Shown in pieces: positions 1 to 64,000 of a DNA stretch of 64,000 bases. Every line of letters starts with the position of its first letter. Within the stretch, counting starts at the first letter, position 1. The stretch is from Candidatus Poribacteria bacterium (GTDB lineage Bacteria; Poribacteria; WGA-4E; PCPOR2b). Location: the NCBI GenBank assembly GCA_965208675.1, contig OZ242351.1:4736001-4800000 (forward strand). Direction: 5' to 3'. The position numbers and the translations under genes are program-made. The notes below the pieces were generated by a model. That model was not told the origin of the DNA. It searched no databases and saw only the letters and a program-made list of their open reading frames with translations.

Positions 1-398
1 TGGAGCAGTTTTAGTCCTGTGGCGATTCGGAAAAGCGAGATAATTTGGTCACTGTTTTTTCGTTCCCGCTCCGCAATCATCACGTCCTGATTTTCTGCGA
101 TGCGGCGATTGAGATTGTCGTATTCCGTCCGAATTTTCGTATCTGCGGGATTCAACTGAATCGCACGTCCGAGAAACCGGTGGGCGGCAAACACTTCGTT
201 CCAAGTTTCGTAGATTTTAGCGAGATGGAAGTTGGCTTGGGCGCGGATATCGGGTTCAGCCTCGACGGACAAAATGGTCTCCCACAACTGGATGGCTTTC
301 GGAATGTCGTCCTGTTTTTCCAAGGATGGGGCGTATTCAACAAATTTGTTAATGTCCGAGCGAACCTGATTCTGTGTGGGTAAAACGTGATTTTGCAT
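1..398 (-). CDS. TPR-like helical repeat protein, 3'-truncated by the window edge
   Basis: Not in the ORF track. Manual translation from ATG at 398 is open to position 1: MQNHVLPTQ...KAIQLWETILSVE...ANFHLAKIYETW...LGRAIQLNPADTKIR, a TPR-like 'A.F.LA..Y' and 'AI.LNP' pattern. Confidence 0.65.
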   Translation of the reverse strand, partial: MQNHVLPTQNQVRSDINKFVEYAPSLEKQDDIPKAIQLWETILSVEAEPDIRAQANFHLAKIYETWNEVFAAHRFLGRAIQLNPADTKIRTEYDNLNRRIAENQDVMIAERERKNSDQIISLFRIATGLKLL

Positions 399-481
399 GG
401 GGGTGGGGGGGGGTGATTAAATTTTGTTATGATTAATGATGTTTTTTAAAGCAAAAACTTCGCATGTAAATCCGATTTGAA

Positions 482-650
482 AGTGGTGTGAAACACCACT
501 ACTAGAGAAGACTATCGCCTTCGCTGTTCGCTCAGTTGATCCCTCCTTAGTAAGGAGGGGAATGATGTATGTGTTTGATTCTCATTTAACCACTCGTCTG
601 TGTGCGTCCTAATAATCCTCCCCCTTGCTAAGGGGGAGCTAGAGGGGGTC
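482..650. repeat. Cluster of REP-like palindromes
   Basis: Hairpins AGTGGTGT-GAA-ACACCACT (482-500, with CTAC at 499-502, i.e. GTAG on the minus strand), CCCTCCTTA-G-TAAGGAGGG (541-559) and CTCCCCCTT-GCT-AAGGGGGAG (618-638). Confidence 0.75.
505..543 (+). repeat. Dispersed ~35-bp repeat, copy 1
   Basis: GAGAAGACTATCGCCTTCGCTGTTCGCTCAGTTGATCCC; matches copies at 674-708, 1182-1220 and 32693-32718. Confidence 0.85.
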
Positions 651-673
651 GGTGGTGTATGGTTGGGAATCGG

Positions 674-708
674 GAAGACTATCGCCATCGCTATTCGCTC
701 AGTTGATC
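674..708 (+). repeat. Dispersed ~35-bp repeat, copy 2
   Basis: GAAGACTATCGCCATCGCTATTCGCTCAGTTGATC. Confidence 0.85.
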
Positions 709-769
709 GCTCTGCCCTACCTACAGGGTACTATTCGGTCGGTCAATCTCTCTACCCTACCCGGAGTGA

Positions 770-979
770 CTACGGGCTTCGGAATCCCTTTATTATCCAT
801 AGAACTGCTCTGAAGACGATGTGCCCGACGACGAATGTAACGCCAAAGAATACAGTTGCCACCCAGATGCCTTCACTGAACGCTTCTAGAACAGTAAAAA
901 CAGCCAATATCAAAACACCAAGGACAATAGAGAAAAACAACCAAAGGCGGTTGAATCCCTTCTGCCAATTTATTCCCAT
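770..979 (-). CDS. Small two-TM membrane protein (69 aa)
   Basis: Two hydrophobic stretches; strong GGAGG RBS just upstream of the ATG. Confidence 0.7.
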   Translation of the reverse strand: MGINWQKGFNRLWLFFSIVLGVLILAVFTVLEAFSEGIWVATVFFGVTFVVGHIVFRAVLWIIKGFRSP

Positions 980-1042
980 TTAAACACCTCCTATTATCAC
1001 GTATGTGTCACCGACGACATGGTGTTGGTTCTAAGCTAGTGT

Positions 1043-1145
1043 GTAGGTTGGGTTGAGCGGTGTTAACGAGCCAACGCCCGTATGCCGCGTGAATGTACGT
1101 GTTTTGATTGCCTTCAAATTTTGGGCTGATGAAGCGTAACGCAAC
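1043..1145 (+). repeat. GTAG-type REP-like element
   Basis: GTAGGTTGGGTTGAGCG at 1043, with an imperfect complementary GCGTAACGCAAC near 1134-1145. Confidence 0.4.
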
Positions 1146-1181
1146 GTATTTTGTCGAATTCGCAATGTAATGTTGCAAATC

Positions 1182-1261
1182 GAGAAGACTATCGCCTTCG
1201 CTATTCGCTCAGTTGATCCCTTGGCAAGGGGGAGAACGTACTTGGTACGGGGGAGAATGTA
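1182..1261 (+). repeat. Dispersed ~35-bp repeat copy 3, fused to a hairpin arm duplicated as a 21-nt tandem
   Basis: GAGAAGACTATCGCCTTCGCTATTCGCTCAGTTGATCCC, then CTTGGCAAGGGGGAGAACGTA / CTTGGTACGGGGGAGAATGTA. Confidence 0.8.
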
Positions 1262-1283
1262 AGATGCTCCATCAACCTGCGAG

Positions 1284-1496
1284 CTACGAGACTTCTTCAG
1301 AACTCCAATTTTCCGTCTCGGTTGCGAAGGTGTCGGCGAGGTCATCGGCGATGGTGTCCTTAATGAGACTGATGAGATCTTCGCGGAATTTCATCCAATC
1401 TTGTCCGCGCCTCGTGAAACGATGGGGACCGTCAATTTCGACAAACATGGTGTCATTAGGTTGAGACAGCGATTCAAAGTAACGAGTGACTTTCAA
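1284..1496 (-). CDS. Small acidic hypothetical protein (~70 aa)
   Basis: Track ORF 1284..1583. Start revised to TTG at 1496 because AGGAGG lies 9 nt upstream and this removes the overlap with the HAD gene. Confidence 0.65.
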   Translation of the reverse strand: MKVTRYFESLSQPNDTMFVEIDGPHRFTRRGQDWMKFREDLISLIKDTIADDLADTFATETENWSSEEVS

Positions 1497-1543
1497 TACG
1501 TTTTTCCTCCTGATAACAGTTTCCAGATTATGAAACGGCGGAT

Positions 1544-2245
1544 TTATGGATCGGGATTTAGCGTCCAATTTTGGATTTCCCAATTTGACTCAAGCGCAAT
1601 TCGCCGAAATTTCTTGCCGGGATTGACTGCAACGGGATGATTTACGCATTGCAGCATCGGCAGATCTGCACTGCTATCGCCGTATGCGTAGCTAGCAGTG
1701 AGATCGATGCCGTGATGTTCGGCGAATTCTGTGACGGCGCGAGCCTTTTCCTCTCCGCTCAATGGTGGTGTTGTGAGTTCACCTGTGAATTTTCCGCCCT
1801 GCTCATGTATCTGCACGGTCAAAGCATGGTCGCATTCGAGAAAATCGGCGAGCGGCTGGATGATAAAATTGAGAGAACCGCTCACGAGAACGACCAAATC
1901 GCCGCGGCTTCGGTGTTCACTTATGCGATTTAATGCGGCGGGAAAGATTTTCGGGCGGAGATGCGTATCGAATTTTTCGTATGAATGATGTCGAAGCGTC
2001 TCAACATCCAGACCTTTGTAGTTTCGGTAGAACACACGATTGAATTTTGTGCGGCTGGCTTTATCAAGAATGAGGTAGTAAATCACTTTAGGGGCGAATT
2101 GAATCATCCAGAACGGACGCAGCACGGGAGGAAGCAGCGGAACGCGAAGCCAAACATAGTAGTGTACAATGGTGCTCTTGACTATGGTGCCATCGACATC
2201 GAAGAATGCAGCCGTTTTTCGTTCAGGCGGCTGAGTTTTTGACAT
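1544..2245 (-). CDS. HAD-IB family hydrolase (phosphoserine/phospholipid phosphatase-like)
   Basis: Motif I FFDVDGT, motif II VSGS, K in GEEKA, motif IV GDSSAD. Confidence 0.9.
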   Translation of the reverse strand: MSKTQPPERKTAAFFDVDGTIVKSTIVHYYVWLRVPLLPPVLRPFWMIQFAPKVIYYLILDKASRTKFNRVFYRNYKGLDVETLRHHSYEKFDTHLRPKIFPAALNRISEHRSRGDLVVLVSGSLNFIIQPLADFLECDHALTVQIHEQGGKFTGELTTPPLSGEEKARAVTEFAEHHGIDLTASYAYGDSSADLPMLQCVNHPVAVNPGKKFRRIALESNWEIQNWTLNPDP

Positions 2246-2292
2246 CGATTTTGAACTCCAATTTGAAATGTCCTAGGTAACAAACGGAATAC

Positions 2293-5200
2293 TTACACGA
2301 TATGCGCGCTTTCCCGCAACAGTTCGATTTTTTCTCGCACCTCATCAACAAAGGCTCTATAGACTTCATGATTGATTGCCGCGCCGTCCTCGGAAGCACG
2401 GAGGGTCATTGGCTCACCGAAAACCACCTTAATTTGCTTCCTGCGCGGCAAGTTTTTGCCTTTGGGCAGCGCTTGGTATGCGCCGTCAATATATGTTGGG
2501 ACAACCGGCGCCCCGGTTTCGTAGGCGAGCAATCCCAGCCCGGCTTTGAATGGTTGGAGTTCGCCTGTGACTGATCGTGTACCTTCCGGATAGATGAGTA
2601 AGCAGCGGTTTTCAAGCATAATTTCGTGAGAAGTCCGTACATCCTGCAGAAACTGCGAAAAATTGTCTTTCCGTTCGAAAGGCAGAAACTTAAAAAGTTT
2701 GCCAAAGAACCATGCTTTGAAGCGGGTATTGAAGAAGTAGTCGCGTGCGGCTAGAATTTTGATGCCCCTCGCTGATTTACCGAGCGCAGTAACTACGGCG
2801 CCGGTATCAAGGTGACTTGTGTGATTAGCGACAAAGATGCACGGTTTGCCGTCCGGGATGTGTGCTTTACCGTAAGTCTTGATGGAGAAATACCCGTGAT
2901 AGGCGATTCGCATGCCGAGCCGCAAAAGGCGTGTTTTGATTGATAAGTGCGGCAGACCCATGTCAGTGTAGGTCGGCGGTTCAGCGCGGGCAGAAATCGA
3001 CACACTGCTCTCAACCATGTGAATTTCAGGTTGGACTTGCAGCGTTTTGACGGATTGAATTACGTCGCCAACGGTGCGAATTTGCATGACCATCTCGTCA
3101 GGTATGGGATGTTGGATTTTGGCTTCCAGCAATAGCAATAGTTCAACTCGCGCAAGGGAATCCAATCCGAGATCGGCGTCCAAGTGATCTTCCAAACGTA
3201 TCTTTTCAAGCGGCAGCCGTGACAGGCGGCTCAATTCAGAAGCAATGGCACCTTCCCAACCGCCAGAAATCCAATCCGGTTGCGCTGAGGAAGCCGTTTC
3301 ATCAGACGCGTCGTCGGCGCTCTCTCCCGTTGAATTATCGTCCTGTGTCACGCCAGACAGCCGATCCAATAGCATCTCTTTGACGCGCCGGCGGTGAATC
3401 TCAAAGGTTGGTAGTTTGGGCAGTTCCGATTCCCAAAAATGCAATTTGTGAAGATGTTGATAGCTGGGGAGATCGCGCGCGCAGTTTTGAAGATGTTGGC
3501 GAATTGTAGATTCAACCTCCGCCGGATTGGGTTTACCCCTTCGATTGGGAACTATGACAGCGTGAACTTCCTCCCCGTGCGAATCGCCGATGTTCACACC
3601 GACAACACAGATTTCTGCGATGTTTGGGCTGTGCTGATACAGCTCTTCAAGTTCGACTGGATATATATTTTTCCCCGCGCTCGATACGATGACATCCTTG
3701 AGACGTCCGGTGATATAGAGATAACCATCTGCATCAATGTACCCGAGATCCCCTGTATGCAAGGTTCCACTCCGCATCATGTGTTCGGTTGCCCCCGGGT
3801 TCCGATAGTAACCTGCCATTAGGCTAGGACCTTGCGCTACGATTTCGCCAATCCCGTCTGGGTTGGGATGATGGATTTGAACTTGTGTGCCTTGTACGGG
3901 AACGCCGACAGCCGCCCGCTTACTTTTGTGATGAGGATTCACGGTAAGCACGGGAGCCGTTTCGGTCAGCCCGTAGCCCTGATAAATTGTTAACCCGAAA
4001 CGCTGGTATGCGTCATAAATTTCGTTGGACAACGCCGCACCGCCGCTCACTAGGACACGCATGTTGCCACCTAAGGCGGCGTGTAACGCTTCAATCGCCG
4101 CTCGGTCAGGCGGGGCGTCCTCCGCGGCGGTAGATTTTAAAACGTAGCGCATGATAGTGTCATAAATTAACTTAAACATTCGCGGCACGCCTATGACGAC
4201 AGTTGTCTGTGTTTCCTGCATGGTATCCAGGACCATGTTCGGCTTAAGCGTGTTGGGATAAGTGACCGTGGCACCGCCGTAAATTGACATCAGAAAACAG
4301 CAGGTAAACTCCAGCGCGTGATGCAATGGCAATATCGACAAGAACTGGTCTGTATCGTGGGGCGGCAGCGCGTGTGCAACAGCGTGGACGTTAGCAATGA
4401 AATTCTTGTGCGAGAGCATTACCCCTTTCGCCTCGACCGTGGTGCCCGCAGTGAAGATTATTGAGGCGATTGTGTCTGGTTGGATATCCACTTTGGGGAA
4501 GCCGTTGGTTACGTCGGACGCATTACTCTCTTCGATTGACGCAGATTGGGGTTCCGGCGAATGGTCGAACTCAAACGGTTTGCAGAAACGAACGATGTTC
4601 AAGAGGTCTACCGTAGGTGTGCCGTCGTCGGACTGGGTTAGTGCACGGTGTAATTGCCCAGCCAGTGAATCTGAGGTTAGAATGGCTTTCGCCTCGGTAA
4701 ACTTTGCGAGTGCAAAGATTTCGCGCTCCGAGGTTTGCCGGTCGACTGGAACAACCGTGATGCCAATGTGTACGGCGCCCAAATAAGCGATAGCCCATTC
4801 CGGGCAGTTCTCAGCAAAGAGAATCAGGCGGTCGCCTGGACGGTAGCCTCGATTCCAGAGAGAACAAGCGATTTGCCGGGAAATGTCATAGAGTTGGCGG
4901 TAGGAATACCGTACCCAATTGTCTCCGGCTTTCATCTGAAGCGCGGTTTTATTCGGATTGGATTTGACACGTTCGGCAATCAGGTCTGGAATGGTACGAT
5001 AAGGCAATTGCGAATTACCGCCGGCACCGTCAACTCGGCTGCTGACCCCCTCTTCACTTTGTTCCGGCACGGGATTTTTTCCATTGCCGCTTTCGAGTTT
5101 GAGGATGTGACGCTTGATGCCGGGAATATGAACCTCCTGAAGATAGTGCCTCCAGTTAAATTTTAAGACATCAAAGTTGAACCGCCGTTGATCGGACGGG

Positions 5201-6690
5201 TCGAGAGCACGAAACAGCGCTTCAGTTTTACCGGTTTCAAACTCAAAACTCAAGCGGGTGTATGTGCCGTAGAGCCGAATATAATTCTGTAAGCCTTCAA
5301 TTGCATTCTGCATCACGCCAATGCGGCGGTTTGCAGCCGCCGCCGATTTCAGCGGCAACCGGCTGAGGATGGAACCGCCCAAACCTAGCATGAGATATTT
5401 AAGTCGTAGTTGACGTTGGAATTTCTTGAGGCTAGGATATTTCCACACAGGCACAGGAATCGGCTTCCCTTTGTCAAACATGGGGGATTGGACGAAGTAG
5501 TCGTGGGTTGCTGTTACGATACCGTGGAAGGTCAACGGGTTCCGAGATCCAGTAGCGACATGATAGACCTCGATTCCGCGTTTGCGGTATGTCTGGAACG
5601 AAATCGCCAGGATAGCATTTACAACGAAGTCAACGGGAATAATGTCGGTAATGGCTTCCGGTTTTCCGGGAAAGTCCGGCAGACGTCCTTTCGCAAACCC
5701 GATAATAATCGGGTCCGCCATACGGAAACCGTCAAGCCAACCGGGTTCCGGTTCCTCAAGGCTACTCTCGATTATTGAGGGGCGGACAATAGCGATCGGT
5801 AAATCGCCTTTTACCGCGGCAATCATCTGTTCGCCGAGTGATTTTGTGTAAGTGTACGTATCGTTCCATCCACGCGACTTTGCCCGATTTAAGCCCTCTT
5901 CTACCAACCGGGCTTCAATCCACCTATTCCGAACCGTTTCGATCTGTGCTTCGAGTTTCTGACTCTTCCTTTTCCCTCCTCCCAACTGGCGTTGGGCTTG
6001 TTTGCGGAATTGAACCGTCCGCGAGGAATGATGTGCTTCGGTGCGCACCTTCTCGCTCAAGTGGAAAATGTCCTCAATTTCCGTGTCGAGGTTGCTAGGC
6101 ATGGTTTCACCGGTTTGTTCGCGATGTCCGTCGGCGTAAGACTCATAGGGCTGATGGAGCGCTTCTGCAACCTTCCCAGGACGCATTCCACAGACGTAAG
6201 CCGTCGATACGTGGATTAACACGGCGTCATTGCAACTCTTAGCGAACTCTACGGCATATTTTGCACCGAGCGTGTTGCTTCTTAGGGACGCATCAATGGC
6301 GGGATCGAATTTTACAAGGCCTCCGCTGTTGATGAATACCCTCACTTCACTCGTCAGGCGTTCATAATCGCTATCCGATAGACCGAGCCGTTTTAACGAG
6401 AGGTCGCCGTCTACTGCGGAAACTTTTTCACGAATCCATTCGTCAAAGCTTGAACCGTGAATACCCTTCAATTTGGTGAAGACGCTGGACGTGAATATTT
6501 CTTCCTGTAGGCGAGTTTCGGCTGAATAGACGTTGCCGTTGGGTTCTGCACGGGCGCGGATTAGCAGGTAAATCTTATGGATGTCGGGAATGTCCGTAAG
6601 AATTTTGGCAACCAACGGCTTTCCGAGGAAACCTGTGGCGCCCGTGATCAGGATTACTTTATCGCGGAAAAATTCTGGAATTGTGTTCAT
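2293..6690 (-). CDS. Multidomain fatty acyl reductase (SDR/male-sterility) + AMP-binding + ACP + PlsC acyltransferase; ElbD-like
   Basis: ITGATGFLGK, VSTAYV, YTYTK (reductase); QGYGLTET, HTGDLG, ITGRLKD (ANL fold); DLGLDSL (ACP Ser); NHTSHLD and YPEGTRS (acyltransferase). Confidence 0.9.
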   Translation of the reverse strand: MNTIPEFFRDKVILITGATGFLGKPLVAKILTDIPDIHKIYLLIRARAEPNGNVYSAETRLQEEIFTSSVFTKLKGIHGSSFDEWIREKVSAVDGDLSLKRLGLSDSDYERLTSEVRVFINSGGLVKFDPAIDASLRSNTLGAKYAVEFAKSCNDAVLIHVSTAYVCGMRPGKVAEALHQPYESYADGHREQTGETMPSNLDTEIEDIFHLSEKVRTEAHHSSRTVQFRKQAQRQLGGGKRKSQKLEAQIETVRNRWIEARLVEEGLNRAKSRGWNDTYTYTKSLGEQMIAAVKGDLPIAIVRPSIIESSLEEPEPGWLDGFRMADPIIIGFAKGRLPDFPGKPEAITDIIPVDFVVNAILAISFQTYRKRGIEVYHVATGSRNPLTFHGIVTATHDYFVQSPMFDKGKPIPVPVWKYPSLKKFQRQLRLKYLMLGLGGSILSRLPLKSAAAANRRIGVMQNAIEGLQNYIRLYGTYTRLSFEFETGKTEALFRALDPSDQRRFNFDVLKFNWRHYLQEVHIPGIKRHILKLESGNGKNPVPEQSEEGVSSRVDGAGGNSQLPYRTIPDLIAERVKSNPNKTALQMKAGDNWVRYSYRQLYDISRQIACSLWNRGYRPGDRLILFAENCPEWAIAYLGAVHIGITVVPVDRQTSEREIFALAKFTEAKAILTSDSLAGQLHRALTQSDDGTPTVDLLNIVRFCKPFEFDHSPEPQSASIEESNASDVTNGFPKVDIQPDTIASIIFTAGTTVEAKGVMLSHKNFIANVHAVAHALPPHDTDQFLSILPLHHALEFTCCFLMSIYGGATVTYPNTLKPNMVLDTMQETQTTVVIGVPRMFKLIYDTIMRYVLKSTAAEDAPPDRAAIEALHAALGGNMRVLVSGGAALSNEIYDAYQRFGLTIYQGYGLTETAPVLTVNPHHKSKRAAVGVPVQGTQVQIHHPNPDGIGEIVAQGPSLMAGYYRNPGATEHMMRSGTLHTGDLGYIDADGYLYITGRLKDVIVSSAGKNIYPVELEELYQHSPNIAEICVVGVNIGDSHGEEVHAVIVPNRRGKPNPAEVESTIRQHLQNCARDLPSYQHLHKLHFWESELPKLPTFEIHRRRVKEMLLDRLSGVTQDDNSTGESADDASDETASSAQPDWISGGWEGAIASELSRLSRLPLEKIRLEDHLDADLGLDSLARVELLLLLEAKIQHPIPDEMVMQIRTVGDVIQSVKTLQVQPEIHMVESSVSISARAEPPTYTDMGLPHLSIKTRLLRLGMRIAYHGYFSIKTYGKAHIPDGKPCIFVANHTSHLDTGAVVTALGKSARGIKILAARDYFFNTRFKAWFFGKLFKFLPFERKDNFSQFLQDVRTSHEIMLENRCLLIYPEGTRSVTGELQPFKAGLGLLAYETGAPVVPTYIDGAYQALPKGKNLPRRKQIKVVFGEPMTLRASEDGAAINHEVYRAFVDEVREKIELLRESAHIV

Positions 6691-6800
6691 TTCGCATTGG
6701 TGTTTTCAAAAAAAGATAGTCCATCGACCAACGTCACGGAAAGGAGAGGTGCGCGACAGCATAGATGAGTGACGTTCGGTGAGTTACACGCGTTAGCTTT

Positions 6801-6830
6801 AGTATAAAGGAAAAAGTGGGTTTGTGTCAA
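6801..6830 (-). promoter_or_regulatory. Sigma70-type promoter for the ElbD-like/HAD operon
   Basis: Minus strand TTGACA-18 nt-TATACT. Confidence 0.6.
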
Positions 6831-7132
6831 TGCAAAACCCAAACCTCAGAGACATGCTATGAAAATGCGGAAAATGTCAAGAAATACGCAAGCGATTTGA
6901 GTCTCCACGGGTAGCATGAATCTTCTTACTATTCGACATTTCAAATTAAGGAAGAACCGTAATTTTTCCAGGGCTTTGCGTGATAGCGAAAGGCACACAT
7001 TGCATCCGCAAATTATATCATAGAATTGCGCGATGAACCTATGCTATAATAACAGCCTTAATCGCCTAGAGGTTGTGGAAACGGTGAATGCTCTTTATGG
7101 AGTTTTGAAAACCTACCGCAAGTTCAGGAAAT

Positions 7133-7501
7133 ATGGATAGACTTGTAATCAAGGGTGTTCGGTTTCACGGATATCACGGGGTATCGGAATCAGAACGCCA
7201 GGTTGGCCAGGAGTATGAAATTGACGCGGAATTGACGTGTGATTTGTCCCTGGCGGGAGCGACCGATGAACTTGCCCACACAATTGACTATGGAGCAGTC
7301 GTAAGTCTGATTGTTGAAATTGGCACGCGGCAATCATTTCAACTCATTGAGGCGCTCGCCGAAACCGTTGCGTCAGCGATTTTGGATGAGTTTCCAGTCG
7401 ATGAAGTGCAGATACACGCCAAAAAGCTGTCGCCCCCGATTGAACATCAACTTAACTATGCCGGCGTTAGGATTCGGCGAAAGAGGAACTCTCAAGTGTG
7501 A
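7133..7501 (+). CDS. folB: Dihydroneopterin aldolase
   Basis: FHGYHGV..SERQVGQ, TIDYG, LIEALAE motifs; 122 aa. Confidence 0.95.
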   Translation: MDRLVIKGVRFHGYHGVSESERQVGQEYEIDAELTCDLSLAGATDELAHTIDYGAVVSLIVEIGTRQSFQLIEALAETVASAILDEFPVDEVQIHAKKLSPPIEHQLNYAGVRIRRKRNSQV

Positions 7502-7530
7502 AGGGATGAAGGAGGTTTTTTTTACTCTAC

Positions 7531-7748
7531 CCCCTCTCGCTCCCCCTTGTTAAGGGGGAGGACAATTGTGGCGACTTGTTAAAGAGGAAGAAACTTGCGG
7601 CGACTGTTTAAGAGGTTGGATAATCGGGAAAATTTGCTAATGGGGAAAACGTCGGTGGTGACTTCTCAAAGGGAAGGACATATGTGGTGACTTGGTAAAT
7701 GTTGGGTAGAGGTGTCAGCTTGGCAAGAGGGAAAAATTTTGAGAGCGA
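7531..7748 (+). repeat. REP-like hairpin followed by seven degenerate ~29-nt tandem units
   Basis: CTCCCCCTT-GTT-AAGGGGGAG hairpin; units start at 7546, 7575, 7604, 7633, 7662, 7691 and 7719. Confidence 0.7.
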
Positions 7749-7918
7749 TCCAAAAAACCCGACGTTTGTACCGGTCTTATTATCTTCCGAACGGGGACAG
7801 CGGACGATCAAGGTTTCCATGAAAATCTGCTTGAAAATTCAATACCGATCAAGTATTATTTTGGCGTTCTAAAAACATTGACGCACGCCGAAACGGATTT
7901 GTTAGGAGAAATTAAGCT

Positions 7919-9919
7919 ATGATTGTTTTTCTGCGGGAAAAATTTATTGCACAGATATTTATGTGGATTATTGCGATTGTTTTTGTGATTGGTTCTTTTT
8001 TACTGTATACCACGATGTCGGGCAATTCGAGTGCTGGGCCCGGTGATGATGACGTTGTCCTCAAGATTAATGGCGCGAAGGTGCGGCGCGGTGAATTTGA
8101 ACGGCTCGTTAGTAACCACCTGCAGAGACAACAACAGCAGGGACAAGCTGGTTTAACAACTGAACGCGATGAGATTGAACAGCAGGTGATTGATCAGATA
8201 ATTCAAGAGCAGATTTATCTGAACGGCGCCCAGTTTAGCGATGCTGAAATTGAGGATGGTATTCGCAGGAATTATTCGCACTTGTTGGGGGCATACAACG
8301 CGTCTAACCCGCAAGAGCGGAACTACATCCGCCAATTTGTCCGTTTGCAAATGAGTTTTGAAGCCTTGCGCAACCAGTTTGAGGGGCTTAACTTAATCAC
8401 GGATACAGAGATTGAAAATGAGTATCGTCTCCAGAATGACAAGGCGAAGTTGAAATACATCCAATTCCAACATACGTCATATACCAGCGCTGTAAACGTT
8501 GAAGACGCCGACATCGCCTCGTATTTTGAAGAACACAAAGATGATTATAAAATTGACGATCGGATTGATTTACGGGTCATCAAGCTTGATCCAAGGGATT
8601 TTGTGACAGACGAATCGGTACGGGCGTACTATGATGAACGTAAAGGTGAGTTTACAACGCCTGAAGCGGTTAAGGCGCGCCATATTCTCGCAAAATTTCC
8701 GGATAGCGCATCGGATGAACAGAAAGCTGAAGTCAAAGCCAGAGCGGAAGAACTCCTTGAAAAAGTGAAGACTGAAGTCGAAGCGGGGACGGATTTTGCC
8801 GACCTGGCGAAGGAGCATTCGGAAGACGCCGGTTCGGCTCCATTAGGAGGGGCGTTGAGGGGACGCCACCCGAAACTACCGCCGGGAGATTATTTTGCGC
8901 GCGGCGATATGGTTGCCCCATTTGAAAAGGCGTGTTTTGAGGAATTGCAGCCGGGTGAGGTGAGCGGCCTTGTTGAGTCCCGATTCGGGTATCACATTAT
9001 CAAATTGGAAGAGAGAAAACCGGAGGAGATTCAGACGTTCGATGCTGCGGAGCGCGAGATTCGTGATAAGTTAATCCAAATTGATGGTGTCGATGAAGCG
9101 AAGACTGTCGCGGAATTTCTGCTTTTCGACGTGGAATATCAAGATTTTGAAGCGGCCGCCAAAGGGGAAAGATATAGTGACTTATCAGTTTTGGTGCAAG
9201 ACACGGGATGGTTTTCTCAAGATGCTACCAACATCCCTCAAGTTGGATCGAAATGGACGTACCGCGGTTTAATTGACCAGGTGTTCAACATGGAAGTGGG
9301 CGTAAGCGATATCATTGAAGCGAAGAAGGGGAACGGGGACATAGAGGCTTATTTTGTCGCGCGGGTGCTTGAGAAAAAGGTTGGCGGCGTCCCCGCGCTT
9401 GAGGACACCTGGACAGCGAGCCCGAAGCGTACCGTTAAAGAACAGGTGGTTGAGGACATAAAAAAAGAGAGAGCACAACAGATGGCGCGCGAGGACGCGC
9501 AGAGATTGTTCGGTCTTCGAAGCGGCGGCGAATCGCTCGAAGATCTACTTAAAAAGTATGAGGCGCCGCAAGGGGTAACCAAGAAAGAACAGTCGGTAGA
9601 AGAGAGCAGATTGTTTGCCATCTCTCCAACCAGCGATTTTGTTTCAGGGCTAGGCGCGTCTCGGGAGGTTATGTTTGCCGCATTTAATATGGACATTGAT
9701 GCCGTTGGCGGGCCTTTTGCGGGCAATGACAGCGAATACCTTATTCAACTTGTTGAGCGTCAGGAACCAGATATGGAAAAATTTGAAAACGATCCCGCCG
9801 AGAAGACCAAAATCCGCCGATCATTGCTACAATCGAAGAAGAGCCAGGTATTCAATAGCTGGTACAATACGCTGAAAAAACAGGCGCAGATAACGGATAA
9901 CCGTTCTGAATCGAGTTAA
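7919..9919 (+). CDS. PpiD/SurA-like membrane-anchored peptidyl-prolyl isomerase
   Basis: N-terminal TM, SurA-N-like region, parvulin motifs KARHIL, FADLAKEHSED, MVAPFEKACF, SRFGYHII. Confidence 0.85.
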   Translation: MIVFLREKFIAQIFMWIIAIVFVIGSFLLYTTMSGNSSAGPGDDDVVLKINGAKVRRGEFERLVSNHLQRQQQQGQAGLTTERDEIEQQVIDQIIQEQIYLNGAQFSDAEIEDGIRRNYSHLLGAYNASNPQERNYIRQFVRLQMSFEALRNQFEGLNLITDTEIENEYRLQNDKAKLKYIQFQHTSYTSAVNVEDADIASYFEEHKDDYKIDDRIDLRVIKLDPRDFVTDESVRAYYDERKGEFTTPEAVKARHILAKFPDSASDEQKAEVKARAEELLEKVKTEVEAGTDFADLAKEHSEDAGSAPLGGALRGRHPKLPPGDYFARGDMVAPFEKACFEELQPGEVSGLVESRFGYHIIKLEERKPEEIQTFDAAEREIRDKLIQIDGVDEAKTVAEFLLFDVEYQDFEAAAKGERYSDLSVLVQDTGWFSQDATNIPQVGSKWTYRGLIDQVFNMEVGVSDIIEAKKGNGDIEAYFVARVLEKKVGGVPALEDTWTASPKRTVKEQVVEDIKKERAQQMAREDAQRLFGLRSGGESLEDLLKKYEAPQGVTKKEQSVEESRLFAISPTSDFVSGLGASREVMFAAFNMDIDAVGGPFAGNDSEYLIQLVERQEPDMEKFENDPAEKTKIRRSLLQSKKSQVFNSWYNTLKKQAQITDNRSESS

Positions 9920-9978
9920 TTATCTAGTCGATAAAGGTTGATGACTTTCTGTCAGTTTGGAAGACTGAAAACTTTAAA

Positions 9979-10836
9979 ATGCCTGCCGCTACCACGAGCG
10001 ATAATCTCTTCATGAGTCGCCCCTTGACAGCCCCCGGTGGTTTCACTGCGGGCATTGAGGGGCCCGCTTGCGACGACGAAGGCAACCTGTATGCCGTCAA
10101 CTATGCCCGTCAAGGTACAATCGGGAAAGTGACTCCCGAAGGTGAGTGCAGCGTATTCCTCGAATTGCCGAACGGCAGCATCGGCAACGGCATTCGTTTT
10201 AATCGCGCCGGTTTCATGTTTATCGCTGATTATGTGAACCACAATATCCTCAAAGTCGACATGGACACGCGAGAAGTCAGCGTCCATGCACATTCGCTGG
10301 CGATGAACCAACCGAATGACCTTGCCATCGGTGCGAACGACATTATCTACGCCAGCGATCCGAACTGGGCGGACTCCACAGGACGGATTTGGCGGATTGG
10401 TCCGGATGGTGCGGTTTCCTGTCTTGAATCCGGAATGGGAACTACCAATGGGATTGAGGTCAGTGCTGATGAGCGGATGTTATACGTCAATGAAAGCGAC
10501 CAACGCAACATTTGGGCATATGACCTCTCTTCAGATGGCGAAATTAGTCATAAACGCCTCTTTATCCAGTTCACGGATTATGGAATGGACGGTATGCGCT
10601 GCGATATTCGGGGCAATTTATATGTAACGCGCTGGGGGAAAGGCACGGTTGCCAAAATTTCTCCACAGGGCGAAGTGCTTCTGGAAATCGAGCTCGCGGG
10701 GAAAAATTGCACGAATCTGGCATTCGGCGGCGCCGACGGCTGTTTGTGTTACGTCACTGTCGCGGATCGGGGGAACGTCGAGTATTTCCGCACTGACCTT
10801 CCCGGGAGGAGTTGGTGCCTCAGGAGAAGGGATTAG
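9979..10836 (+). CDS. SMP-30/gluconolactonase family protein
   Basis: IEGPA, NQPND, TNGIEVS, MDGMRCD, TNLAFGG motifs. Confidence 0.9.
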   Translation: MPAATTSDNLFMSRPLTAPGGFTAGIEGPACDDEGNLYAVNYARQGTIGKVTPEGECSVFLELPNGSIGNGIRFNRAGFMFIADYVNHNILKVDMDTREVSVHAHSLAMNQPNDLAIGANDIIYASDPNWADSTGRIWRIGPDGAVSCLESGMGTTNGIEVSADERMLYVNESDQRNIWAYDLSSDGEISHKRLFIQFTDYGMDGMRCDIRGNLYVTRWGKGTVAKISPQGEVLLEIELAGKNCTNLAFGGADGCLCYVTVADRGNVEYFRTDLPGRSWCLRRRD

Positions 10837-10865
10837 ACAGCCGTCGTATTGGTTGACGCATAATA

Positions 10866-12092
10866 ATGCAAGCCATTCAATACAGGAAAAGTGTGCCGCG
10901 CTATTTGATTGCGAGATTCTTGGGGAAGCGGTGGAACTGGCTTTATACGTCATGGCTGTCGTGCGCTCGTTTGGTCAATATTGAAAGTCCGCAACTCCCC
11001 TCGCCCGATTGGGTAAAAATTAGAACGCGCTTGAGCGGTATTTGCGGCTCTGATCTCGCAACAATCACTGCCAAGGGGAGCCCATATTTTTCGCCGTTTA
11101 CCTCCTGCCCGTTCGTGTTTGGCCACGAAGTTGCGGGAGAAATTGCGGAGATTGGACCGCAGGTTGAAGGGTATGATGTTGGCGACCGCGTCGTCATCGA
11201 ACCGGTTTTGCCGTGCGAGATTAGGGGCATCGTACAAAAATGCCGTCAATGCCAACAAGGCCATTATGCCGGTTGCGAAAATGTTGCACGGGGTGAAATT
11301 TCCGCGGGCGTTCAAACCGGGTATTGCCGGGACACCGGCGGCGGGTGGAGTAAGTATTTTGCGGCACACAAGAATCAGTTACATCGTGTGCCGGATGATG
11401 TCCCTGACGAAATCGCCGTGTTGATTGAACCGTTCGCGTGTGCGTTACATGGGGTGCTGCAAGCTAACCTGAAAGACGCGGATGAAATTCTGATACTTGG
11501 CGCGGGTACGATTGGGCTGCTCACGCTCGCGGCGATTCGGCATCTCGGAAGAGGGAACCGAATCTACGTCATCGGGAAGCACCAGCATCAGCAGAAACTC
11601 GCCCGTGAACTCGGCGCCGATGTGGTTTTTGCCCCTAGTAAAGCGACATACCGTGATTTTTGCCAATTGACTCAGGCAGAAAGTTATCAGCCGGAACTTG
11701 GCAAACCGGTTATTCTTGGCGGTGTGGATGTCACCTTCGATTGTGTGGCGTCCGCCGACACAATCGACGATTCACTCCGCATGACCCGTTCGGGCGGGCA
11801 AGTGATGCTTGTCGGTATGCCCGCTATTCCGAAAAACATTGATTGGACGGCGCTCTGGCACAAGGCGCTGAATGTTCGGGGTGTGTACGCCTATGGCTTG
11901 GAAAGCTACGAAGGCAAGCGGATTCGCACCTTTTCGTTAGGAATTCAACTTTTGCAACAGATGGGAAGCGAACTGTTACCGTTAGTCGGGGGGTTATTTT
12001 CTTTGGATAATTATCGGAAAGCCGTTCAAACCGCGCTGCACACCGGAAAATTCGGTTCCGTGAAAACAGTCTTCGATCTGCGTTCATCGTAA
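10866..12092 (+). CDS. Zinc-binding (MDR) alcohol dehydrogenase-like protein
   Basis: GICGSD, GHE, structural Cys cluster, EPFACALH, GAGTIG. Confidence 0.9.
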   Translation: MQAIQYRKSVPRYLIARFLGKRWNWLYTSWLSCARLVNIESPQLPSPDWVKIRTRLSGICGSDLATITAKGSPYFSPFTSCPFVFGHEVAGEIAEIGPQVEGYDVGDRVVIEPVLPCEIRGIVQKCRQCQQGHYAGCENVARGEISAGVQTGYCRDTGGGWSKYFAAHKNQLHRVPDDVPDEIAVLIEPFACALHGVLQANLKDADEILILGAGTIGLLTLAAIRHLGRGNRIYVIGKHQHQQKLARELGADVVFAPSKATYRDFCQLTQAESYQPELGKPVILGGVDVTFDCVASADTIDDSLRMTRSGGQVMLVGMPAIPKNIDWTALWHKALNVRGVYAYGLESYEGKRIRTFSLGIQLLQQMGSELLPLVGGLFSLDNYRKAVQTALHTGKFGSVKTVFDLRSS

Positions 12093-12132
12093 AGAGCAAT
12101 TTCTAAGGAATTGGGGGCAGAAGGGTAAATTT

Positions 12133-13731
12133 ATGGGAAACGAAAATGACAGAAGTGACCTTATCACACACGTAGAGGACCCCGACCAAAAATATCTGTT
12201 CCACTATGGGGATGGTTTCCTCTATGACCGCCTTCCGAAGGGAACTCGCGTAATCTATCCGCCGAAACCTCTCACGCCGATTGCTGATGACACAACTGCA
12301 ATTAAAAACGCTATTGAGAATCCCTTGGGTGCGCCGCCGCTGTCAGCCCAGCTTCGCCCCGGCATGAAGGTCACGATTGCGTTCGACGATCTTTCGCTGC
12401 CGCTGCCGCCGATGGAGACGCCGGATGTGCGGCAACGCATCATTGAAATCGTCCTTGAGGAACTCGCTGACGCCGGCATTGACGATATTCATTTGATAGC
12501 TGCATTGGGTCTTCACAGGCGAATGACGCCCGCTGAACTCAAGCGGTGCGTTGGCGCAAGGGTTTTTAATCAGTTCCATCCAGATCGATTATATAATCAC
12601 GATGCTGAGGACAATGATAACCTGTCTTTCCTTGGAAAAACGGAGATGGGAGAAGAGGTCGAAATCAATCGACGGATTGCGGAATCCGACCTCTTGATCT
12701 ATGTAAATATTAACCTCGTTGCCATGGATGGCGGTTACAAATCGTTGCCGACCGGCATTTGCAGTTATCGAAGCATTCGCCACCACCACAACACGCACAC
12801 GTTGATGCATTCTCTGTCGTATATGCACCCTCCAAAATCTGCATTGCATCACTCCTGCCAACGGATTTGGAAGGTGATAACGGAACATATCAACTTCTTT
12901 ACGATTGAAACCACGCTTAACAGCGCTACCTTCCCGAAACTGTTTCCTTACCTCGAAAAGCGGGAGAAGAACTTCAATCTGTTCGATGGACTCAATTTCC
13001 ATATCAATAAAACTAGCTTGGATATTATGCCGCGTGCTATGGCTCGCGCCGTGATGCAGAGCATGCGCGCGCCTTACGGGTTAACCGGGGTGCACGCGGG
13101 GCACACCGAACCGGTGCACGAGAAGACGCTTGAAAATGTCTATAAACAGCAGTTGGTGCCTGTCAAAGGCCAGGCGGATATTTTGGTTACGGGCGTTCCG
13201 TATATTGGCCCTTACAACGTCGATTCAATCATGAATCCAATTCTGGTCATGTGCATGACGCTAGGGTACGCCTTTAATTTTTACCATAACCTGCCTTTGA
13301 TACGCCAAGGGGGCGCGGCGATTTTCACTCACCCTGTCGATTACGATTTTCATAAAATCCATCATCCGTCATACATTGACTTTTTCGAAGAGGTCCTTAC
13401 AGAGACTACTGAACCTGCCGAAATCGAAAAGCGGTACGAAGAGTCGTTTGCCAATAATCCTAGGTACATTGACCTCTACCGAAACTCCTACGCCTATCAC
13501 GGTGTACATCCCTTTTACATGTGGTATTGGGGCTGTTATGCACTTGACTATTTGGGGAAGGTGATATTCGTCAAACCGAGGAGCGTTGAAGCGGTACGCC
13601 GTATGGGTTTTGACTACGCGAAAAACCTCACGGAAGCGATCGAAATGGCGCAGAGTTTCGTAGGTGGTTCAACGCCGGAGATTACCTACTATCACTACCC
13701 GCCAATTTTCATGTGCGATGTATCAGCGTAG
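12133..13731 (+). CDS. LarA-like (DUF2088, lactate racemase domain) protein
   Basis: AIENPLG...L, IAFDD, ALGLHRRMT..EL, NHDAED, GGYKS motifs. Confidence 0.8.
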   Translation: MGNENDRSDLITHVEDPDQKYLFHYGDGFLYDRLPKGTRVIYPPKPLTPIADDTTAIKNAIENPLGAPPLSAQLRPGMKVTIAFDDLSLPLPPMETPDVRQRIIEIVLEELADAGIDDIHLIAALGLHRRMTPAELKRCVGARVFNQFHPDRLYNHDAEDNDNLSFLGKTEMGEEVEINRRIAESDLLIYVNINLVAMDGGYKSLPTGICSYRSIRHHHNTHTLMHSLSYMHPPKSALHHSCQRIWKVITEHINFFTIETTLNSATFPKLFPYLEKREKNFNLFDGLNFHINKTSLDIMPRAMARAVMQSMRAPYGLTGVHAGHTEPVHEKTLENVYKQQLVPVKGQADILVTGVPYIGPYNVDSIMNPILVMCMTLGYAFNFYHNLPLIRQGGAAIFTHPVDYDFHKIHHPSYIDFFEEVLTETTEPAEIEKRYEESFANNPRYIDLYRNSYAYHGVHPFYMWYWGCYALDYLGKVIFVKPRSVEAVRRMGFDYAKNLTEAIEMAQSFVGGSTPEITYYHYPPIFMCDVSA

Positions 13732-13747
13732 CGGAGAACACCCGGTT

Positions 13748-16700
13748 ATGGAGATCATAAAACCCGTCCAACAAGAAACTGCCGCTATGACTAAGGGAAA
13801 AATATTTCGCGTTAGCCTCCAGATTTTCTTGGCGTGCGCGCTCTTTTCTTTTCACGCATTGACTTGGGCTGAGAAGGCGACGAGGCCTTCGGACGTCATT
13901 GAAACCGCCATCCGCCACCAAAGCCTCGGACTTGCTTACCTGGAAGAGTCTCAACCGAGCAAAGCCATTTTGGAATTTGAGGCTTTAGTGGAGATAATTC
14001 CCCAAGAACCGATTGGTTACGGAAATCTTGCAGTTGCGTATCTTCGCCTGCAAAAAAGCGATGAAGCCGAAACGTGGGTGACACGCGGCCTCGAAATTGC
14101 GCCGATGGACAGCCAGTTGCGTTTTATCCTCGCAGAGGTTAATCAATGGCAGGGTAAGACAGAGGAGATGGTCGCGGAAATTCAGGAAGCTGTAAAGCTC
14201 GCACCGGAAAACTTGGAGATGCGGTATAAGCTGGCGCGCCACTATTTGGGTCAACGGAACGACCCACAAGCGAATTTACAGGCGATTGACCACTTATGGA
14301 TACTGCGGGAGGGCGCGCCAACCAATATCGTGGTGCTACTCCAGTTGGCGCAAGCGCTTCTGCAACGAGAACAGACTGAAGAGGCGAAACGGATTTGTAC
14401 GGAATTACATGCGCTGTTGTGGGATGTCGATGAAAAGTTCCTCAAGTTCTTAAAACAGGGATTGCTCCTGCTCGACCAAGGTGACATCAAGGGGGCATCT
14501 CGTAACGTTCGGATATTTAGCAACGTCCAGCGAAACACCCCCCGCTACCAACAGGGAATTGGCGAACTTGTTACTGACATTATTGGACACCCGATTGAGG
14601 AATTCAGCCCCGGTTTCAAATCTCGCGTTGTTGCTAAACTTAGCCCTGCGGTTGATATGCGCTACGTCGATGAAACGCAGGGACTCGGACTTAGCAATTT
14701 GTCAGGCAAAAGATCGAGGGTCATACTGTCAGATACGGACAGCGACGGCGATTTAGACCTATTTGCGCTCTACGCGAGCAGCGGCGAGGAAACAACCGGC
14801 AGTTTTTTCCTAAACCACGATGGGAAGTTTGTAGCTCATCCACCCAGCGAATACGGTGATGCCGCCGCGTTCGTCGACATTGACAAGGACGGCGACCAAG
14901 ATTTGTACGTGCTAGTGGAGAAACGGGAGCGGTTACTCGTGAATTCGGGCGACGCTTTTGAGCTTCAATCGCCGCCGAGAGGTGGTTCAGCGGTGCTATT
15001 TGTCGATTACGATCACGACGGCGACCTGGACAGGATGACAGTCAGCGATGGCGAAACCAGCATGCAGCGGAATAACGGTGACGGCTCATTCACCGATGTG
15101 ACGCTTCAGACCTTTTTGCCTCCTGAGACGCAGGGCGGTCTTGACGCCGCGTTCGGCGATTTTGATGATGACGGCGATGTTGATATATTTACCGTGAATG
15201 GTGCGAGCGGAACCACCCTATACACCAATCTGCGGCAGGGCAAGCTACGCGCGGTGACCGATGGACTGGGAATTTCACAGGATGTGTTTTTTACATCGGT
15301 TGCCGTGGGCGATTATGATAATGACGGCGATCTCGACCTCTTTTTGGCGACGGACGGTGATACCCCTCATCAGCTCTATCTCAACAGGGGGAACGCCGCG
15401 TTTGTTCACGATAACCGATCGATGGCGGGATTATCTTCGACAAATGGTGTGCGCGGATGGGATGCGCATTTCCTGGATTTTGACAACGACGGTTTTTTGG
15501 ATCTTTGGGTTGTCGGCCAACGAGAGGGCGGAGATGGAATTTTGCTATTTCGGAATGACGGCACCGCAAAATTTGACGATGTTTCAAGACTGTTGCCGGA
15601 CGGTGCCGCCGGTGGGATTGACGGAGCGGTGGGCGACTACGACAACGACGGCGATTTAGATTTGGTTTTGATTGACGGTGAGGGACAAGTTTTCGCGTTA
15701 CGAAATGATGGCGGCAACAAGAACGGATGGCTGCAAGTTCGGCTAGAGGGAGTCACTGCGGGCAATAATAAGGTCAATATCGACGGTATCGCTTCGAGGG
15801 TTGAACTCAAGGCTGGCGACCTCTACCAGATGAGGAATGTCACCGATCCGATTACGCATTTCGGGCTAGGAGCTGCCGAGCAAGGTGATGTGTTGCGTGT
15901 GGTCTGGACGAACGGCGTTCCCCAGAACCTTATACATCCGAAGGCGAATCAGCGCATTGTTGAGAAACAGATTCTGAAAGGCTCTTGTCCGTTTTTGTAC
16001 GTTTATGACGGGGAGAAATATCAATTTGTGACAGATCTTTTGTGGCGCAGCCCGCTCGGGATGGCAACGCCGATGGGGTTCCTCGCCCCCGCCCAGACTG
16101 CAGATTACGTCAAAATATCGGGCGACCTCATGAAGCCCAAATCCGGCGTCTATTCGATACAAGTCACAGAAGAACTCTGGGAGACTGTCTATGTTGATGA
16201 GGTCAAGCTAATCGTCGTGGACCACCCAGACGGGACGCAGATATTCGTCGATGAAAAATACAGCCCACCGCCGTTTCCGGACTTCAAAATCTATGCAACT
16301 CAAGAGATTCATCGGCCGCGCGCTGCGTTCGATTCCCATGGTAACGATGTCGCCGATGCACTGATGGAATTCGACTACCGTTATGCTGTCGAACATGAAC
16401 CCGGTAAGTTTCAAGGCGTGGTTGAACCGCATTCTGTTATACTCGACCTCGGTGATGTTCCAAATGACCAGCTGTTAACGTTGTTTCTCTCCGGTTGGAT
16501 ATTTCCAACAGACACGAGTATCAATGTTTCACTCTCGCAAAATCCGTCGCTCAGCCCGAGATTCCCTTATTTACAAGTGCTAAACAGTGAGGGCGAATGG
16601 CAAACGGTGATAGACGTGATTGGGATACCGGCAGGGAAGAACAAAACAATCGCCGTAGATTTGACGGGAATATTCCTTTCTGAAGATCGGCGTGTGAAGA

Positions 16701-17251
16701 TTTCAACCGATATGCAGATATACTGGGATTCGGCGTTTTTTTCAATTGGCGCACCGGTTGTGCCCATGCAAATTACGGAATTACCTCCCCATAGCGCGGA
16801 TCTTCACTATCGCGGCTTCTCCGAAATGTATCGTCCGACAGCGCATGCGCCGCACCTGTTCAATTATGAGAGCGTCGTCAAGGAGGCGCAGTGGCGGGAT
16901 CTTGCGGGAAATTATACGCGTTATGGAGATGTCACGCCGCTGCTCCAGCGGATTGACGATATGTATGTGATTATGAATGCTGGCGACGAAATGACGGTTG
17001 AATTTGACGCGGCGAAGCTGCCGCCGTTGAAAGATGGGTGGGTGCGAGATTTTATTCTTTTCAGCGATGGCTGGGACAAGGATGGCGACATCAATACGCT
17101 CTTCTCGCAGACCGCCGGCCCGCTGCCATTTCACGGCATGTCCGCCTATCCATATCCTGAAGGCGAGAATTACCCCGACAATTTAGAACATGTGCGTTAT
17201 CAACTGGAATACAACACGCGTCGGGTAGGGCACAAGTTGCCCGATTTTTAG
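13748..17251 (+). CDS. Secreted TPR + FG-GAP/VCBS + ASPIC-UnbV (CRTAC1-like) protein
   Basis: Signal-like hydrophobic segment, TPRs, many GDYDNDGDLD repeats, WLQVRL..G..N..GI, KGSCPFLY C-terminal domain. Start moved from 13664 to ATG 13748, downstream of GGAGAA. Confidence 0.85.
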   Translation: MEIIKPVQQETAAMTKGKIFRVSLQIFLACALFSFHALTWAEKATRPSDVIETAIRHQSLGLAYLEESQPSKAILEFEALVEIIPQEPIGYGNLAVAYLRLQKSDEAETWVTRGLEIAPMDSQLRFILAEVNQWQGKTEEMVAEIQEAVKLAPENLEMRYKLARHYLGQRNDPQANLQAIDHLWILREGAPTNIVVLLQLAQALLQREQTEEAKRICTELHALLWDVDEKFLKFLKQGLLLLDQGDIKGASRNVRIFSNVQRNTPRYQQGIGELVTDIIGHPIEEFSPGFKSRVVAKLSPAVDMRYVDETQGLGLSNLSGKRSRVILSDTDSDGDLDLFALYASSGEETTGSFFLNHDGKFVAHPPSEYGDAAAFVDIDKDGDQDLYVLVEKRERLLVNSGDAFELQSPPRGGSAVLFVDYDHDGDLDRMTVSDGETSMQRNNGDGSFTDVTLQTFLPPETQGGLDAAFGDFDDDGDVDIFTVNGASGTTLYTNLRQGKLRAVTDGLGISQDVFFTSVAVGDYDNDGDLDLFLATDGDTPHQLYLNRGNAAFVHDNRSMAGLSSTNGVRGWDAHFLDFDNDGFLDLWVVGQREGGDGILLFRNDGTAKFDDVSRLLPDGAAGGIDGAVGDYDNDGDLDLVLIDGEGQVFALRNDGGNKNGWLQVRLEGVTAGNNKVNIDGIASRVELKAGDLYQMRNVTDPITHFGLGAAEQGDVLRVVWTNGVPQNLIHPKANQRIVEKQILKGSCPFLYVYDGEKYQFVTDLLWRSPLGMATPMGFLAPAQTADYVKISGDLMKPKSGVYSIQVTEELWETVYVDEVKLIVVDHPDGTQIFVDEKYSPPPFPDFKIYATQEIHRPRAAFDSHGNDVADALMEFDYRYAVEHEPGKFQGVVEPHSVILDLGDVPNDQLLTLFLSGWIFPTDTSINVSLSQNPSLSPRFPYLQVLNSEGEWQTVIDVIGIPAGKNKTIAVDLTGIFLSEDRRVKISTDMQIYWDSAFFSIGAPVVPMQITELPPHSADLHYRGFSEMYRPTAHAPHLFNYESVVKEAQWRDLAGNYTRYGDVTPLLQRIDDMYVIMNAGDEMTVEFDAAKLPPLKDGWVRDFILFSDGWDKDGDINTLFSQTAGPLPFHGMSAYPYPEGENYPDNLEHVRYQLEYNTRRVGHKLPDF

Positions 17252-17404
17252 TCTGATGTGTACTGAGATTCAATTTGTACTTTTGGTCTGTTTGATACGG
17301 TGAGTGAGCGGTTTTAGATAATATGGAAAATTGCATGAGATGAATGATATAATAATCAAAATTATAAGGATTAAGAAATTAAAGCGACAAGGAGAAGGGA
17401 GCAA

Positions 17405-18457
17405 TTGATACCGAGAGTAACAGAGGATCGTTCAGCGTGGTGGGCGACAATAACGGCCGTAACGGTTATATTATTTTTGTTGGTTGGTGATGCAGGTATT
17501 GCCGCTACGAGCGATTCTACGGATGCCATAAAACCAAAAGAGCCCCCAACGCCAAGACAAAACGCTGATTCCATGGAAGATGCGGCTAACAACCCGACAG
17601 CTTCGCTAGATGATAGCATCGCTCTTCGAGATTTTGAAATCCTTCCGGGCGGACTACTGGAGTGGTCGAATAATCTGAGGATGGGCTATGGCGGGGTAGG
17701 TCCTGGTTTTCCTCCCATCTGCGATTCAGTCCGCGCACAAAGGGGCGGCAACATTTTTCTTGAACCGCAAGGCGACTATATGCGGTGCGCCATCGACCTG
17801 CTCCCGACGTCGGGCAAGCTACCAGATTTGGACGCCACCACAGAGCTAACGATTCACCGAATTCACCCCAAAACTGTTGACGCGCGTACGGATGCGGAGA
17901 TGATTAGCTACAGCGGGATGGGCACAAAGAACGGCGTGTTTGGAATTATTGTCGAAGCTCACGGACGGGGGAGGCTGCGACCGCTGGTGTTTATGACAGT
18001 GCAAGGAGGGTTGAATGAGGGAGAAGAAAACTTCGCGGCAGAAGCCATGCGTATGAATGAAGACGGCACCATTGCACTTGGGGTCAACCGAGTTGGCGGA
18101 AAACTGAAGCGCCCGCTCGACAGCCTCACTATCCATCAGCCCGATCCGGATAAAGTTGGCGCCTACGATTCCGATTACTTGAGGTGGATTGGAAAATCAC
18201 ACGACGGGGAGATGGCTCATCAGGTCAACTGGCGCATGAACGTCGATGTAAAAAACAAGAATGGTGATTCCAACCTTGTGGTCGAGAGCGGATTTGACGG
18301 CGCCAATTACAGAAAGCGGGTGGAGATTACCGACAGCGGCGATGTGGAGCTTTCATCCATTGGCAGCGGCGTAATCTTGCGTTCTCCCAATGGCAAGCGT
18401 TGGAAACTGACCGTCGAAAATAACGGCAAACTACGAACTGACCCAATGGGACGCTAA
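17405..18457 (+). CDS. Exported hypothetical protein
   Basis: 350-aa ORF, RBS-rich upstream, N-terminal hydrophobic segment, TGATATAAT upstream. Confidence 0.7.
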   Translation: MIPRVTEDRSAWWATITAVTVILFLLVGDAGIAATSDSTDAIKPKEPPTPRQNADSMEDAANNPTASLDDSIALRDFEILPGGLLEWSNNLRMGYGGVGPGFPPICDSVRAQRGGNIFLEPQGDYMRCAIDLLPTSGKLPDLDATTELTIHRIHPKTVDARTDAEMISYSGMGTKNGVFGIIVEAHGRGRLRPLVFMTVQGGLNEGEENFAAEAMRMNEDGTIALGVNRVGGKLKRPLDSLTIHQPDPDKVGAYDSDYLRWIGKSHDGEMAHQVNWRMNVDVKNKNGDSNLVVESGFDGANYRKRVEITDSGDVELSSIGSGVILRSPNGKRWKLTVENNGKLRTDPMGR

Positions 18458-18591
18458 CCGCATTGCCCAGTTCACCAGTTCTTATTTGCGGGAATCAGAA
18501 TTCCGTTTTGAAGTCAGCGAATATCTGTGACACGATGCTATAATTCATACAAAAATTTTCAAACTAGATGAAATAACAGGAGACTAAAGAA

Positions 18592-19662
18592 ATGCCTGAA
18601 ATACGAACCGCGATTGTCGGCGTGGGGAATTGCGCTTCCTCACTGATTCAAGGGATTCAATACTACCGGGACGCACAAGAGGATGAATTCGTTCCCGGCC
18701 TCATGCATGTGAGGGTGGGCGACTACCATATCAGCGACATCAAAGTGGTGGCGGCCTTTGATGTTGATAGCAACAAGGTGGGACGCGATGTGGCTGACGC
18801 CATTTTCGTTGATCCCAACAACACGATAAAATTCTCGGACGTGCCCGCGACGGGGGTAACTGTCCAACGCGGACAGACGATGGACGGGTTCGCGAAATAC
18901 TACCGCGAGACTGTGGAGGAATCTACCGCTGACGTAGTGGATGTCGTTTCCGTGCTGCGCGAAACTCAAACGGACATTCTTATCAATTATCTTCCTGTTG
19001 GCAGCGAAGAGGCGACGAAATGGTATGTGGCTCAGGCGCTGGACGCCGGGTGCGCTGTGGTAAATTGCATGCCCGTTTTTATTGCGAGAAACGACCAGTG
19101 GCGGGCGAAGTTTGAAGCCGCGGGCTTGCCCATCGTTGGGGACGACATTAAGGCACAGTTCGGGGCGACAATTGTGCACCGGGCGTTAGCCAAACTGATG
19201 AGTGACCGCGGATTGAAAATGGATCGGACCTCCCAGTTGAACGTTGGCGGCAATATGGACTTTAAGAACATGTTGGAAAAGGAGCGTTTGGAATCCAAGC
19301 GCATCTCCAAGACGAACGCCGTGGTTTCACAATTGGACCATGACATTTCGCCGGACAACGTGCATATTGGACCCAGTGACTACATTCCTTGGTTAGCCGA
19401 TCGGAAATGGTGTTATCTATATCTGGAAGGCACAGAATTTGGGGATATTCCGGTGCGGTGTGAAGTTAAATTAGAGGTCTGGGATTCGCCAAACTCCGCA
19501 GGCATCGCCATCGACGCGATTCGGTGCTGCAAAATTGCGCAAGATCGCGGCATCGCCGGCGCACTTTATGGTCCCAGCGCATATTTCATGAAGTCGCCGC
19601 CAGTTCAGTACGCCGACACCGAAGCACGCGAGATGTTGGAAGCGTTCATTGCGGGTCGATAG
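18592..19662 (+). CDS. ino1: myo-inositol-1-phosphate synthase
   Basis: [51 protein letters not shown]; AGGAG RBS. Confidence 0.95.
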
Positions 19663-19691
19663 ATTTAGAAAAAGCCATTCGGCGTTTACAA

Positions 19692-19730
19692 GGGAAAGCA
19701 GGGATATCTTCTGCTTTCCCATTTTTATTT
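19692..19730 (+). terminator. Rho-independent terminator after ino1
   Basis: GGGAAAGCAG-loop-CTGCTTTCCC followed by ATTTTTATTT. Confidence 0.8.
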
Positions 19731-19832
19731 TACCGTTTAAGCGGCACCAACCGTCACGATACAGCCGTTTCCCGCCGATTGGTTTTTTTTCGAAACTGGG
19801 TCAAATTCTTTATTTAGAGATAGGAGAGAAAC

Positions 19833-20183
19833 ATGCCTCAATTCCGTGCAATTCATACCATCGAGTTAAAGCAGAATGTAGATGCCGAAGTCTTTGAAGA
19901 TTTTATGTCACGCGAATATTTGCCTGCTACGCGTTCGCTGCCGGGGTGCTTGCGGGTAGAATTTCTCAAAGGGTACAAGGGGGATTTCGTGGGGGTCGCG
20001 CCGTCAAAACATGATTATGCCTGGGTGACACTTTGGGAGAGTGTAGAAGCGAACAACGCCATCTGGTCAAGGGCCGGAACACACCACACGCCAGAGGATA
20101 TTTTGGAAGTCAACGCCAAGCTATATCACTATGCCGCAAGCTATTCCTTAGTCGGCGGGTTTACTGTCGAGGCAGCGGTTTGA
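19833..20183 (+). CDS. Small dimeric alpha-beta barrel (ABM-like) protein
   Basis: 116 aa, AGGAG RBS, 'LPGC...FLKG...Y.WVTLWES.EA' pattern. Confidence 0.65.
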   Translation: MPQFRAIHTIELKQNVDAEVFEDFMSREYLPATRSLPGCLRVEFLKGYKGDFVGVAPSKHDYAWVTLWESVEANNAIWSRAGTHHTPEDILEVNAKLYHYAASYSLVGGFTVEAAV

Positions 20184-20285
20184 TATTCAAATAATGCACG
20201 TAGACTGAATACGCCTTGTGTGATCTGAGGGGTGTTTCCACACACGCAATTCACGGGTCACGTCTCGGTTCTTACCTTCCGCTAA

Positions 20286-20706
20286 TTAGATTCGTCTCCA
20301 GACGGTGAACAACTGCATATGCTTAAGGTTTGACCGCTAAAGTGCTCGTCGGCCACTCAGGTCTAAAATCGCCTTTAGGGTCGTTGGTGAGATTGAGAAT
20401 CCGATCCGCCTTCAAATCGTAGAAATATATATCCTAGTTATCTTCGCTAAATTCACCCTTTTCTTCTCGTCCAGTGAAGGCAAAATGAGTCGCATCCGGC
20501 GACCAGACTGGTTAAGTGTCACCCTCATTCTCCAGACTGTGCGTCAACCGGCGAATCTGACTGCCATCTGGGTTCATAACATAAATCTGTCGATTGCGAC
20601 TTTCACGGTAAGAAGAAAACACAAGCTTGCCTTGTAGCATCGGTAACACATGTGTGTTGAGAAACACTACCGGGAGACAAACAACCATAACAAATTTCAT
20701 TATCAT
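20286..20706 (-). pseudogene. Decayed TolB-like PD40 protein
   Basis: LVFSSYRE..RQIYVMNPDGSQIRRLT, TAA at 20512-20514, in-frame PVWSPD..FAFT, TAG at 20434-20436, DIYFYD...NLTNDP..DFRPEWP..LAVKP, then a frameshift into QLFTVWRRI. Confidence 0.8.
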
Positions 20707-20974
20707 TTACATCTCGGCGGTAGAACGAAAAACAGGCATCGGGTCACCCAGTTGAAATGAGCGCAGGCGACCTGTTAAATTTGAAATGTAAGCTTTTTTC
20801 GATGGGACCAATGCAATTACGGACATCTGAAGATTGGCTAGTTCTGCCAGAAGACGTTATTGCAACTTAATTTAATCCATTTTAGATGAAATTAAGCGTC
20901 ACGTAAACGATTGGGGACCTTGGACACAGTAGATTACCAAACTAGATTTTTAAAATGCACTGATTTCATCCGAT

Positions 20975-22117
20975 TTATTGAGAAGTTTGTTTCAATTCGC
21001 GAAAAGGGCGTTCCGTGGCGAGTCCATAATCATAAACGGGTGTTTCTTCAGGAACGTCTAAATGAAATTGCCCGGATACATTAGTATTCAACTCACACGT
21101 GGTGGTTTGAAGTGTCGTCTTCCCGATGCGGTCTCCCTTTTTTTGCGGATCCGTTGCGAGCAATTGATGAATAGTTTCCTCAACTTTTTCAGGGAACCAA
21201 ATACCAGGTAGATATTCCCGATACTGAAGGACGCGTTCCTTAAGATAGCGCACACCCTTTTCAAAAGGAATCAGTTCGGATTCATTATGAGACTGCCATA
21301 TATTCTTCAGTTTTACCAAGCGGAACCCTCTCTCAGTGGAGATCCATAATTTAAGACTTTCAGTGTGTGGGTGCTTTACACCGACGAGGTATGCCTCTTC
21401 ACCGTTCAACATTTCTGTTTGCAGGATTTCGCTTTCATAGGTTTCAAGGACTTTCCAAAGCGGAGTCATCAGGTAACTGTTCGGTGTTGCCTTTCCGTAT
21501 GTCATCCAGAACCTCGGATCTAAGTGCGCATGTATCACACATCCCGGGCGAACCCCATGCTCGAGGCGAGGGGTATAAACCGAGAAGTATTCCTCCGTAT
21601 AGTAGATGTAGTAGCTGAGCCCCGTTACATTGTCAATCATTTTGAGATAGGAACTTTCTTCGATGGTTTCGATGCGAAAATCGTCAGAGAAGCTGATGCC
21701 GTGGGTTTTGAACCGCTGTTTGACGGCGGGCGGAAGTTCAGGTTTCCCTTTGTTGAGCCGTTTGTGGTCGGTGGACGAGATATCGACACTGAAGAGATTC
21801 GCCTTCTCTGCATAGATTTCCCATTGTCTTTCGCCATCGTAAATCTCCGTTAAGGTGGTGTCGTTTGAATAGTCCACTCTGACTTGTGCAGTTTTAAAAG
21901 TGGTGCCTTCAAATGTGTAAACGTATGCCCTTTTATCTTCTCCTCCTAGATTGTGTTCGTAAACAAACTTTCCCTTTCCCGAAGTCACCGCTGCATCAAA
22001 ATGCTTGATGCCTGCGATGAGCGTTTGTAAGTCGAAATCAGGTGCGGCAGCGGAGAGATATGGCGTTGCTGCGAATAATGTTGCCAGAAGCAGTAGAATA
22101 AAAGTTGGTTTTTTCAT
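20975..22117 (-). CDS. Secreted hypothetical protein downstream of an ECF sigma factor
   Basis: Signal peptide MKKPTFILLLLATLFAATPYLSA; GGAG RBS; LWISTERGF and GIWFP motifs reminiscent of LolA-like folds (weak). Confidence 0.8.
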   Translation of the reverse strand: MKKPTFILLLLATLFAATPYLSAAAPDFDLQTLIAGIKHFDAAVTSGKGKFVYEHNLGGEDKRAYVYTFEGTTFKTAQVRVDYSNDTTLTEIYDGERQWEIYAEKANLFSVDISSTDHKRLNKGKPELPPAVKQRFKTHGISFSDDFRIETIEESSYLKMIDNVTGLSYYIYYTEEYFSVYTPRLEHGVRPGCVIHAHLDPRFWMTYGKATPNSYLMTPLWKVLETYESEILQTEMLNGEEAYLVGVKHPHTESLKLWISTERGFRLVKLKNIWQSHNESELIPFEKGVRYLKERVLQYREYLPGIWFPEKVEETIHQLLATDPQKKGDRIGKTTLQTTTCELNTNVSGQFHLDVPEETPVYDYGLATERPFRELKQTSQ

Positions 22118-22188
22118 GTCAAACTCCTACGGTATGCAGCATTCAATGCGAGGTTGGGCATTGCCAGGGCTCCGCCTTAGATTGCGCG

Positions 22189-23469
22189 TTATCTTTCGAT
22201 GGAAACGCCGATGTGGTTTTGTACCATTAAGTCGTAAAAATCGCCTCCGGGCTGAAATTGCGAGTCATTCTGCGTATAGTGAATATATAGATTGCACAAA
22301 GTAAAGATTGCCTTTCTGAGTTCACGAGTTTCTTCGAAGGCTTGACGCCTTAGCAAATAAATTTCTTTGTCTTCCCGGGAAAATTCGGCGAACTCATCAA
22401 CCAAGTCCAGCAAGTCGAGGCGTTCTTCAAGGGCTTGATGGATTCTGTTGCGGAGCTCAACGGTATTAGCTTCAATCGCAGGCCGTGTCAACCCGATAAA
22501 ACGGTCTTCCCGAGGCTTTGAATCGGCTTCCGTCTCAAAAGTGTCCAGAGCTACCTCGCCGTCCATTTCAGATAGGAAAGTGTCTTTCGATTTCTGCAAA
22601 TCTTGCGGGTTGGTTTCTCCGAGTTGCTGGAAAAAATTTTCGATTTGTGCCATTTCCTCCGCAGAAATGTGAGGTTCATTGGCAGGTTGGGACGCGGTGA
22701 CGACTCTCTGTCGAGAAAAATCTGTTCGTGGTCTCGAGGTTGGTGCGATAATTTCTACCGTTGGGGACGAACCTGCCTTCGACAATATGAAATGGTGAGT
22801 CCCGATGAAACCGAGCCCAATGATGGCTGCTGTACCGACAGTGATTTTAGAAGCTGTTCCAATTTTCATGACCGTAAGTCCTCCTGTGCCTATCTGTTTG
22901 AATGTCATGGACGGAGTAACAAACACCCCAGTGAGCAGATGCCGCAACCGTTTGGCGAGTTTCCGCTTCGCACGCGACAGCCGAACTGAAATCGCCTTGT
23001 ATGACAATCCGTGCGTCCGAATCAGTTCCTCGTAGCTTGCACCGTCAAGATAGTAGCCTTTAACTAGCTCCTTGTCTTTTGTCGACAGCGACTCCATTGC
23101 GCTGCGAATCAGCGCCCTCTGTTCGTCGCGAATTAACTGCGCATCTAGGGAACCAGGAGCCTGAAACGAGTGTTCGCTCACTTCATTGATGGATACGATA
23201 TCGACTCTATGTCCCCGCAGTCGGTCTCGTACACAGTTTCGAGCAATCTCCGCCAACCAGCTATTGAATCGGGCTGCATTCTCAAGTTGCGGCAAACCGC
23301 GATAAGCATTGACAAAGACATCTTGCACAACCTCCTCTGCATCGTGGGAATCCTTCATGATTCCGATGACTATCGCATAGACGAAGGTGTGATATCTCCT
23401 GACTACGTCTGCAAATGCCTGTTCATCGCCATTCTGCGCACGAGAAATGATTGTTGTGTCGTCCGCCAC
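22189..23469 (-). CDS. ECF sigma-70 factor with TM anchor and C-terminal extension (copy 1)
   Basis: Sigma2 GDEQAF...DAEEVVQDVF..AY, FNSWL; sigma4 YYLDGASYEEL...ISVRLSRAKRKL; TM VGTAAIIGLGFIG. Confidence 0.9.
   Translation of the reverse strand: MADDTTIISRAQNGDEQAFADVVRRYHTFVYAIVIGIMKDSHDAEEVVQDVFVNAYRGLPQLENAARFNSWLAEIARNCVRDRLRGHRVDIVSINEVSEHSFQAPGSLDAQLIRDEQRALIRSAMESLSTKDKELVKGYYLDGASYEELIRTHGLSYKAISVRLSRAKRKLAKRLRHLLTGVFVTPSMTFKQIGTGGLTVMKIGTASKITVGTAAIIGLGFIGTHHFILSKAGSSPTVEIIAPTSRPRTDFSRQRVVTASQPANEPHISAEEMAQIENFFQQLGETNPQDLQKSKDTFLSEMDGEVALDTFETEADSKPREDRFIGLTRPAIEANTVELRNRIHQALEERLDLLDLVDEFAEFSREDKEIYLLRRQAFEETRELRKAIFTLCNLYIHYTQNDSQFQPGGDFYDLMVQNHIGVSIER
22816..23040. repeat. 225-bp near-identical block shared with 25572-25796
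   Basis: Manual alignment at offset 2756 shows about 3 mismatches. Confidence 0.9.
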
Positions 23470-23494
23470 TGTTTTCCAATTCTCCTTTGCACTT

Positions 23495-23534
23495 AACCAA
23501 GACGTAATTTTTCGGTTTTTTCTACCACTTTTTT
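23495..23534 (-). promoter_or_regulatory. Putative ECF autoregulatory promoter 1
   Basis: AAAAAAGTGGTAGAAAAA, exactly shared with 26272-26289; GGTAGA-16 nt-CGTCTT. Confidence 0.6.
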
Positions 23535-23562
23535 GCTTCCGCTTGTTAGTCCTAAGTCTGGA

Positions 23563-24894
23563 CTAATGGCGCGTTTCCAATTCGGCTGCGTGCGGGGCGC
23601 AAATCTTTTTCGTTCCCAATATGTAGAGAATGTTTTTATCTACAGTGAGACATTGCGACGTCTGGGAAAGGTTTTCAAGGAGACCCAGTCCTCTCAAGTA
23701 GTTTATTTTCGGGGAGAACTCTGAAATAAACAAGCCCCCATGTTCCATGAGGATATAGACAAAATTTGCCGAGAGTTGAAAGTCTGTTATTCGTCCTCCT
23801 TCATCTGGGGCAATTTTTACCTTTTCCATCCAATTGTCGCGGGAGATTATATAAAATTCTCCACGCTCTGTGATGACATCAGTTACATGTCCTGCCTTGG
23901 GCGGGCGTTTTACTCCCGAGTTATACTGGCACCGAATGTATTCTGGTACGACCTCCACCAAAAAAATTCGATTTCCTTCCGATGGCAAAAACCATAATTG
24001 AGGGACATCATCGTAAAGATACACCCAGCAGAGATATTGCGAGGACATTTGGGCTTTAACCACCCAGTTTACGCTGAACTCAAGTAAGTTATTCCAATCG
24101 GCAAGTTGCCTTGAAAAATCGGGCGGCAGGTCGAGTTGCCTCATATGAGGAAGGCGGTGCAAATCCACCAAAGATAAGAAGTTAATTTCTGAGGTAGGCT
24201 GAATTAATTCCGCCTTTCCACGCAAGACCCGGAACAAGAGTAAAGAGGAGGGAAAATCAACCGCGTAGGACTTAACTAATCTGGGCAGTTTAGGTTGTGA
24301 GAGATCAAACACATGCAGGTATTTGTGTGCGTCATGTGCGTAGGCGTGGTTTCCGCGTATTTCCAAATCAATGAGATGGCTACGGATATGTCCTTTTTTT
24401 CCTGCGTGAAACACCCAATTTGGTTTCAGTGGATTCTTGAGATGGAGCACATACAAGCCGTTCCGAGTTGGGAAAAAGGCATAATCATCGTAAACCGCCG
24501 CTTTGCCCGAGACCGTTTCAAGCGGGAGATTCCAAAGCAGCGTTGGCGCTGCCGGATTCATTACATCCAGCAAATGAACGCCATATGCTGTGGTTGCCAA
24601 TACGAACTGTTTCCAGACGGTTATACTGCTATAATATTCGGGTTTTGAAGGCAGATAGACTGAGGACACCCTGATAGGCTTGGTGGGGTCCGAGACATCC
24701 ACAATCTCCAAAACAGTGTTAAAATCGGCAACTGCTAACCATGCTCCAGTATCGGAAATAGGTGATTGCAGATTTGAACCGCAACTATTAACACAAACCA
24801 GAAAAAGCGGAAACATCATTAGGTGTAACAAGGAAATTGAGATGAAAATCCATGTCTCTCGCTGTTTTTCTTTCACACAACTGCTTATCATCAC
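23563..24894 (-). CDS. LVIVD-repeat membrane/lipoprotein
   Basis: LEIVDVSDPTKP, VHLLDVMNPAAP, LHVFDLSQPKLP repeats; N-terminal hydrophobic segment with Cys; start overlaps the upstream ECF stop (GTGA). Confidence 0.75.
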   Translation of the reverse strand: MMISSCVKEKQRETWIFISISLLHLMMFPLFLVCVNSCGSNLQSPISDTGAWLAVADFNTVLEIVDVSDPTKPIRVSSVYLPSKPEYYSSITVWKQFVLATTAYGVHLLDVMNPAAPTLLWNLPLETVSGKAAVYDDYAFFPTRNGLYVLHLKNPLKPNWVFHAGKKGHIRSHLIDLEIRGNHAYAHDAHKYLHVFDLSQPKLPRLVKSYAVDFPSSLLLFRVLRGKAELIQPTSEINFLSLVDLHRLPHMRQLDLPPDFSRQLADWNNLLEFSVNWVVKAQMSSQYLCWVYLYDDVPQLWFLPSEGNRIFLVEVVPEYIRCQYNSGVKRPPKAGHVTDVITERGEFYIISRDNWMEKVKIAPDEGGRITDFQLSANFVYILMEHGGLFISEFSPKINYLRGLGLLENLSQTSQCLTVDKNILYILGTKKICAPHAAELETRH

Positions 24895-26225
24895 GTATCC
24901 CCCATTAAAAACCGGATGGGTGTAATTCGCATATTAAGTATTGACCCTTCTTGTGTCACTGGAATCAACTCTATTTCCATGACTCCCTCGAAAAGAGGCA
25001 GAAGTTGTTCAAAGCCATCCATGTCCCGTGTTATTAAATAATACTTTGACAATAGGTTTGGCAATTCACTGTCAAGAGTGTCTATCCTTCGTACGGCTTG
25101 AATCTTCTGTTCATGAACTTCCGGCGTCCAGGGCACATCGGCCATGCGAATTTCCATCAGTCTTTTATACTCGTCAGTTCCGTCATAAAGCCGTTCAACT
25201 ATAGAATCAACTTCGTTCTGTCGCTCAGGGGTTAGCCCCGAATCCGACTTTGAAGTTTCCGGCTCATCATCAGAATTATCATTAGTGCCACCAGGAAAAA
25301 TTCCCTCTGCTTCTGCTATTTCTGCCAAATCTGCATCCTGTTGTGTGCCTGCTTCATCGAGTTGCGCGAAAAAATTCTCTATCTGTTCCATCTCCTCAGG
25401 GGAAATTTGGGGTTCTTCTACACGCCGGGGTGCAGTGACCGTCTTTTTACGAGTAGCATTTGTTTGGGGGGCCGAGTGGGTAGCTTCACTTGATGCTGAC
25501 GTTACAATCTCAACCAATGGGGACGAATCTTCTTTTAAGGATATAAACTGGTGAATCCCAATGAAGGCAATCCCAATGATGGCTGCTGTACCGACAGTGA
25601 TTTTAGAAGCTGTTCCAATTTTCATGACCGTAAGTCCTCCTGTGCCTATCTGTTTGAATGTCATGGACGGAGTAACAAACACCCCAGTTAGCAGATGCCG
25701 CAACCGTTTGGCGAGTTTCCGCTTCGCACGCGACAGCCGAACTGAAATCGCCTTGTATGACAATCCGTGCGTCCGTATCAGTTCGTCGTAGCTTGCGCCA
25801 TCGAGGTAATACGAACGAGCAATCTTCCTATCCTTTGGCGAGAGCGTCCCCAGTGCACCGCGAATTAGTTCCCTATGCTCTGCGATTATCAACTGCTCGG
25901 CAAGCGCGTCCGGTGTTTGGAGTTTGTGTTCGCCTACATTGTTGATGGACACGTTTTCGCTTTTTTTGTCTCGCATCCAGTTTAAGGCTCGATTTCGTGC
26001 AATTTTTGCCAGCCAAGGTTTGAATTTGGTGCGTTCTTCATACCGGGGCAAACCGCGATAGGCGTTGACGAAGACGTCCTGCACAACTTCCTCGGCGTCT
26101 TCGGGATTGCCCACAATTGCCATGACAATCGCATAAACAAAGGCGTAATGCGCCCGCAATAGGTCTGTAAACGCCTGTTCATCTCCTGCACGGGCACGGA
26201 AGATGAGGGTCTTGACATCTGTCAC
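24891..26225 (-). CDS. ECF sigma-70 factor with TM anchor and C-terminal extension (copy 2)
   Basis: GDEQAF, DAEEVVQDVF, FKPWL, sigma4 helix-turn-helix, TM VGTAAIIGIAFIG; GGAGG RBS. Confidence 0.9.
   Translation of the reverse strand: MTDVKTLIFRARAGDEQAFTDLLRAHYAFVYAIVMAIVGNPEDAEEVVQDVFVNAYRGLPRYEERTKFKPWLAKIARNRALNWMRDKKSENVSINNVGEHKLQTPDALAEQLIIAEHRELIRGALGTLSPKDRKIARSYYLDGASYDELIRTHGLSYKAISVRLSRAKRKLAKRLRHLLTGVFVTPSMTFKQIGTGGLTVMKIGTASKITVGTAAIIGIAFIGIHQFISLKEDSSPLVEIVTSASSEATHSAPQTNATRKKTVTAPRRVEEPQISPEEMEQIENFFAQLDEAGTQQDADLAEIAEAEGIFPGGTNDNSDDEPETSKSDSGLTPERQNEVDSIVERLYDGTDEYKRLMEIRMADVPWTPEVHEQKIQAVRRIDTLDSELPNLLSKYYLITRDMDGFEQLLPLFEGVMEIELIPVTQEGSILNMRITPIRFLMGDT
25572..25796. repeat. 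225-bp near-identical block shared with 22816-23040
   Basis: Partner copy of the block in ECF copy 1. Confidence 0.9.
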
Positions 26226-26249
26226 TGTTCTTCGTCCTCCACTTCACCT

Positions 26250-26289
26250 TATCAAAACACGGTTTTACGACTTTTTCTACCACTTTTTT
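26250..26289 (-). promoter_or_regulatory. Putative ECF autoregulatory promoter 2
   Basis: AAAAAAGTGGTAGAAAAA; GGTAGA-16 nt-TGTTTT. Confidence 0.6.
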
Positions 26290-26671
26290 CGATTCGGCAT
26301 GGCAGTTTTTGATAAGGCCACCGTGATGCTTCCAACACTGATGCATTCAAGGAACATTTCCTTGGGGGAGTTTCAGATTTTGGCTTGTCCAAGTATGTAT
26401 CGAATTCGCCGCGGGCAAAACCAGTGCAGGCAGAGCACGTCGTTTCAATATCATACTTCAATTTTGGGCATTGAAGACTGTTGTATCACGGCAACAAAGA
26501 GTTCGGGGTCATCAATCTGGAGAGTCGTCGCTTATACCAAACTGTGCAGTTTAAACGAAATCTTGCGCCATTTCCTACACCAACAGATGAAGCGGGTTCA
26601 TTGCGACAATCAGCTTCTTGGTCCAGCCAATTGTCGGCATGAGATTCTGCGGAGTTGCAAATCTCCCGTCT

Positions 26672-27511
26672 TTATTGCTGGGGAGTTTTAATTAAAGCCC
26701 ATAGCGACAGGAGTTTTGCCTTTGGAGCGACCGCCAATGGAACAGGAGACCACACCGGTTTGACATCAGAAGCCGGATGTTGTGTGAGATTGGTCGGATT
26801 GTCACCGTCAGCATCCATAACATAAACCTCCGATATTCCATTTCTATTTGTCGTAAAGGCGATTTTCCGCCCGTCTGGAGACCAACTTGGTACGGAGTCC
26901 GCCGAGGCGTGTCTAGTAAGCCTGTCAAAGTTTTTTCCCTTAGCACTCATAACATATATCTCATCATTCCCATCCCGGTCTGTCATAAAGGCGATTTTCC
27001 GTCCGTCCGGAGACCAGCTAGGACCCGTGTCTGTCGAGGCGTGTCTGGTAAGCCGGTCAAGGTTTTTTCCGTCAGCATCCATTGCGTAAATATCCATGTT
27101 CCTATTACGCAATGACGCGAAGGCAATTCTTCGACCATCCGGCGACCATTTGGGAACGCGGTCCACTCCCGGGTCAATAGTAAGCCGGACAAAGTTTTTG
27201 CCATTGGCGTCCATAACGTAAATGTCCGAATTGCCATTAAGACCAATTGACTCAAAAGCGATCAATTGACCATCTTTCGACCAGTCTGGGGCCGAATCCA
27301 TGGAGACCGGGTTATTCAAAATGTTTCGCACCTCGGTCCCATCATCTTTCATCAAAAAAATGTCGCGATTCACACCGTGGCTATCGCGGCTTGAAGAAAA
27401 AGCAATAACTGTTTCGAGCGACCGGGCTTGATTAACCGGAATGAGGGCAATGCCCAGTATCAAACAGTAACTGCGCAGATGCGCGATTCGGTTCTTTCGT
27501 ATGAAATTCAT
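26672..27511 (-). CDS. TolB-like PD40 beta-propeller protein
   Basis: Repeated PxWSPDGRKIAF..DRDGN.EIYVM; signal-like N-terminus; GGAGG RBS. Confidence 0.9.
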   Translation of the reverse strand: MNFIRKNRIAHLRSYCLILGIALIPVNQARSLETVIAFSSSRDSHGVNRDIFLMKDDGTEVRNILNNPVSMDSAPDWSKDGQLIAFESIGLNGNSDIYVMDANGKNFVRLTIDPGVDRVPKWSPDGRRIAFASLRNRNMDIYAMDADGKNLDRLTRHASTDTGPSWSPDGRKIAFMTDRDGNDEIYVMSAKGKNFDRLTRHASADSVPSWSPDGRKIAFTTNRNGISEVYVMDADGDNPTNLTQHPASDVKPVWSPVPLAVAPKAKLLSLWALIKTPQQ

Positions 27512-27594
27512 GAGTTGAGCCTCCTAGTTAGGATTCATTCTGAGATTAGGTTAGTTGATTTGCACACTCGGTTTCTCACCCCAATCGTGCGATG

Positions 27595-29844
27595 CTACTT
27601 GACAATCACCATCCGGCGTGACGCGGTGTAATCTCCCGCACTGAGTTGATAGTAATAGGTGCCGCTTGTGACGGGTTCTCCGTTTTGGTTGCGGCCGTCC
27701 CAATATGCGGCGCTTGCTCTGTCTCGGTATCCTCCCGACTTTTTACGTCCAATGTCGAGGATACGGACGATATGACCGCCCTGGTCATAGATGCTCAAGG
27801 TCACGAGCGCATCGTTCGCCAACTGATACGGTATCCAAGTTTCGGGGTTGAACGGATTCGGATAATTCTGCAGTAGGGCTGTGCGTTTGATGCGTCCAAG
27901 TGTAGTAGTCCGTATTGTCAGCGGCTTTACGCCTAATTCGATTGAAAAGTCCACTTCCCACAGCACGACCGTACCGTCCCTACTCCCACTTGCAAGTTTG
28001 CGTCCATCGGGACTGAAACCTACGCTAGAAACTACCCAGGTATGCGCGACGGGCATTTGTAAGTGTTTTCCGGTTTTAATGTCCCACAGCCGAATGGCGT
28101 AATCCAAACTCCAGCCTCCACCCGCACTTGCGAGCGTGCGTCCATCGGCGCTGAAGGCGAGGCTATTGATTGATTCGATATGCCCGAGGAGTTTTCGCAT
28201 AAATACTCCTGTGTTGGTATGCCACAGACGGATGGTTCTGTCCGAACCTCCACTAGCGATGATGCTGCCATCGGGGCTAAACGCAACGCTATTGACGTGA
28301 TTAGTATGTCCGTTGAGGGTTCGCAGATGTTTTCCCGTATCGGCGTCCCACAATCGGATGGTATGGTCCCCACTCCCACTAGCGATGATGCTGCCATCTG
28401 GGCTGAACGCAACACTATTGACTTGTTTAATATGCCCGTTGAGAGTTCGCACGTGTTTTCCCGTGTCGGCGTCCCACAATCGGATGGTTTGGTCCCAACT
28501 CCCACTGACGATTGTGCTCCCGTCAGGACTAAACGCAACGCTGGTTACCGTTTTCGTATGCCCTTTGAGCATTCGCAGGTGCCTTCCCGTATCGGTGTGC
28601 CACAGACGGATGGAATTGTCGCCGTTTCCACTGGCAATGGTGCTGCCATCGGGACTGAAAGCAATGCTATTGACCGAGAACTGGTGTCCGTTGAGGGTTC
28701 GCAGATGTTTTCCCGTATCCGCGTCCGTCAAACGAATGGTATTGTAGTTACCACCGCTCGCCATGATGTCGCTGTCTGGACTGAACGCAACACTATAAAC
28801 CTGAGTCGTATAGCCGGTTATTGTTTGCAGGTGTTTTCCCGAATTGGCGACCCACAATCGGATGGAATTGTCCCAACTCCCACTAGCGATTGTGGCATCG
28901 TCGGGACTGAACGCGACGCTCTGTACGCCATCCAAATGCCCTTCAAGTGTATGCAGGTGATTTCCGGTATCGGCGTCCCACAGCCGGATGGAATTGTCCC
29001 GACTCCCGCTGGCGATAATGCCGCCATTATGACTGAACACAACACTTTTGACCAAAGACGTATGCCCTTTTAGTGTATGCAGGTGTTTTCCGGTATCGGC
29101 GTTCCACAGTCGAATGGTGTTGTCTCCGCTACCACTAGCGATGGTTTTGCCATTGGGGTTGAACGCTACACTTTCTATCCATTCCGTATGTCCCTTCAGG
29201 GTTCGCAGGTGTTTCCCCGTACCAGCCTCCCATATACGGACGTAATCGTGCCCGGTTGCACCAGCGATGGTGCTGCCATCGGGGCTGAACGCAACGCTTC
29301 CTGCACCAACGCTCCAGTTTTCACCCATATGCCCCTCAAGCCTTCGCAGGGGATTTCCTGTATCGGCGTCCCATATTCGGACGGTGCGGTCTCCACCGCT
29401 CGCGCTAGCGATGGTGTTGCCATCGGGGCTGAACGCAACGCTAAAGACCCAATCCCCATGCCCGGTGAGTGTTTGCATGTGATTTCCCGAATCGGCGTCC
29501 CACAGGCGGATGGTATAGTCTCGACTCGCGCTGGCAAGGATCTCACCATTCGGACTGAAGGCGAGGCTAGTGACAAAACCTGTATGACCGGTGAGCAGGG
29601 CGATTTCCTGATGAGTCGCCGTATCGTAAAGCCAAATACCAATACTGCTAGCCACCGCAAGTCGAGTGCCGTCGGGTGAATACTGTATTTCCCCTATGCT
29701 CCCCTTACCGATGCGCGTTTTTGCGCCCTCGGGCAGACCCCATTGCGGTGAATCTTGGGCAAAGCTGTGCGGTAGACATAGAGCGGAGACGAATAATAGG
29801 CTAAGCTTCAGCACCTTCGCTTTTTTCATCGGATAATCCTCCAT
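27595..29844 (-). CDS. Secreted WD40-repeat protein with C-terminal FlgD-Ig/T9SS-CTD-like domain
   Basis: Many GH...V.SVAFSPDG..IASGS.D.TIRLWD repeats; C-terminus LLQNYPNPFNPETWIPYQL...AAYWDGRN..GE.V.SG.YYY. Confidence 0.92.
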   Translation of the reverse strand: MEDYPMKKAKVLKLSLLFVSALCLPHSFAQDSPQWGLPEGAKTRIGKGSIGEIQYSPDGTRLAVASSIGIWLYDTATHQEIALLTGHTGFVTSLAFSPNGEILASASRDYTIRLWDADSGNHMQTLTGHGDWVFSVAFSPDGNTIASASGGDRTVRIWDADTGNPLRRLEGHMGENWSVGAGSVAFSPDGSTIAGATGHDYVRIWEAGTGKHLRTLKGHTEWIESVAFNPNGKTIASGSGDNTIRLWNADTGKHLHTLKGHTSLVKSVVFSHNGGIIASGSRDNSIRLWDADTGNHLHTLEGHLDGVQSVAFSPDDATIASGSWDNSIRLWVANSGKHLQTITGYTTQVYSVAFSPDSDIMASGGNYNTIRLTDADTGKHLRTLNGHQFSVNSIAFSPDGSTIASGNGDNSIRLWHTDTGRHLRMLKGHTKTVTSVAFSPDGSTIVSGSWDQTIRLWDADTGKHVRTLNGHIKQVNSVAFSPDGSIIASGSGDHTIRLWDADTGKHLRTLNGHTNHVNSVAFSPDGSIIASGGSDRTIRLWHTNTGVFMRKLLGHIESINSLAFSADGRTLASAGGGWSLDYAIRLWDIKTGKHLQMPVAHTWVVSSVGFSPDGRKLASGSRDGTVVLWEVDFSIELGVKPLTIRTTTLGRIKRTALLQNYPNPFNPETWIPYQLANDALVTLSIYDQGGHIVRILDIGRKKSGGYRDRASAAYWDGRNQNGEPVTSGTYYYQLSAGDYTASRRMVIVK

Positions 29845-30612
29845 ATTCGCGTTCGGCAGCTAATTTCCTAAACTTTAAATTTGGGGCACGACTTTGAGTT
29901 TAGTGATTGTTGGAAAATGAGAAAATTATGCGAACGTTTTTTGATTGCGCCATCTCATTCGGACAGCTAATTCTTAACCAAAGGATAAAGAGAAAATGTG
30001 TACATAAAACATCATTTTTGCGATTCGCCAAATCCTCAATGGCTGCAGTCATCAAGAACATCTTTGTGAATAAATTAGCAAATTCTGTGCCATTTGTGCA
30101 AAAAGAGAACTTTTCAGGCGGTTTAAGCGTAGGCCATTACTAGAGATGAAGAATCGGAATTGGCAATGTAGCGAAATGCTGACAGCACCGTGTCAATTAC
30201 GCTACACCGTTGTTCACATATTCACAAGAATTGCCGACTGCGAAATAAAACCGGCGAAGATTAAAATTGGCGCACTAGTAATGGAAACCAGTTGCCTTCA
30301 ACTGCGGGGAAATTGATTGAGCAACGGTTGAGTATTGAGCAGACTGAAACGGGCCAATTGAACGCTGTAGACGTGAACCCTTGTCCGAAATGAAGTGGAC
30401 ATAACGCAACCAAGACTATTTCAAAACCTGGCACTTGGTGCAATTCTCGCCGAATGAATACGAATTAAACTCTTCTAATCGAATCCGTGGGGATGAGACA
30501 CTCGAAGAAATAACGCGAGAATCATAATGAGGAAACCCGGTAGGTATAAGTTATAGAATTGTTCCTATGCATCGCTATGGGATTTTGTAAGCGCCTTACA
30601 ATTCCGCGTCGA

Positions 30613-31599
30613 TCAATGGGTATTTTTTATTGCCGCCCATAGCATCAATAATTGCTTCTTTGGAGAAACCGCCAATGGATTCGGCGGCCATGCAGGGCTA
30701 TTATCGACCGCCGGGTGTTGGGTGAGATTGGTGGGATTACCGCCGTCATCGTCCATAACATAAATCTCCCAGTTCCCATCACGCACTGACGCAAATGCAA
30801 TTTTACGCCCGTCCGGAGACCAGCAGGGTGCACTATCTTTTGCAGGGTCTCTAGTGAGCCGGTCAGGATTTTTTCCGTCAGCGTCCATGACATAAATCTC
30901 CCCGTTTCCATCGCGCTTTGACGAAAATGCAATTTTACGCCCGTTTGGCGACCAGCTAGGACTGACATCCCAGCCGCGGGATTCCGTAAGTTGAACCACG
31001 GGCGGATGTTTGCCACTTGCGTCCATAGTAAATATCTCAAGATCTCTGAATCCAGCGCGCCATGACGTGAAGGCGATTTTCCGTCCATCCGGAGACCAGC
31101 TAGGATCGCGGTCGAACCCACGGTTTAGCGGAAACCGGAAGCGGTTCTTTCCGTCAGGGTGCATAACGTATAATTCTAAACCTCCAAGCCCCCCAACCCC
31201 ATACTCAAAGGCGATTTTCCGCCCGTCCGGAGACCAACTGGGATCGACGTCCAAAAACCGGTTAAACGTAAGCCGAACAGGATTGTTGCCGTCAGCATTC
31301 ATTACGTAGATTTCAGGATTGTTCCCGTCGCGTTCCGCCTGAAATGCGATTCTCGTCCTATCTGGAGACCAAGCAGGGGCCTGATCGTGTGACAATGGAT
31401 TATTCGAAAGATTGCGTACCTGTGACCCATTCGGTTTCATTACAAAGATGTCACGATTTCCACCGGGGTTGTCACGGTCTGATGAAAAGGCAATCATTGA
31501 GTCTAGGGATTGGGCTTGATTGACCGACATGAGGACAAAGCCCATTACCACAATTAGGCTGCGCAAAAACACGATTCGGTTCAATTGCACCGTTTTCAT
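30613..31599 (-). CDS. TolB-like PD40 beta-propeller protein
   Basis: Repeated PSWSPDGRKIAF; signal-like N-terminus; AGGAGG RBS. Confidence 0.9.
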   Translation of the reverse strand: MKTVQLNRIVFLRSLIVVMGFVLMSVNQAQSLDSMIAFSSDRDNPGGNRDIFVMKPNGSQVRNLSNNPLSHDQAPAWSPDRTRIAFQAERDGNNPEIYVMNADGNNPVRLTFNRFLDVDPSWSPDGRKIAFEYGVGGLGGLELYVMHPDGKNRFRFPLNRGFDRDPSWSPDGRKIAFTSWRAGFRDLEIFTMDASGKHPPVVQLTESRGWDVSPSWSPNGRKIAFSSKRDGNGEIYVMDADGKNPDRLTRDPAKDSAPCWSPDGRKIAFASVRDGNWEIYVMDDDGGNPTNLTQHPAVDNSPAWPPNPLAVSPKKQLLMLWAAIKNTH

Positions 31600-31947
31600 T
31601 GACAGATTCCTCCTTTATCATGAAAAGCAAAATGCCGCCGGTTGTTTTTTCACCCGATAGTTTGCTGGAATTCTGGTTTTGCGTATGGTGCGAAAAGGGT
31701 TGCTGAATAACTTCGGATTAGATATACTATAGCACTCAAGCGAACTTAGGTCAACGTCCGACCGCTCGGCGGAAAATATGTGCAAGTCAGTTCGATACGC
31801 ATGTAAAACCCGTGCCGGAACGATTAATGCAACAATTCCCCAAGGGCATATCGGTAAACGCAAGGCATACCACAAGCGGCTTTCAGGACGGTCGTACGAA
31901 CATTCCTAATTCTTTATCACGTCAATGGAACACGGAGAAGAACAGAG

Positions 31948-32589
31948 ATGGGAGGCGCAATACAGGTTCTCGCAGGCAGCCTTTTGTTAAGCGTTGTTCA
32001 CGCTTTAATTCCCAATCATTGGATTCCTTTGGTTGCAATCGGGAAGACTGAACAGTGGTCACGCCGCGAAACACTGGGCATTACGGCAATTACCGGAATT
32101 GCCCATTCGTTGAGCACAATTCTTATCGGGATTGTTGTCGGATTTATCGGTTTCAAAATCTCCGAATCCTATGAGCTGTTTGCCCACATTGTGGCGCCGT
32201 TGATTTTGTTTATTTTGGGTGTGATTTATTTAGTGTTGGATTCAAAAGCCAACCACGCGCACCACCACGTGAACAACGAAAACATTTCGCGGAAATCGAA
32301 GTTCGCGATTGTTACCTCGTTAGCCGCTGCGATGTTCTTTTCTCCGTGTATCGAGATTGAGGTTTACTATTTTTCGGCAAGTGCCTTGGGCTGGTTTGGT
32401 ATTAGCGCGGTTTCAATTATCTACTTGGTCGTGACTGTGCTTGGCATGTTACTGTTGGTCGATTTGGGTCGGAGGGGCGTTGAACGGTTCCATTCTCATT
32501 TCTTAGAACACCATGAGCGGGGAATTACCGGCGCGCTTCTGGTTATTTTGGGAATTTTTGCTTTTGTCTTTGAACACTTTTCCCACTAA
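31948..32589 (+). CDS. Putative nickel/cobalt transporter (NiCoT/UreH-like)
   Basis: About 6 TMs, HALIPNHW motif, His-rich loop HAHHH, SPC motif, His-rich C-terminal region. Confidence 0.65.
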   Translation: MGGAIQVLAGSLLLSVVHALIPNHWIPLVAIGKTEQWSRRETLGITAITGIAHSLSTILIGIVVGFIGFKISESYELFAHIVAPLILFILGVIYLVLDSKANHAHHHVNNENISRKSKFAIVTSLAAAMFFSPCIEIEVYYFSASALGWFGISAVSIIYLVVTVLGMLLLVDLGRRGVERFHSHFLEHHERGITGALLVILGIFAFVFEHFSH

Positions 32590-32692
32590 TGTTGTTGCTC
32601 CTAAGAGCATTTTTGAGTAATAGGAGGCAAAGCCATTCTTGGGAGTTTGAGGCGCTAAATCTTAAAGAAATTCTATCGCATGAGATTTACGC

Positions 32693-32718
32693 TCGCCGTC
32701 GCTATTCGCTCAGTTGAT
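32693..32718 (+). repeat. Dispersed ~35-bp repeat, partial copy 4
   Basis: TCGCCGTCGCTATTCGCTCAGTTGAT, between convergent genes. Confidence 0.75.
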
Positions 32719-32846
32719 TCTATTCAGTCGCTTGATTCTCCGCCTACAAGGCGTGGTGTCGCACTCCTAAATAATATTACGGGGGCTATAGAAGACGGGA
32801 GAAAAATGAAGCACTGTGCAAAAGAATTTCTACGTTGTGCTTGCAA

Positions 32847-34037
32847 TTACACGCCCCAACAAGCATCCCAACTTGCGATAAATTCTTCTATTCCAAAATC
32901 AGACGGCATTTCGTAGAAATGATAGCGCATCGGACCGGACTGAAAACCGGGGAGGTACTGCTCAGTATCCGACTGGAGTTTTGCGTCTAATGGCGCGAAC
33001 CGATTCCAGAGCGTTTCAATCTGCTCCGGCGAAAAGCGGTTGCCTATCTCTTGAGACCTCGTAATATCCCCACCGTATCCTGGCGGCTTAAATCGAATCT
33101 TATACGCAAATTTGGATAACAGGGTGACACACACCATCCGTCCACTCTCGCCCGGATGGAGTGCGGCAATTCCCTCACGAAATGTGTCAGCATCTTTGTC
33201 AATCATTGCGTGAAACACCGACACGATACGATCGCACTCTTCGTCGAGTAGGTTGCAATATCCCTCGAAGATTTCTAGTCCCCGGGGCGAAAGATACTCG
33301 CCAAAATCTAATCTCCAATACGGGTGAGCGACATACGGAAAGATTGGACCTCCGAACGCGCGGTAGCCGAGATGAATTGTTCGCCTGAGTTTGGGACTGT
33401 AGTTGCTGCCCCAATGAAAGATTGTATTGGTATAGGCAACGGCGTCCCCGGCTTTGAGTTCCACTGGAATGCCGTTCGGAAGCGGAACGCGGCTGTTCTC
33501 AATCAACTGGCGGTTCTCCTCGTCCGTATTGGATCGGCGGTGGCTTCCCGGTACAACCCACAGCACGTCGTCATCATATAGCGGGATATTCCATTGCACA
33601 TAGCCCGGGGCATTTTCTAGCATGTCAGACTGTAAACCGCCCAAAGGGGCTTGATCGATGGGGTGAATGTCTCGATGCCAGTGCGACGGCCCATGGTCTC
33701 GCACGGGATTGCACATGAGCGCCATTAACGTCACGGTTGCTTCCTTCGACCGCATTAGTTGGCAGCTAACACCTCGTGTATTTTCGTGCAAGCAAAACTC
33801 AATTGTGTCAGCGGTTGCTTTGTCTGCTACGTTGGAAAACATTACCCGCGGCTGTGGACTGGTCTCCCATTCACCGCTGGGCGGCGCATCGGGTTTGCGG
33901 TTTTGCGCCCAGTTTGCCTTTTGCCGTTCAACCGTGAGTTCAAAACTGTCGCGCAGCTGATTTAACCGTTCAGGGGGAATGACATTGCGTAGAATGATGA
34001 AGCCATCATCAAGGATTTGTTGGGGATTAACCTTCAT
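32847..34037 (-). CDS. Phytanoyl-CoA dioxygenase (PhyH) family Fe/2OG oxygenase
   Basis: DGFIILRNVI, WHRD, VVPGSH, LKAGDAV...HWG. Start set at ATG 34037 behind AAGGAG. Confidence 0.85.
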   Translation of the reverse strand: MKVNPQQILDDGFIILRNVIPPERLNQLRDSFELTVERQKANWAQNRKPDAPPSGEWETSPQPRVMFSNVADKATADTIEFCLHENTRGVSCQLMRSKEATVTLMALMCNPVRDHGPSHWHRDIHPIDQAPLGGLQSDMLENAPGYVQWNIPLYDDDVLWVVPGSHRRSNTDEENRQLIENSRVPLPNGIPVELKAGDAVAYTNTIFHWGSNYSPKLRRTIHLGYRAFGGPIFPYVAHPYWRLDFGEYLSPRGLEIFEGYCNLLDEECDRIVSVFHAMIDKDADTFREGIAALHPGESGRMVCVTLLSKFAYKIRFKPPGYGGDITRSQEIGNRFSPEQIETLWNRFAPLDAKLQSDTEQYLPGFQSGPMRYHFYEMPSDFGIEEFIASWDACWGV

Positions 34038-34091
34038 TGTTGTTATCTCCTTGGGCAAACTATCGCTCGCAGGCTGTCCCGGAATCGCAAT

Positions 34092-34784
34092 TTATCGCGT
34101 GGTGGATTTCGCCTGTTCCAGCGTCTGATGGCTGAGAATTCGCTGCCGGTCCACAGGCCGCAAATGAGGTTCCACTTGCCGCACAAAATCCTGTAGCGTC
34201 TCCGAGGCTGAGGTGCTAGTTGTATCTATAGTGATTTTTGCATCGATTATTGAGTTTGTATAGACTTCTTGAAAGCGGTCTAACACGGTTTCGATATCCT
34301 GCGAATTCTTGAGGGGGCACCGGGGATGCGGTTGCTGACGCATGCGATTACGTATAACATCCGGTGACGCTTTCACGAGTACCAATACCATATCCGGCGC
34401 CAAAACTTTTAGATCGCTTTCGATGAACCGCGCTAGGTATTGGCGGTCGTGTCCGCCGAGATTCGGATAATACAGCGGTACATATACAGCGTCGCCGTAG
34501 TACCAGTTTACAATCAGGAAATCATCGCGATGGTAGAGCACAGGCTGCAGATGATAAACGAATTGGAATCGCTGAAACTGTTCGACAAACGACGGGACTT
34601 TCTCAAGGAGTTCCATAACGGTCTCTTCGATTTCGTCCGTAGCTTCTCCTTGACCCACATTTGGGAGCGTGCAGTGGTCGTGGCAGCCGGTATAGCTTCC
34701 CATGGTTTGCGCAATCCAATCGGTGATTCCGTTAACTAGCGTCGTTTTGCCAGCATACTCGCAGCCGATTATAAAGATTCGCAT
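34092..34784 (-). CDS. P-loop kinase-like protein (NMP/deoxynucleoside kinase fold)
   Basis: N-terminal Walker A-like GCEYAGKTT; LVLVKASPDVIRNRM; GGAGG RBS. Confidence 0.7.
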   Translation of the reverse strand: MRIFIIGCEYAGKTTLVNGITDWIAQTMGSYTGCHDHCTLPNVGQGEATDEIEETVMELLEKVPSFVEQFQRFQFVYHLQPVLYHRDDFLIVNWYYGDAVYVPLYYPNLGGHDRQYLARFIESDLKVLAPDMVLVLVKASPDVIRNRMRQQPHPRCPLKNSQDIETVLDRFQEVYTNSIIDAKITIDTTSTSASETLQDFVRQVEPHLRPVDRQRILSHQTLEQAKSTTR

Positions 34785-35012
34785 CTATGTCCTCCCGAGT
34801 GAATACCAAGTTACGGCAGTGCATCCCACCGTCGTGCTGCCAAGTGCAAAAGTCCCCAAGCACTGGAAACTTGCGAGCGTGAGTGTGTTGCATCGCCGCT
34901 CAATGATGCCGTAGGAAGAGTTGTAAAACTACACGGTATAAATTCCGTCAATTATATCACACACCACAGACTAGGTAAACAGGATTACCGTTTCACGAGC
35001 ATGGTTAAGGTG

Positions 35013-37511
35013 CTATTCCTTTGAATCTAAACGCGAAACTATCACTGCTCCGGCAATATAAGTGCCAATTGCCGCCAGGATTACAGCACTAAACCCAAAT
35101 GAAATTGCAAGGCAGGTTGCCAGAATTGCGCTCACCACTGAGGCATAACCGTTTATTGCCCATGCCCACGCGATTAGGTGTGGATTGCGCCTTCTCAGCA
35201 GGTCTATCCCGAGCGGAAACGGCATTCCCATAAAAAACGCCAGCGGCGCAATGAGTGAAATTGAGATTATTATTTTTATCGGGTCCGGGCTTGCGAGGAA
35301 ACGATGGAAGATTGGGTTAAACAAGAGGAGATAGAGCAGCGCAATTGCCGATAACGCGCCAATTGCAACGGGAATGGGATACCGCAGCGGAAGTTTTACT
35401 TTGAAGTTTAGGATTGTGTCTCTGAATCGCATCGAGAAAAAACTGCCTAACCCTGCAAAAACAAGAAATGCACTGAGCACAACCGCGACGGCATAAGTCG
35501 GGTGGGAGAGCAGGAGAAGGAATTTCTGGATGAATGCCATCTCAATAAACATGAAGGCGGTGCCCAAGCTGAAGAAATAACCGAGTATACTCCAATACTC
35601 AATTCTACGCGGTTGCCCATTTGTTGGTGTTCGAGAAGTTGGATCCCTACCCTGATGTGTAGCACCCGCGGATGGGCGCTTCGAAAAGATGAGCGGCGCG
35701 AAGATTAGGATGAATCCTACCAAAACGGCTTGCAGCAGGGTTGCAATCAGAAGTAGATAACCCCACTCAATGAACGGGATGGAACTCCTGCCGGCTGTGC
35801 GAATCATTTGAAATAGCGAATCTAACCGAAGAAAACGAAAAAAATATGGGCGATCGTCGGTCGCGGGACGTATGTTAAATGGATACTGTTTGTAGAAACT
35901 CTTTCGATTCTCGAACAGAATCGACTGTGCTACGCGGAAATAGATTGGTTCGGTCAGTTGGTTATACCGGTTTGCCTCTGATTCACCCATGTCGGGATAG
36001 TAGGCGGTGTCGAAAGAACGCTCGCCGCAAAAGTTGCGAATAATCGCCCGTTCATGCGGTTGGAAACGACTATTTTTAATCAGGAGCGTTCCTGTGCGCC
36101 AGCCACGAATCATGACTAATTTTTCAGCGGGATTTTGCTCACCACTCCGCTCGAAAGCCTCGACCGCTGTACCAAACAGCTTAATCATATCTCGCGGCGG
36201 CGTTTTCAACCAGCGCGTAATTGACACGATACCGTTGGGATTCAGATGCTGCAAGAGTTCCGTAATTGCCTCTACGGTGTAAAGATAGCTTTCACTCAGG
36301 GCGTGTGTGCCTGCAGCGGACGCATTCACAGAATCCAGCAGTGCGATTTGGATGAGGTCGTATTTCCCCGCCATCGATCTCACAAATCCCCGCGCTTCAG
36401 CGTTGTAAACTCGAACCGGATAAGCCGAATTCGATGCGTAAATATTCCCTGCGAAATCCCCGTGCACTTTCTCCACCAAACTGACGACTTGGGGATTCAA
36501 TTCAACAGCGTCAACGGCACCTGCGCTGTGGTACAAGGCGTTGAGAACGTCGCTCCCGCCGCCTGCACCTAACACTAGTACCCGCGGCCTTTTGAGCAGG
36601 TGGTACGCCAATGCCGAAGTTGTGTCGTCCAGATAAGCCAGTTTCGATAGGTCCCCGTCGAAATTGGTGATTGCTGTCATGGCGTCTGCGTCTGTGAATA
36701 CACCCAATTGCCGCGGTATCGGGTGTTGTGATGTCAAGCTTAAGCCTGGCGCCAATCGAATCGACTCGCTCCGAACAACGTGTAATGCGCCAAGTGGACT
36801 GTTAGCCTCGCTCAGAATTTCTGCATCAGGAAAGTTCCGTGCAGCATTCAGACCTTTGTACGGCGAAACTTTTATTGAGATAGGCTTGAGAAACAGAAAG
36901 CCGATAAATAAAACGCCGCCGACTGTAATTAGACCTATCCCGCGCCAATGGGTTTTTAGTGCACCCAAATTAGAGATTAAGACTCCAAATATCCCAATTG
37001 CTGAAATTACGATGAGAATGGCAGCGGGGGGAACCACGTACATGCAAAAAACAATCCCGAACGCACCGATTCCCGACCCGATGAGATCGAAAAAATAGAG
37101 CCGATCAACGCGGCGGTTGAATTGCAGCAGCGCCGTGCCAATACACGCTGCTCCGAAAAAAAATGGGACGGATAGTATGAGGTATTGCGCGAGAAGGGAC
37201 AGCATTTGGCCCGGCTGCCAGATTAGCATAAACGGATTAAATGGCACATTCTGGTTCAAGGCAAAACAAACGGGGACGCTGATTGAGAATATTATCCCGG
37301 AAATACTGTAGGACCATTGAAAACGCTTCATCAGCCAATCCTGAGCGAGGAAAATCACGCTCCCGCTTGCACCAAATCCGAGCAACGCAAGGCTGATAAT
37401 CATGTAAGCGAAATGACCCCACTGGCCGATAGAGAAAAGGCGCATCAGGGTAATTTCGTACGCGATAATAGAACCGGATATCAGTGAAATTGAAATGAAG
37501 TAACGAGTCAT
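35013..37511 (-). CDS. Membrane-fused spermidine synthase-like SAM-dependent transferase
   Basis: N- and C-terminal TM bundles; VLVLGAGGGSD, VELNP, EARGF, YDLI, LYTVEA, PATDDRPYF, GMPFP.G, WAWAING. Confidence 0.85.
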   Translation of the reverse strand: MTRYFISISLISGSIIAYEITLMRLFSIGQWGHFAYMIISLALLGFGASGSVIFLAQDWLMKRFQWSYSISGIIFSISVPVCFALNQNVPFNPFMLIWQPGQMLSLLAQYLILSVPFFFGAACIGTALLQFNRRVDRLYFFDLIGSGIGAFGIVFCMYVVPPAAILIVISAIGIFGVLISNLGALKTHWRGIGLITVGGVLFIGFLFLKPISIKVSPYKGLNAARNFPDAEILSEANSPLGALHVVRSESIRLAPGLSLTSQHPIPRQLGVFTDADAMTAITNFDGDLSKLAYLDDTTSALAYHLLKRPRVLVLGAGGGSDVLNALYHSAGAVDAVELNPQVVSLVEKVHGDFAGNIYASNSAYPVRVYNAEARGFVRSMAGKYDLIQIALLDSVNASAAGTHALSESYLYTVEAITELLQHLNPNGIVSITRWLKTPPRDMIKLFGTAVEAFERSGEQNPAEKLVMIRGWRTGTLLIKNSRFQPHERAIIRNFCGERSFDTAYYPDMGESEANRYNQLTEPIYFRVAQSILFENRKSFYKQYPFNIRPATDDRPYFFRFLRLDSLFQMIRTAGRSSIPFIEWGYLLLIATLLQAVLVGFILIFAPLIFSKRPSAGATHQGRDPTSRTPTNGQPRRIEYWSILGYFFSLGTAFMFIEMAFIQKFLLLLSHPTYAVAVVLSAFLVFAGLGSFFSMRFRDTILNFKVKLPLRYPIPVAIGALSAIALLYLLLFNPIFHRFLASPDPIKIIISISLIAPLAFFMGMPFPLGIDLLRRRNPHLIAWAWAINGYASVVSAILATCLAISFGFSAVILAAIGTYIAGAVIVSRLDSKE

Positions 37512-38044
37512 TGGGGTAGATGCTTATTTGCCGCGCAGTTAGTTTGGTTGCCAGATTGGGTCGAGGTAAACCTATCACCCAGTATTGCGATTTTCATCAA
37601 TGCAGTGCCAGATTAGGTATTAACGATTTGGATTGTAGGCGTTTCTGAGTCTCGCGACGCTCGTAACTGCAAAGTGCCGCGTATTGTGGGCGATACATTA
37701 CACCTGTGACTTTAATGGTATAGTCTTGGTTTAGCCGCTCAAACTGCACTGGTCACAGGCTTCTTCTTTTGCGAACAATCGCGACGAAGATTACTTTTTC
37801 TCAAAGTCTAGTAGAATTTCCGCTAACCGTCAACGACAATTCGTTGTTCTTTCGACACGGCATGCATCTCGGAATGGGCCGAAGTTACTTCCTCGTGACA
37901 ATACGACAGATATTTTGCTTTTTTCTCGCTGTTGTGCTATAATTTCAAACCATCTTGAGGTCAGAAATCGCTATGATGTTTATTGGCCTCCTTAGTCCCT
38001 CTCAGCTAAACGCCACAGAAATTCACACGTGAGGTAATCAAGCG

Positions 38045-38965
38045 ATGCAATACGATAAAGCGAATCGAACATTTGATTGCGAACCCACCCTCACCGACAC
38101 ACAAATTCTAGACTTTTGTAAGAATGGTTACATCATCTTGGAAGGTGTTGTCGATGAAGAAACGAACCAACGAACATGTGATTACTTGGAAGGAAGGCTG
38201 CCTGCTAACCCCAGTTACATTCCGAAAGGACTTACAACTGCAGATTTAGAACGGATTCGTAACTCTCACGAACCCAGCACAATTTTTCTTGAGGATTGGT
38301 TCGTTGAAAACACCCTTCTCAACCGTGAAGTCTGCGGCGCCCTCCGATCATTGCTCGGTAAAAACGTCGGGCTTCCGGTATTGGTTAGTCATCACCGCGC
38401 TCAATGCCCCTCGCCTCCACAAGGGTGGCATCATGATGCCGACCATGTGTTTGGACCAGAACTAAATTTTGTTGAAGTGTTCTATTATCCTCAGGACACC
38501 CCAGAAGAATTAGGACCAACTGAAATTGTGCCTGGGTCGCACATTCAACCCACGCATAGAGGGCCTGAAGACAGAGGGGTTCTATCCTCTGGTCCTGCTG
38601 GTTCACTTATCATCCACCATCAATGTATTCTTCACCGTAAAGGCCCGTCCACCGCTACAGGAACGCGCCACATGCTAAAATACAACTGTTGGCGCACCTC
38701 TGCACCAGATAGGGATTGGATTGTTGAACCCGAATTTGACTTACACACTACCTATTACGGCGGACACACTACGGCTAGATATGTTGCCCATATGTTCTAC
38801 TGGTTGTGCGGCAAAGGAGATGAATTTCGGGTAATCGGCGGACAAGGGTGGCCGTGGTCAACGAATAACCAAATCGGCCCGTCCTATGGATATGGGAAGT
38901 CGGAAGGTTATATTCCGAACTGGCGTTACAATAACGGTGACGGCTACGCGGACGCTCCAAACTAG
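38045..38965 (+). CDS. PhyH family dioxygenase
   Basis: NGYIILEGVV, WHHDAD, YYPQDT..ELGPT.IVPGSH, ILHR. Confidence 0.88.
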   Translation: MQYDKANRTFDCEPTLTDTQILDFCKNGYIILEGVVDEETNQRTCDYLEGRLPANPSYIPKGLTTADLERIRNSHEPSTIFLEDWFVENTLLNREVCGALRSLLGKNVGLPVLVSHHRAQCPSPPQGWHHDADHVFGPELNFVEVFYYPQDTPEELGPTEIVPGSHIQPTHRGPEDRGVLSSGPAGSLIIHHQCILHRKGPSTATGTRHMLKYNCWRTSAPDRDWIVEPEFDLHTTYYGGHTTARYVAHMFYWLCGKGDEFRVIGGQGWPWSTNNQIGPSYGYGKSEGYIPNWRYNNGDGYADAPN

Positions 38966-39058
38966 GAAACGCGCAGACTGGTCGGACTAGTCATGGTATG
39001 GCCTTTGTATTGGTGCCAGAAGCACGGCGAGCAAGGCTAACCTAGCGAGAATTGTCAA

Positions 39059-39925
39059 GTGCACCGAGTATTCATCGGTGTCGATGCAAATGACTATAAG
39101 GGAAAAATTCTGAGGCTCGCTGAACACATAAAAAGAGTTTTAATCTACACGGCGCTGTTGACCGTTTCGATGTGGGCTTTTTCTCTTGGCGCTGCGGCGT
39201 TAATTGACCGAGACGCCCTTGTAGTTGCGCTGCCATTTGACGAAGGTGTGGGCGATGAGGCTAAAGACGTTTCGCCGCATGGGAACCACGCGGTCCTAGT
39301 GGAAGGCGCCAGATGGGGTAACGGGAAGTTCGGAAAGTGCCTGAAGGTGAAAGAACCCGCTCGCGCAGAGGTCGCGAACAGTGAAAGCTTCCACTTGCAT
39401 GGCACTGACTTTACGTTGGCAATGTGGATGAATTTTTCCAACGAACCCGGCGTGTTTGGTTTAATCGGACACGATGATGGCGGTGCAGCGCAGTCGAAGA
39501 AGGCAGTCTGGGAATTTTTAGGCGGTACGCTCGTGTTCCACATCAATCGAGCGGACAATAATGTCGACTGGCTGCGTTCTGAGTTTATTGGGACTCCTGA
39601 GCTTAACCGGTGGTACCACGCCGCACTTGTCAGGAAGGGAAAACAGTACACACATTATCTCGACGGTGAACTGTTTGGTGAACAGACGGCAAAGGAGGAA
39701 ATTCCCGAGGGAATCAACAACCCACTCACCATCGGCATGACAGAGCACTACCTATTTTTCGACGGACTTATCGATGAAGCGGTCGTTGCGCACCAGGCGT
39801 GGACCCACCCGGACGTGCTGAAGCATTACAATGGCGGCATTCAGGGCATATTGCCAGTTGAACCTGGCGCGAAGTTGGCGGTAGCGTGGGGCGGCTTAAA
39901 GACAAACCGTTCGTTCCGTAATTGA
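39059..39925 (+). CDS. Secreted LamG-like (concanavalin A-like) domain protein; true start probably downstream of 39059
   Basis: FDEG.G..AKD.S..GN, GKFG, FTLAMW, WYHAALV, YLDG, FDGLIDE; C-terminal LPVEPGAKLAVAWGGLK. Confidence 0.85.
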   Translation: MHRVFIGVDANDYKGKILRLAEHIKRVLIYTALLTVSMWAFSLGAAALIDRDALVVALPFDEGVGDEAKDVSPHGNHAVLVEGARWGNGKFGKCLKVKEPARAEVANSESFHLHGTDFTLAMWMNFSNEPGVFGLIGHDDGGAAQSKKAVWEFLGGTLVFHINRADNNVDWLRSEFIGTPELNRWYHAALVRKGKQYTHYLDGELFGEQTAKEEIPEGINNPLTIGMTEHYLFFDGLIDEAVVAHQAWTHPDVLKHYNGGIQGILPVEPGAKLAVAWGGLKTNRSFRN

Positions 39926-40368
39926 GTTAATCCTTGCCTCATATGGTGATTTTTTCCAATCGTCCATTTCGCTGAATTTCCAAATACGACCAAATCCTTG
40001 CACGTGGTTTTACCTTGAAACACGTATCCGCCAATCCCTTGTAATATAAGAACAAACAGGATAAATTGCGCATTCTGCATAGTGATGAGTCTAGGATGTA
40101 GATCATTGGTTTGAAACTTAACCGTGCGACTGGAAAGCCCAAACCTGTCTAAATTAGTAATTACCCGGGCAAATATCCGTCTATCCTGAATTTCGAAGCC
40201 ACCGGGCGTCCGAATCCCGTCTACGGCCCGAATACGTGAGATGCCATTCTTCTTTTGGGGTCTTGGCGGCATGCGGAATGCTGCCATTCCATGCGTCCAT
40301 TTTCAATTTCCTGTTCTATTATCAACCGGTTTAAACCATCGTAGGTCGAAAACACAAGGCCGTGTCAG

Positions 40369-41103
40369 ATGCTTGATCATGTAGTATTAGAGAATCTACT
40401 CTTAATAGACGTTGAGACTGCTCCGGTTGAACCAAAATTGGAATCTTTGCCGAAGGCAATGCAGGTTGCATGGGAGTCGAAGGCGAGTAAACACCGCAAG
40501 GATGATGTGGCGCCGCAAGATTACTTCTTCGAACGAGCAGCCATATTTGCGGAATTTGGGAGAATTGTGTGTATTTCAGTCGGTTATTTCTTAAAGGACA
40601 ACGAAAGTGCTGATAAGTTAAACTTTCGTATTAAATCGTTCTCAGGCCGCGAAGAAAGACCGATATTGGATGGATTCACGGAGCTACTTAACCATCCGCA
40701 TTTTAATAAACCGGAAATCCGTTTGGCTGGCCATAACATCAAAGAGTTTGATGTTCCCTATATCTGCCGCAGGGCTTTGGTAAATGGATTAATGCTTCCC
40801 AAGATTTTGGATATTTCAGGGCGAAAGCCTTGGGAGACCAACCTTGTAGATACCATGAACCTGTGGAAGTTCGGGGACTATAAGAACTACACTTCTCTCG
40901 CCTTGCTCACTTCCCTATTTGGTCTACCCACCCCTAAAGATGATATTGATGGGAGCGAGGTAGGAGCGGTCTTTTGGCACGAAGATGATGTGGATCGAAT
41001 CACCCGGTACTGCCAGAAGGACGTGCTCGCGGTTGCGCAGCTCTTGCTTCGCTTCAAAGGCGTGCCGGCACTGGAAAACGAGGATGTTACGATTGGGGAT
41101 TAA
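40369..41103 (+). CDS. Stand-alone PolB-related 3'-5' exonuclease (DEDDy)
   Basis: ExoI IDVET, ExoII GHNIKEFDVPY, ExoIII YCQKDV. Confidence 0.85.
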   Translation: MLDHVVLENLLLIDVETAPVEPKLESLPKAMQVAWESKASKHRKDDVAPQDYFFERAAIFAEFGRIVCISVGYFLKDNESADKLNFRIKSFSGREERPILDGFTELLNHPHFNKPEIRLAGHNIKEFDVPYICRRALVNGLMLPKILDISGRKPWETNLVDTMNLWKFGDYKNYTSLALLTSLFGLPTPKDDIDGSEVGAVFWHEDDVDRITRYCQKDVLAVAQLLLRFKGVPALENEDVTIGD

Positions 41104-41321
41104 CGAATTGCATCAAGTATTACCCCCATCGAGCAGGTGGAAAGTTTTTAACCAATTTCTGTTCAAACTATTGGCGAGGAGCCTGATAAAACGTTTTATT
41201 GAGTGATAGCGCATCGGCTTAAAGTTTGGGAAATGATAGGATTGCCAGATGCCTACCTTAATACAACAAATTGTTGACAGATCGCCGCACATGTATGTGA
41301 GAAAGATGGAGGGCCTCCACG

Positions 41322-42245
41322 ATGAAATACGATAAAACCAATAGGACGTTTGACTGCGAACCCACCCTTAACGACACGCAAGTTTTGGAATTTTGCAAAA
41401 ATGGGTTTTTAATTTTGGAGGGTGTTGTCCAAGATGACATAAATCAGCGTACTTGCGATTACCTGGACGGAAAAATTCCGGCTGAACCCAGTTATATTCC
41501 CGAAGGACTCACGCATGAGGATTTAGAGCGAATTCGTAATTCGCATGAACCCAGCACAATCTTCCTTGAAGACTGGTTTGTCGAGCATGTTGTGCTCAAT
41601 CTTCAGGTCGCGGGGGTTGTACGGTCGCTCCTCGGAAGGAACGTCGGGTTGCCCGTGCTGATGAGTCTTCATCGTGCTGAATGTCCAGGTCCAGCGCAGG
41701 GGTGGCATCATGATGCAGACCACGTATTTGGGCCTGAGGTTCGTTTTATTCAGGCATTTTACTACCCGCAGGACACGCCATTGGAGATGGGCCCTACGGA
41801 GATTGTACCGGGATCGCACATTCGCCCTACCCACCGTGAGGCGGGAGAGAAAGGCCTTTCAACTAGCGCCCCCGCCGGTTCGTTTGTCATCCACTTTTTT
41901 CAGATCCTTCATCGCCGCGCCGAAGCCACTGGCGAAGGGGTTCGGCATATGCTGAAATATAACTATTGGCGTACAGTGCCGCCGCACAGAGATTGGATTG
42001 TTGAACCGGACTTTAACTTTCATACTGCCGACTATGGGAGCCATGGTATTGCCAGATACATTGCGCACATGTTCTATTGGCTTTGCGGAAAAGCCGACGA
42101 ATTTCGGATAATTGGAGGTCAGGCGTGGCCGTATTCAGGTTCAAGCATGAACCAGATTGGGAAAACCTATGGATTCGGCGAACCGGAGGGTTTTATTCCA
42201 AACTGGCGGCACAATAACGCCGACAATTACTCAATACCATCATGA
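41322..42245 (+). CDS. PhyH family dioxygenase, close paralogue of 38045..38965
   Basis: Collinear with 38045..38965; long identical stretches such as DLERIRNSHEPSTIFLEDWFVE and GWHHDADHVFGPE. Confidence 0.88.
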   Translation: MKYDKTNRTFDCEPTLNDTQVLEFCKNGFLILEGVVQDDINQRTCDYLDGKIPAEPSYIPEGLTHEDLERIRNSHEPSTIFLEDWFVEHVVLNLQVAGVVRSLLGRNVGLPVLMSLHRAECPGPAQGWHHDADHVFGPEVRFIQAFYYPQDTPLEMGPTEIVPGSHIRPTHREAGEKGLSTSAPAGSFVIHFFQILHRRAEATGEGVRHMLKYNYWRTVPPHRDWIVEPDFNFHTADYGSHGIARYIAHMFYWLCGKADEFRIIGGQAWPYSGSSMNQIGKTYGFGEPEGFIPNWRHNNADNYSIPS

Positions 42246-42258
42246 AAGGTTGGGGTCA

Positions 42259-44361
42259 ATGCAGGAATTGAGCAATAAGGAGTTCCACGTCGCTGTGGAT
42301 GGCGATAATACTAATCCGGGTACGCGGGAAAAGCCTTTTGCGACACTGCACCGCGCACGTGATGCGGTGCGTGAGTTCAAACAGGATTGCGGCTTGACCA
42401 CGGCTGTGACTGTGGTGGTGCGCGGAGGCAAGTATTATCTGGACAGCCCATTGGTTTTAACCGAACAGGACAGCGGCAGTCGAGAGTTTCCGGTTATCTA
42501 CACCAGCCACGCGGGCGAAGAGGCAGTTATTAGCGGAGGCGTGAAACTCACCGGCTGGGAGAAACATCAGGATAGTATTTTTAAGGCGAAACTCCCGCCG
42601 GGCAGTTGGAGCGTGAGTAAAAGCCGGCAGTTAACGTATAATGGTGAATTGCAGGTCCGAGCGCGTTGGCCCAATTTCGACGCGAATACAAACCCAGTCA
42701 TTGGTGCATATTTGAACATCGAGGATGCAGCAGAACCGGGCAGCGACACTTCTTTCAGATTTGCGCAGGGCGCGCTTCCCCGTGGGTGGAAGAAACCTCA
42801 ACTGGCGGAAGCGCTTGTTACGGTTGCGGGCGGATGGAGTACGAACGTCGTACCTGTTGAATCGGTGGACCGTGAAAATAGCATCATACGATTGCAACGG
42901 CGGACATGGCATAGCGAGAACGACAATTTCGTGCGATACCGTCACATGCCATTTCGAAATCGAGGGGAAGGTGACGCGCCGTTCGTGATGGAGAATATCT
43001 TAGAGGAGTTAGATACTCCTGGCGAATGGTGCCTCGATACTGAAGATAGGGTTGTCTATTTCCGGCCGCCTACACCGTTGTCGCCGGAGAGTGATGTTGT
43101 GCTGCCGCGCCTTGACAATTTAGTCGATAATCAGGGTGCTTCGTACGTTTCGTTATCCGGCTTTACATTTACCGAGACCACCAGCGGCGACAATTATCAT
43201 CGATCGGGCCTCGACGGTTACGGAGCCATGTTTCCGGTCAAAGGTTGGGACTACTGTGGTGAGGCGATTCATTTGAAGGACGCATCGTATTGTGTTATTG
43301 AAGACTGCCGTTTTTATGCCTTGGGCGGCAACGCAGTTTACTTAGAAGGCGACAACCTAAAGAACCAGATTGGACACAACGAATTCAACTATATCGGAGC
43401 CAATGGTGTAGCTCTTTTAGGAACTGCCGAGTCGCATCCCATTTCCAACAAGGTCGTCAATAACCACTTCGACCGAACGGGATGTATACTACATTACACA
43501 GCCGCCGTTTTTGCGGGGTTAAGCAATGGAAACTGGATTGCCCATAATGAAATCCATGACGTTCCGCATCACGGAGTAAATCTTGCCACGAATGGCCATG
43601 GCCGCAATCTGTTAGAATACAACGACATTCGCCGCACATGCTTAGTCCTGCACGACACTGGCGCTGTCAATATGTGGATGGATCCCTATGAAATCGGCGA
43701 TGATGGACGAGTTTATGTGCTCAACAGGACCGATCGCGCGGGGCACATTCTACGGTACAATTACATCACGGATACCGTGCAAGGGTTTTACTTGGATGAC
43801 TGGGCGAGCAACTGCCTGGTGTACGGAAACATTTTTGCCCACGTGTGGAATGGCGTGACCATCCACGGCGGAAAAAATAATCTGATAGAAAATAATATCT
43901 TCTATGATAGTGCGTGCATGGTCTACATAGCCAATGATTTGACTCATCGTCCTGAGGAAAGCGCAAAAGAGATGTGGGGCTTCTGTGTAGGAAATCGCGC
44001 ACGGAACAACGTATATCACTCGGGGAAAGGAAATTTGTGGTGGCTGTATACCGACGACAAAGAGTTCGGTCTACTCGACGATAAACGCATCGCCGAGTCA
44101 GAGGGAAATGTGTACTACATGACGCATGAGAATTACCAGATAGGGGAAACTTGGATGGAAAGACCCATGGTAGTGTACACCTTCGATGAATGGCAAAAAA
44201 TGGGTTACGACACTACTTCGGAGATTGCCGATCCGATGCTGATAGACCCTGAAGACGAAAACTTCAACTTACATCCGGACTCACCGGCATTGAAACTCGG
44301 ATTCCAACCTATTGACGCAAGCAGAATCGGCATTCAGTCCAAGGCCAAATCGGATCGATAA
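42259..44361 (+). CDS. Right-handed parallel beta-helix protein (pectin-lyase-like fold, putative glycan-active)
   Basis: HVAVDGDN.NPGT.EKPFATL.RARDAVR, RGGKY.L, RARWPN, ELDTPGEW, DTGAV, GFYLDD..SN. Start moved to ATG 42259 to avoid overlap. Confidence 0.8.
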   Translation: MQELSNKEFHVAVDGDNTNPGTREKPFATLHRARDAVREFKQDCGLTTAVTVVVRGGKYYLDSPLVLTEQDSGSREFPVIYTSHAGEEAVISGGVKLTGWEKHQDSIFKAKLPPGSWSVSKSRQLTYNGELQVRARWPNFDANTNPVIGAYLNIEDAAEPGSDTSFRFAQGALPRGWKKPQLAEALVTVAGGWSTNVVPVESVDRENSIIRLQRRTWHSENDNFVRYRHMPFRNRGEGDAPFVMENILEELDTPGEWCLDTEDRVVYFRPPTPLSPESDVVLPRLDNLVDNQGASYVSLSGFTFTETTSGDNYHRSGLDGYGAMFPVKGWDYCGEAIHLKDASYCVIEDCRFYALGGNAVYLEGDNLKNQIGHNEFNYIGANGVALLGTAESHPISNKVVNNHFDRTGCILHYTAAVFAGLSNGNWIAHNEIHDVPHHGVNLATNGHGRNLLEYNDIRRTCLVLHDTGAVNMWMDPYEIGDDGRVYVLNRTDRAGHILRYNYITDTVQGFYLDDWASNCLVYGNIFAHVWNGVTIHGGKNNLIENNIFYDSACMVYIANDLTHRPEESAKEMWGFCVGNRARNNVYHSGKGNLWWLYTDDKEFGLLDDKRIAESEGNVYYMTHENYQIGETWMERPMVVYTFDEWQKMGYDTTSEIADPMLIDPEDENFNLHPDSPALKLGFQPIDASRIGIQSKAKSDR

Positions 44362-44498
44362 TACTTTTTACAGGATAGGCAGCCATCTTTAGGATATTTT
44401 GTCGTGGTTCGCTCGGGACGAGATGTTTCATTGAAGATTGGTTTATGCGACTGCCACCCAAGCAGTCGTGCGCAATGCTCCCAGATTGATGGTTAATC

Positions 44499-45770
44499 TT
44501 ATGAGCCTGATAGCGTGCGCGCCGACGCGTGCGGCATCATCATGAGGGTCGCATAAATTTTTGCAACTGTGACAAGATCGGTGATACTCACCCGTTCATC
44601 TACGCCATGAGCACTTTTACCGTCAACGCCGTATCCTACTCCTGGTAGACCACCATCGACCACGAAAAAGTGAAGATCTGTGAATCCGCTTGTAGCACTA
44701 AAGCTAGGGGGCCGTTCGCGAACGACTCGCACGGCTTCGCCGAAGGCTTGCACGAATGGGTGCCCCACGTCTACGATGCAAGGTGCAATAGAGAGGATTG
44801 TGTTGACATCTACTCTTAACTCCGAATCCGAGGTGCAAATTTCCTTAATGATTTCCCGAATTTCTTGTTCAACTTCTTCAAGGTTTTCCGAAGGAATGAC
44901 GCGCCGGTCAATAGAGAAGGTGGCTTGCGCCGGAACCGTATTCACTTTATCTCCATCGGTGCCGTGAAAGACGCCACCGATACTAATCGTCGGACGCCGA
45001 TGCTGTCCCGAGTCTGTTTCAAAAACGCGCTCGGGCGGCGCTAAACGCTCTTTTTGGAGTTGAAGCGCCGAAACGAGTGATACCATTTTCTCGAACGCAT
45101 TCAAACCCTTTTCCGGCTGAGACGCGTGTGCTGCCACACCGTGAACTGTCACGTTTATCCAAATGACGCCGTTGTGGCCGACACCCACATTCAAGAGGGA
45201 ACCCCCTTCGCAGTTGACGACATAATCCGCCTGAATCATCCGATTTTGAACTAAATAACCTGCGCCGAGTTCCCCTCCGATTTCCTCATCGCAGGTGAAG
45301 GAACATTCAATGTTGAAGACAGGTCGAAGGTTGTTCTCCCGAATGGACGAAATCGCAAATAACAAAGCAGCAACTGAATCCTTCATGTCGTCGGCACCTC
45401 TGCCATAGAGCCATTCATCTTCGATTTCAGGTGCAAACGGCGGAAACCGCCAATTCCCAGCAACTGGAACGACATCGTAGTGGGCGTTGAAATGAATCGT
45501 TTTATTTGCGCCAACATCCCATCGGGCGATTAAGTTGAGACGCGGATAAGCGTCTGCATGGGGCAATACACTAAGCGTTTCTGATTCTGGTACTGGAATA
45601 ACCATTGTGTGAAGACCAAGCCCTTCACACCGCTTTTTGAGCAGATTGACCATTTCCACATAATTTCTGCCCGGTGGATTAGTGGTGTCCACTGCAACTA
45701 ACTCTTTCAGAAGATTGCCTAACCTCGTGCGACTTTGTTCAATTGTCCGATATACTTTTTCCACCGTCAT
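44499..45770 (-). CDS. M20 family ArgE/DapE-like metallopeptidase/deacylase
   Basis: NAHYDVVP, YGRGADDMK, DEEIGG, HASQP, NTVPA, AHGVDE. Confidence 0.9.
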   Translation of the reverse strand: MTVEKVYRTIEQSRTRLGNLLKELVAVDTTNPPGRNYVEMVNLLKKRCEGLGLHTMVIPVPESETLSVLPHADAYPRLNLIARWDVGANKTIHFNAHYDVVPVAGNWRFPPFAPEIEDEWLYGRGADDMKDSVAALLFAISSIRENNLRPVFNIECSFTCDEEIGGELGAGYLVQNRMIQADYVVNCEGGSLLNVGVGHNGVIWINVTVHGVAAHASQPEKGLNAFEKMVSLVSALQLQKERLAPPERVFETDSGQHRRPTISIGGVFHGTDGDKVNTVPAQATFSIDRRVIPSENLEEVEQEIREIIKEICTSDSELRVDVNTILSIAPCIVDVGHPFVQAFGEAVRVVRERPPSFSATSGFTDLHFFVVDGGLPGVGYGVDGKSAHGVDERVSITDLVTVAKIYATLMMMPHASARTLSGS

Positions 45771-45830
45771 TTCATCCTTTAATTGAGTGGAGTGCGTGTG
45801 TAGTATTCATTTAACTTTCGAAAGAATCCC

Positions 45831-46583
45831 GTGCCCTATTCCAAAGAATTCTTCGCGCTTCAACTATCCTGTGCGCACAAGCTCGCTAACAGATTTCGGC
45901 GAAATTTGGATGATATTCTGTACGATTACACCACATTTGCCAGAAGTATTGAGTTAACACCCGAAAGACCGTACGATCAGTCGAATCCTGTTTGGAAAGG
46001 CTATATTGAAGGACTACGTAGAGCGGTAGACGACGCAGAATGGACGCACTATTATTACTCGAACCATTGCGCCAAAGACCCGACATCCACGGACGAGGCG
46101 TTCAATGGTAACATGTTATTTGGTTCTTTCTATTTCGTTCTCCGTGACAATCGAGTTGTCAGGCCGCATTTCATAAAGTTGGGAGATGATACATCTCCGA
46201 ATAGCCCCATCAGCAAGGAGAGATTAGCTGAAAGTCTAGCGAATTTGACGAGTATGTTCCAATATATCAAGGACAATGTCAGTGGGGCAAAAACGGTTAA
46301 AGGCAACACCTGGTTATACAATTTGGAGGCATACAAAAGGCTTTTTCCGCCAGAATACACGGCACAGATGGTAGCGAATGAATCGCGCGAATTCCAATTC
46401 TTGTCGTTGTGGGGCCAGTTTTTTGATAGAAATTGGCAGGTCAAAAACTTGCTCGCAAACGAATTACTCAACCGAATAGATGCGCTGAACAGTTTGGCAA
46501 ACCTAAGGTTCTGCTTTCCGTACCAATCGTTGATGCCTGAGTTGAATATTCAGGCATTTTATGATTTCTATGGAATTAGTTGA
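45831..46583 (+). CDS. Hypothetical protein (250 aa)
   Basis: Long AT-richer ORF, divergent from the M20 gene; no family recognised. Confidence 0.7.
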   Translation: MPYSKEFFALQLSCAHKLANRFRRNLDDILYDYTTFARSIELTPERPYDQSNPVWKGYIEGLRRAVDDAEWTHYYYSNHCAKDPTSTDEAFNGNMLFGSFYFVLRDNRVVRPHFIKLGDDTSPNSPISKERLAESLANLTSMFQYIKDNVSGAKTVKGNTWLYNLEAYKRLFPPEYTAQMVANESREFQFLSLWGQFFDRNWQVKNLLANELLNRIDALNSLANLRFCFPYQSLMPELNIQAFYDFYGIS

Positions 46584-46694
46584 CGGCAGCGAACCGGAAA
46601 CGCCGTGACGGCATCGGTTGCGTAACTGTGTCACGGACGATGGCACATTGCGTTAGCATGTATGCGGCGAGCGAGTCAACTAACTTTGATTTAA

Positions 46695-46860
46695 TGTAAG
46701 TTCGCCGTCTTGCCCGACCTCTGTTTTGGCATCATTTTCATCACGGCGTAAACCTTGGCCAACGGTAATACGTATTACCAGTGGTTTGAATCAAAATTAA
46801 CTATGGGGAAATTTCTCCTCTGTGCAAAGGTGTCAGCTACGATTTCGCGCTGAAATCGCG
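46695..46860 (-). mobile_element. Possible decayed IS3-family fragment
   Basis: Minus strand reads ...TGNTYYRW, then frameshifted KVYAVMK/NDAK, reminiscent of IS3 OrfA (TYYRW..xYGGM). Very short and speculative. Confidence 0.25.
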
Positions 46861-47317
46861 TTCTCTCCTACATTTGCTTGTGCGCGATTTTGAACATATT
46901 ATATGGTCAGGTTACGAAAAACGTCTATTCCTTTCTCGAAAAGCGGCTCATGTAAAATGTGAGTGCGGACATCCAAGAAATCTGCTATACTCTCGGGAAT
47001 GAATTTTCCAATTCTCGATTTAGTTGATGATGACCTTGTAATCGACTAATCGCTCAATCACTTCCACTCCCACGGCTTGAAATGTTTGCACAAAGGCTTG
47101 TGAACAAACGCCCGCAACTTTCGCCGCTCCTTACGCGTGGTTCGCAAGAAGTAATTGAGCGCTTATATAATGGTGTGTAAGTGTTTAATAATGCTCGGAG
47201 GTATCTCCTTTAACTTTATCTTGCTATTAACGTCATGCACCGTTCTCAACATGACACCAACCGAAGCCCGGAGCCATTCGTACAAAGTCAAGTTTGGAAT
47301 TCTAACAATTCTTTTCG

Positions 47318-47662
47318 TCAATCAGATAGTTGAGTACGCTTCCCTTCGAAGGCACTCCCGTGAATAACGACATACAGGGTTCCCGCCGCGTAGACCAACA
47401 GTCTTAAGTCGAGTTCACCATGAAGAAGGTGAACCGAAAAGGCCACGGCGAAAACTAAAATCAGGACCAAACCACCTAAACGAATGGTCTTTGGAATCAT
47501 AAAGACCATTACGGCTATTGACTCGACGATGGCTAAAATAAGTAAGGCTTGATTGTCTGTACTAAGAGCGTGTTTCACCCCCGAGACACTTTGAAGCAAT
47601 ACGACGATAGCCAAGGTGAAATGGAATCCAATAAAAGCGCTGCGAATCATCTTGTGATTCAT
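47318..47662 (-). CDS. Small four-TM membrane protein (DoxX-like)
   Basis: Hydrophobic ORF; start set at ATG 47662 behind GAGGA. Confidence 0.65.
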   Translation of the reverse strand: MNHKMIRSAFIGFHFTLAIVVLLQSVSGVKHALSTDNQALLILAIVESIAVMVFMIPKTIRLGGLVLILVFAVAFSVHLLHGELDLRLLVYAAGTLYVVIHGSAFEGKRTQLSD

Positions 47663-48210
47663 GTACTTCCTCTGTAATGTATGTTGCGTTGCAACGGAAT
47701 ACAAAATGTCATTGGGGGCTTAGACTTGACCATAAGCGTGAGAAATTGTGTGGGGCACTGAATTAAAAGTTCTCTGGAGTTACTTGTAAAATTCCCCGGG
47801 TCTTCTACCGAATTCATGGGGCAAATCAAAATTAAAAGCACAATAGGCGTAACACCAAATTCATTGTCACCGACCATCAGATGTGCGAAAATGCCAGAGT
47901 GAAACCAAAGAAAAAACCAGCATACGCCCGCTCATTTAGGAATTCAGACTTTTTAGTAACGATTAGGTATAACGCCAAGAACTTTTGCAATGGCTAATGG
48001 ATACATCAGGCAGGTAGGTTACCCTGATCTAGATAACGTCTCGTTAACCCTTATGAATTAGAGTTATTATTGGGAAGACCGTACCCATTAGGGTAACACA
48101 TTTCCCAAACCGTTGCACTCTTTTTTACATGAGTTTCTGAAATCCTGGAACAGCATTTTGCCCGGTTTCTGTACCTGAATGGCTGCTATTCTATCAATCT
48201 TCAAAAACTC

Positions 48211-48239
48211 TTGACAAGCATTCGATCAGGTGCTATGCT
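48211..48239 (+). promoter_or_regulatory. Near-consensus sigma70 promoter
   Basis: TTGACA-17 nt-TATGCT with an extended -10 TG. Confidence 0.6.
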
Positions 48240-48822
48240 TTGTTTCGCAAAATCCCGTGAAGTAGATGTTGATGTATTCTTGCCCAACGCCTTTCTCCCA
48301 TTGTGCCCATATTATTGCCGCATAGTCAGATCCATGATCTTGGGTCTGAGGTCTAACGACTGATAATTGTGCATGGGTAGAAAAGGAATCGGAGGGTAAT
48401 CATGGAGAATGTTGCGTGTTGAAAGATCGATTAATGCCTAACTGGATTACGTTGTGCTATGGTGCGCACGGCACACATGTCCGTATTTGGTCGAAGGATG
48501 CCTCCACAACCAGCCATGTAAATTGGATTCGTATTGTGATGGCCATCATGGCAGTAGTGTCGGCGAGTTCTGCTGCTTTTCGACAAAATTAGCTAAAGAT
48601 ATGGCAAATTAACACAATTTGATACTTTCTCTCTTTCATGAGCATGTGCCATCATCTAAACAGACTTTGGACTTTTACAGAAGAAAAAAGAGTAGGCAAT
48701 TAGGGGAAGACTGTTGAACCTCCAAATAGGTTATCACGGTTTGGCGAACATTAGGGCGGTTGAAACGGATTCTTCATTAACCGCGTGATACCTAGATTGC
48801 AGGCTTAAATCAAACAGCCAAA

Positions 48823-49662
48823 ATGCTAGATTTTCGTTCGATAGAGTCACTCATTGAACTTGCGCTCGCGGAGGACATTGGAACCGGCGACATAACTACC
48901 GAGGCCACAGTTTCCACTACGCAAAAAGGAATCGGCGTTATTGTTGTCGAGGACGATGGTGTGATTGCTGGACTTCCGGTGGTTGAACGTGTTTTTCAAA
49001 AGATTGACCCGTCACTTGAATTTCGGAAGTTTGTCGCGGATAGCGATAGGGTTAGGAAGATGACTCCAATCGCTGAAGTAAGGGGCAGCGTGAAACCCAT
49101 CCTCACCGGTGAACGCACTGCGCTCAATTTTCTGCAGCGTCTGTCGGGAACTGCAACGATGACCGCGCAGTTTGTTGAGCTAGCTGAGAAATATGATGTG
49201 CAGATCACGGATACACGTAAGTCCACCGCTGGTTGGCGAGCTGTTCAGAAGTACGCCGTCAGTATGGGCGGCGGGAATAATCATCGTTTTGGACTTTTTG
49301 ATGGCATCCTTATCAAAGATAATCACATTATAGCAGCCGGCAGTGTTTCCAGAGCTGTGAAGAAGGCTAAATTTACAGCCCCACACACCATGAAGATTGA
49401 GGTTGAAGTCGAAACACCCGATCAAGTTGAAGAAGCCATGAGTGAAGGAGCAGACATTCTATTACTGGATAACATGCCAGTGGAGCTTATGAGAACTACC
49501 GTCGAAAAAGTCGCTGGTCGAGTCCTTATAGAAGCATCGGGAAATGTAACGATTGACAAAGTAGACGCCGTTGCGGCAACGGGAGTAGATTTAATCTCTG
49601 TCGGGGCATTGACGCATTCGGCGATTCCCTTAGACATGAGTTTGGATTTAACGTTAAACTGA
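48823..49662 (+). CDS. nadC: Quinolinate phosphoribosyltransferase
   Basis: ED...GDITT, GERTALNFLQRLSG, DTRKS, HRFGL.D..LIKDNH, EVEVE, LLDNM, EASG, ISVGALTHS. Confidence 0.97.
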   Translation: MLDFRSIESLIELALAEDIGTGDITTEATVSTTQKGIGVIVVEDDGVIAGLPVVERVFQKIDPSLEFRKFVADSDRVRKMTPIAEVRGSVKPILTGERTALNFLQRLSGTATMTAQFVELAEKYDVQITDTRKSTAGWRAVQKYAVSMGGGNNHRFGLFDGILIKDNHIIAAGSVSRAVKKAKFTAPHTMKIEVEVETPDQVEEAMSEGADILLLDNMPVELMRTTVEKVAGRVLIEASGNVTIDKVDAVAATGVDLISVGALTHSAIPLDMSLDLTLN

Positions 49663-49710
49663 AGTAATGGGATTAAAGCACGAGTAAGCATGGCTTTGAA
49701 ATAAAAACCG

Positions 49711-50757
49711 ATGCAAGCGTTCTTGAGTCAGTCGCTGAACCGAAAGAATATTATTCGTGGGTTTCTATTTTTTGTACTCTGTACACTAATTGGCTTGTAT
49801 GTCAGTTTTTTGTGGGGAGGCACGAAAAATCTAGGCAGCGCGTTGAGTTCGATACGCGGCAAGTTCTTAATTATTGCGCTGTTTTGCATGCTATCGGATT
49901 GGGCATGTGGCGCCGCACGCTTCTACATTTTTGTGCGAAAGATGACACCGCAGGTCACCTTTTTTGATAGCATCCGCGCCACTTTAGCAACACTTTGCGT
50001 GGGTGGAATCACGCCGTTTCAGATGGGAGGAGTCGGATACATCTACATTTTCAACCGGAGCGGAGTACCACTATCGGGTTGTATGACGCTAGGCATCATC
50101 AGTTTTATCGGTACGCTGATGTTTCTTATCTGTTCAGCGGGCTACGCTGTCTGGAAATCTCCCAGTTTTTTACCCAAAGGGTTTGCCATATTCGGCCAAT
50201 ATAGTTTAGCGATGTTTGCCCTTGTGCTCTTGTTCTTGTTCGTCATGGTCATCAAGCCCGGCGTTCTCCTGTTTCCGTTGACGAAGATTCGCCTCATGAA
50301 CCGCCGCGGTTTTCCATTCCCCACCAAGGTTTTGAATCGTTTGGTGTTATCGGTTGAGAAATTAATTGGGGAGCACAAGGCGTTTACCCACATGTTCATC
50401 GCACACCACAAGGGAGTCTTTGCTTTGAGTCTTCTCTTTTCGGGCGGCATATACATGAGCCGATTCGTGGGCGGATATGTTATTGTGCAGGTGTTAGGCG
50501 GAAACGCGCCGTTTTGGGACGTTATTGCAGCACAAGCAATACTACACTTTACAACACTGTTCGCACCAAGCCCGGGCGCAAGCGGAATCGCCGAATTTTT
50601 TACTGTTGTTCTAATGGAGGATTTGATTAAACCCGACGTGGTTGCGCTGTACGCACTAATGACACGTTTTTTCACAACTTATTTTGCTGTCGCCATTGGA
50701 GGAACCGTTTTAGTCCCACAATTGGCGAAGGACTTGAAGCAGGGAAAAGTCGAATAG
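49711..50757 (+). CDS. Lysylphosphatidylglycerol-synthase TM (flippase-like, UPF0104) protein
   Basis: Multi-TM; GITPFQMGG and APSPGASGIAE motifs. Confidence 0.8.
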   Translation: MQAFLSQSLNRKNIIRGFLFFVLCTLIGLYVSFLWGGTKNLGSALSSIRGKFLIIALFCMLSDWACGAARFYIFVRKMTPQVTFFDSIRATLATLCVGGITPFQMGGVGYIYIFNRSGVPLSGCMTLGIISFIGTLMFLICSAGYAVWKSPSFLPKGFAIFGQYSLAMFALVLLFLFVMVIKPGVLLFPLTKIRLMNRRGFPFPTKVLNRLVLSVEKLIGEHKAFTHMFIAHHKGVFALSLLFSGGIYMSRFVGGYVIVQVLGGNAPFWDVIAAQAILHFTTLFAPSPGASGIAEFFTVVLMEDLIKPDVVALYALMTRFFTTYFAVAIGGTVLVPQLAKDLKQGKVE

Positions 50758-50797
50758 TTCGTGTTTTGAGAGTTGCACGCGATTTGGACATCTAAGT

Positions 50798-51796
50798 ATG
50801 AAGGCATTCGTCACTGGCAGCACGGGTTTCATTGGTAGCCACCTCGTCGAGTTTCTCGTCCGCCAAGGTATTCACGTAACCTGCCTAGTGCGAAAAACGA
50901 GCGATTTACGCTGGCTCAAACATCTGCTGAATGCGGATTCTGAACCGATTGAACTGGTTACAGCGGATATTGGCGATTATGATACTCTCGCCCAATTGGT
51001 CAAAGATACAAACCTTGTTTTCCATCTTGCAGGATTAACGAAGGCGCCTGACGCTGCGACTTACGATCGAGTCAATGTACAGGGAACCAAGAACCTAATC
51101 AAAGCCTGTTTACGAAAAAATTCCGACTTGGACCGGTTCGTATATTGCAGCAGCCTTGCGGCAATGGGACCGTGTTCTTCCGCGACACCAATGACTGAAG
51201 ACGCTTCTCCGCAACCTTTGACAGACTATGGTAGAAGCAAGCTAAAAGGCGAATATGTAACATACGAATATGCCAATCGATTGCCGATTACCATTATTCG
51301 CCCGCCCGCAGTCTATGGTCCACGGGATACTGATGTTTTTCTCTATTTTCAGTTCGTTGAAAGAGGGCTGATGCCAACCCTTGGCAATGAGGAAAGGCTC
51401 TTGAGTTTGGTTCATGTCAAGGACTTGGTAGCTGGAATCTACGCCGCCGCTGCCTCCAATCTTGCTATCGGAGAAGCTTATTTCCTCACGGATGGTGCTC
51501 TGCATTCATGGAATGATATCGGAAGTACAATTGCTTACGCGTTAAAAAAATGCCCTCTCAGACTTACCGTACCTTTCGTAATATTGGACATGATTGCGAT
51601 GTGTACTGAAATTGCAGCCAGAATAACTCGTCAGGCCCCGACCTTAAATCGACAAAAGATACGTGAACTCAAACAGCGATTTTGGATATGTGACAGTACA
51701 AAAGCGCAGCAACAGTTTGGTTTTGCCCCAGTGTATCCGCTTGAAAAGGGAATTCAGGAGACCGCAGAATGGTATCGCTTAAGTAATTGGCTTTAA
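50798..51796 (+). CDS. NAD-dependent epimerase/dehydratase (extended SDR)
   Basis: VTGSTGFIG, HLAG, SSLAA, YGRSK, RPPAVYGP. Confidence 0.9.
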   Translation: MKAFVTGSTGFIGSHLVEFLVRQGIHVTCLVRKTSDLRWLKHLLNADSEPIELVTADIGDYDTLAQLVKDTNLVFHLAGLTKAPDAATYDRVNVQGTKNLIKACLRKNSDLDRFVYCSSLAAMGPCSSATPMTEDASPQPLTDYGRSKLKGEYVTYEYANRLPITIIRPPAVYGPRDTDVFLYFQFVERGLMPTLGNEERLLSLVHVKDLVAGIYAAAASNLAIGEAYFLTDGALHSWNDIGSTIAYALKKCPLRLTVPFVILDMIAMCTEIAARITRQAPTLNRQKIRELKQRFWICDSTKAQQQFGFAPVYPLEKGIQETAEWYRLSNWL

Positions 51797-51914
51797 ACTC
51801 AGGAGGGAGAGAAGATAATGGAATAGAGTACATTTGACAGGAAGATAAAGGCTGCATAGGTACATAAATTGATTTCGTATGAATATTTTCTACTCAAGAA
51901 CATGGAGGCGATTA

Positions 51915-52823
51915 ATGGGAATAACGATCCATCCAGAAAAGACAAAAATCGGCTGGGTTGGGACTGGGGTAATGGGACGCTGGATGTGCCAGCATATCAT
52001 TAATCTCGGATATTCTGCAACTGTCTACAGCCGGACGAAAGAAAAAGCACAACCGTTACTTGACAGCGGGGCAATTTGGGCAGATGACCCGAGTAAAGTT
52101 GCCGCAGCGTCCGATGTAATCTTCACAATTGTAGGGTTCCCGCCGGATGTGAGGGAAGTTTATCTTGGTGATAACGGCATCTTAAAGGGCGCAAAAGCGG
52201 GTAACATCATCGTTGACATGACGACGACGGAACCGTCACTTGCACAAGAAATATATGAACAAGCAAGTTCGCAGGGAATTTCGTCCGTTGATGCACCGGT
52301 CTCAGGAGGAGATGTCGGTGCGCGCGATGCGCGGCTTTCCATAATGGTGGGCGGGGATTCCGACGTTGTTGAAACCATCATGCCGCTTTTCGAAGCCATG
52401 GGAAAAAACATCGTGCATCAGGGTGCTGCGGGAGCCGGACAGCACACCAAGATGTGCAATCAGATTACAATTGCCGGAACAATGATTGGAGTCTGTGAAG
52501 GGTTGTTCTACGGATATAGGGCGGGTTTAGATTTGGAGACAATGCTCTCATCAATTAGCGGCGGTGCGGCAGCATGTTGGGCGTTGAGCAATCTTGCGCC
52601 CCGCATTCTTCAGCGTGATTTTGATCCGGGCTTTTTCGTTGAGCACTTCATTAAAGATATGGGGATCGCGCTTGATGAAGCCGAGAAGCTGAACATGAGT
52701 CTTCCCGGACTCGCGCTTGTACATCAGCTTTATCTCGCCGTTAAAGCCCAAGGTCATGGGCGCCTTGGCACGCAAGCACTCATGTTAGCTCTAGAGCAGA
52801 TGTCGAACGCGAAAGTTGATTAG
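51915..52823 (+). CDS. 3-hydroxyisobutyrate dehydrogenase/tartronate semialdehyde reductase family oxidoreductase
   Basis: [39 protein letters not shown]. Start set at ATG 51915 behind GGAGG. Confidence 0.9.
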
Positions 52824-53119
52824 AAATTGCTAACGCTTCGTTTTCCCTGGTTTTTCGAACGCTACAATCTACGCACGCCGCCTCAGGTGTAAAGGGTGTT
52901 TTGAAATCGTCCCAATCAGGATTGGGATTGGTCAAATCCATCGAATGCCTACATGACCTATCGAACAACCGCGCCGCGTGAAGGAATACTTGGTAGAATC
53001 AGAATTTAATCTTAACCGAAAATATCAGTCTTTTCCGGCATGCACAGCGGTTTAAATGGGCGAATTGAAGCACAATTCGGAAACAATTCATTTTTTTCTG
53101 CGTTTTATGCAACAAATAC

Positions 53120-53149
53120 TTGACGATGCACCACTAACTATTGTATAAT
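53120..53149 (+). promoter_or_regulatory. Sigma70 promoter upstream of the rho leader
   Basis: TTGACG-18 nt-TATAAT. Confidence 0.65.
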
Positions 53150-53708
53150 AGCGCATTCATGACGGAAATTTCCCCCCAGTAATCACCTATTATCCACCGC
53201 ACAGATTTGCTTCGTCTGAACCTGCTTTGCTACTTCAAAGTAAATTTGAAGCCTCTTCTATTGGACTTTTTCAGTGATGGCGGAATCTGCGCCCTAAATT
53301 TCGGAAGTTTATGTCAGTGATTTAAGTCTCGACCGCCCAAATACCCTGCATAGCGTAGTAAAACCTATCCAATCCTTGAAAATATTAATTGAGCAATAAT
53401 CGGCAAGGGTTTTGTGAAAGACTTCTGGAATTGGATGGAAAATTCGCAAATTCTGCAATGTTTCCGAAGTGGTTTATGCCTTTGATTTAGAATCCAACCA
53501 AAAATAGTTTTGTGTCTTCATGCCCAATTATCCGATCTAATTCTTTTGCAATGGTTTGCCTTATCTTTGCGTTTCATCCAATGGGGTAAGTGGAAAATAG
53601 CATGTTAAAAATGCTTACTTTTCATCTTTGAAGTTGTGAAGCCGTGCGTAAGCTAACTATGAGCAACTTACTTTATGTGTCGGTTGTTAATGAGGAGTAA
53701 CTAATAAT

Positions 53709-55028
53709 ATGGAGAATGTGGACATTACTAAACTCCAAGAATCGACGATCTCCGAACTCAATGCTACGGCTGGGAAACTTGGCTTGAGCGGTTATAGCGG
53801 CCTCCGAAAACAAGATTTGATAACTCGGATTCTAGAGGCCAAAGCAGCGAGCAGTGGTTCGTTGTTTGGAGGAGGTATTCTTGAGATTTTAACGGATCGA
53901 GATCAAGGGTATGGATTCCTTCGTTCATCTCGATATAACTATTTGCAGAGCAATGATGACATTTATGTGTCTCCCTCTCAGATTCGAAAGTTTGGTCTGC
54001 GGACGGGACATGAGGTTCAGGGGCAAATCCGTCCGCCGAAAAAGGATGGCAACAAAGAAGAATATTACTTTGCGTTATTGAAGATTCAAGAAGTCAATGG
54101 TGAGAATCCTGAATTTGCAAAGGACAAAATTCTTTTTGATAATTTAACGCCTGTCTATCCCTATGAACAGTTAAAGCTTGAACATGATCCGCTCGAATTC
54201 TCGACGCGAATCGTCGATTTGATGTCGCCCATCGGCAAGGGTCAACGCGGTCTTATAATTGCACCTCCGTACAGCGGTAAAACCACGCTGTTGAAAAATA
54301 TTGCTAGCGGCATCACCGCGAATCATCCAGAGGTGATGCTGATTGTGCTATTGATTGATGAACGCCCGGAGGAAGTTACCGATGTTGCGCGTTCGGTTAA
54401 AGGAGAGGTCATCAGTTCGACTTTCGACGAGCATCCTGAGCGCCATGTGCAAGTTGCAGAAATTGTTATTGAAAAGGCTCAAAGGTCGGTGGAATTTGGC
54501 AAAGATGTAGTGATTTTGTTGGATAGCATGACGCGGCTGGCGCGTGCATATAATGTTGTAGCGCCCCACAGCGGCAAAACGTTAACAGGCGGATTGGATG
54601 CACTTGCTTTCATTAAACCTCGAAAACTATTTGGTGCTGGACGGAAGATTGAAGAAGGGGGTAGCTTGACCATTATGTCCACGGCCCTGATTGATACGGA
54701 AAGCCGTGCTGACGAACACATTTATGAAGAATTCAAAGGTACGGCAAACATGGAAATACACTTAGAACGATCGCTGTTAGATCGACGAATTTTTCCATCA
54801 ATTAACATCAACAAATCGAAGACGCGACGAGAAGAGCTATTACTTAAACCAGAAGTACTTAGCAAAGTATGGCTTTTGCGAAAGTTCATGGGCCAGATGA
54901 GCACCGCTGAATCAATGGAACTCTTTGTGGAACAGCTAGGCAAAACAGATTCCAATGAGGCGTTTTTGGAGATGATGGTTGATAACAAGCCGAAAAACCC
55001 ACCTTCGCGAGGGCGTTACCAATGGTAG
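53709..55028 (+). CDS. rho: Transcription termination factor Rho
   Basis: GYGFLR, DIYVSPSQIR, PIGKGQR, GKTTL, LIDERPEEVTD, STFDE, EEFKGTAN, TRREELL. Confidence 0.98.
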   Translation: MENVDITKLQESTISELNATAGKLGLSGYSGLRKQDLITRILEAKAASSGSLFGGGILEILTDRDQGYGFLRSSRYNYLQSNDDIYVSPSQIRKFGLRTGHEVQGQIRPPKKDGNKEEYYFALLKIQEVNGENPEFAKDKILFDNLTPVYPYEQLKLEHDPLEFSTRIVDLMSPIGKGQRGLIIAPPYSGKTTLLKNIASGITANHPEVMLIVLLIDERPEEVTDVARSVKGEVISSTFDEHPERHVQVAEIVIEKAQRSVEFGKDVVILLDSMTRLARAYNVVAPHSGKTLTGGLDALAFIKPRKLFGAGRKIEEGGSLTIMSTALIDTESRADEHIYEEFKGTANMEIHLERSLLDRRIFPSININKSKTRREELLLKPEVLSKVWLLRKFMGQMSTAESMELFVEQLGKTDSNEAFLEMMVDNKPKNPPSRGRYQW

Positions 55029-55073
55029 TTCATTTTGTAGTCAATTTTCTAGTTTTTGGGGGAGAATATCAAC

Positions 55074-55292
55074 GTGAAAACAGAAATTCATCCGCAGACG
55101 ATGAAGTGTGTCATCAATTGCGTTTGCGGCGCAACATTTGAAACTACTTCGACCAAGCCTCAGATACGAATTGAAGTTTGTGCGAAATGCCATCCCTATT
55201 ACACCGGACAGCAGACAATGATTGATACGGCTGGCCGCGTGGAAAACTTCCGGCGAAAATACGGGATTTCCGCGGAAACCGAGGATGACTAA
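55074..55292 (+). CDS. rpmE: 50S ribosomal protein L31 (Zn-binding, C+ type)
   Basis: MKTEIHP, CVCG, CAKCHPYYTG, DTAGRVE.F; GTG start behind GGAG. Confidence 0.97.
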   Translation: MKTEIHPQTMKCVINCVCGATFETTSTKPQIRIEVCAKCHPYYTGQQTMIDTAGRVENFRRKYGISAETEDD

Positions 55293-55499
55293 CGCAGTAA
55301 ATTATTAAATTATATCGACCATGCAATTTAACACCGTGAATTGCCGGGGGCAAGCGTCCATCTTAAAGCGATGATGCATGCCCCCATTTGTTAGGAGTAA
55401 TCTGTATTGCGTAATGGATTAATGAGAAGATTAATGTGTTCCAAGATATATGCAACACCGCCATCGTGAAATATTCACTCTCACCATTGTATTTGCCAA

Positions 55500-56564
55500 A
55501 TGTTAGAAAAGCTAAAAGATTTTGAATCCAAATATCAAGATATTGAAAAGGCATTAGCTGATCCGGGACAAATAGCTAATCACCAAAGGTTGCAGCAGCT
55601 CAGCAAGGCGCACGCGGAGTTAGCGCCGATTGTCTCCGCCTATAAAGAATACCAAATAACAGAGAAAGATATTCAGAACACATTGTCGCTCATTGAGCAA
55701 GAAACCGAAGAAGAATTTATCGAGTTTGCCAAGAGTGAACTCGATTCTCTGAATAGTCAGAAAGCTCGTTTAGAAGCCCAACTCAGAATTCTAATGCTTC
55801 CCAAAGATCCAAACGATGAAAAAAATGTAATCATGGAGATTCGTGCAGGCACGGGCGGTGAGGAAGCGAGCTTGTTTGCAGCCGAACTCTTCAGAATGTA
55901 TGCAAGATATGCTGAAAATCAGGGTTGTAAAATAGATTTGCTTAGTTCGCACAACACCGGATTGAAAGGATTTAAGGAGGTTATTTTCACAGCACAAGGA
56001 CGAGGTGCTTACAGTAAACTCAAATACGAGGGAGGAATCCATCGGGTGCAACGTATTCCTGCGACGGAGGCGAGCGGCCGCATCCATACGTCGGCTGTTA
56101 CCGTTGCGGTATTGCCAGAAGCTGAAGATGTTGATTTGAGCATCAGTTCGGAAGACTTGCAGGTCGATGTGTACCGATCGTCGGGTCCAGGCGGCCAGAG
56201 CGTAAATACAACCGATTCCGCAGTACGCATTACTCACTTGCCGTCCGGACTTGTTGTCACTTGCCAGGATGAAAAGTCACAGCACAAAAATAAGGCAAAG
56301 GCAATGAAAATATTGCGTTCGCGACTGTTGGAGAAGATGCAGTCTGAACAGGAGGCGGAACGCGCGCAAACACGGAAATCGATGGTCGGCAGTGGGGATC
56401 GAAGCGAAAAAATACGTACCTATAATTATTCCCAGAACCGCGTAACAGACCATCGAATTGGACTGAGTGTTTATCAACTGGATTCGGTTTTAGATGGAGA
56501 ACTAAATCCTTTTATTGATGCATTGATAGCTGCAGATCAGGCAGAGAGGTTAAAGCATTTGTAG
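55500..56564 (+). CDS. prfA: Peptide chain release factor 1
   Basis: EIRAGTGGEEA, PAT tripeptide, GPGGQSVN, RTYN..QNRVTDHRI. Confidence 0.98.
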   Translation: MLEKLKDFESKYQDIEKALADPGQIANHQRLQQLSKAHAELAPIVSAYKEYQITEKDIQNTLSLIEQETEEEFIEFAKSELDSLNSQKARLEAQLRILMLPKDPNDEKNVIMEIRAGTGGEEASLFAAELFRMYARYAENQGCKIDLLSSHNTGLKGFKEVIFTAQGRGAYSKLKYEGGIHRVQRIPATEASGRIHTSAVTVAVLPEAEDVDLSISSEDLQVDVYRSSGPGGQSVNTTDSAVRITHLPSGLVVTCQDEKSQHKNKAKAMKILRSRLLEKMQSEQEAERAQTRKSMVGSGDRSEKIRTYNYSQNRVTDHRIGLSVYQLDSVLDGELNPFIDALIAADQAERLKHL

Positions 56565-56566
56565 CT

Positions 56567-57424
56567 GTGAAAACCTGGCGGGTCATCGACCTAATTGAAT
56601 GGACAACCAAATACTTTAAGCATCAGAATATTCCCAACTCTCGGCTAGATGCCGAACTCCTACTAGGGCACGTCCTAGAAAAGAGCAGATTACAGCTTTA
56701 CTTGAGTTTTGACATGCCCGTATTTGAAGAGAGGTTATCGGAATTCCGAGGATTAATCAAACGGCGGGCGGCGCATACGCCGGTGAGCTACCTCACGAAC
56801 GAGAAGGAATTCATGTCTTTAGCCTTTTATGTCGATTCTCGAGTGCTAATCCCCCGTCCTGAAACAGAAATTCTAGTCGAAACGATTTTGCGACAACAGC
56901 GTGGAAAATGTCGGGTCATTGACATGGGTACGGGCAGTGGAGCCATCGCGGTCAGTCTAGCTTTCCACCACCCCGATTGGGAAATTGTGGCGACCGATAT
57001 GTTTGCGGACGCACTCGACGTTGCTCGAAAAAACGCGTGCATCCATGGCTGCACTGAGCGCATTGCCTTCTTACACGGCGATCTTTTTGCCCCTGTAGAA
57101 CCGTTAGATAATTGTCGTTTTGACTGGATCGCGTCCAACCCCCCGTACATCAGCGCGATAGATTTTCCGACGCTCCCTCCTGAAATACGCGATTATGAAC
57201 CAAAACCTGCGCTTACGGCCGGATGCGATGGACTCAGCATCATTCGCCGGATAATAGCCGGCGCACCGCAGTTTTTGAATCCCAACGGCCGGCTAATCTT
57301 GGAAATTGGCGATAATCAAAGCGGCCAAGTTCAAAATCTTGTCCATTCGAATCCGGCGTATAATGAGTGTCAAATGATAGTAGACTATTCAGGTCGAGAA
57401 CGTATAATTGTTGCTAGTCTCTGA
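56567..57424 (+). CDS. prmC: Release factor glutamine methyltransferase
   Basis: RLDAELLL, LIPRPETE, DMGTGSGAI, SNPPY; directly after prfA. Confidence 0.97.
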   Translation: MKTWRVIDLIEWTTKYFKHQNIPNSRLDAELLLGHVLEKSRLQLYLSFDMPVFEERLSEFRGLIKRRAAHTPVSYLTNEKEFMSLAFYVDSRVLIPRPETEILVETILRQQRGKCRVIDMGTGSGAIAVSLAFHHPDWEIVATDMFADALDVARKNACIHGCTERIAFLHGDLFAPVEPLDNCRFDWIASNPPYISAIDFPTLPPEIRDYEPKPALTAGCDGLSIIRRIIAGAPQFLNPNGRLILEIGDNQSGQVQNLVHSNPAYNECQMIVDYSGRERIIVASL

Positions 57425-57637
57425 AAAAAACGCCATGCCCGACGGCCGCCGTATTGCCCGTTTTAAATTTTAAATCATGGCGATAGCACGCATTTGGGTG
57501 GGATTCAAAAAATGACAACTCTACTTTGGCGGATATTTGACATCGTTGACATACGGGATTTCACCAATGAGTACCGGTGTGCTTTAACCAATGCCGCCGG
57601 AATCATCAAGGATTAACTTTACGGTCCAAAGGCACTG

Positions 57638-59542
57638 ATGCAAGTATCCACTCGGACTTTTCAGTTAAATTCTGCTGGTTGCGTCCAAATACTGATTTTA
57701 ATTGTTATTTTAGTTTGCGGCGGAGCTATCTTCGCTCAAACCCCCTCCGAAAGTCCCAAAGGTAATCACCACAAGCCAGTTATGTTCAAGGATGTTACCG
57801 CCATAGCAGGCATTCACTTCGTCCACTCGCACGGCACCCGATCATTAGATGAAACGTCCCACGGATTATATCCGGAAGATGTAGGTTCAGGAGCGTCCTT
57901 TGCTGACTACGATAATGATGGCGATCTGGATCTTTACATCGTCAATAACCCCGGCCCCTTCAACACTGAGATTACAAAATTTTCTCCAGGGAATGTTCTC
58001 TATCGCAACAACGGGGATGGTACGTTTTCCGATGTTACTACGGCGGCCGGAGTTGGCGATCAGAGCTTCGGAATGGGGGTCGTCTCTGGAGATTACGATA
58101 ACGATGGAGATTTGGATTTCTACATCACTAACTACGGTCCAAACATTCTGTACCGGAACGATGGAAATGGCGCGTTTGCCGATGTGACTACAGCGGCTGG
58201 TGTTGGGGATTCACGATGGAGTACCGGCGCAACTTTCGGAGATTATGATAACGACGGCGATTTGGATCTCTATGTGCCTAACTATCTGGACTACGATCTC
58301 AGCAAACTAGAAGCGGCGAAGCAAAAATCACTTCAATATGGGCAATATGTTCCAAGCGCGTTAAACCCAGTTGTCTTCAATCCTCAAGATAATGTACTTT
58401 ACCGAAACAACGGCGACGGCACGTTTACGGATGTAACCCGCGAGTTGGGCGTCGAAGCTCATGGCGGACGGAGTTTTCAAGCTCTCTTTACCGACTTAGA
58501 TTTGGATGGCGATATAGATTTATACATTGCAAACGATTTGTCAGCCAACACTTTGTATCGAAACGACGGGAATGGAACTTTCACAGATGTAAGCCACCAA
58601 TCATGGGCGGCAGATGTACGCGGTTCAATGGGGTTGGCAGCAGGAGATTACGACAACGACGGCGATTTAGATCTCTTTATGAGCCATTGGATGGATCAGG
58701 AAAACGCAATTTACAGGAATCTGTGGCGGGAGGAAGGCGAAATCAGCCGGACCTCGTCTTCACAGTTAATCCCGGTTCCTGACTCAGGGCGGATGTCCAA
58801 GGATACTAATCCACCAGATTGGAAAGAAGAGGGAAAGTCTCAATTGGGAAGGGATTTCTTACCTTCTGTTTCCGATGGACAGAGCACAAGGACTATTCGC
58901 TTCGTTGATGAAGCGTATAGCGCATCGCTGGGTGAGGAGAGTCTCGATTACGTCGGTTGGGGAACAGATTTATTTGATTACGATCTTGACGGCTATCTTG
59001 ACATTTTCGTCGTCAATGGACACACCTTCCCATATCTGAATCAGCGTGAGAGGCTAATTCCACAAGAAGACCAACTCTTTCGCAACCATGGAGATGGCGT
59101 TTTTGCTGATGTGACCGAGAGCGCAGGCATCACCAGCGTGCCGCGGCAGGTAGGTCGCGGCGCAGCCTTTGGCGATTACGATAACGATGGGGATGTTGAT
59201 GTCTTCATTGTTAACAATCATGATCTAGGGGTTTTATTGCGGAATGAGGGCGGAAATCGAAATAACTGGCTGCATGTTAAACTGGTCGGCACATCCGGGA
59301 ACCGTGATGCCATCGGAGCAAAAATCTGGATGAAGACTAGTGATTTAACGCAGTTCCGCGAAATCCATGCCGGTTCCAGTTTCCTATCGTGCAACAGCTT
59401 AACTGCGGAGTTGGGGTTAGGTTCGAGAAAAATAATCGATTCGCTTGAGGTAGCCTGGTTGAACGGTACGACAGCAAAATTCAGAAATATCAAGGCAAAT
59501 CAGCGGCTCATAATCGTCGAGGGAGAAGCCGCTACGCATTGA
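57638..59542 (+). CDS. CRTAC1-like FG-GAP/ASPIC-UnbV secreted protein
   Basis: DYDNDGDLD repeats, LYRNNGDGTF.DVT..AG, GRGAAFGD, N.DAIGA UnbV domain. Confidence 0.9.
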   Translation: MQVSTRTFQLNSAGCVQILILIVILVCGGAIFAQTPSESPKGNHHKPVMFKDVTAIAGIHFVHSHGTRSLDETSHGLYPEDVGSGASFADYDNDGDLDLYIVNNPGPFNTEITKFSPGNVLYRNNGDGTFSDVTTAAGVGDQSFGMGVVSGDYDNDGDLDFYITNYGPNILYRNDGNGAFADVTTAAGVGDSRWSTGATFGDYDNDGDLDLYVPNYLDYDLSKLEAAKQKSLQYGQYVPSALNPVVFNPQDNVLYRNNGDGTFTDVTRELGVEAHGGRSFQALFTDLDLDGDIDLYIANDLSANTLYRNDGNGTFTDVSHQSWAADVRGSMGLAAGDYDNDGDLDLFMSHWMDQENAIYRNLWREEGEISRTSSSQLIPVPDSGRMSKDTNPPDWKEEGKSQLGRDFLPSVSDGQSTRTIRFVDEAYSASLGEESLDYVGWGTDLFDYDLDGYLDIFVVNGHTFPYLNQRERLIPQEDQLFRNHGDGVFADVTESAGITSVPRQVGRGAAFGDYDNDGDVDVFIVNNHDLGVLLRNEGGNRNNWLHVKLVGTSGNRDAIGAKIWMKTSDLTQFREIHAGSSFLSCNSLTAELGLGSRKIIDSLEVAWLNGTTAKFRNIKANQRLIIVEGEAATH

Positions 59543-60192
59543 GAATTCATCAAGGAATCTAACGAAAAGACGAGCTACATTGGATTTAAGGGAGATGTGA
59601 CACCAGTCGAAATCAAAGTTATGCTTGGGGGTAGCATGATAACGTTAAGGACGCGGTTTATCAGAAATTTAATGTGATTTTGAATACCAACAAATACCTC
59701 CCAACCTACCAATCTTTGATCCAAATTCCCACATCTGAATATTCCTTTAGCTACCAATCCGGCCAAATGTGCAATTTCACGAGGCGGATAAACCTGTATT
59801 CTAGACTATTAGAATGAGTCCATCAATATTGCCGGCGTGTTGGGCGCACTAGTTGGCGTGGGATTGCTCTGTAAGGAAGCTGAAGATTAGCTTACACACG
59901 CATTACCGAAGAGTATAGCGGCTCCAGTATTGTTCTCTTCGCGATCCGCATGGAGAAGTCAGGAATTTTTTACTAGCCGAAATCCGGTCTCCATCCATCA
60001 AGAATTATTGTCTCGCCTCATTTGCATTGTCAATTGGCTTTGAAAAGACTCCGAGAAGGCAGTCATTCAATCCGGGCACAATTCTGTCCAGTCCATTAAG
60101 CATAACACATTTTGTTCGTAAGTCCTGACTGAGTGTGGTAGTCTACAAATCGAGGTGCAATCGAAATGAAAAATAGTGCCTCAGTATTTGAG

Positions 60193-60222
60193 TTGACGGG
60201 CTTTCAATGAGTAAGTTATAAT
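60193..60222 (+). promoter_or_regulatory. Sigma70 promoter
   Basis: TTGACG-18 nt-TATAAT, shortly upstream of the GGGAG RBS. Confidence 0.65.
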
Positions 60223-60248
60223 TCATCAACGCTTGTAGAAAAGGGAGT

Positions 60249-62513
60249 ATGATGCAATTTACGTATTTTTTGCCAGGCTGGGCAGTTGCTCTAGCGATGG
60301 CAATTGTGGCGGGCGTTACGATTTTTGCTTACTTCCGTTTACAACGATCTCTCGGCCATGGACTTAGATATATCCTAATCGGGTTAAGGGTTGCAGCCGC
60401 ATCGGTATTGTTGTTATGTTTGTTAGCGCCGGTGGTGTCTGAGAGAATAAACGTTACCCCAAAGACTAATTTCCTGATTCTGTCAGACACTTCCCAAAGC
60501 ATGAAGTTTGACGATGTGGAGTTAGACGGTCAACAAACTGACCGTTTGACCCTTGTGAATCAGCTATTATTCAATCTGTCCAGCCAACTTCTAGAGGTTC
60601 TTACGAATCAATTTGAGGTGCATCTATACCAGTTTGATACGCAAGCGCAGAAAATCGCCAACCCGCCTGCGCCGCTTGAAGCAAAAGGACGATTAACAGA
60701 TATTGCTGCCTCAATTCAGGAAGTATTCAAAGAGTGGCGTGGTCAGCGGATCGCTGGCGTAATGTTGATTACTGACGGCGCCCATAACGCATCAGCGTTT
60801 CGATACGACGGTATCGCCGATATGCAGGTGCCCCTTTACACCGTCGGCGTTGGTAATCCTAAGCCCCGCAAAGACCTGAAAATTTCAAGACTTGAAGTGA
60901 GTCCAGTCGTTTACGTGGGACATGATGCGCCCATCCGTTTCACAGTTGAACATACAGGTTACGCGGGGAGCACGATTCGTGTTTCATTGATGCAGGACGA
61001 TCGTTTAGCCGACGCAGCCTTGATTACATTGAACGAGCGACCAACTCAGGAAATCGAATTCACTTTGGATCCCCAAAAAGAGGGTGTTTTTCAATATTCC
61101 ATTACAGTGCCGACTCTTCCCGATGAACTCACGCACATGAATAACGAGACGATCTTTTCCTTAAAAGTTGTCAAAACGAAGTTTCGTGTATTGTACGTTG
61201 ATGGGCGGCCTCGTTGGGAATATACATTTCTCAAACGCATATTGGAACGGGATGCTAACATTGAATCAACCTGTATGATAATATCGAATCGCACAAACCG
61301 CCAACTTCGCGGAACGCTGCTGGAACACACCAACCAGCACTACCCGCAAACAACCGCTTTGGACCGACTGCCGTATTTTCCGGATACGATTGCCAAATTA
61401 CTAACGTACGATGTGCTAATAATAGGGGATTTGCGATCAGCTACGTTGAATAAATCACAGCACGACGCAATTGTCGATTTCGTCGAAAATCACGGTAAGG
61501 CGGTTATCTTTCTCGGTGGACGAAACTCGCTTGGCGCCAAGGGCTTGAGGGAAACTGCTTTGGAACGCTTGCTGCCGATTGTAATGCCAGCGAACGGGTG
61601 TGCTGTTCGCGATGAGGACTTCAGTCTGGAACTAACCCAACAAGGAATCTACCATCCAATTATGCGCGTGGGAGAATCGCGAGCAAAAGTTGAAGCCATT
61701 TGGAGGGACATGCCGACGCTGCCACGATGGTTCGGTAACTTCCGTCTCAGGGGTGGGGCAACCACCCTTGCGGTTCACGGGCAATCTCGGGACGAAAATG
61801 CAATGCCAATCGTCGTTTTTCAGAGATCCGGTTTAGGTAAAAGCCTCCTTATTGCAGCTGAGGGGCTGTGGAATTGGGGATTCGGGGTGTGGGGGTTCAA
61901 GGAGGAAGATGACACCTATCCTCGTTTTTGGGGAGGGGCTGTTCGCTGGATGGCATCACAACCGTATGGAAAACCCATTAATCTAACGACTGATTTGACA
62001 ACCTATCTGGTTGGAGACACGGTTCAAATTACCGTTTACGCTTATGATGAGAGCTATCGTCCTCTGGCGAATGCGGCGTTCAATATTGACGTCATTCCTC
62101 CGGACGGGCATTCGTTCCAAGTTAGTGATGCTACGAGTTCACAAATTGCGGGTGTCTACACAGCTCAGTTTGAGGTCAATCAGAAGGGAAATTATCAGAT
62201 TCGCGCCCTGGGTGTCAAAGACTATTCTTCATTAGGCGAGGATTCGACAGAAATTTTCGTTCAGCCTCCACTTGCGGAGTTTGAAAATCCACATCTTAAT
62301 GAGCCGCTGCTACAACAATTAGCTGAAAAGACGGGCGGATTTTACACTCGGATTGGTGATGTGGAATCTCTGCCCAAAAAGATTAAAGATATTGAAGAGC
62401 GAGTTTTTACTAACCAAGAACGAGATTTGTGGAACACGCCTATCATTTTGATTCTTGCGGTGGGTTTGCTGGGAGCAGAATGGTTTCTGCGAAAGCGAAG
62501 AGGCCTTGTGTAA
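60249..62513 (+). CDS. Membrane protein with vWA (MIDAS) and glutamine-amidotransferase-like domains (Bat/MoxR-associated)
   Basis: Two N-terminal TMs, DTSQSM, TD, LITDG, GRPRWEY.FL, LA..TGG, C-terminal TM ending EWFLRKRRGL. Confidence 0.8.
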   Translation: MMQFTYFLPGWAVALAMAIVAGVTIFAYFRLQRSLGHGLRYILIGLRVAAASVLLLCLLAPVVSERINVTPKTNFLILSDTSQSMKFDDVELDGQQTDRLTLVNQLLFNLSSQLLEVLTNQFEVHLYQFDTQAQKIANPPAPLEAKGRLTDIAASIQEVFKEWRGQRIAGVMLITDGAHNASAFRYDGIADMQVPLYTVGVGNPKPRKDLKISRLEVSPVVYVGHDAPIRFTVEHTGYAGSTIRVSLMQDDRLADAALITLNERPTQEIEFTLDPQKEGVFQYSITVPTLPDELTHMNNETIFSLKVVKTKFRVLYVDGRPRWEYTFLKRILERDANIESTCMIISNRTNRQLRGTLLEHTNQHYPQTTALDRLPYFPDTIAKLLTYDVLIIGDLRSATLNKSQHDAIVDFVENHGKAVIFLGGRNSLGAKGLRETALERLLPIVMPANGCAVRDEDFSLELTQQGIYHPIMRVGESRAKVEAIWRDMPTLPRWFGNFRLRGGATTLAVHGQSRDENAMPIVVFQRSGLGKSLLIAAEGLWNWGFGVWGFKEEDDTYPRFWGGAVRWMASQPYGKPINLTTDLTTYLVGDTVQITVYAYDESYRPLANAAFNIDVIPPDGHSFQVSDATSSQIAGVYTAQFEVNQKGNYQIRALGVKDYSSLGEDSTEIFVQPPLAEFENPHLNEPLLQQLAEKTGGFYTRIGDVESLPKKIKDIEERVFTNQERDLWNTPIILILAVGLLGAEWFLRKRRGLV

Positions 62514-62658
62514 AAGCAATGAGAAGTTTTCTGAATGCAGTAAAATTGTAGTTAGCTGAAAACATCTAGCCAGTCGGCGCATTTGTACCTCACGGGAATA
62601 ATGCCGGTTAAGCTGAGGTACACATGATTGACGGCCGCAATACTGATGTTGCCGTGAC

Positions 62659-63336
62659 ATGATTAAAAATCGAAAAAAGGTGTTCTTTTCATTTATCTGG
62701 GGATTAGCCGCCCTAATCGTATCCGTCCAAGCGGCGGGCGATAAATTCGTGATAGCCCAAGTTCAATACGGCGGCGGCGGAGATTGGTACGGCGATCAGA
62801 CAGTTATCGCCAACTGGCTTAAGAAGCTTCGCAGCGCCGCCAATATTGAGACTGCCGACGATCGCGTAATCACAAAGCTAACGGATCGTAACCTATATCA
62901 ATATCCGATGTTGTACATTGTCGGGCACGGTAATGTCCGCCTTACTGAGAAAGAGGTCGAGGCATTGCGTTTTTATCTAATGCGCGGTGGCTTTCTCTTC
63001 GCGAACGACGACTATGGGCTTGATAAGAGTTTTCGACGTGAAATGAGTCGTGTGTTCCCGAATCAAGAACTTCAGCCAATACATAATTCACATCTAATCT
63101 ATCACTGTTTTTATGATTTTCCGCATGGCCTGCCGAAAATTCATGAGCATGATGCTGAACCGGCGCAAGGCTTTGGGCTGTTTCACGAGGGGCGGATGGT
63201 GGTTTATTACGCCTATAGCTCAGACATTGGGGATGGGTTGGAAGATTCGGAAGTGCATCCCGATGACTCTAATGAAGTTCGTCAACTCGCCGCGAATATG
63301 GCGGTTAATATCGCAGTTTATGCGCTAACACATTAA
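62659..63336 (+). CDS. DUF4159 domain protein
   Basis: YGGGGDWY, YPMLY..GHG, GGFL...D.YG, H.IYH.FY, LPKIHEHD, DIGDG, N...YALTH. Confidence 0.85.
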   Translation: MIKNRKKVFFSFIWGLAALIVSVQAAGDKFVIAQVQYGGGGDWYGDQTVIANWLKKLRSAANIETADDRVITKLTDRNLYQYPMLYIVGHGNVRLTEKEVEALRFYLMRGGFLFANDDYGLDKSFRREMSRVFPNQELQPIHNSHLIYHCFYDFPHGLPKIHEHDAEPAQGFGLFHEGRMVVYYAYSSDIGDGLEDSEVHPDDSNEVRQLAANMAVNIAVYALTH

Positions 63337-63426
63337 TGGCCGCTAGTGCCAGCAAAAATTATTCTAACTACGTATCGCTGACCACTAATACCGCTGGAGA
63401 TGAGGGGGAAGAACAGAGGCTATAAC

Positions 63427-64000
63427 ATGTCAAATCCAACGCCTGATGCGCGCTATAGCGTAATAAAAAACCGCCTCCGACTGCTGCGAACTCAGTGGAG
63501 ATTGTTGCTGTTTTCTCATAATTTTTTGCGATGGCTTGCCTTACTCGCACTAAGTCTTGCTGCGGTGCTCATCGCCGATTCGTTAATGCAACTACCTAGC
63601 TTTCTACGAATGGGGCTGCTGTTGCTGTGGTTAGGACTTACCGTGTGTACAGCGTTTCTTTATCTATTTCGCCCGATTTTAAAAAGGCTTAGCGATAATC
63701 GTGTAGCGGCATATGTTGATGCCAGCAACTCCGATTTTGAAAACCGTTTATCGAGTGCGGTCCAACTTGAACCAGAGTTGAAAGCTAACGATTTTGGGTA
63801 TGCCATAGGCTTCATTGAGAAACTCACCCAACAGGCGCATCAATGTATCGACCGAATCGAATCAAAGCGAGTTTTCGCGAAGGAGTTGATTGAACTCAAG
63901 AAAAACGGCGGATTAGCCGCGGGCGCATTGGTTTTATTGATTCTGGTAAACCTTATTTTCCCTGCGGCATTGCAAAATTTCGTGCAAGCATTCAATGAAC
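63427..64000 (+). CDS. DUF4175-like membrane protein, 3'-truncated by the window edge
   Basis: Not in the ORF track. Manual translation MSNPTPDARYSVIKNRLRLLRTQWRLL...LP..LR...FENRLSSAVQL, open to the end; GAGG RBS. Confidence 0.75.
   Translation, partial: MSNPTPDARYSVIKNRLRLLRTQWRLLLFSHNFLRWLALLALSLAAVLIADSLMQLPSFLRMGLLLLWLGLTVCTAFLYLFRPILKRLSDNRVAAYVDASNSDFENRLSSAVQLEPELKANDFGYAIGFIEKLTQQAHQCIDRIESKRVFAKELIELKKNGGLAAGALVLLILVNLIFPAALQNFVQAFNE

Follow-up and report, generated by a model that had tools for sequence, protein, structure and literature searches.

A split, dehydrogenase-type elb gene set in Candidatus Poribacteria with a probable role in ether-lipid synthesis

The genes for an ElbD-like protein, a HAD-IB phosphatase, a Zn-dependent dehydrogenase (Zn-ADH) and a LarA-like protein (LarAH) in a chromosome of a sponge-symbiotic member of Candidatus Poribacteria probably make up a widespread lipid-synthesis module in rearranged form, the dehydrogenase-type variant of the myxobacterial elb cluster, with an ether lipid as its probable product. 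This reading is based on gene neighbourhood surveys, on contiguous operons in other genomes and on the identity of elbC as a member of LarA group 15. It is well supported that the four genes belong to one module, and we infer an ether-lipid product and a role of LarAH in its synthesis. The analysed stretch of 64,000 nucleotides (the window) is part of a closed chromosome of 4.89 Mb, and its closest related loci are all from Candidatus Poribacteria.

Organisation of the locus and the ElbD-like protein

ORF calls, Pfam and NCBIfam placed all seven genes of the region where the original prediction had put them. The minus strand carries the gene of the 1465-residue ElbD-like protein, P0001 (2293–6690), and, 47 bp 3′ of it, that of the HAD-IB phosphatase (1544–2245; PF12710, 127.8 bits; TIGR01490, 151.5 bits against a cutoff of 98.3), so that a counterpart of elbB adjoins the elbD-type gene. 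The plus strand carries folB (7133–7501), a ppiD-like gene (7919–9919), a gluconolactonase-like SMP-30/SGL gene (9979–10836), Zn-ADH of the polyol/threonine-dehydrogenase type (10866–12092; ADH_N and ADH_zinc_N in Pfam) and LarAH, the counterpart of ElbC (12133–13731; Lar_N, 150.5 bits; NF052592, 833 bits against a cutoff of 740). The two units are divergent, with 4.2 kb between the start of ElbD (6690) and that of ADH (10866). No elbC-type gene stands beside elbD in the window; LarAH is located 5.4 kb off on the opposite strand, behind three unrelated genes. The ADH–LarAH pair is outside the ElbD operon and trails the ppiD-like and SMP-30 genes co-directionally with gaps of 29–59 bp (29 bp from SMP-30 to ADH and 40 bp from ADH to LarAH). 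The folB, ppiD-like and SMP-30 genes are not part of the module; they are found beside ElbD only in three close relatives, at 82–94% identity.

Pfam and NCBIfam revealed no elbE/elbA-type NAD-dependent epimerase/dehydratase gene in window positions 1–20000, the Epimerase-family gene nearest to the module being at 50798–51796. An inositol-3-phosphate synthase gene was recognised by the same two databases 5 kb downstream. A promoter-like site 5′ of ElbD (6801–6830, minus strand; TTGACA-18-TATACT, 11/12 matches) is weak evidence; the region has 16 such sites in all, a number not above that of shuffled sequences (13.8).

The 1465-residue open frame is no chance feature, because it contains five Pfam domains with E-values from 1e-8 to 1e-77. 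The N-terminal fatty acyl reductase (FAR) is composed of NAD_binding_4 (residues 15–360) and the Sterile domain (residues 460–531), and corresponds to nucleotides of about 5098–6654. It is followed by the acyl-AMP ligase (AMP-binding, residues 572–962, and AMP-binding C, 1013–1092; about 3415–4977), the ACP (PP-binding, residues 1149–1212; about 3055–3246) and a PlsC-type acyltransferase (AT; residues 1270–1401; about 2488–2883), all on the minus strand. The GxxGxxG (17–23), Y279/K283, ACP Ser1178, HX4D (1290–1295) and EGTR (1369–1372) motifs, which we take to be the catalytic motifs of the four domains, are all intact and unchanged in seven poribacterial homologs. Across 11 ElbD homologs from at least six phyla there is no variation at G17/G20, Y279/K283, S1178, H1290/D1295 or E1369-G1370-T1371-R1372, and P0001 shares 29–43% full-length identity with these homologs (29–32% with the three from Polyangia and Myxococcota MAGs). 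The domain order is that described for M. xanthus ElbD in the text available of PMC9131029 (an N-terminal FAR1-like domain, ACS, ACP and an AGPAT-like AT), which bears out the four-domain architecture originally proposed. An Aas-type acyl-ACP synthetase/acyltransferase, the grouping that would have spoken against ElbD, was rejected, as the scores are far below the cutoffs (PRK08633, 224 against 1221 bits; PRK06814, 153 against 1349 bits) and an N-terminal FAR is present; the relatives of P0001 that lack FAR have no partner genes alongside.

The LarA-like protein and its genomic partners

LarAH of the window belongs to the single-catalytic-His type and to the LarAH14/15/16 family (NF052592), and among PDB structures it is closest to the single-His LarA enzymes 9q2u and 9q3j (9q2u being a moderate match, E = 3.7e-36). 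The residues of LarA that bind the nickel-pincer nucleotide (NPN), Asp72, Lys184 and His200 (PMC11770544), are kept as D85/D86, K203 and H218/H219, and are invariant in 96–97 of the 97 LarAH family rows (D85, K203 and H219 in 97/97, H218 in 96/97). Besides these cofactor-binding residues the first catalytic histidine is invariant, and H128 is conserved in 97/97. K203 aligns with Lys195 of LarA_Sp. The second catalytic histidine (His174 of LarA) is absent from the window protein, where N194 stands, aligned with Asn185 of LarA_Sp; within the two main LarAH clades N194 is conserved in 83/91 rows and N192 in 91/91. The alignment of Desguin et al. likewise has a gap at His174 in groups 14 and 15, which were listed in 2020 as of ‘unknown function’ (PMC7583248); according to their Dataset S2 the family also lacks the LarA residues Arg75 and Lys298. 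LarAH14 of Frankia was inactive on the substrates tried, including a gluconate 2-epimerase assay. From the conserved residues, the window LarAH is predicted to use the NPN cofactor. The genome encodes larB, larC and larE (NF033503, 283.6 bits, cutoff 175; PF01969, 479.8, cutoff 22.1; TIGR00268, 319.3, cutoff 150), and a second LarA-like gene of the canonical type could also be their client.

A survey centred on LarAH covered the 80 closest related loci from at least eight phyla, with partners counted within 8 kb. HAD was found in 69, FAR in 61, ADH in 48 (each time 5′ of LarAH and on its strand), AT in 44, DAGK in 18 and AMP in 17, and SGL (SMP-30) in none of the 80. Fifty of the loci are flanked by 5 kb or more on each side, and every one of these has at least one lipid partner (HAD 48, FAR 44, Zn-ADH 33, SMP-30 0). 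Unsupervised clustering of the surrounding ORFs gave lipid genes only as recurrent neighbours, a FAR–HAD fusion included. Approached independently from four-domain ElbD loci, LarAH is immediately upstream in 10/12, eight of these ten having an ElbE-like epimerase downstream; two loci of the ElbD-centred survey show ElbD–HAD–ADH with no adjacent LarAH. In all 21 full-length related loci HAD immediately follows the ElbD homolog. The contexts tabulated by Desguin et al. (Table S1, PMC7583248) are COG0204, COG0560 and COG1063 (88% each) and COG3320 (50%) for group 14, and COG0560 (100%) and COG0451 (150%) for group 15. The link of HAD-IB and DUF2088/LarA genes to such reductases, which the original prediction had named, is thus real and strong, given these surveys and the fact that M. 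xanthus elbC is itself a LarA homolog.

In the PDB, Zn-ADH is best matched by threonine, butanediol, xylitol and sorbitol dehydrogenases, and Pfam reports a weak Glu_dehyd_C match. Near LarAH, ADH and ElbE-type epimerases are mutually exclusive (0/97 rows with both), and Zn-ADH takes the place of the NAD epimerases of ElbA/ElbE type in what is a second variant of the elb cluster. It is a LarAH partner in other loci but does not belong to the canonical elb operon, a point on which the original assignment to an elb-like set needs correcting.

Contiguous operons and the poribacterial relatives

The four genes do co-occur elsewhere, as had been asked of the original proposal, and form single operons in two genomes, one from a class-level poribacterial relative and the other from an unclassified bacterium. 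In L027 the order is ElbD (9998–14347), HAD (14348–15034), ADH (15166–16398), LarAH (16407–18023) and DAGK/YegS (18016–18906); in G104/L139 it is FAR, AMP-ACP-AT, HAD, ADH, LarAH and DAGK. The contiguous order elsewhere is thus ElbD, HAD, ADH, LarAH and lipid kinase, whereas in the genus of the window ElbD–HAD is divergent from ADH–LarAH and separated from it by folB, ppiD and SMP-30 genes.

Synteny across Poribacteria is preserved for the ElbD–HAD pair but not for the rest, 17 of 20 poribacterial ElbD loci having ElbD and HAD alone with no ADH or LarAH within 10 kb. In one genome (G061), 2.65 Mb separate ElbD from the LarAH ortholog (79% identity), which has no ADH beside it, and in another (G031) an ADH ortholog (67% identity) adjoins a divergent LarAH-like gene. 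Among 121 Poribacteria genomes, a full-length LarAH-type gene is present in 111 of the 116 ElbD-positive ones and absent from four of the five ElbD-negative ones, counts that are not independent because the genomes are related.

The presence of elbD and elbB in Poribacteria has already been published (Loureiro et al. 2026, preprint 10.64898/2026.06.23.733905). As far as the main text of that preprint goes, gene cluster families 5–10 are described with elbD and elbB homologs only, split elbD variants occur (as also among the genomes examined here), ether lipid synthesis has no record in the phylum, and LarA is not mentioned, although Fig. 2 or the supplementary tables may show such genes. Compared with these sponge-symbiont families (see also PMC9426513), the window shares the phylum and the elbD–elbB core and has in addition an elbC-type gene with its ADH partner 4 kb off.

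Known ether-lipid systems and the product of the module

The M. xanthus elbABCDE operon spans MXAN_1531 to MXAN_1527 (Lorenzen et al. 2014, as cited in the available text of PMC9131029 and PMC13012113). By locus-tag order elbC is MXAN_1529, which the LarA dataset lists as a group 15 LarAH of unknown function (PMC7583248), and the text available of PMC9131029 reports no genetic test of elbC. The window resembles this operon in the four-domain ElbD, in the HAD-like phosphohydrolase ElbB (same source) and in an ElbC of the same LarAH14/15/16 family. It differs in having Zn-ADH in place of the ElbA/ElbE genes, in its split gene order, with 4 kb between two divergent units, and in a LarAH from the ADH-linked rather than the epimerase-linked clade. 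With LarA groups 14–16 (PMC7583248) and with LarA_Sp and LarA_Bw (Gatreddi et al. 2025, PMC12611868) the window LarAH shares the Lar_N fold, the Lys that tethers NPN and the His that binds nickel, as well as the Asp, the first of the two catalytic His residues and the loss of the second. The neighbours of its family are lipid genes, those of LarA_Sp and LarA_Bw (group 17 type) glycolytic or sugar genes. The compact actinobacterial operons of the group 14 context (FAR-HAD, LarA-like, PlsC) have the same LarAH clade, HAD, FAR, AT and mostly the same ADH, but FAR is fused to HAD and the ACS and ACP domains are missing, in contrast to the full ElbD and split layout of the window. A literature search found no paper that links ElbC with the LarA family and with the Zn-dehydrogenase variant.

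The eukaryotic/myxobacterial AGPS route (FAR, GNPAT, AGPS and alkyl-DHAP reductase) is paralleled by the FAR and the GNPAT/AGPAT-like acyltransferase of the window, whose dehydrogenase could play the alkyl-DHAP reductase role; the module has no AGPS. The one AGPS-like gene of the genome (best PDB match 2uuu, E = 8e-61) has a class II aldolase and an FGGY kinase rather than lipid genes as neighbours. In the pathway that we propose, the ACS domain would load a fatty acid onto the ACP domain, and FAR would reduce it to an aldehyde or alcohol. Formation of the ether bond, with glycerol-phosphate or DHAP as the backbone, would then need LarAH, presumably by hydride transfer with no inversion, and the dehydrogenase, which would reduce a keto intermediate; finally the AT domain would acylate sn-2 and the HAD phosphatase would remove the phosphate. 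A more specific and rather improbable proposal is that the ElbC-type LarA homologs are nickel-pincer enzymes responsible for the missing step of the bacterial elb pathway, in which the ether would form without AGPS. Such an enzyme might temporarily abstract a hydride from the C2-OH of glycerol and in this way convert the sn-1 fatty aldehyde or acyl group to an alkyl ether through a DHAP-like keto intermediate, which would then be reduced by Zn-dehydrogenase or, in myxobacteria, by ElbE. If true, aerobic bacterial ether-lipid synthesis would depend on nickel.

Is the product really a glycerol ether? The module could instead yield fatty alcohols, wax, alkyl-diol lipids or some other glycerolipid that is reduced or modified, and LarAH and ADH would then act on a head group or polyol backbone. 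The resemblance of ADH to polyol and threonine dehydrogenases and the inositol-3-phosphate synthase gene nearby suit this, as do the lack of reported ether lipids in Poribacteria and their non-detection in Pontiella isolates with ElbD homologs. The text available of PMC9131029 adds that FAR and AT activities of ElbD have no in vitro demonstration and that fatty alcohols were undetected for M. xanthus ElbD. We nevertheless regard a non-ether product as unlikely, because disruption of elbD or elbE in M. xanthus lowers alkyl and vinyl ether lipids (same source), each of elbB, elbC and elbD has a homolog or a counterpart by position in the window, and sponge holobionts hosting Poribacteria are reported to contain monoalkyl glycerol ethers.

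It is considerably less likely that ElbD and HAD work alone here, with ADH and LarAH as leftovers of an ancestral operon that now serve an independent function. The predominance of bare ElbD–HAD loci, the published elbD–elbB families and the remote LarAH of G061 would fit, but LarAH persists in nearly all ElbD-positive Poribacteria with its catalytic and cofactor residues invariant, and the ADH ortholog of G031 still sits beside a LarAH-like gene.

Least credible of all, and very improbable, is a sugar-acid unit of SMP-30, Zn-ADH and LarAH (lactonase, sugar dehydrogenase and gluconate/mannonate 2-epimerase) placed near ElbD by accident: the close co-directional spacing, the Glu_dehyd_C match, the carbohydrate role suggested for LarA_Sp and LarA_Bw by their authors (PMC12611868) and a Phytophthora D-gluconate 2-epimerase named LarAH15 (PMC11770544) are outweighed by the absence of SGL from the LarAH survey, the lipid partners in every well-flanked locus, the missing second histidine and Arg75/Lys298 equivalents and the negative LarAH14 assay. 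A D-gluconate 2-epimerase (GntE) identity for LarAH was rejected on the SGL, neighbour and assay results. The Phytophthora name is most likely a collision with the 2020 group 15, since that group was wholly myxobacterial (PMC7583248).

The gene set of the window and its conservation in Poribacteria

The 1465-aa ElbD-like protein (2293-6690, minus strand) consists of NAD_binding_4 and Sterile domains forming the fatty acyl reductase (FAR), an AMP-binding domain, a PP-binding acyl carrier protein (ACP) and a PlsC-type acyltransferase (AT), and it is followed on the same strand by a HAD-IB hydrolase (HAD; 1544-2245; TIGR01490, 151.5 bits against a cutoff of 98.3). On the plus strand lie folB (7133-7501), a ppiD-like rotamase gene (7919-9919), an SMP-30/gluconolactonase-like gene (9979-10836), a Zn-dependent medium-chain dehydrogenase (ADH; 10866-12092) and a LarA-like protein of 532 aa (LarAH; 12133-13731), which carries Lar_N and matches NF052592, the 'LarAH14/15/16 family', with 833 bits (cutoff 740). 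Every gene named in the original prediction was recovered by ORF calling and profile search, and the reading given there, a split elb-like gene set, is supported. The chromosome holding the window is closed (4.89 Mb), and its nearest relatives are Candidatus Poribacteria throughout. A promoter and terminator scan gave counts not above those of shuffles.

The elb genes are the ether lipid biosynthesis genes of Myxococcus xanthus, in which ElbD is described as FAR1-like, ACS, ACP and AGPAT-like domains (PMC9131029); compared with this published description, the window protein has the same domain order. The same source describes ElbB as a HAD-like phosphohydrolase, assigns ElbA and ElbE to the NAD-dependent epimerase/dehydratase proteins and lists ElbC as 'of unknown function'. 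Ether lipids fell when elbD or elbE was disrupted. In vitro work confirmed the ACS and ACP activities of ElbD, and an iso-15:0 aldehyde was dependent on elbD; neither fatty alcohols nor AT activity was detected (PMC9131029). PMC9131029 and PMC13012113 call most steps of the ElbD route uncharacterised and give elbC no function.

According to a preprint (Loureiro et al. 2026, 10.64898/2026.06.23.733905), poribacterial and acidobacterial sponge symbionts carry elb-like clusters; half of our finding, the ElbD/ElbB part, is thus already published. For the window, the present results add an elbC-type gene and a dehydrogenase to a cluster described in Poribacteria as elbD plus elbB only; the term 'LarA' is absent from the running text of the preprint. 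The preprint also describes an ElbD split between the reductase and adenylation domains. This matches the arrangement in several Poribacteria (e.g. G051, G057, G075, G097 and G113), where a FAR ORF of ~536-560 aa accompanies an AMP-ACP-AT ORF of ~870-915 aa.

Synteny across Poribacteria holds for the ElbD-HAD pair, HAD following ElbD in 21/21 full-length related loci, but not for the block from folB to LarAH, which is kept only in three close relatives (82-94% ElbD identity) and is not found within 10 kb in 17 other Poribacteria (55-60%). The distance between ElbD and LarAH is ~5.5 kb in the genus of the window (4 genomes) and 26-38 kb in one family; in the other Poribacteria compared the two genes are widely separated or sit on different contigs, and in G104, a class-level poribacterial relative, they are contiguous. 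ElbD was detected at E ≤ 1e-100 in 116 of 121 sampled Poribacteria genomes. LarAH exceeds the NF052592 cutoff in 9 of the 121, and 103 more carry a full-length type scoring ~500-525 bits. Either type is present in 111 of the 116 ElbD-positive genomes and missing from four of the five ElbD-negative ones, counts that do not amount to a statistical test since the genomes are related.

The lower-scoring, divergent type (e.g. L131-L136) is 36-38% identical to the window LarAH and keeps D85, H128, K203 and H218/H219; position 192 is Asp, and position 194 is Ile or Val. For the most part it lies apart from lipid genes, the exceptions being G031, where an ADH ortholog (67%) adjoins it, and G114, with an ADH 2.7 kb off. 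It also occurs in two non-poribacterial genomes, G121 and G122, with ElbD-HAD-ADH loci lacking an adjacent LarAH.

All parts are assembled in one co-directional operon in two genomes. In L027, from an unclassified bacterium, the order is ElbD (9998-14347; 38% identical to the window protein), HAD (14348-15034; 45%), ADH (15166-16398; 53%), LarAH (16407-18023; 55%) and a DAGK/YegS-type lipid kinase (18016-18906). In G104 (locus L139) FAR, AMP-ACP-AT, HAD, ADH (56%), LarAH (60%) and DAGK stand in one row. The co-occurrence elsewhere of the four genes joined in the original prediction is thereby confirmed.

Gene neighbourhoods of LarAH and ElbD across phyla

Searching species-representative genomes with a LarAH alignment yielded at least 592 relatives, of which the best 80 (43-66% identical) were taken with flanks of up to 10 kb; they come from Actinomycetota, Chloroflexota, Planctomycetota, Acidobacteriota, Myxococcota, Armatimonadota, Cyanobacteria and others. 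Partners were called by tblastn within 8 kb of LarAH (query coverage ≥ 50%, E ≤ 1e-8). Among these best 80 loci, HAD was found in 69, FAR in 61, ADH in 48, an acyltransferase in 44, DAGK in 18 and an AMP-ligase in 17, nearly always on the strand of LarAH (HAD 68/69, ADH 48/48); the three loci without any partner are each short or cut. Restricting the count to the 50 loci whose two flanks each reach 5 kb or more gives HAD in 48, FAR in 44, ADH in 33, AT in 30 and DAGK in 14, and every one of these loci has at least one of HAD, FAR, AT or DAGK. The statement in the original prediction that HAD-IB and LarA-like genes accompany such reductases in other bacteria is thus borne out. The presence of SMP-30, ADH and LarAH side by side in the window could also be read as a sugar-acid operon, which is dismissed by the finding of SMP-30 in none of the best 80 loci by tblastn and by the inactivity of LarAH14 on all seven substrates tried.

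Label-free clustering of all 916 ORFs around the best 80 loci returned FAR, Zn-ADH, PlsC-type acyltransferase, HAD, YegS/DAGK lipid kinase, NAD epimerase and PlsY as recurrent neighbour families. FAR and HAD often share a single ORF of ~800 aa (27 plus-strand candidates), and Pfam places NAD_binding_4 and HAD in one translation at L124:6434-8830. These ORFs, of ~760-890 aa, belong to the Actinomycetota loci L086-L130 and are reductase-phosphatase gene fusions; in these loci the AMP-ligase and ACP domains are missing and a separate PlsC-type acyltransferase comes after LarAH.

A first alignment-based scan for ElbD used Poribacteria-specific patterns and matched only Poribacteria, L027 and Bacteroidales (AMP-binding domain alone), a set so narrow that the scan was useless for wide synteny. 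A scan with a diverse ElbD alignment, in which the loci were picked independently of LarAH and one pattern was a general AMP-ligase motif, gave four-domain proteins in 12 of 79 loci, all 12 being new and one cut by a contig end. LarAH is immediately upstream of ElbD in 10 of the 12. The usual order is HAD, LarAH, ElbD and NAD-epimerase, the epimerase being present in 8 of the 10 LarAH-bearing loci, and this order is that of the published elbB-C-D-E. The other two, L147 (Acidobacteriota) and L148 (Phycisphaerae), have ElbD, HAD, ADH and DAGK with no LarAH within 10 kb, and their genomes encode a full-length LarAH-like gene (510-524 bits) elsewhere. Relatives with AMP-ACP-AT only, lacking FAR, have none of the partners. 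ElbD, HAD, ADH and LarAH are members of one conserved lipid module.

A LarAH phylogeny was built with FastTree from 97 rows and has SH-like supports only. Myxococcota and Acidobacteriota supply the 25 rows of an epimerase-linked clade (support 99; epimerase nearby in 18, ADH in none), and 66 rows form an ADH-linked clade (support 89; ADH in 51, epimerase in two, both cyanobacterial). The window LarAH falls in the latter as sister to G061 (79% identity), within a 22-row set of Chloroflexota, Planctomycetota, Armatimonadota, Acidobacteriota, class-level Poribacteria and L027. A third, distant branch holds six poribacterial proteins of ~510 bits. ADH and epimerase occur together in none of the 97 rows, which fits the replacement of one redox enzyme by the other in the same role. 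The best PDB matches of ADH are L-threonine, butanediol, xylitol and sorbitol dehydrogenases and galactitol-1-phosphate 5-dehydrogenase, and its alignment to 5kia contains the GHE motif and a Cys-rich structural-zinc loop. ADH is a predicted secondary-alcohol/ketone oxidoreductase for small polyol-type substrates, and reduction of a DHAP-type ketone would be compatible with this prediction.

ElbC as a LarA homolog and the nickel-pincer cofactor

The genes elbABCDE correspond to MXAN_1531 to MXAN_1527 (PNAS 2026, PMC13012113), so elbC is MXAN_1529; the figure legend of that paper assigns a function to every elb product except ElbC. MXAN_1529 is in turn listed among the LarA homologs of 'Group 15', whose 12 members are all myxobacterial (Desguin et al. 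2020, Dataset S2, PMC7583248). ElbC is therefore a LarA homolog. In that survey (PMC7583248, Table S1) the context of group 14 (8 members, including Frankia LarAH14) is COG0204 (PlsC) 88%, COG0560 (SerB-like) 88%, COG1063 88% and COG3320 50%, that of group 15 is COG0560 100% and COG0451 150%, and that of the next group (4 members, the size of group 16) is COG0204 100% and COG0560 100%; groups 14 and 15 bear the label 'Unknown function'. Our literature search found no paper that names both ElbD and a racemase, nor one that brings DUF2088 or lactate racemase together with ElbC or ether lipids, so the ether-lipid and LarA literatures list the same protein unconnected. The gluconate 2-epimerase that goes by 'LarAH15' comes from Phytophthora and has a GntE-type pocket (PMC11770544); given that the 2020 group 15 is wholly myxobacterial, the shared name should not be taken as a functional assignment. 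The group 16 homologs (Frankia alni, Frankia sp., Microlunatus and Propionibacterium) have lost the Lys that links NPN (nickel-pincer nucleotide) in 4/4 and the catalytic His in 3/4, keep the PlsC and HAD context (PMC7583248), and appear to be degenerate group 14 paralogs.

The best solved relatives of the window LarAH are single-histidine LarA enzymes, 9q2u (E = 3.7e-36) and 9q3j. In LarA_Sp, His115 is the kept catalytic His, Lys195 the covalent NPN link and Asn185 the replacement of the second catalytic His (PMC12611868); alignment places H128, K203 and N194 of LarAH at these respective positions. D85, H128, R129, K203 and H219 are invariant in all 97 family rows, H218 in 96 of them, and N192 in 91/91 rows of the two main clades. 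In Desguin's table (PMC7583248) the Arg75 position is hydrophobic and the Lys298 position is Asn. At the level of aligned residues, LarAH is shown to keep the predicted cofactor site and not the racemase machinery. LarB, LarC and LarE are all encoded in the genome above their cutoffs; the NPN cofactor pathway is present. The genome also has, at G000:C1:1976452-1976985 and G000:C1:1735988-1736833, a second LarA-like gene of canonical length (435-aa frame, 85 bits to NF052592), which could be a client of LarB/LarC/LarE, and an unlinked YegS/DAGK-type lipid kinase (TIGR00147, 159.6 bits, cutoff 118.65) that is 34% identical to the kinase ending the G104 operon.

Proposed pathway and other genes of the window and genome

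We propose that an acyl-ACP would be reduced to the aldehyde and that a step involving LarAH would build the ether on a glycerol-phosphate backbone; LarAH might transiently oxidise the C2 hydroxyl with hydride transfer to NPN, no inversion being needed. The keto intermediate would be reduced by ADH, or by ElbE, after which the AT domain may acylate sn-2 and the HAD phosphatase remove the phosphate; a YegS-type kinase, where present, would set the phosphorylation state of the product. The evidence supports a rearranged, ADH-type elb module in the window, with an ether lipid as its predicted product. Against over-interpretation, ElbD-bearing Pontiella showed no ether lipids.

The main value of these results is that they point to a nickel-pincer enzyme as a candidate core component of bacterial ether-lipid synthesis; for the ether bond of the ElbD route, joining the elbC and LarA records gives a concrete candidate. 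The module occurs far beyond the myxobacteria, extending to Actinomycetota, Chloroflexota, Planctomycetota, Acidobacteriota, Armatimonadota, Cyanobacteria and Poribacteria, and its spread bears on which bacteria make the alkyl glycerol ethers of sponges and sediments.

The five FAD-oxidase_C proteins of the genome, checked for an AGPS, have NCBIfam matches of GlcD/GlcE/YdiJ type only. One of them, an AGPS-like FAD oxidase of 463 aa (G000:C1:472211-473602; L232:7212-8603), has alkyl-DHAP synthases as its best PDB matches (2uuu, 8e-61; 4bby, 3e-55), while D-lactate dehydrogenases come no closer than 1e-32. The genes after it encode a class II aldolase and an FGGY sugar kinase and are not lipid genes, for which reason it was not counted as a second ether route. 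PhyH (phytanoyl-CoA dioxygenase) paralogs are numerous: three adjoin this locus (L232 10836-14481), and three further ones are in the window (32847-34058, minus; 38045-38965 and 41322-42245, plus); some PhyH paralogs adjoin Laminin_G_3 (concanavalin-like) proteins.

An inositol-3-phosphate synthase (18592-19662, plus; PF01658; TIGR03450 559 bits, short of the 638 cutoff) is located 5 kb 3' of LarAH, preceded by a 350-aa ORF (17405-18457) without a Pfam or NCBIfam match; it may have to do with the inositol-linked lipids that the preprint predicts for Poribacteria. At 49711-52823 (plus) an LPG_synthase_TM-family membrane protein is followed by an NAD-dependent epimerase/dehydratase, which NAD_binding_4 matches in part, and by a 3-hydroxyisobutyrate-dehydrogenase-like gene, which may be another lipid-modifying unit. 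At 22189-26225 and 27595-29844 (both minus), two ORFs of 426-444 aa with N-terminal sigma-70 regions 2 and 4 are arranged around an LVIVD-repeat protein, close to a WD40-repeat protein of 749 aa and to beta-propeller proteins of the PD40 type.
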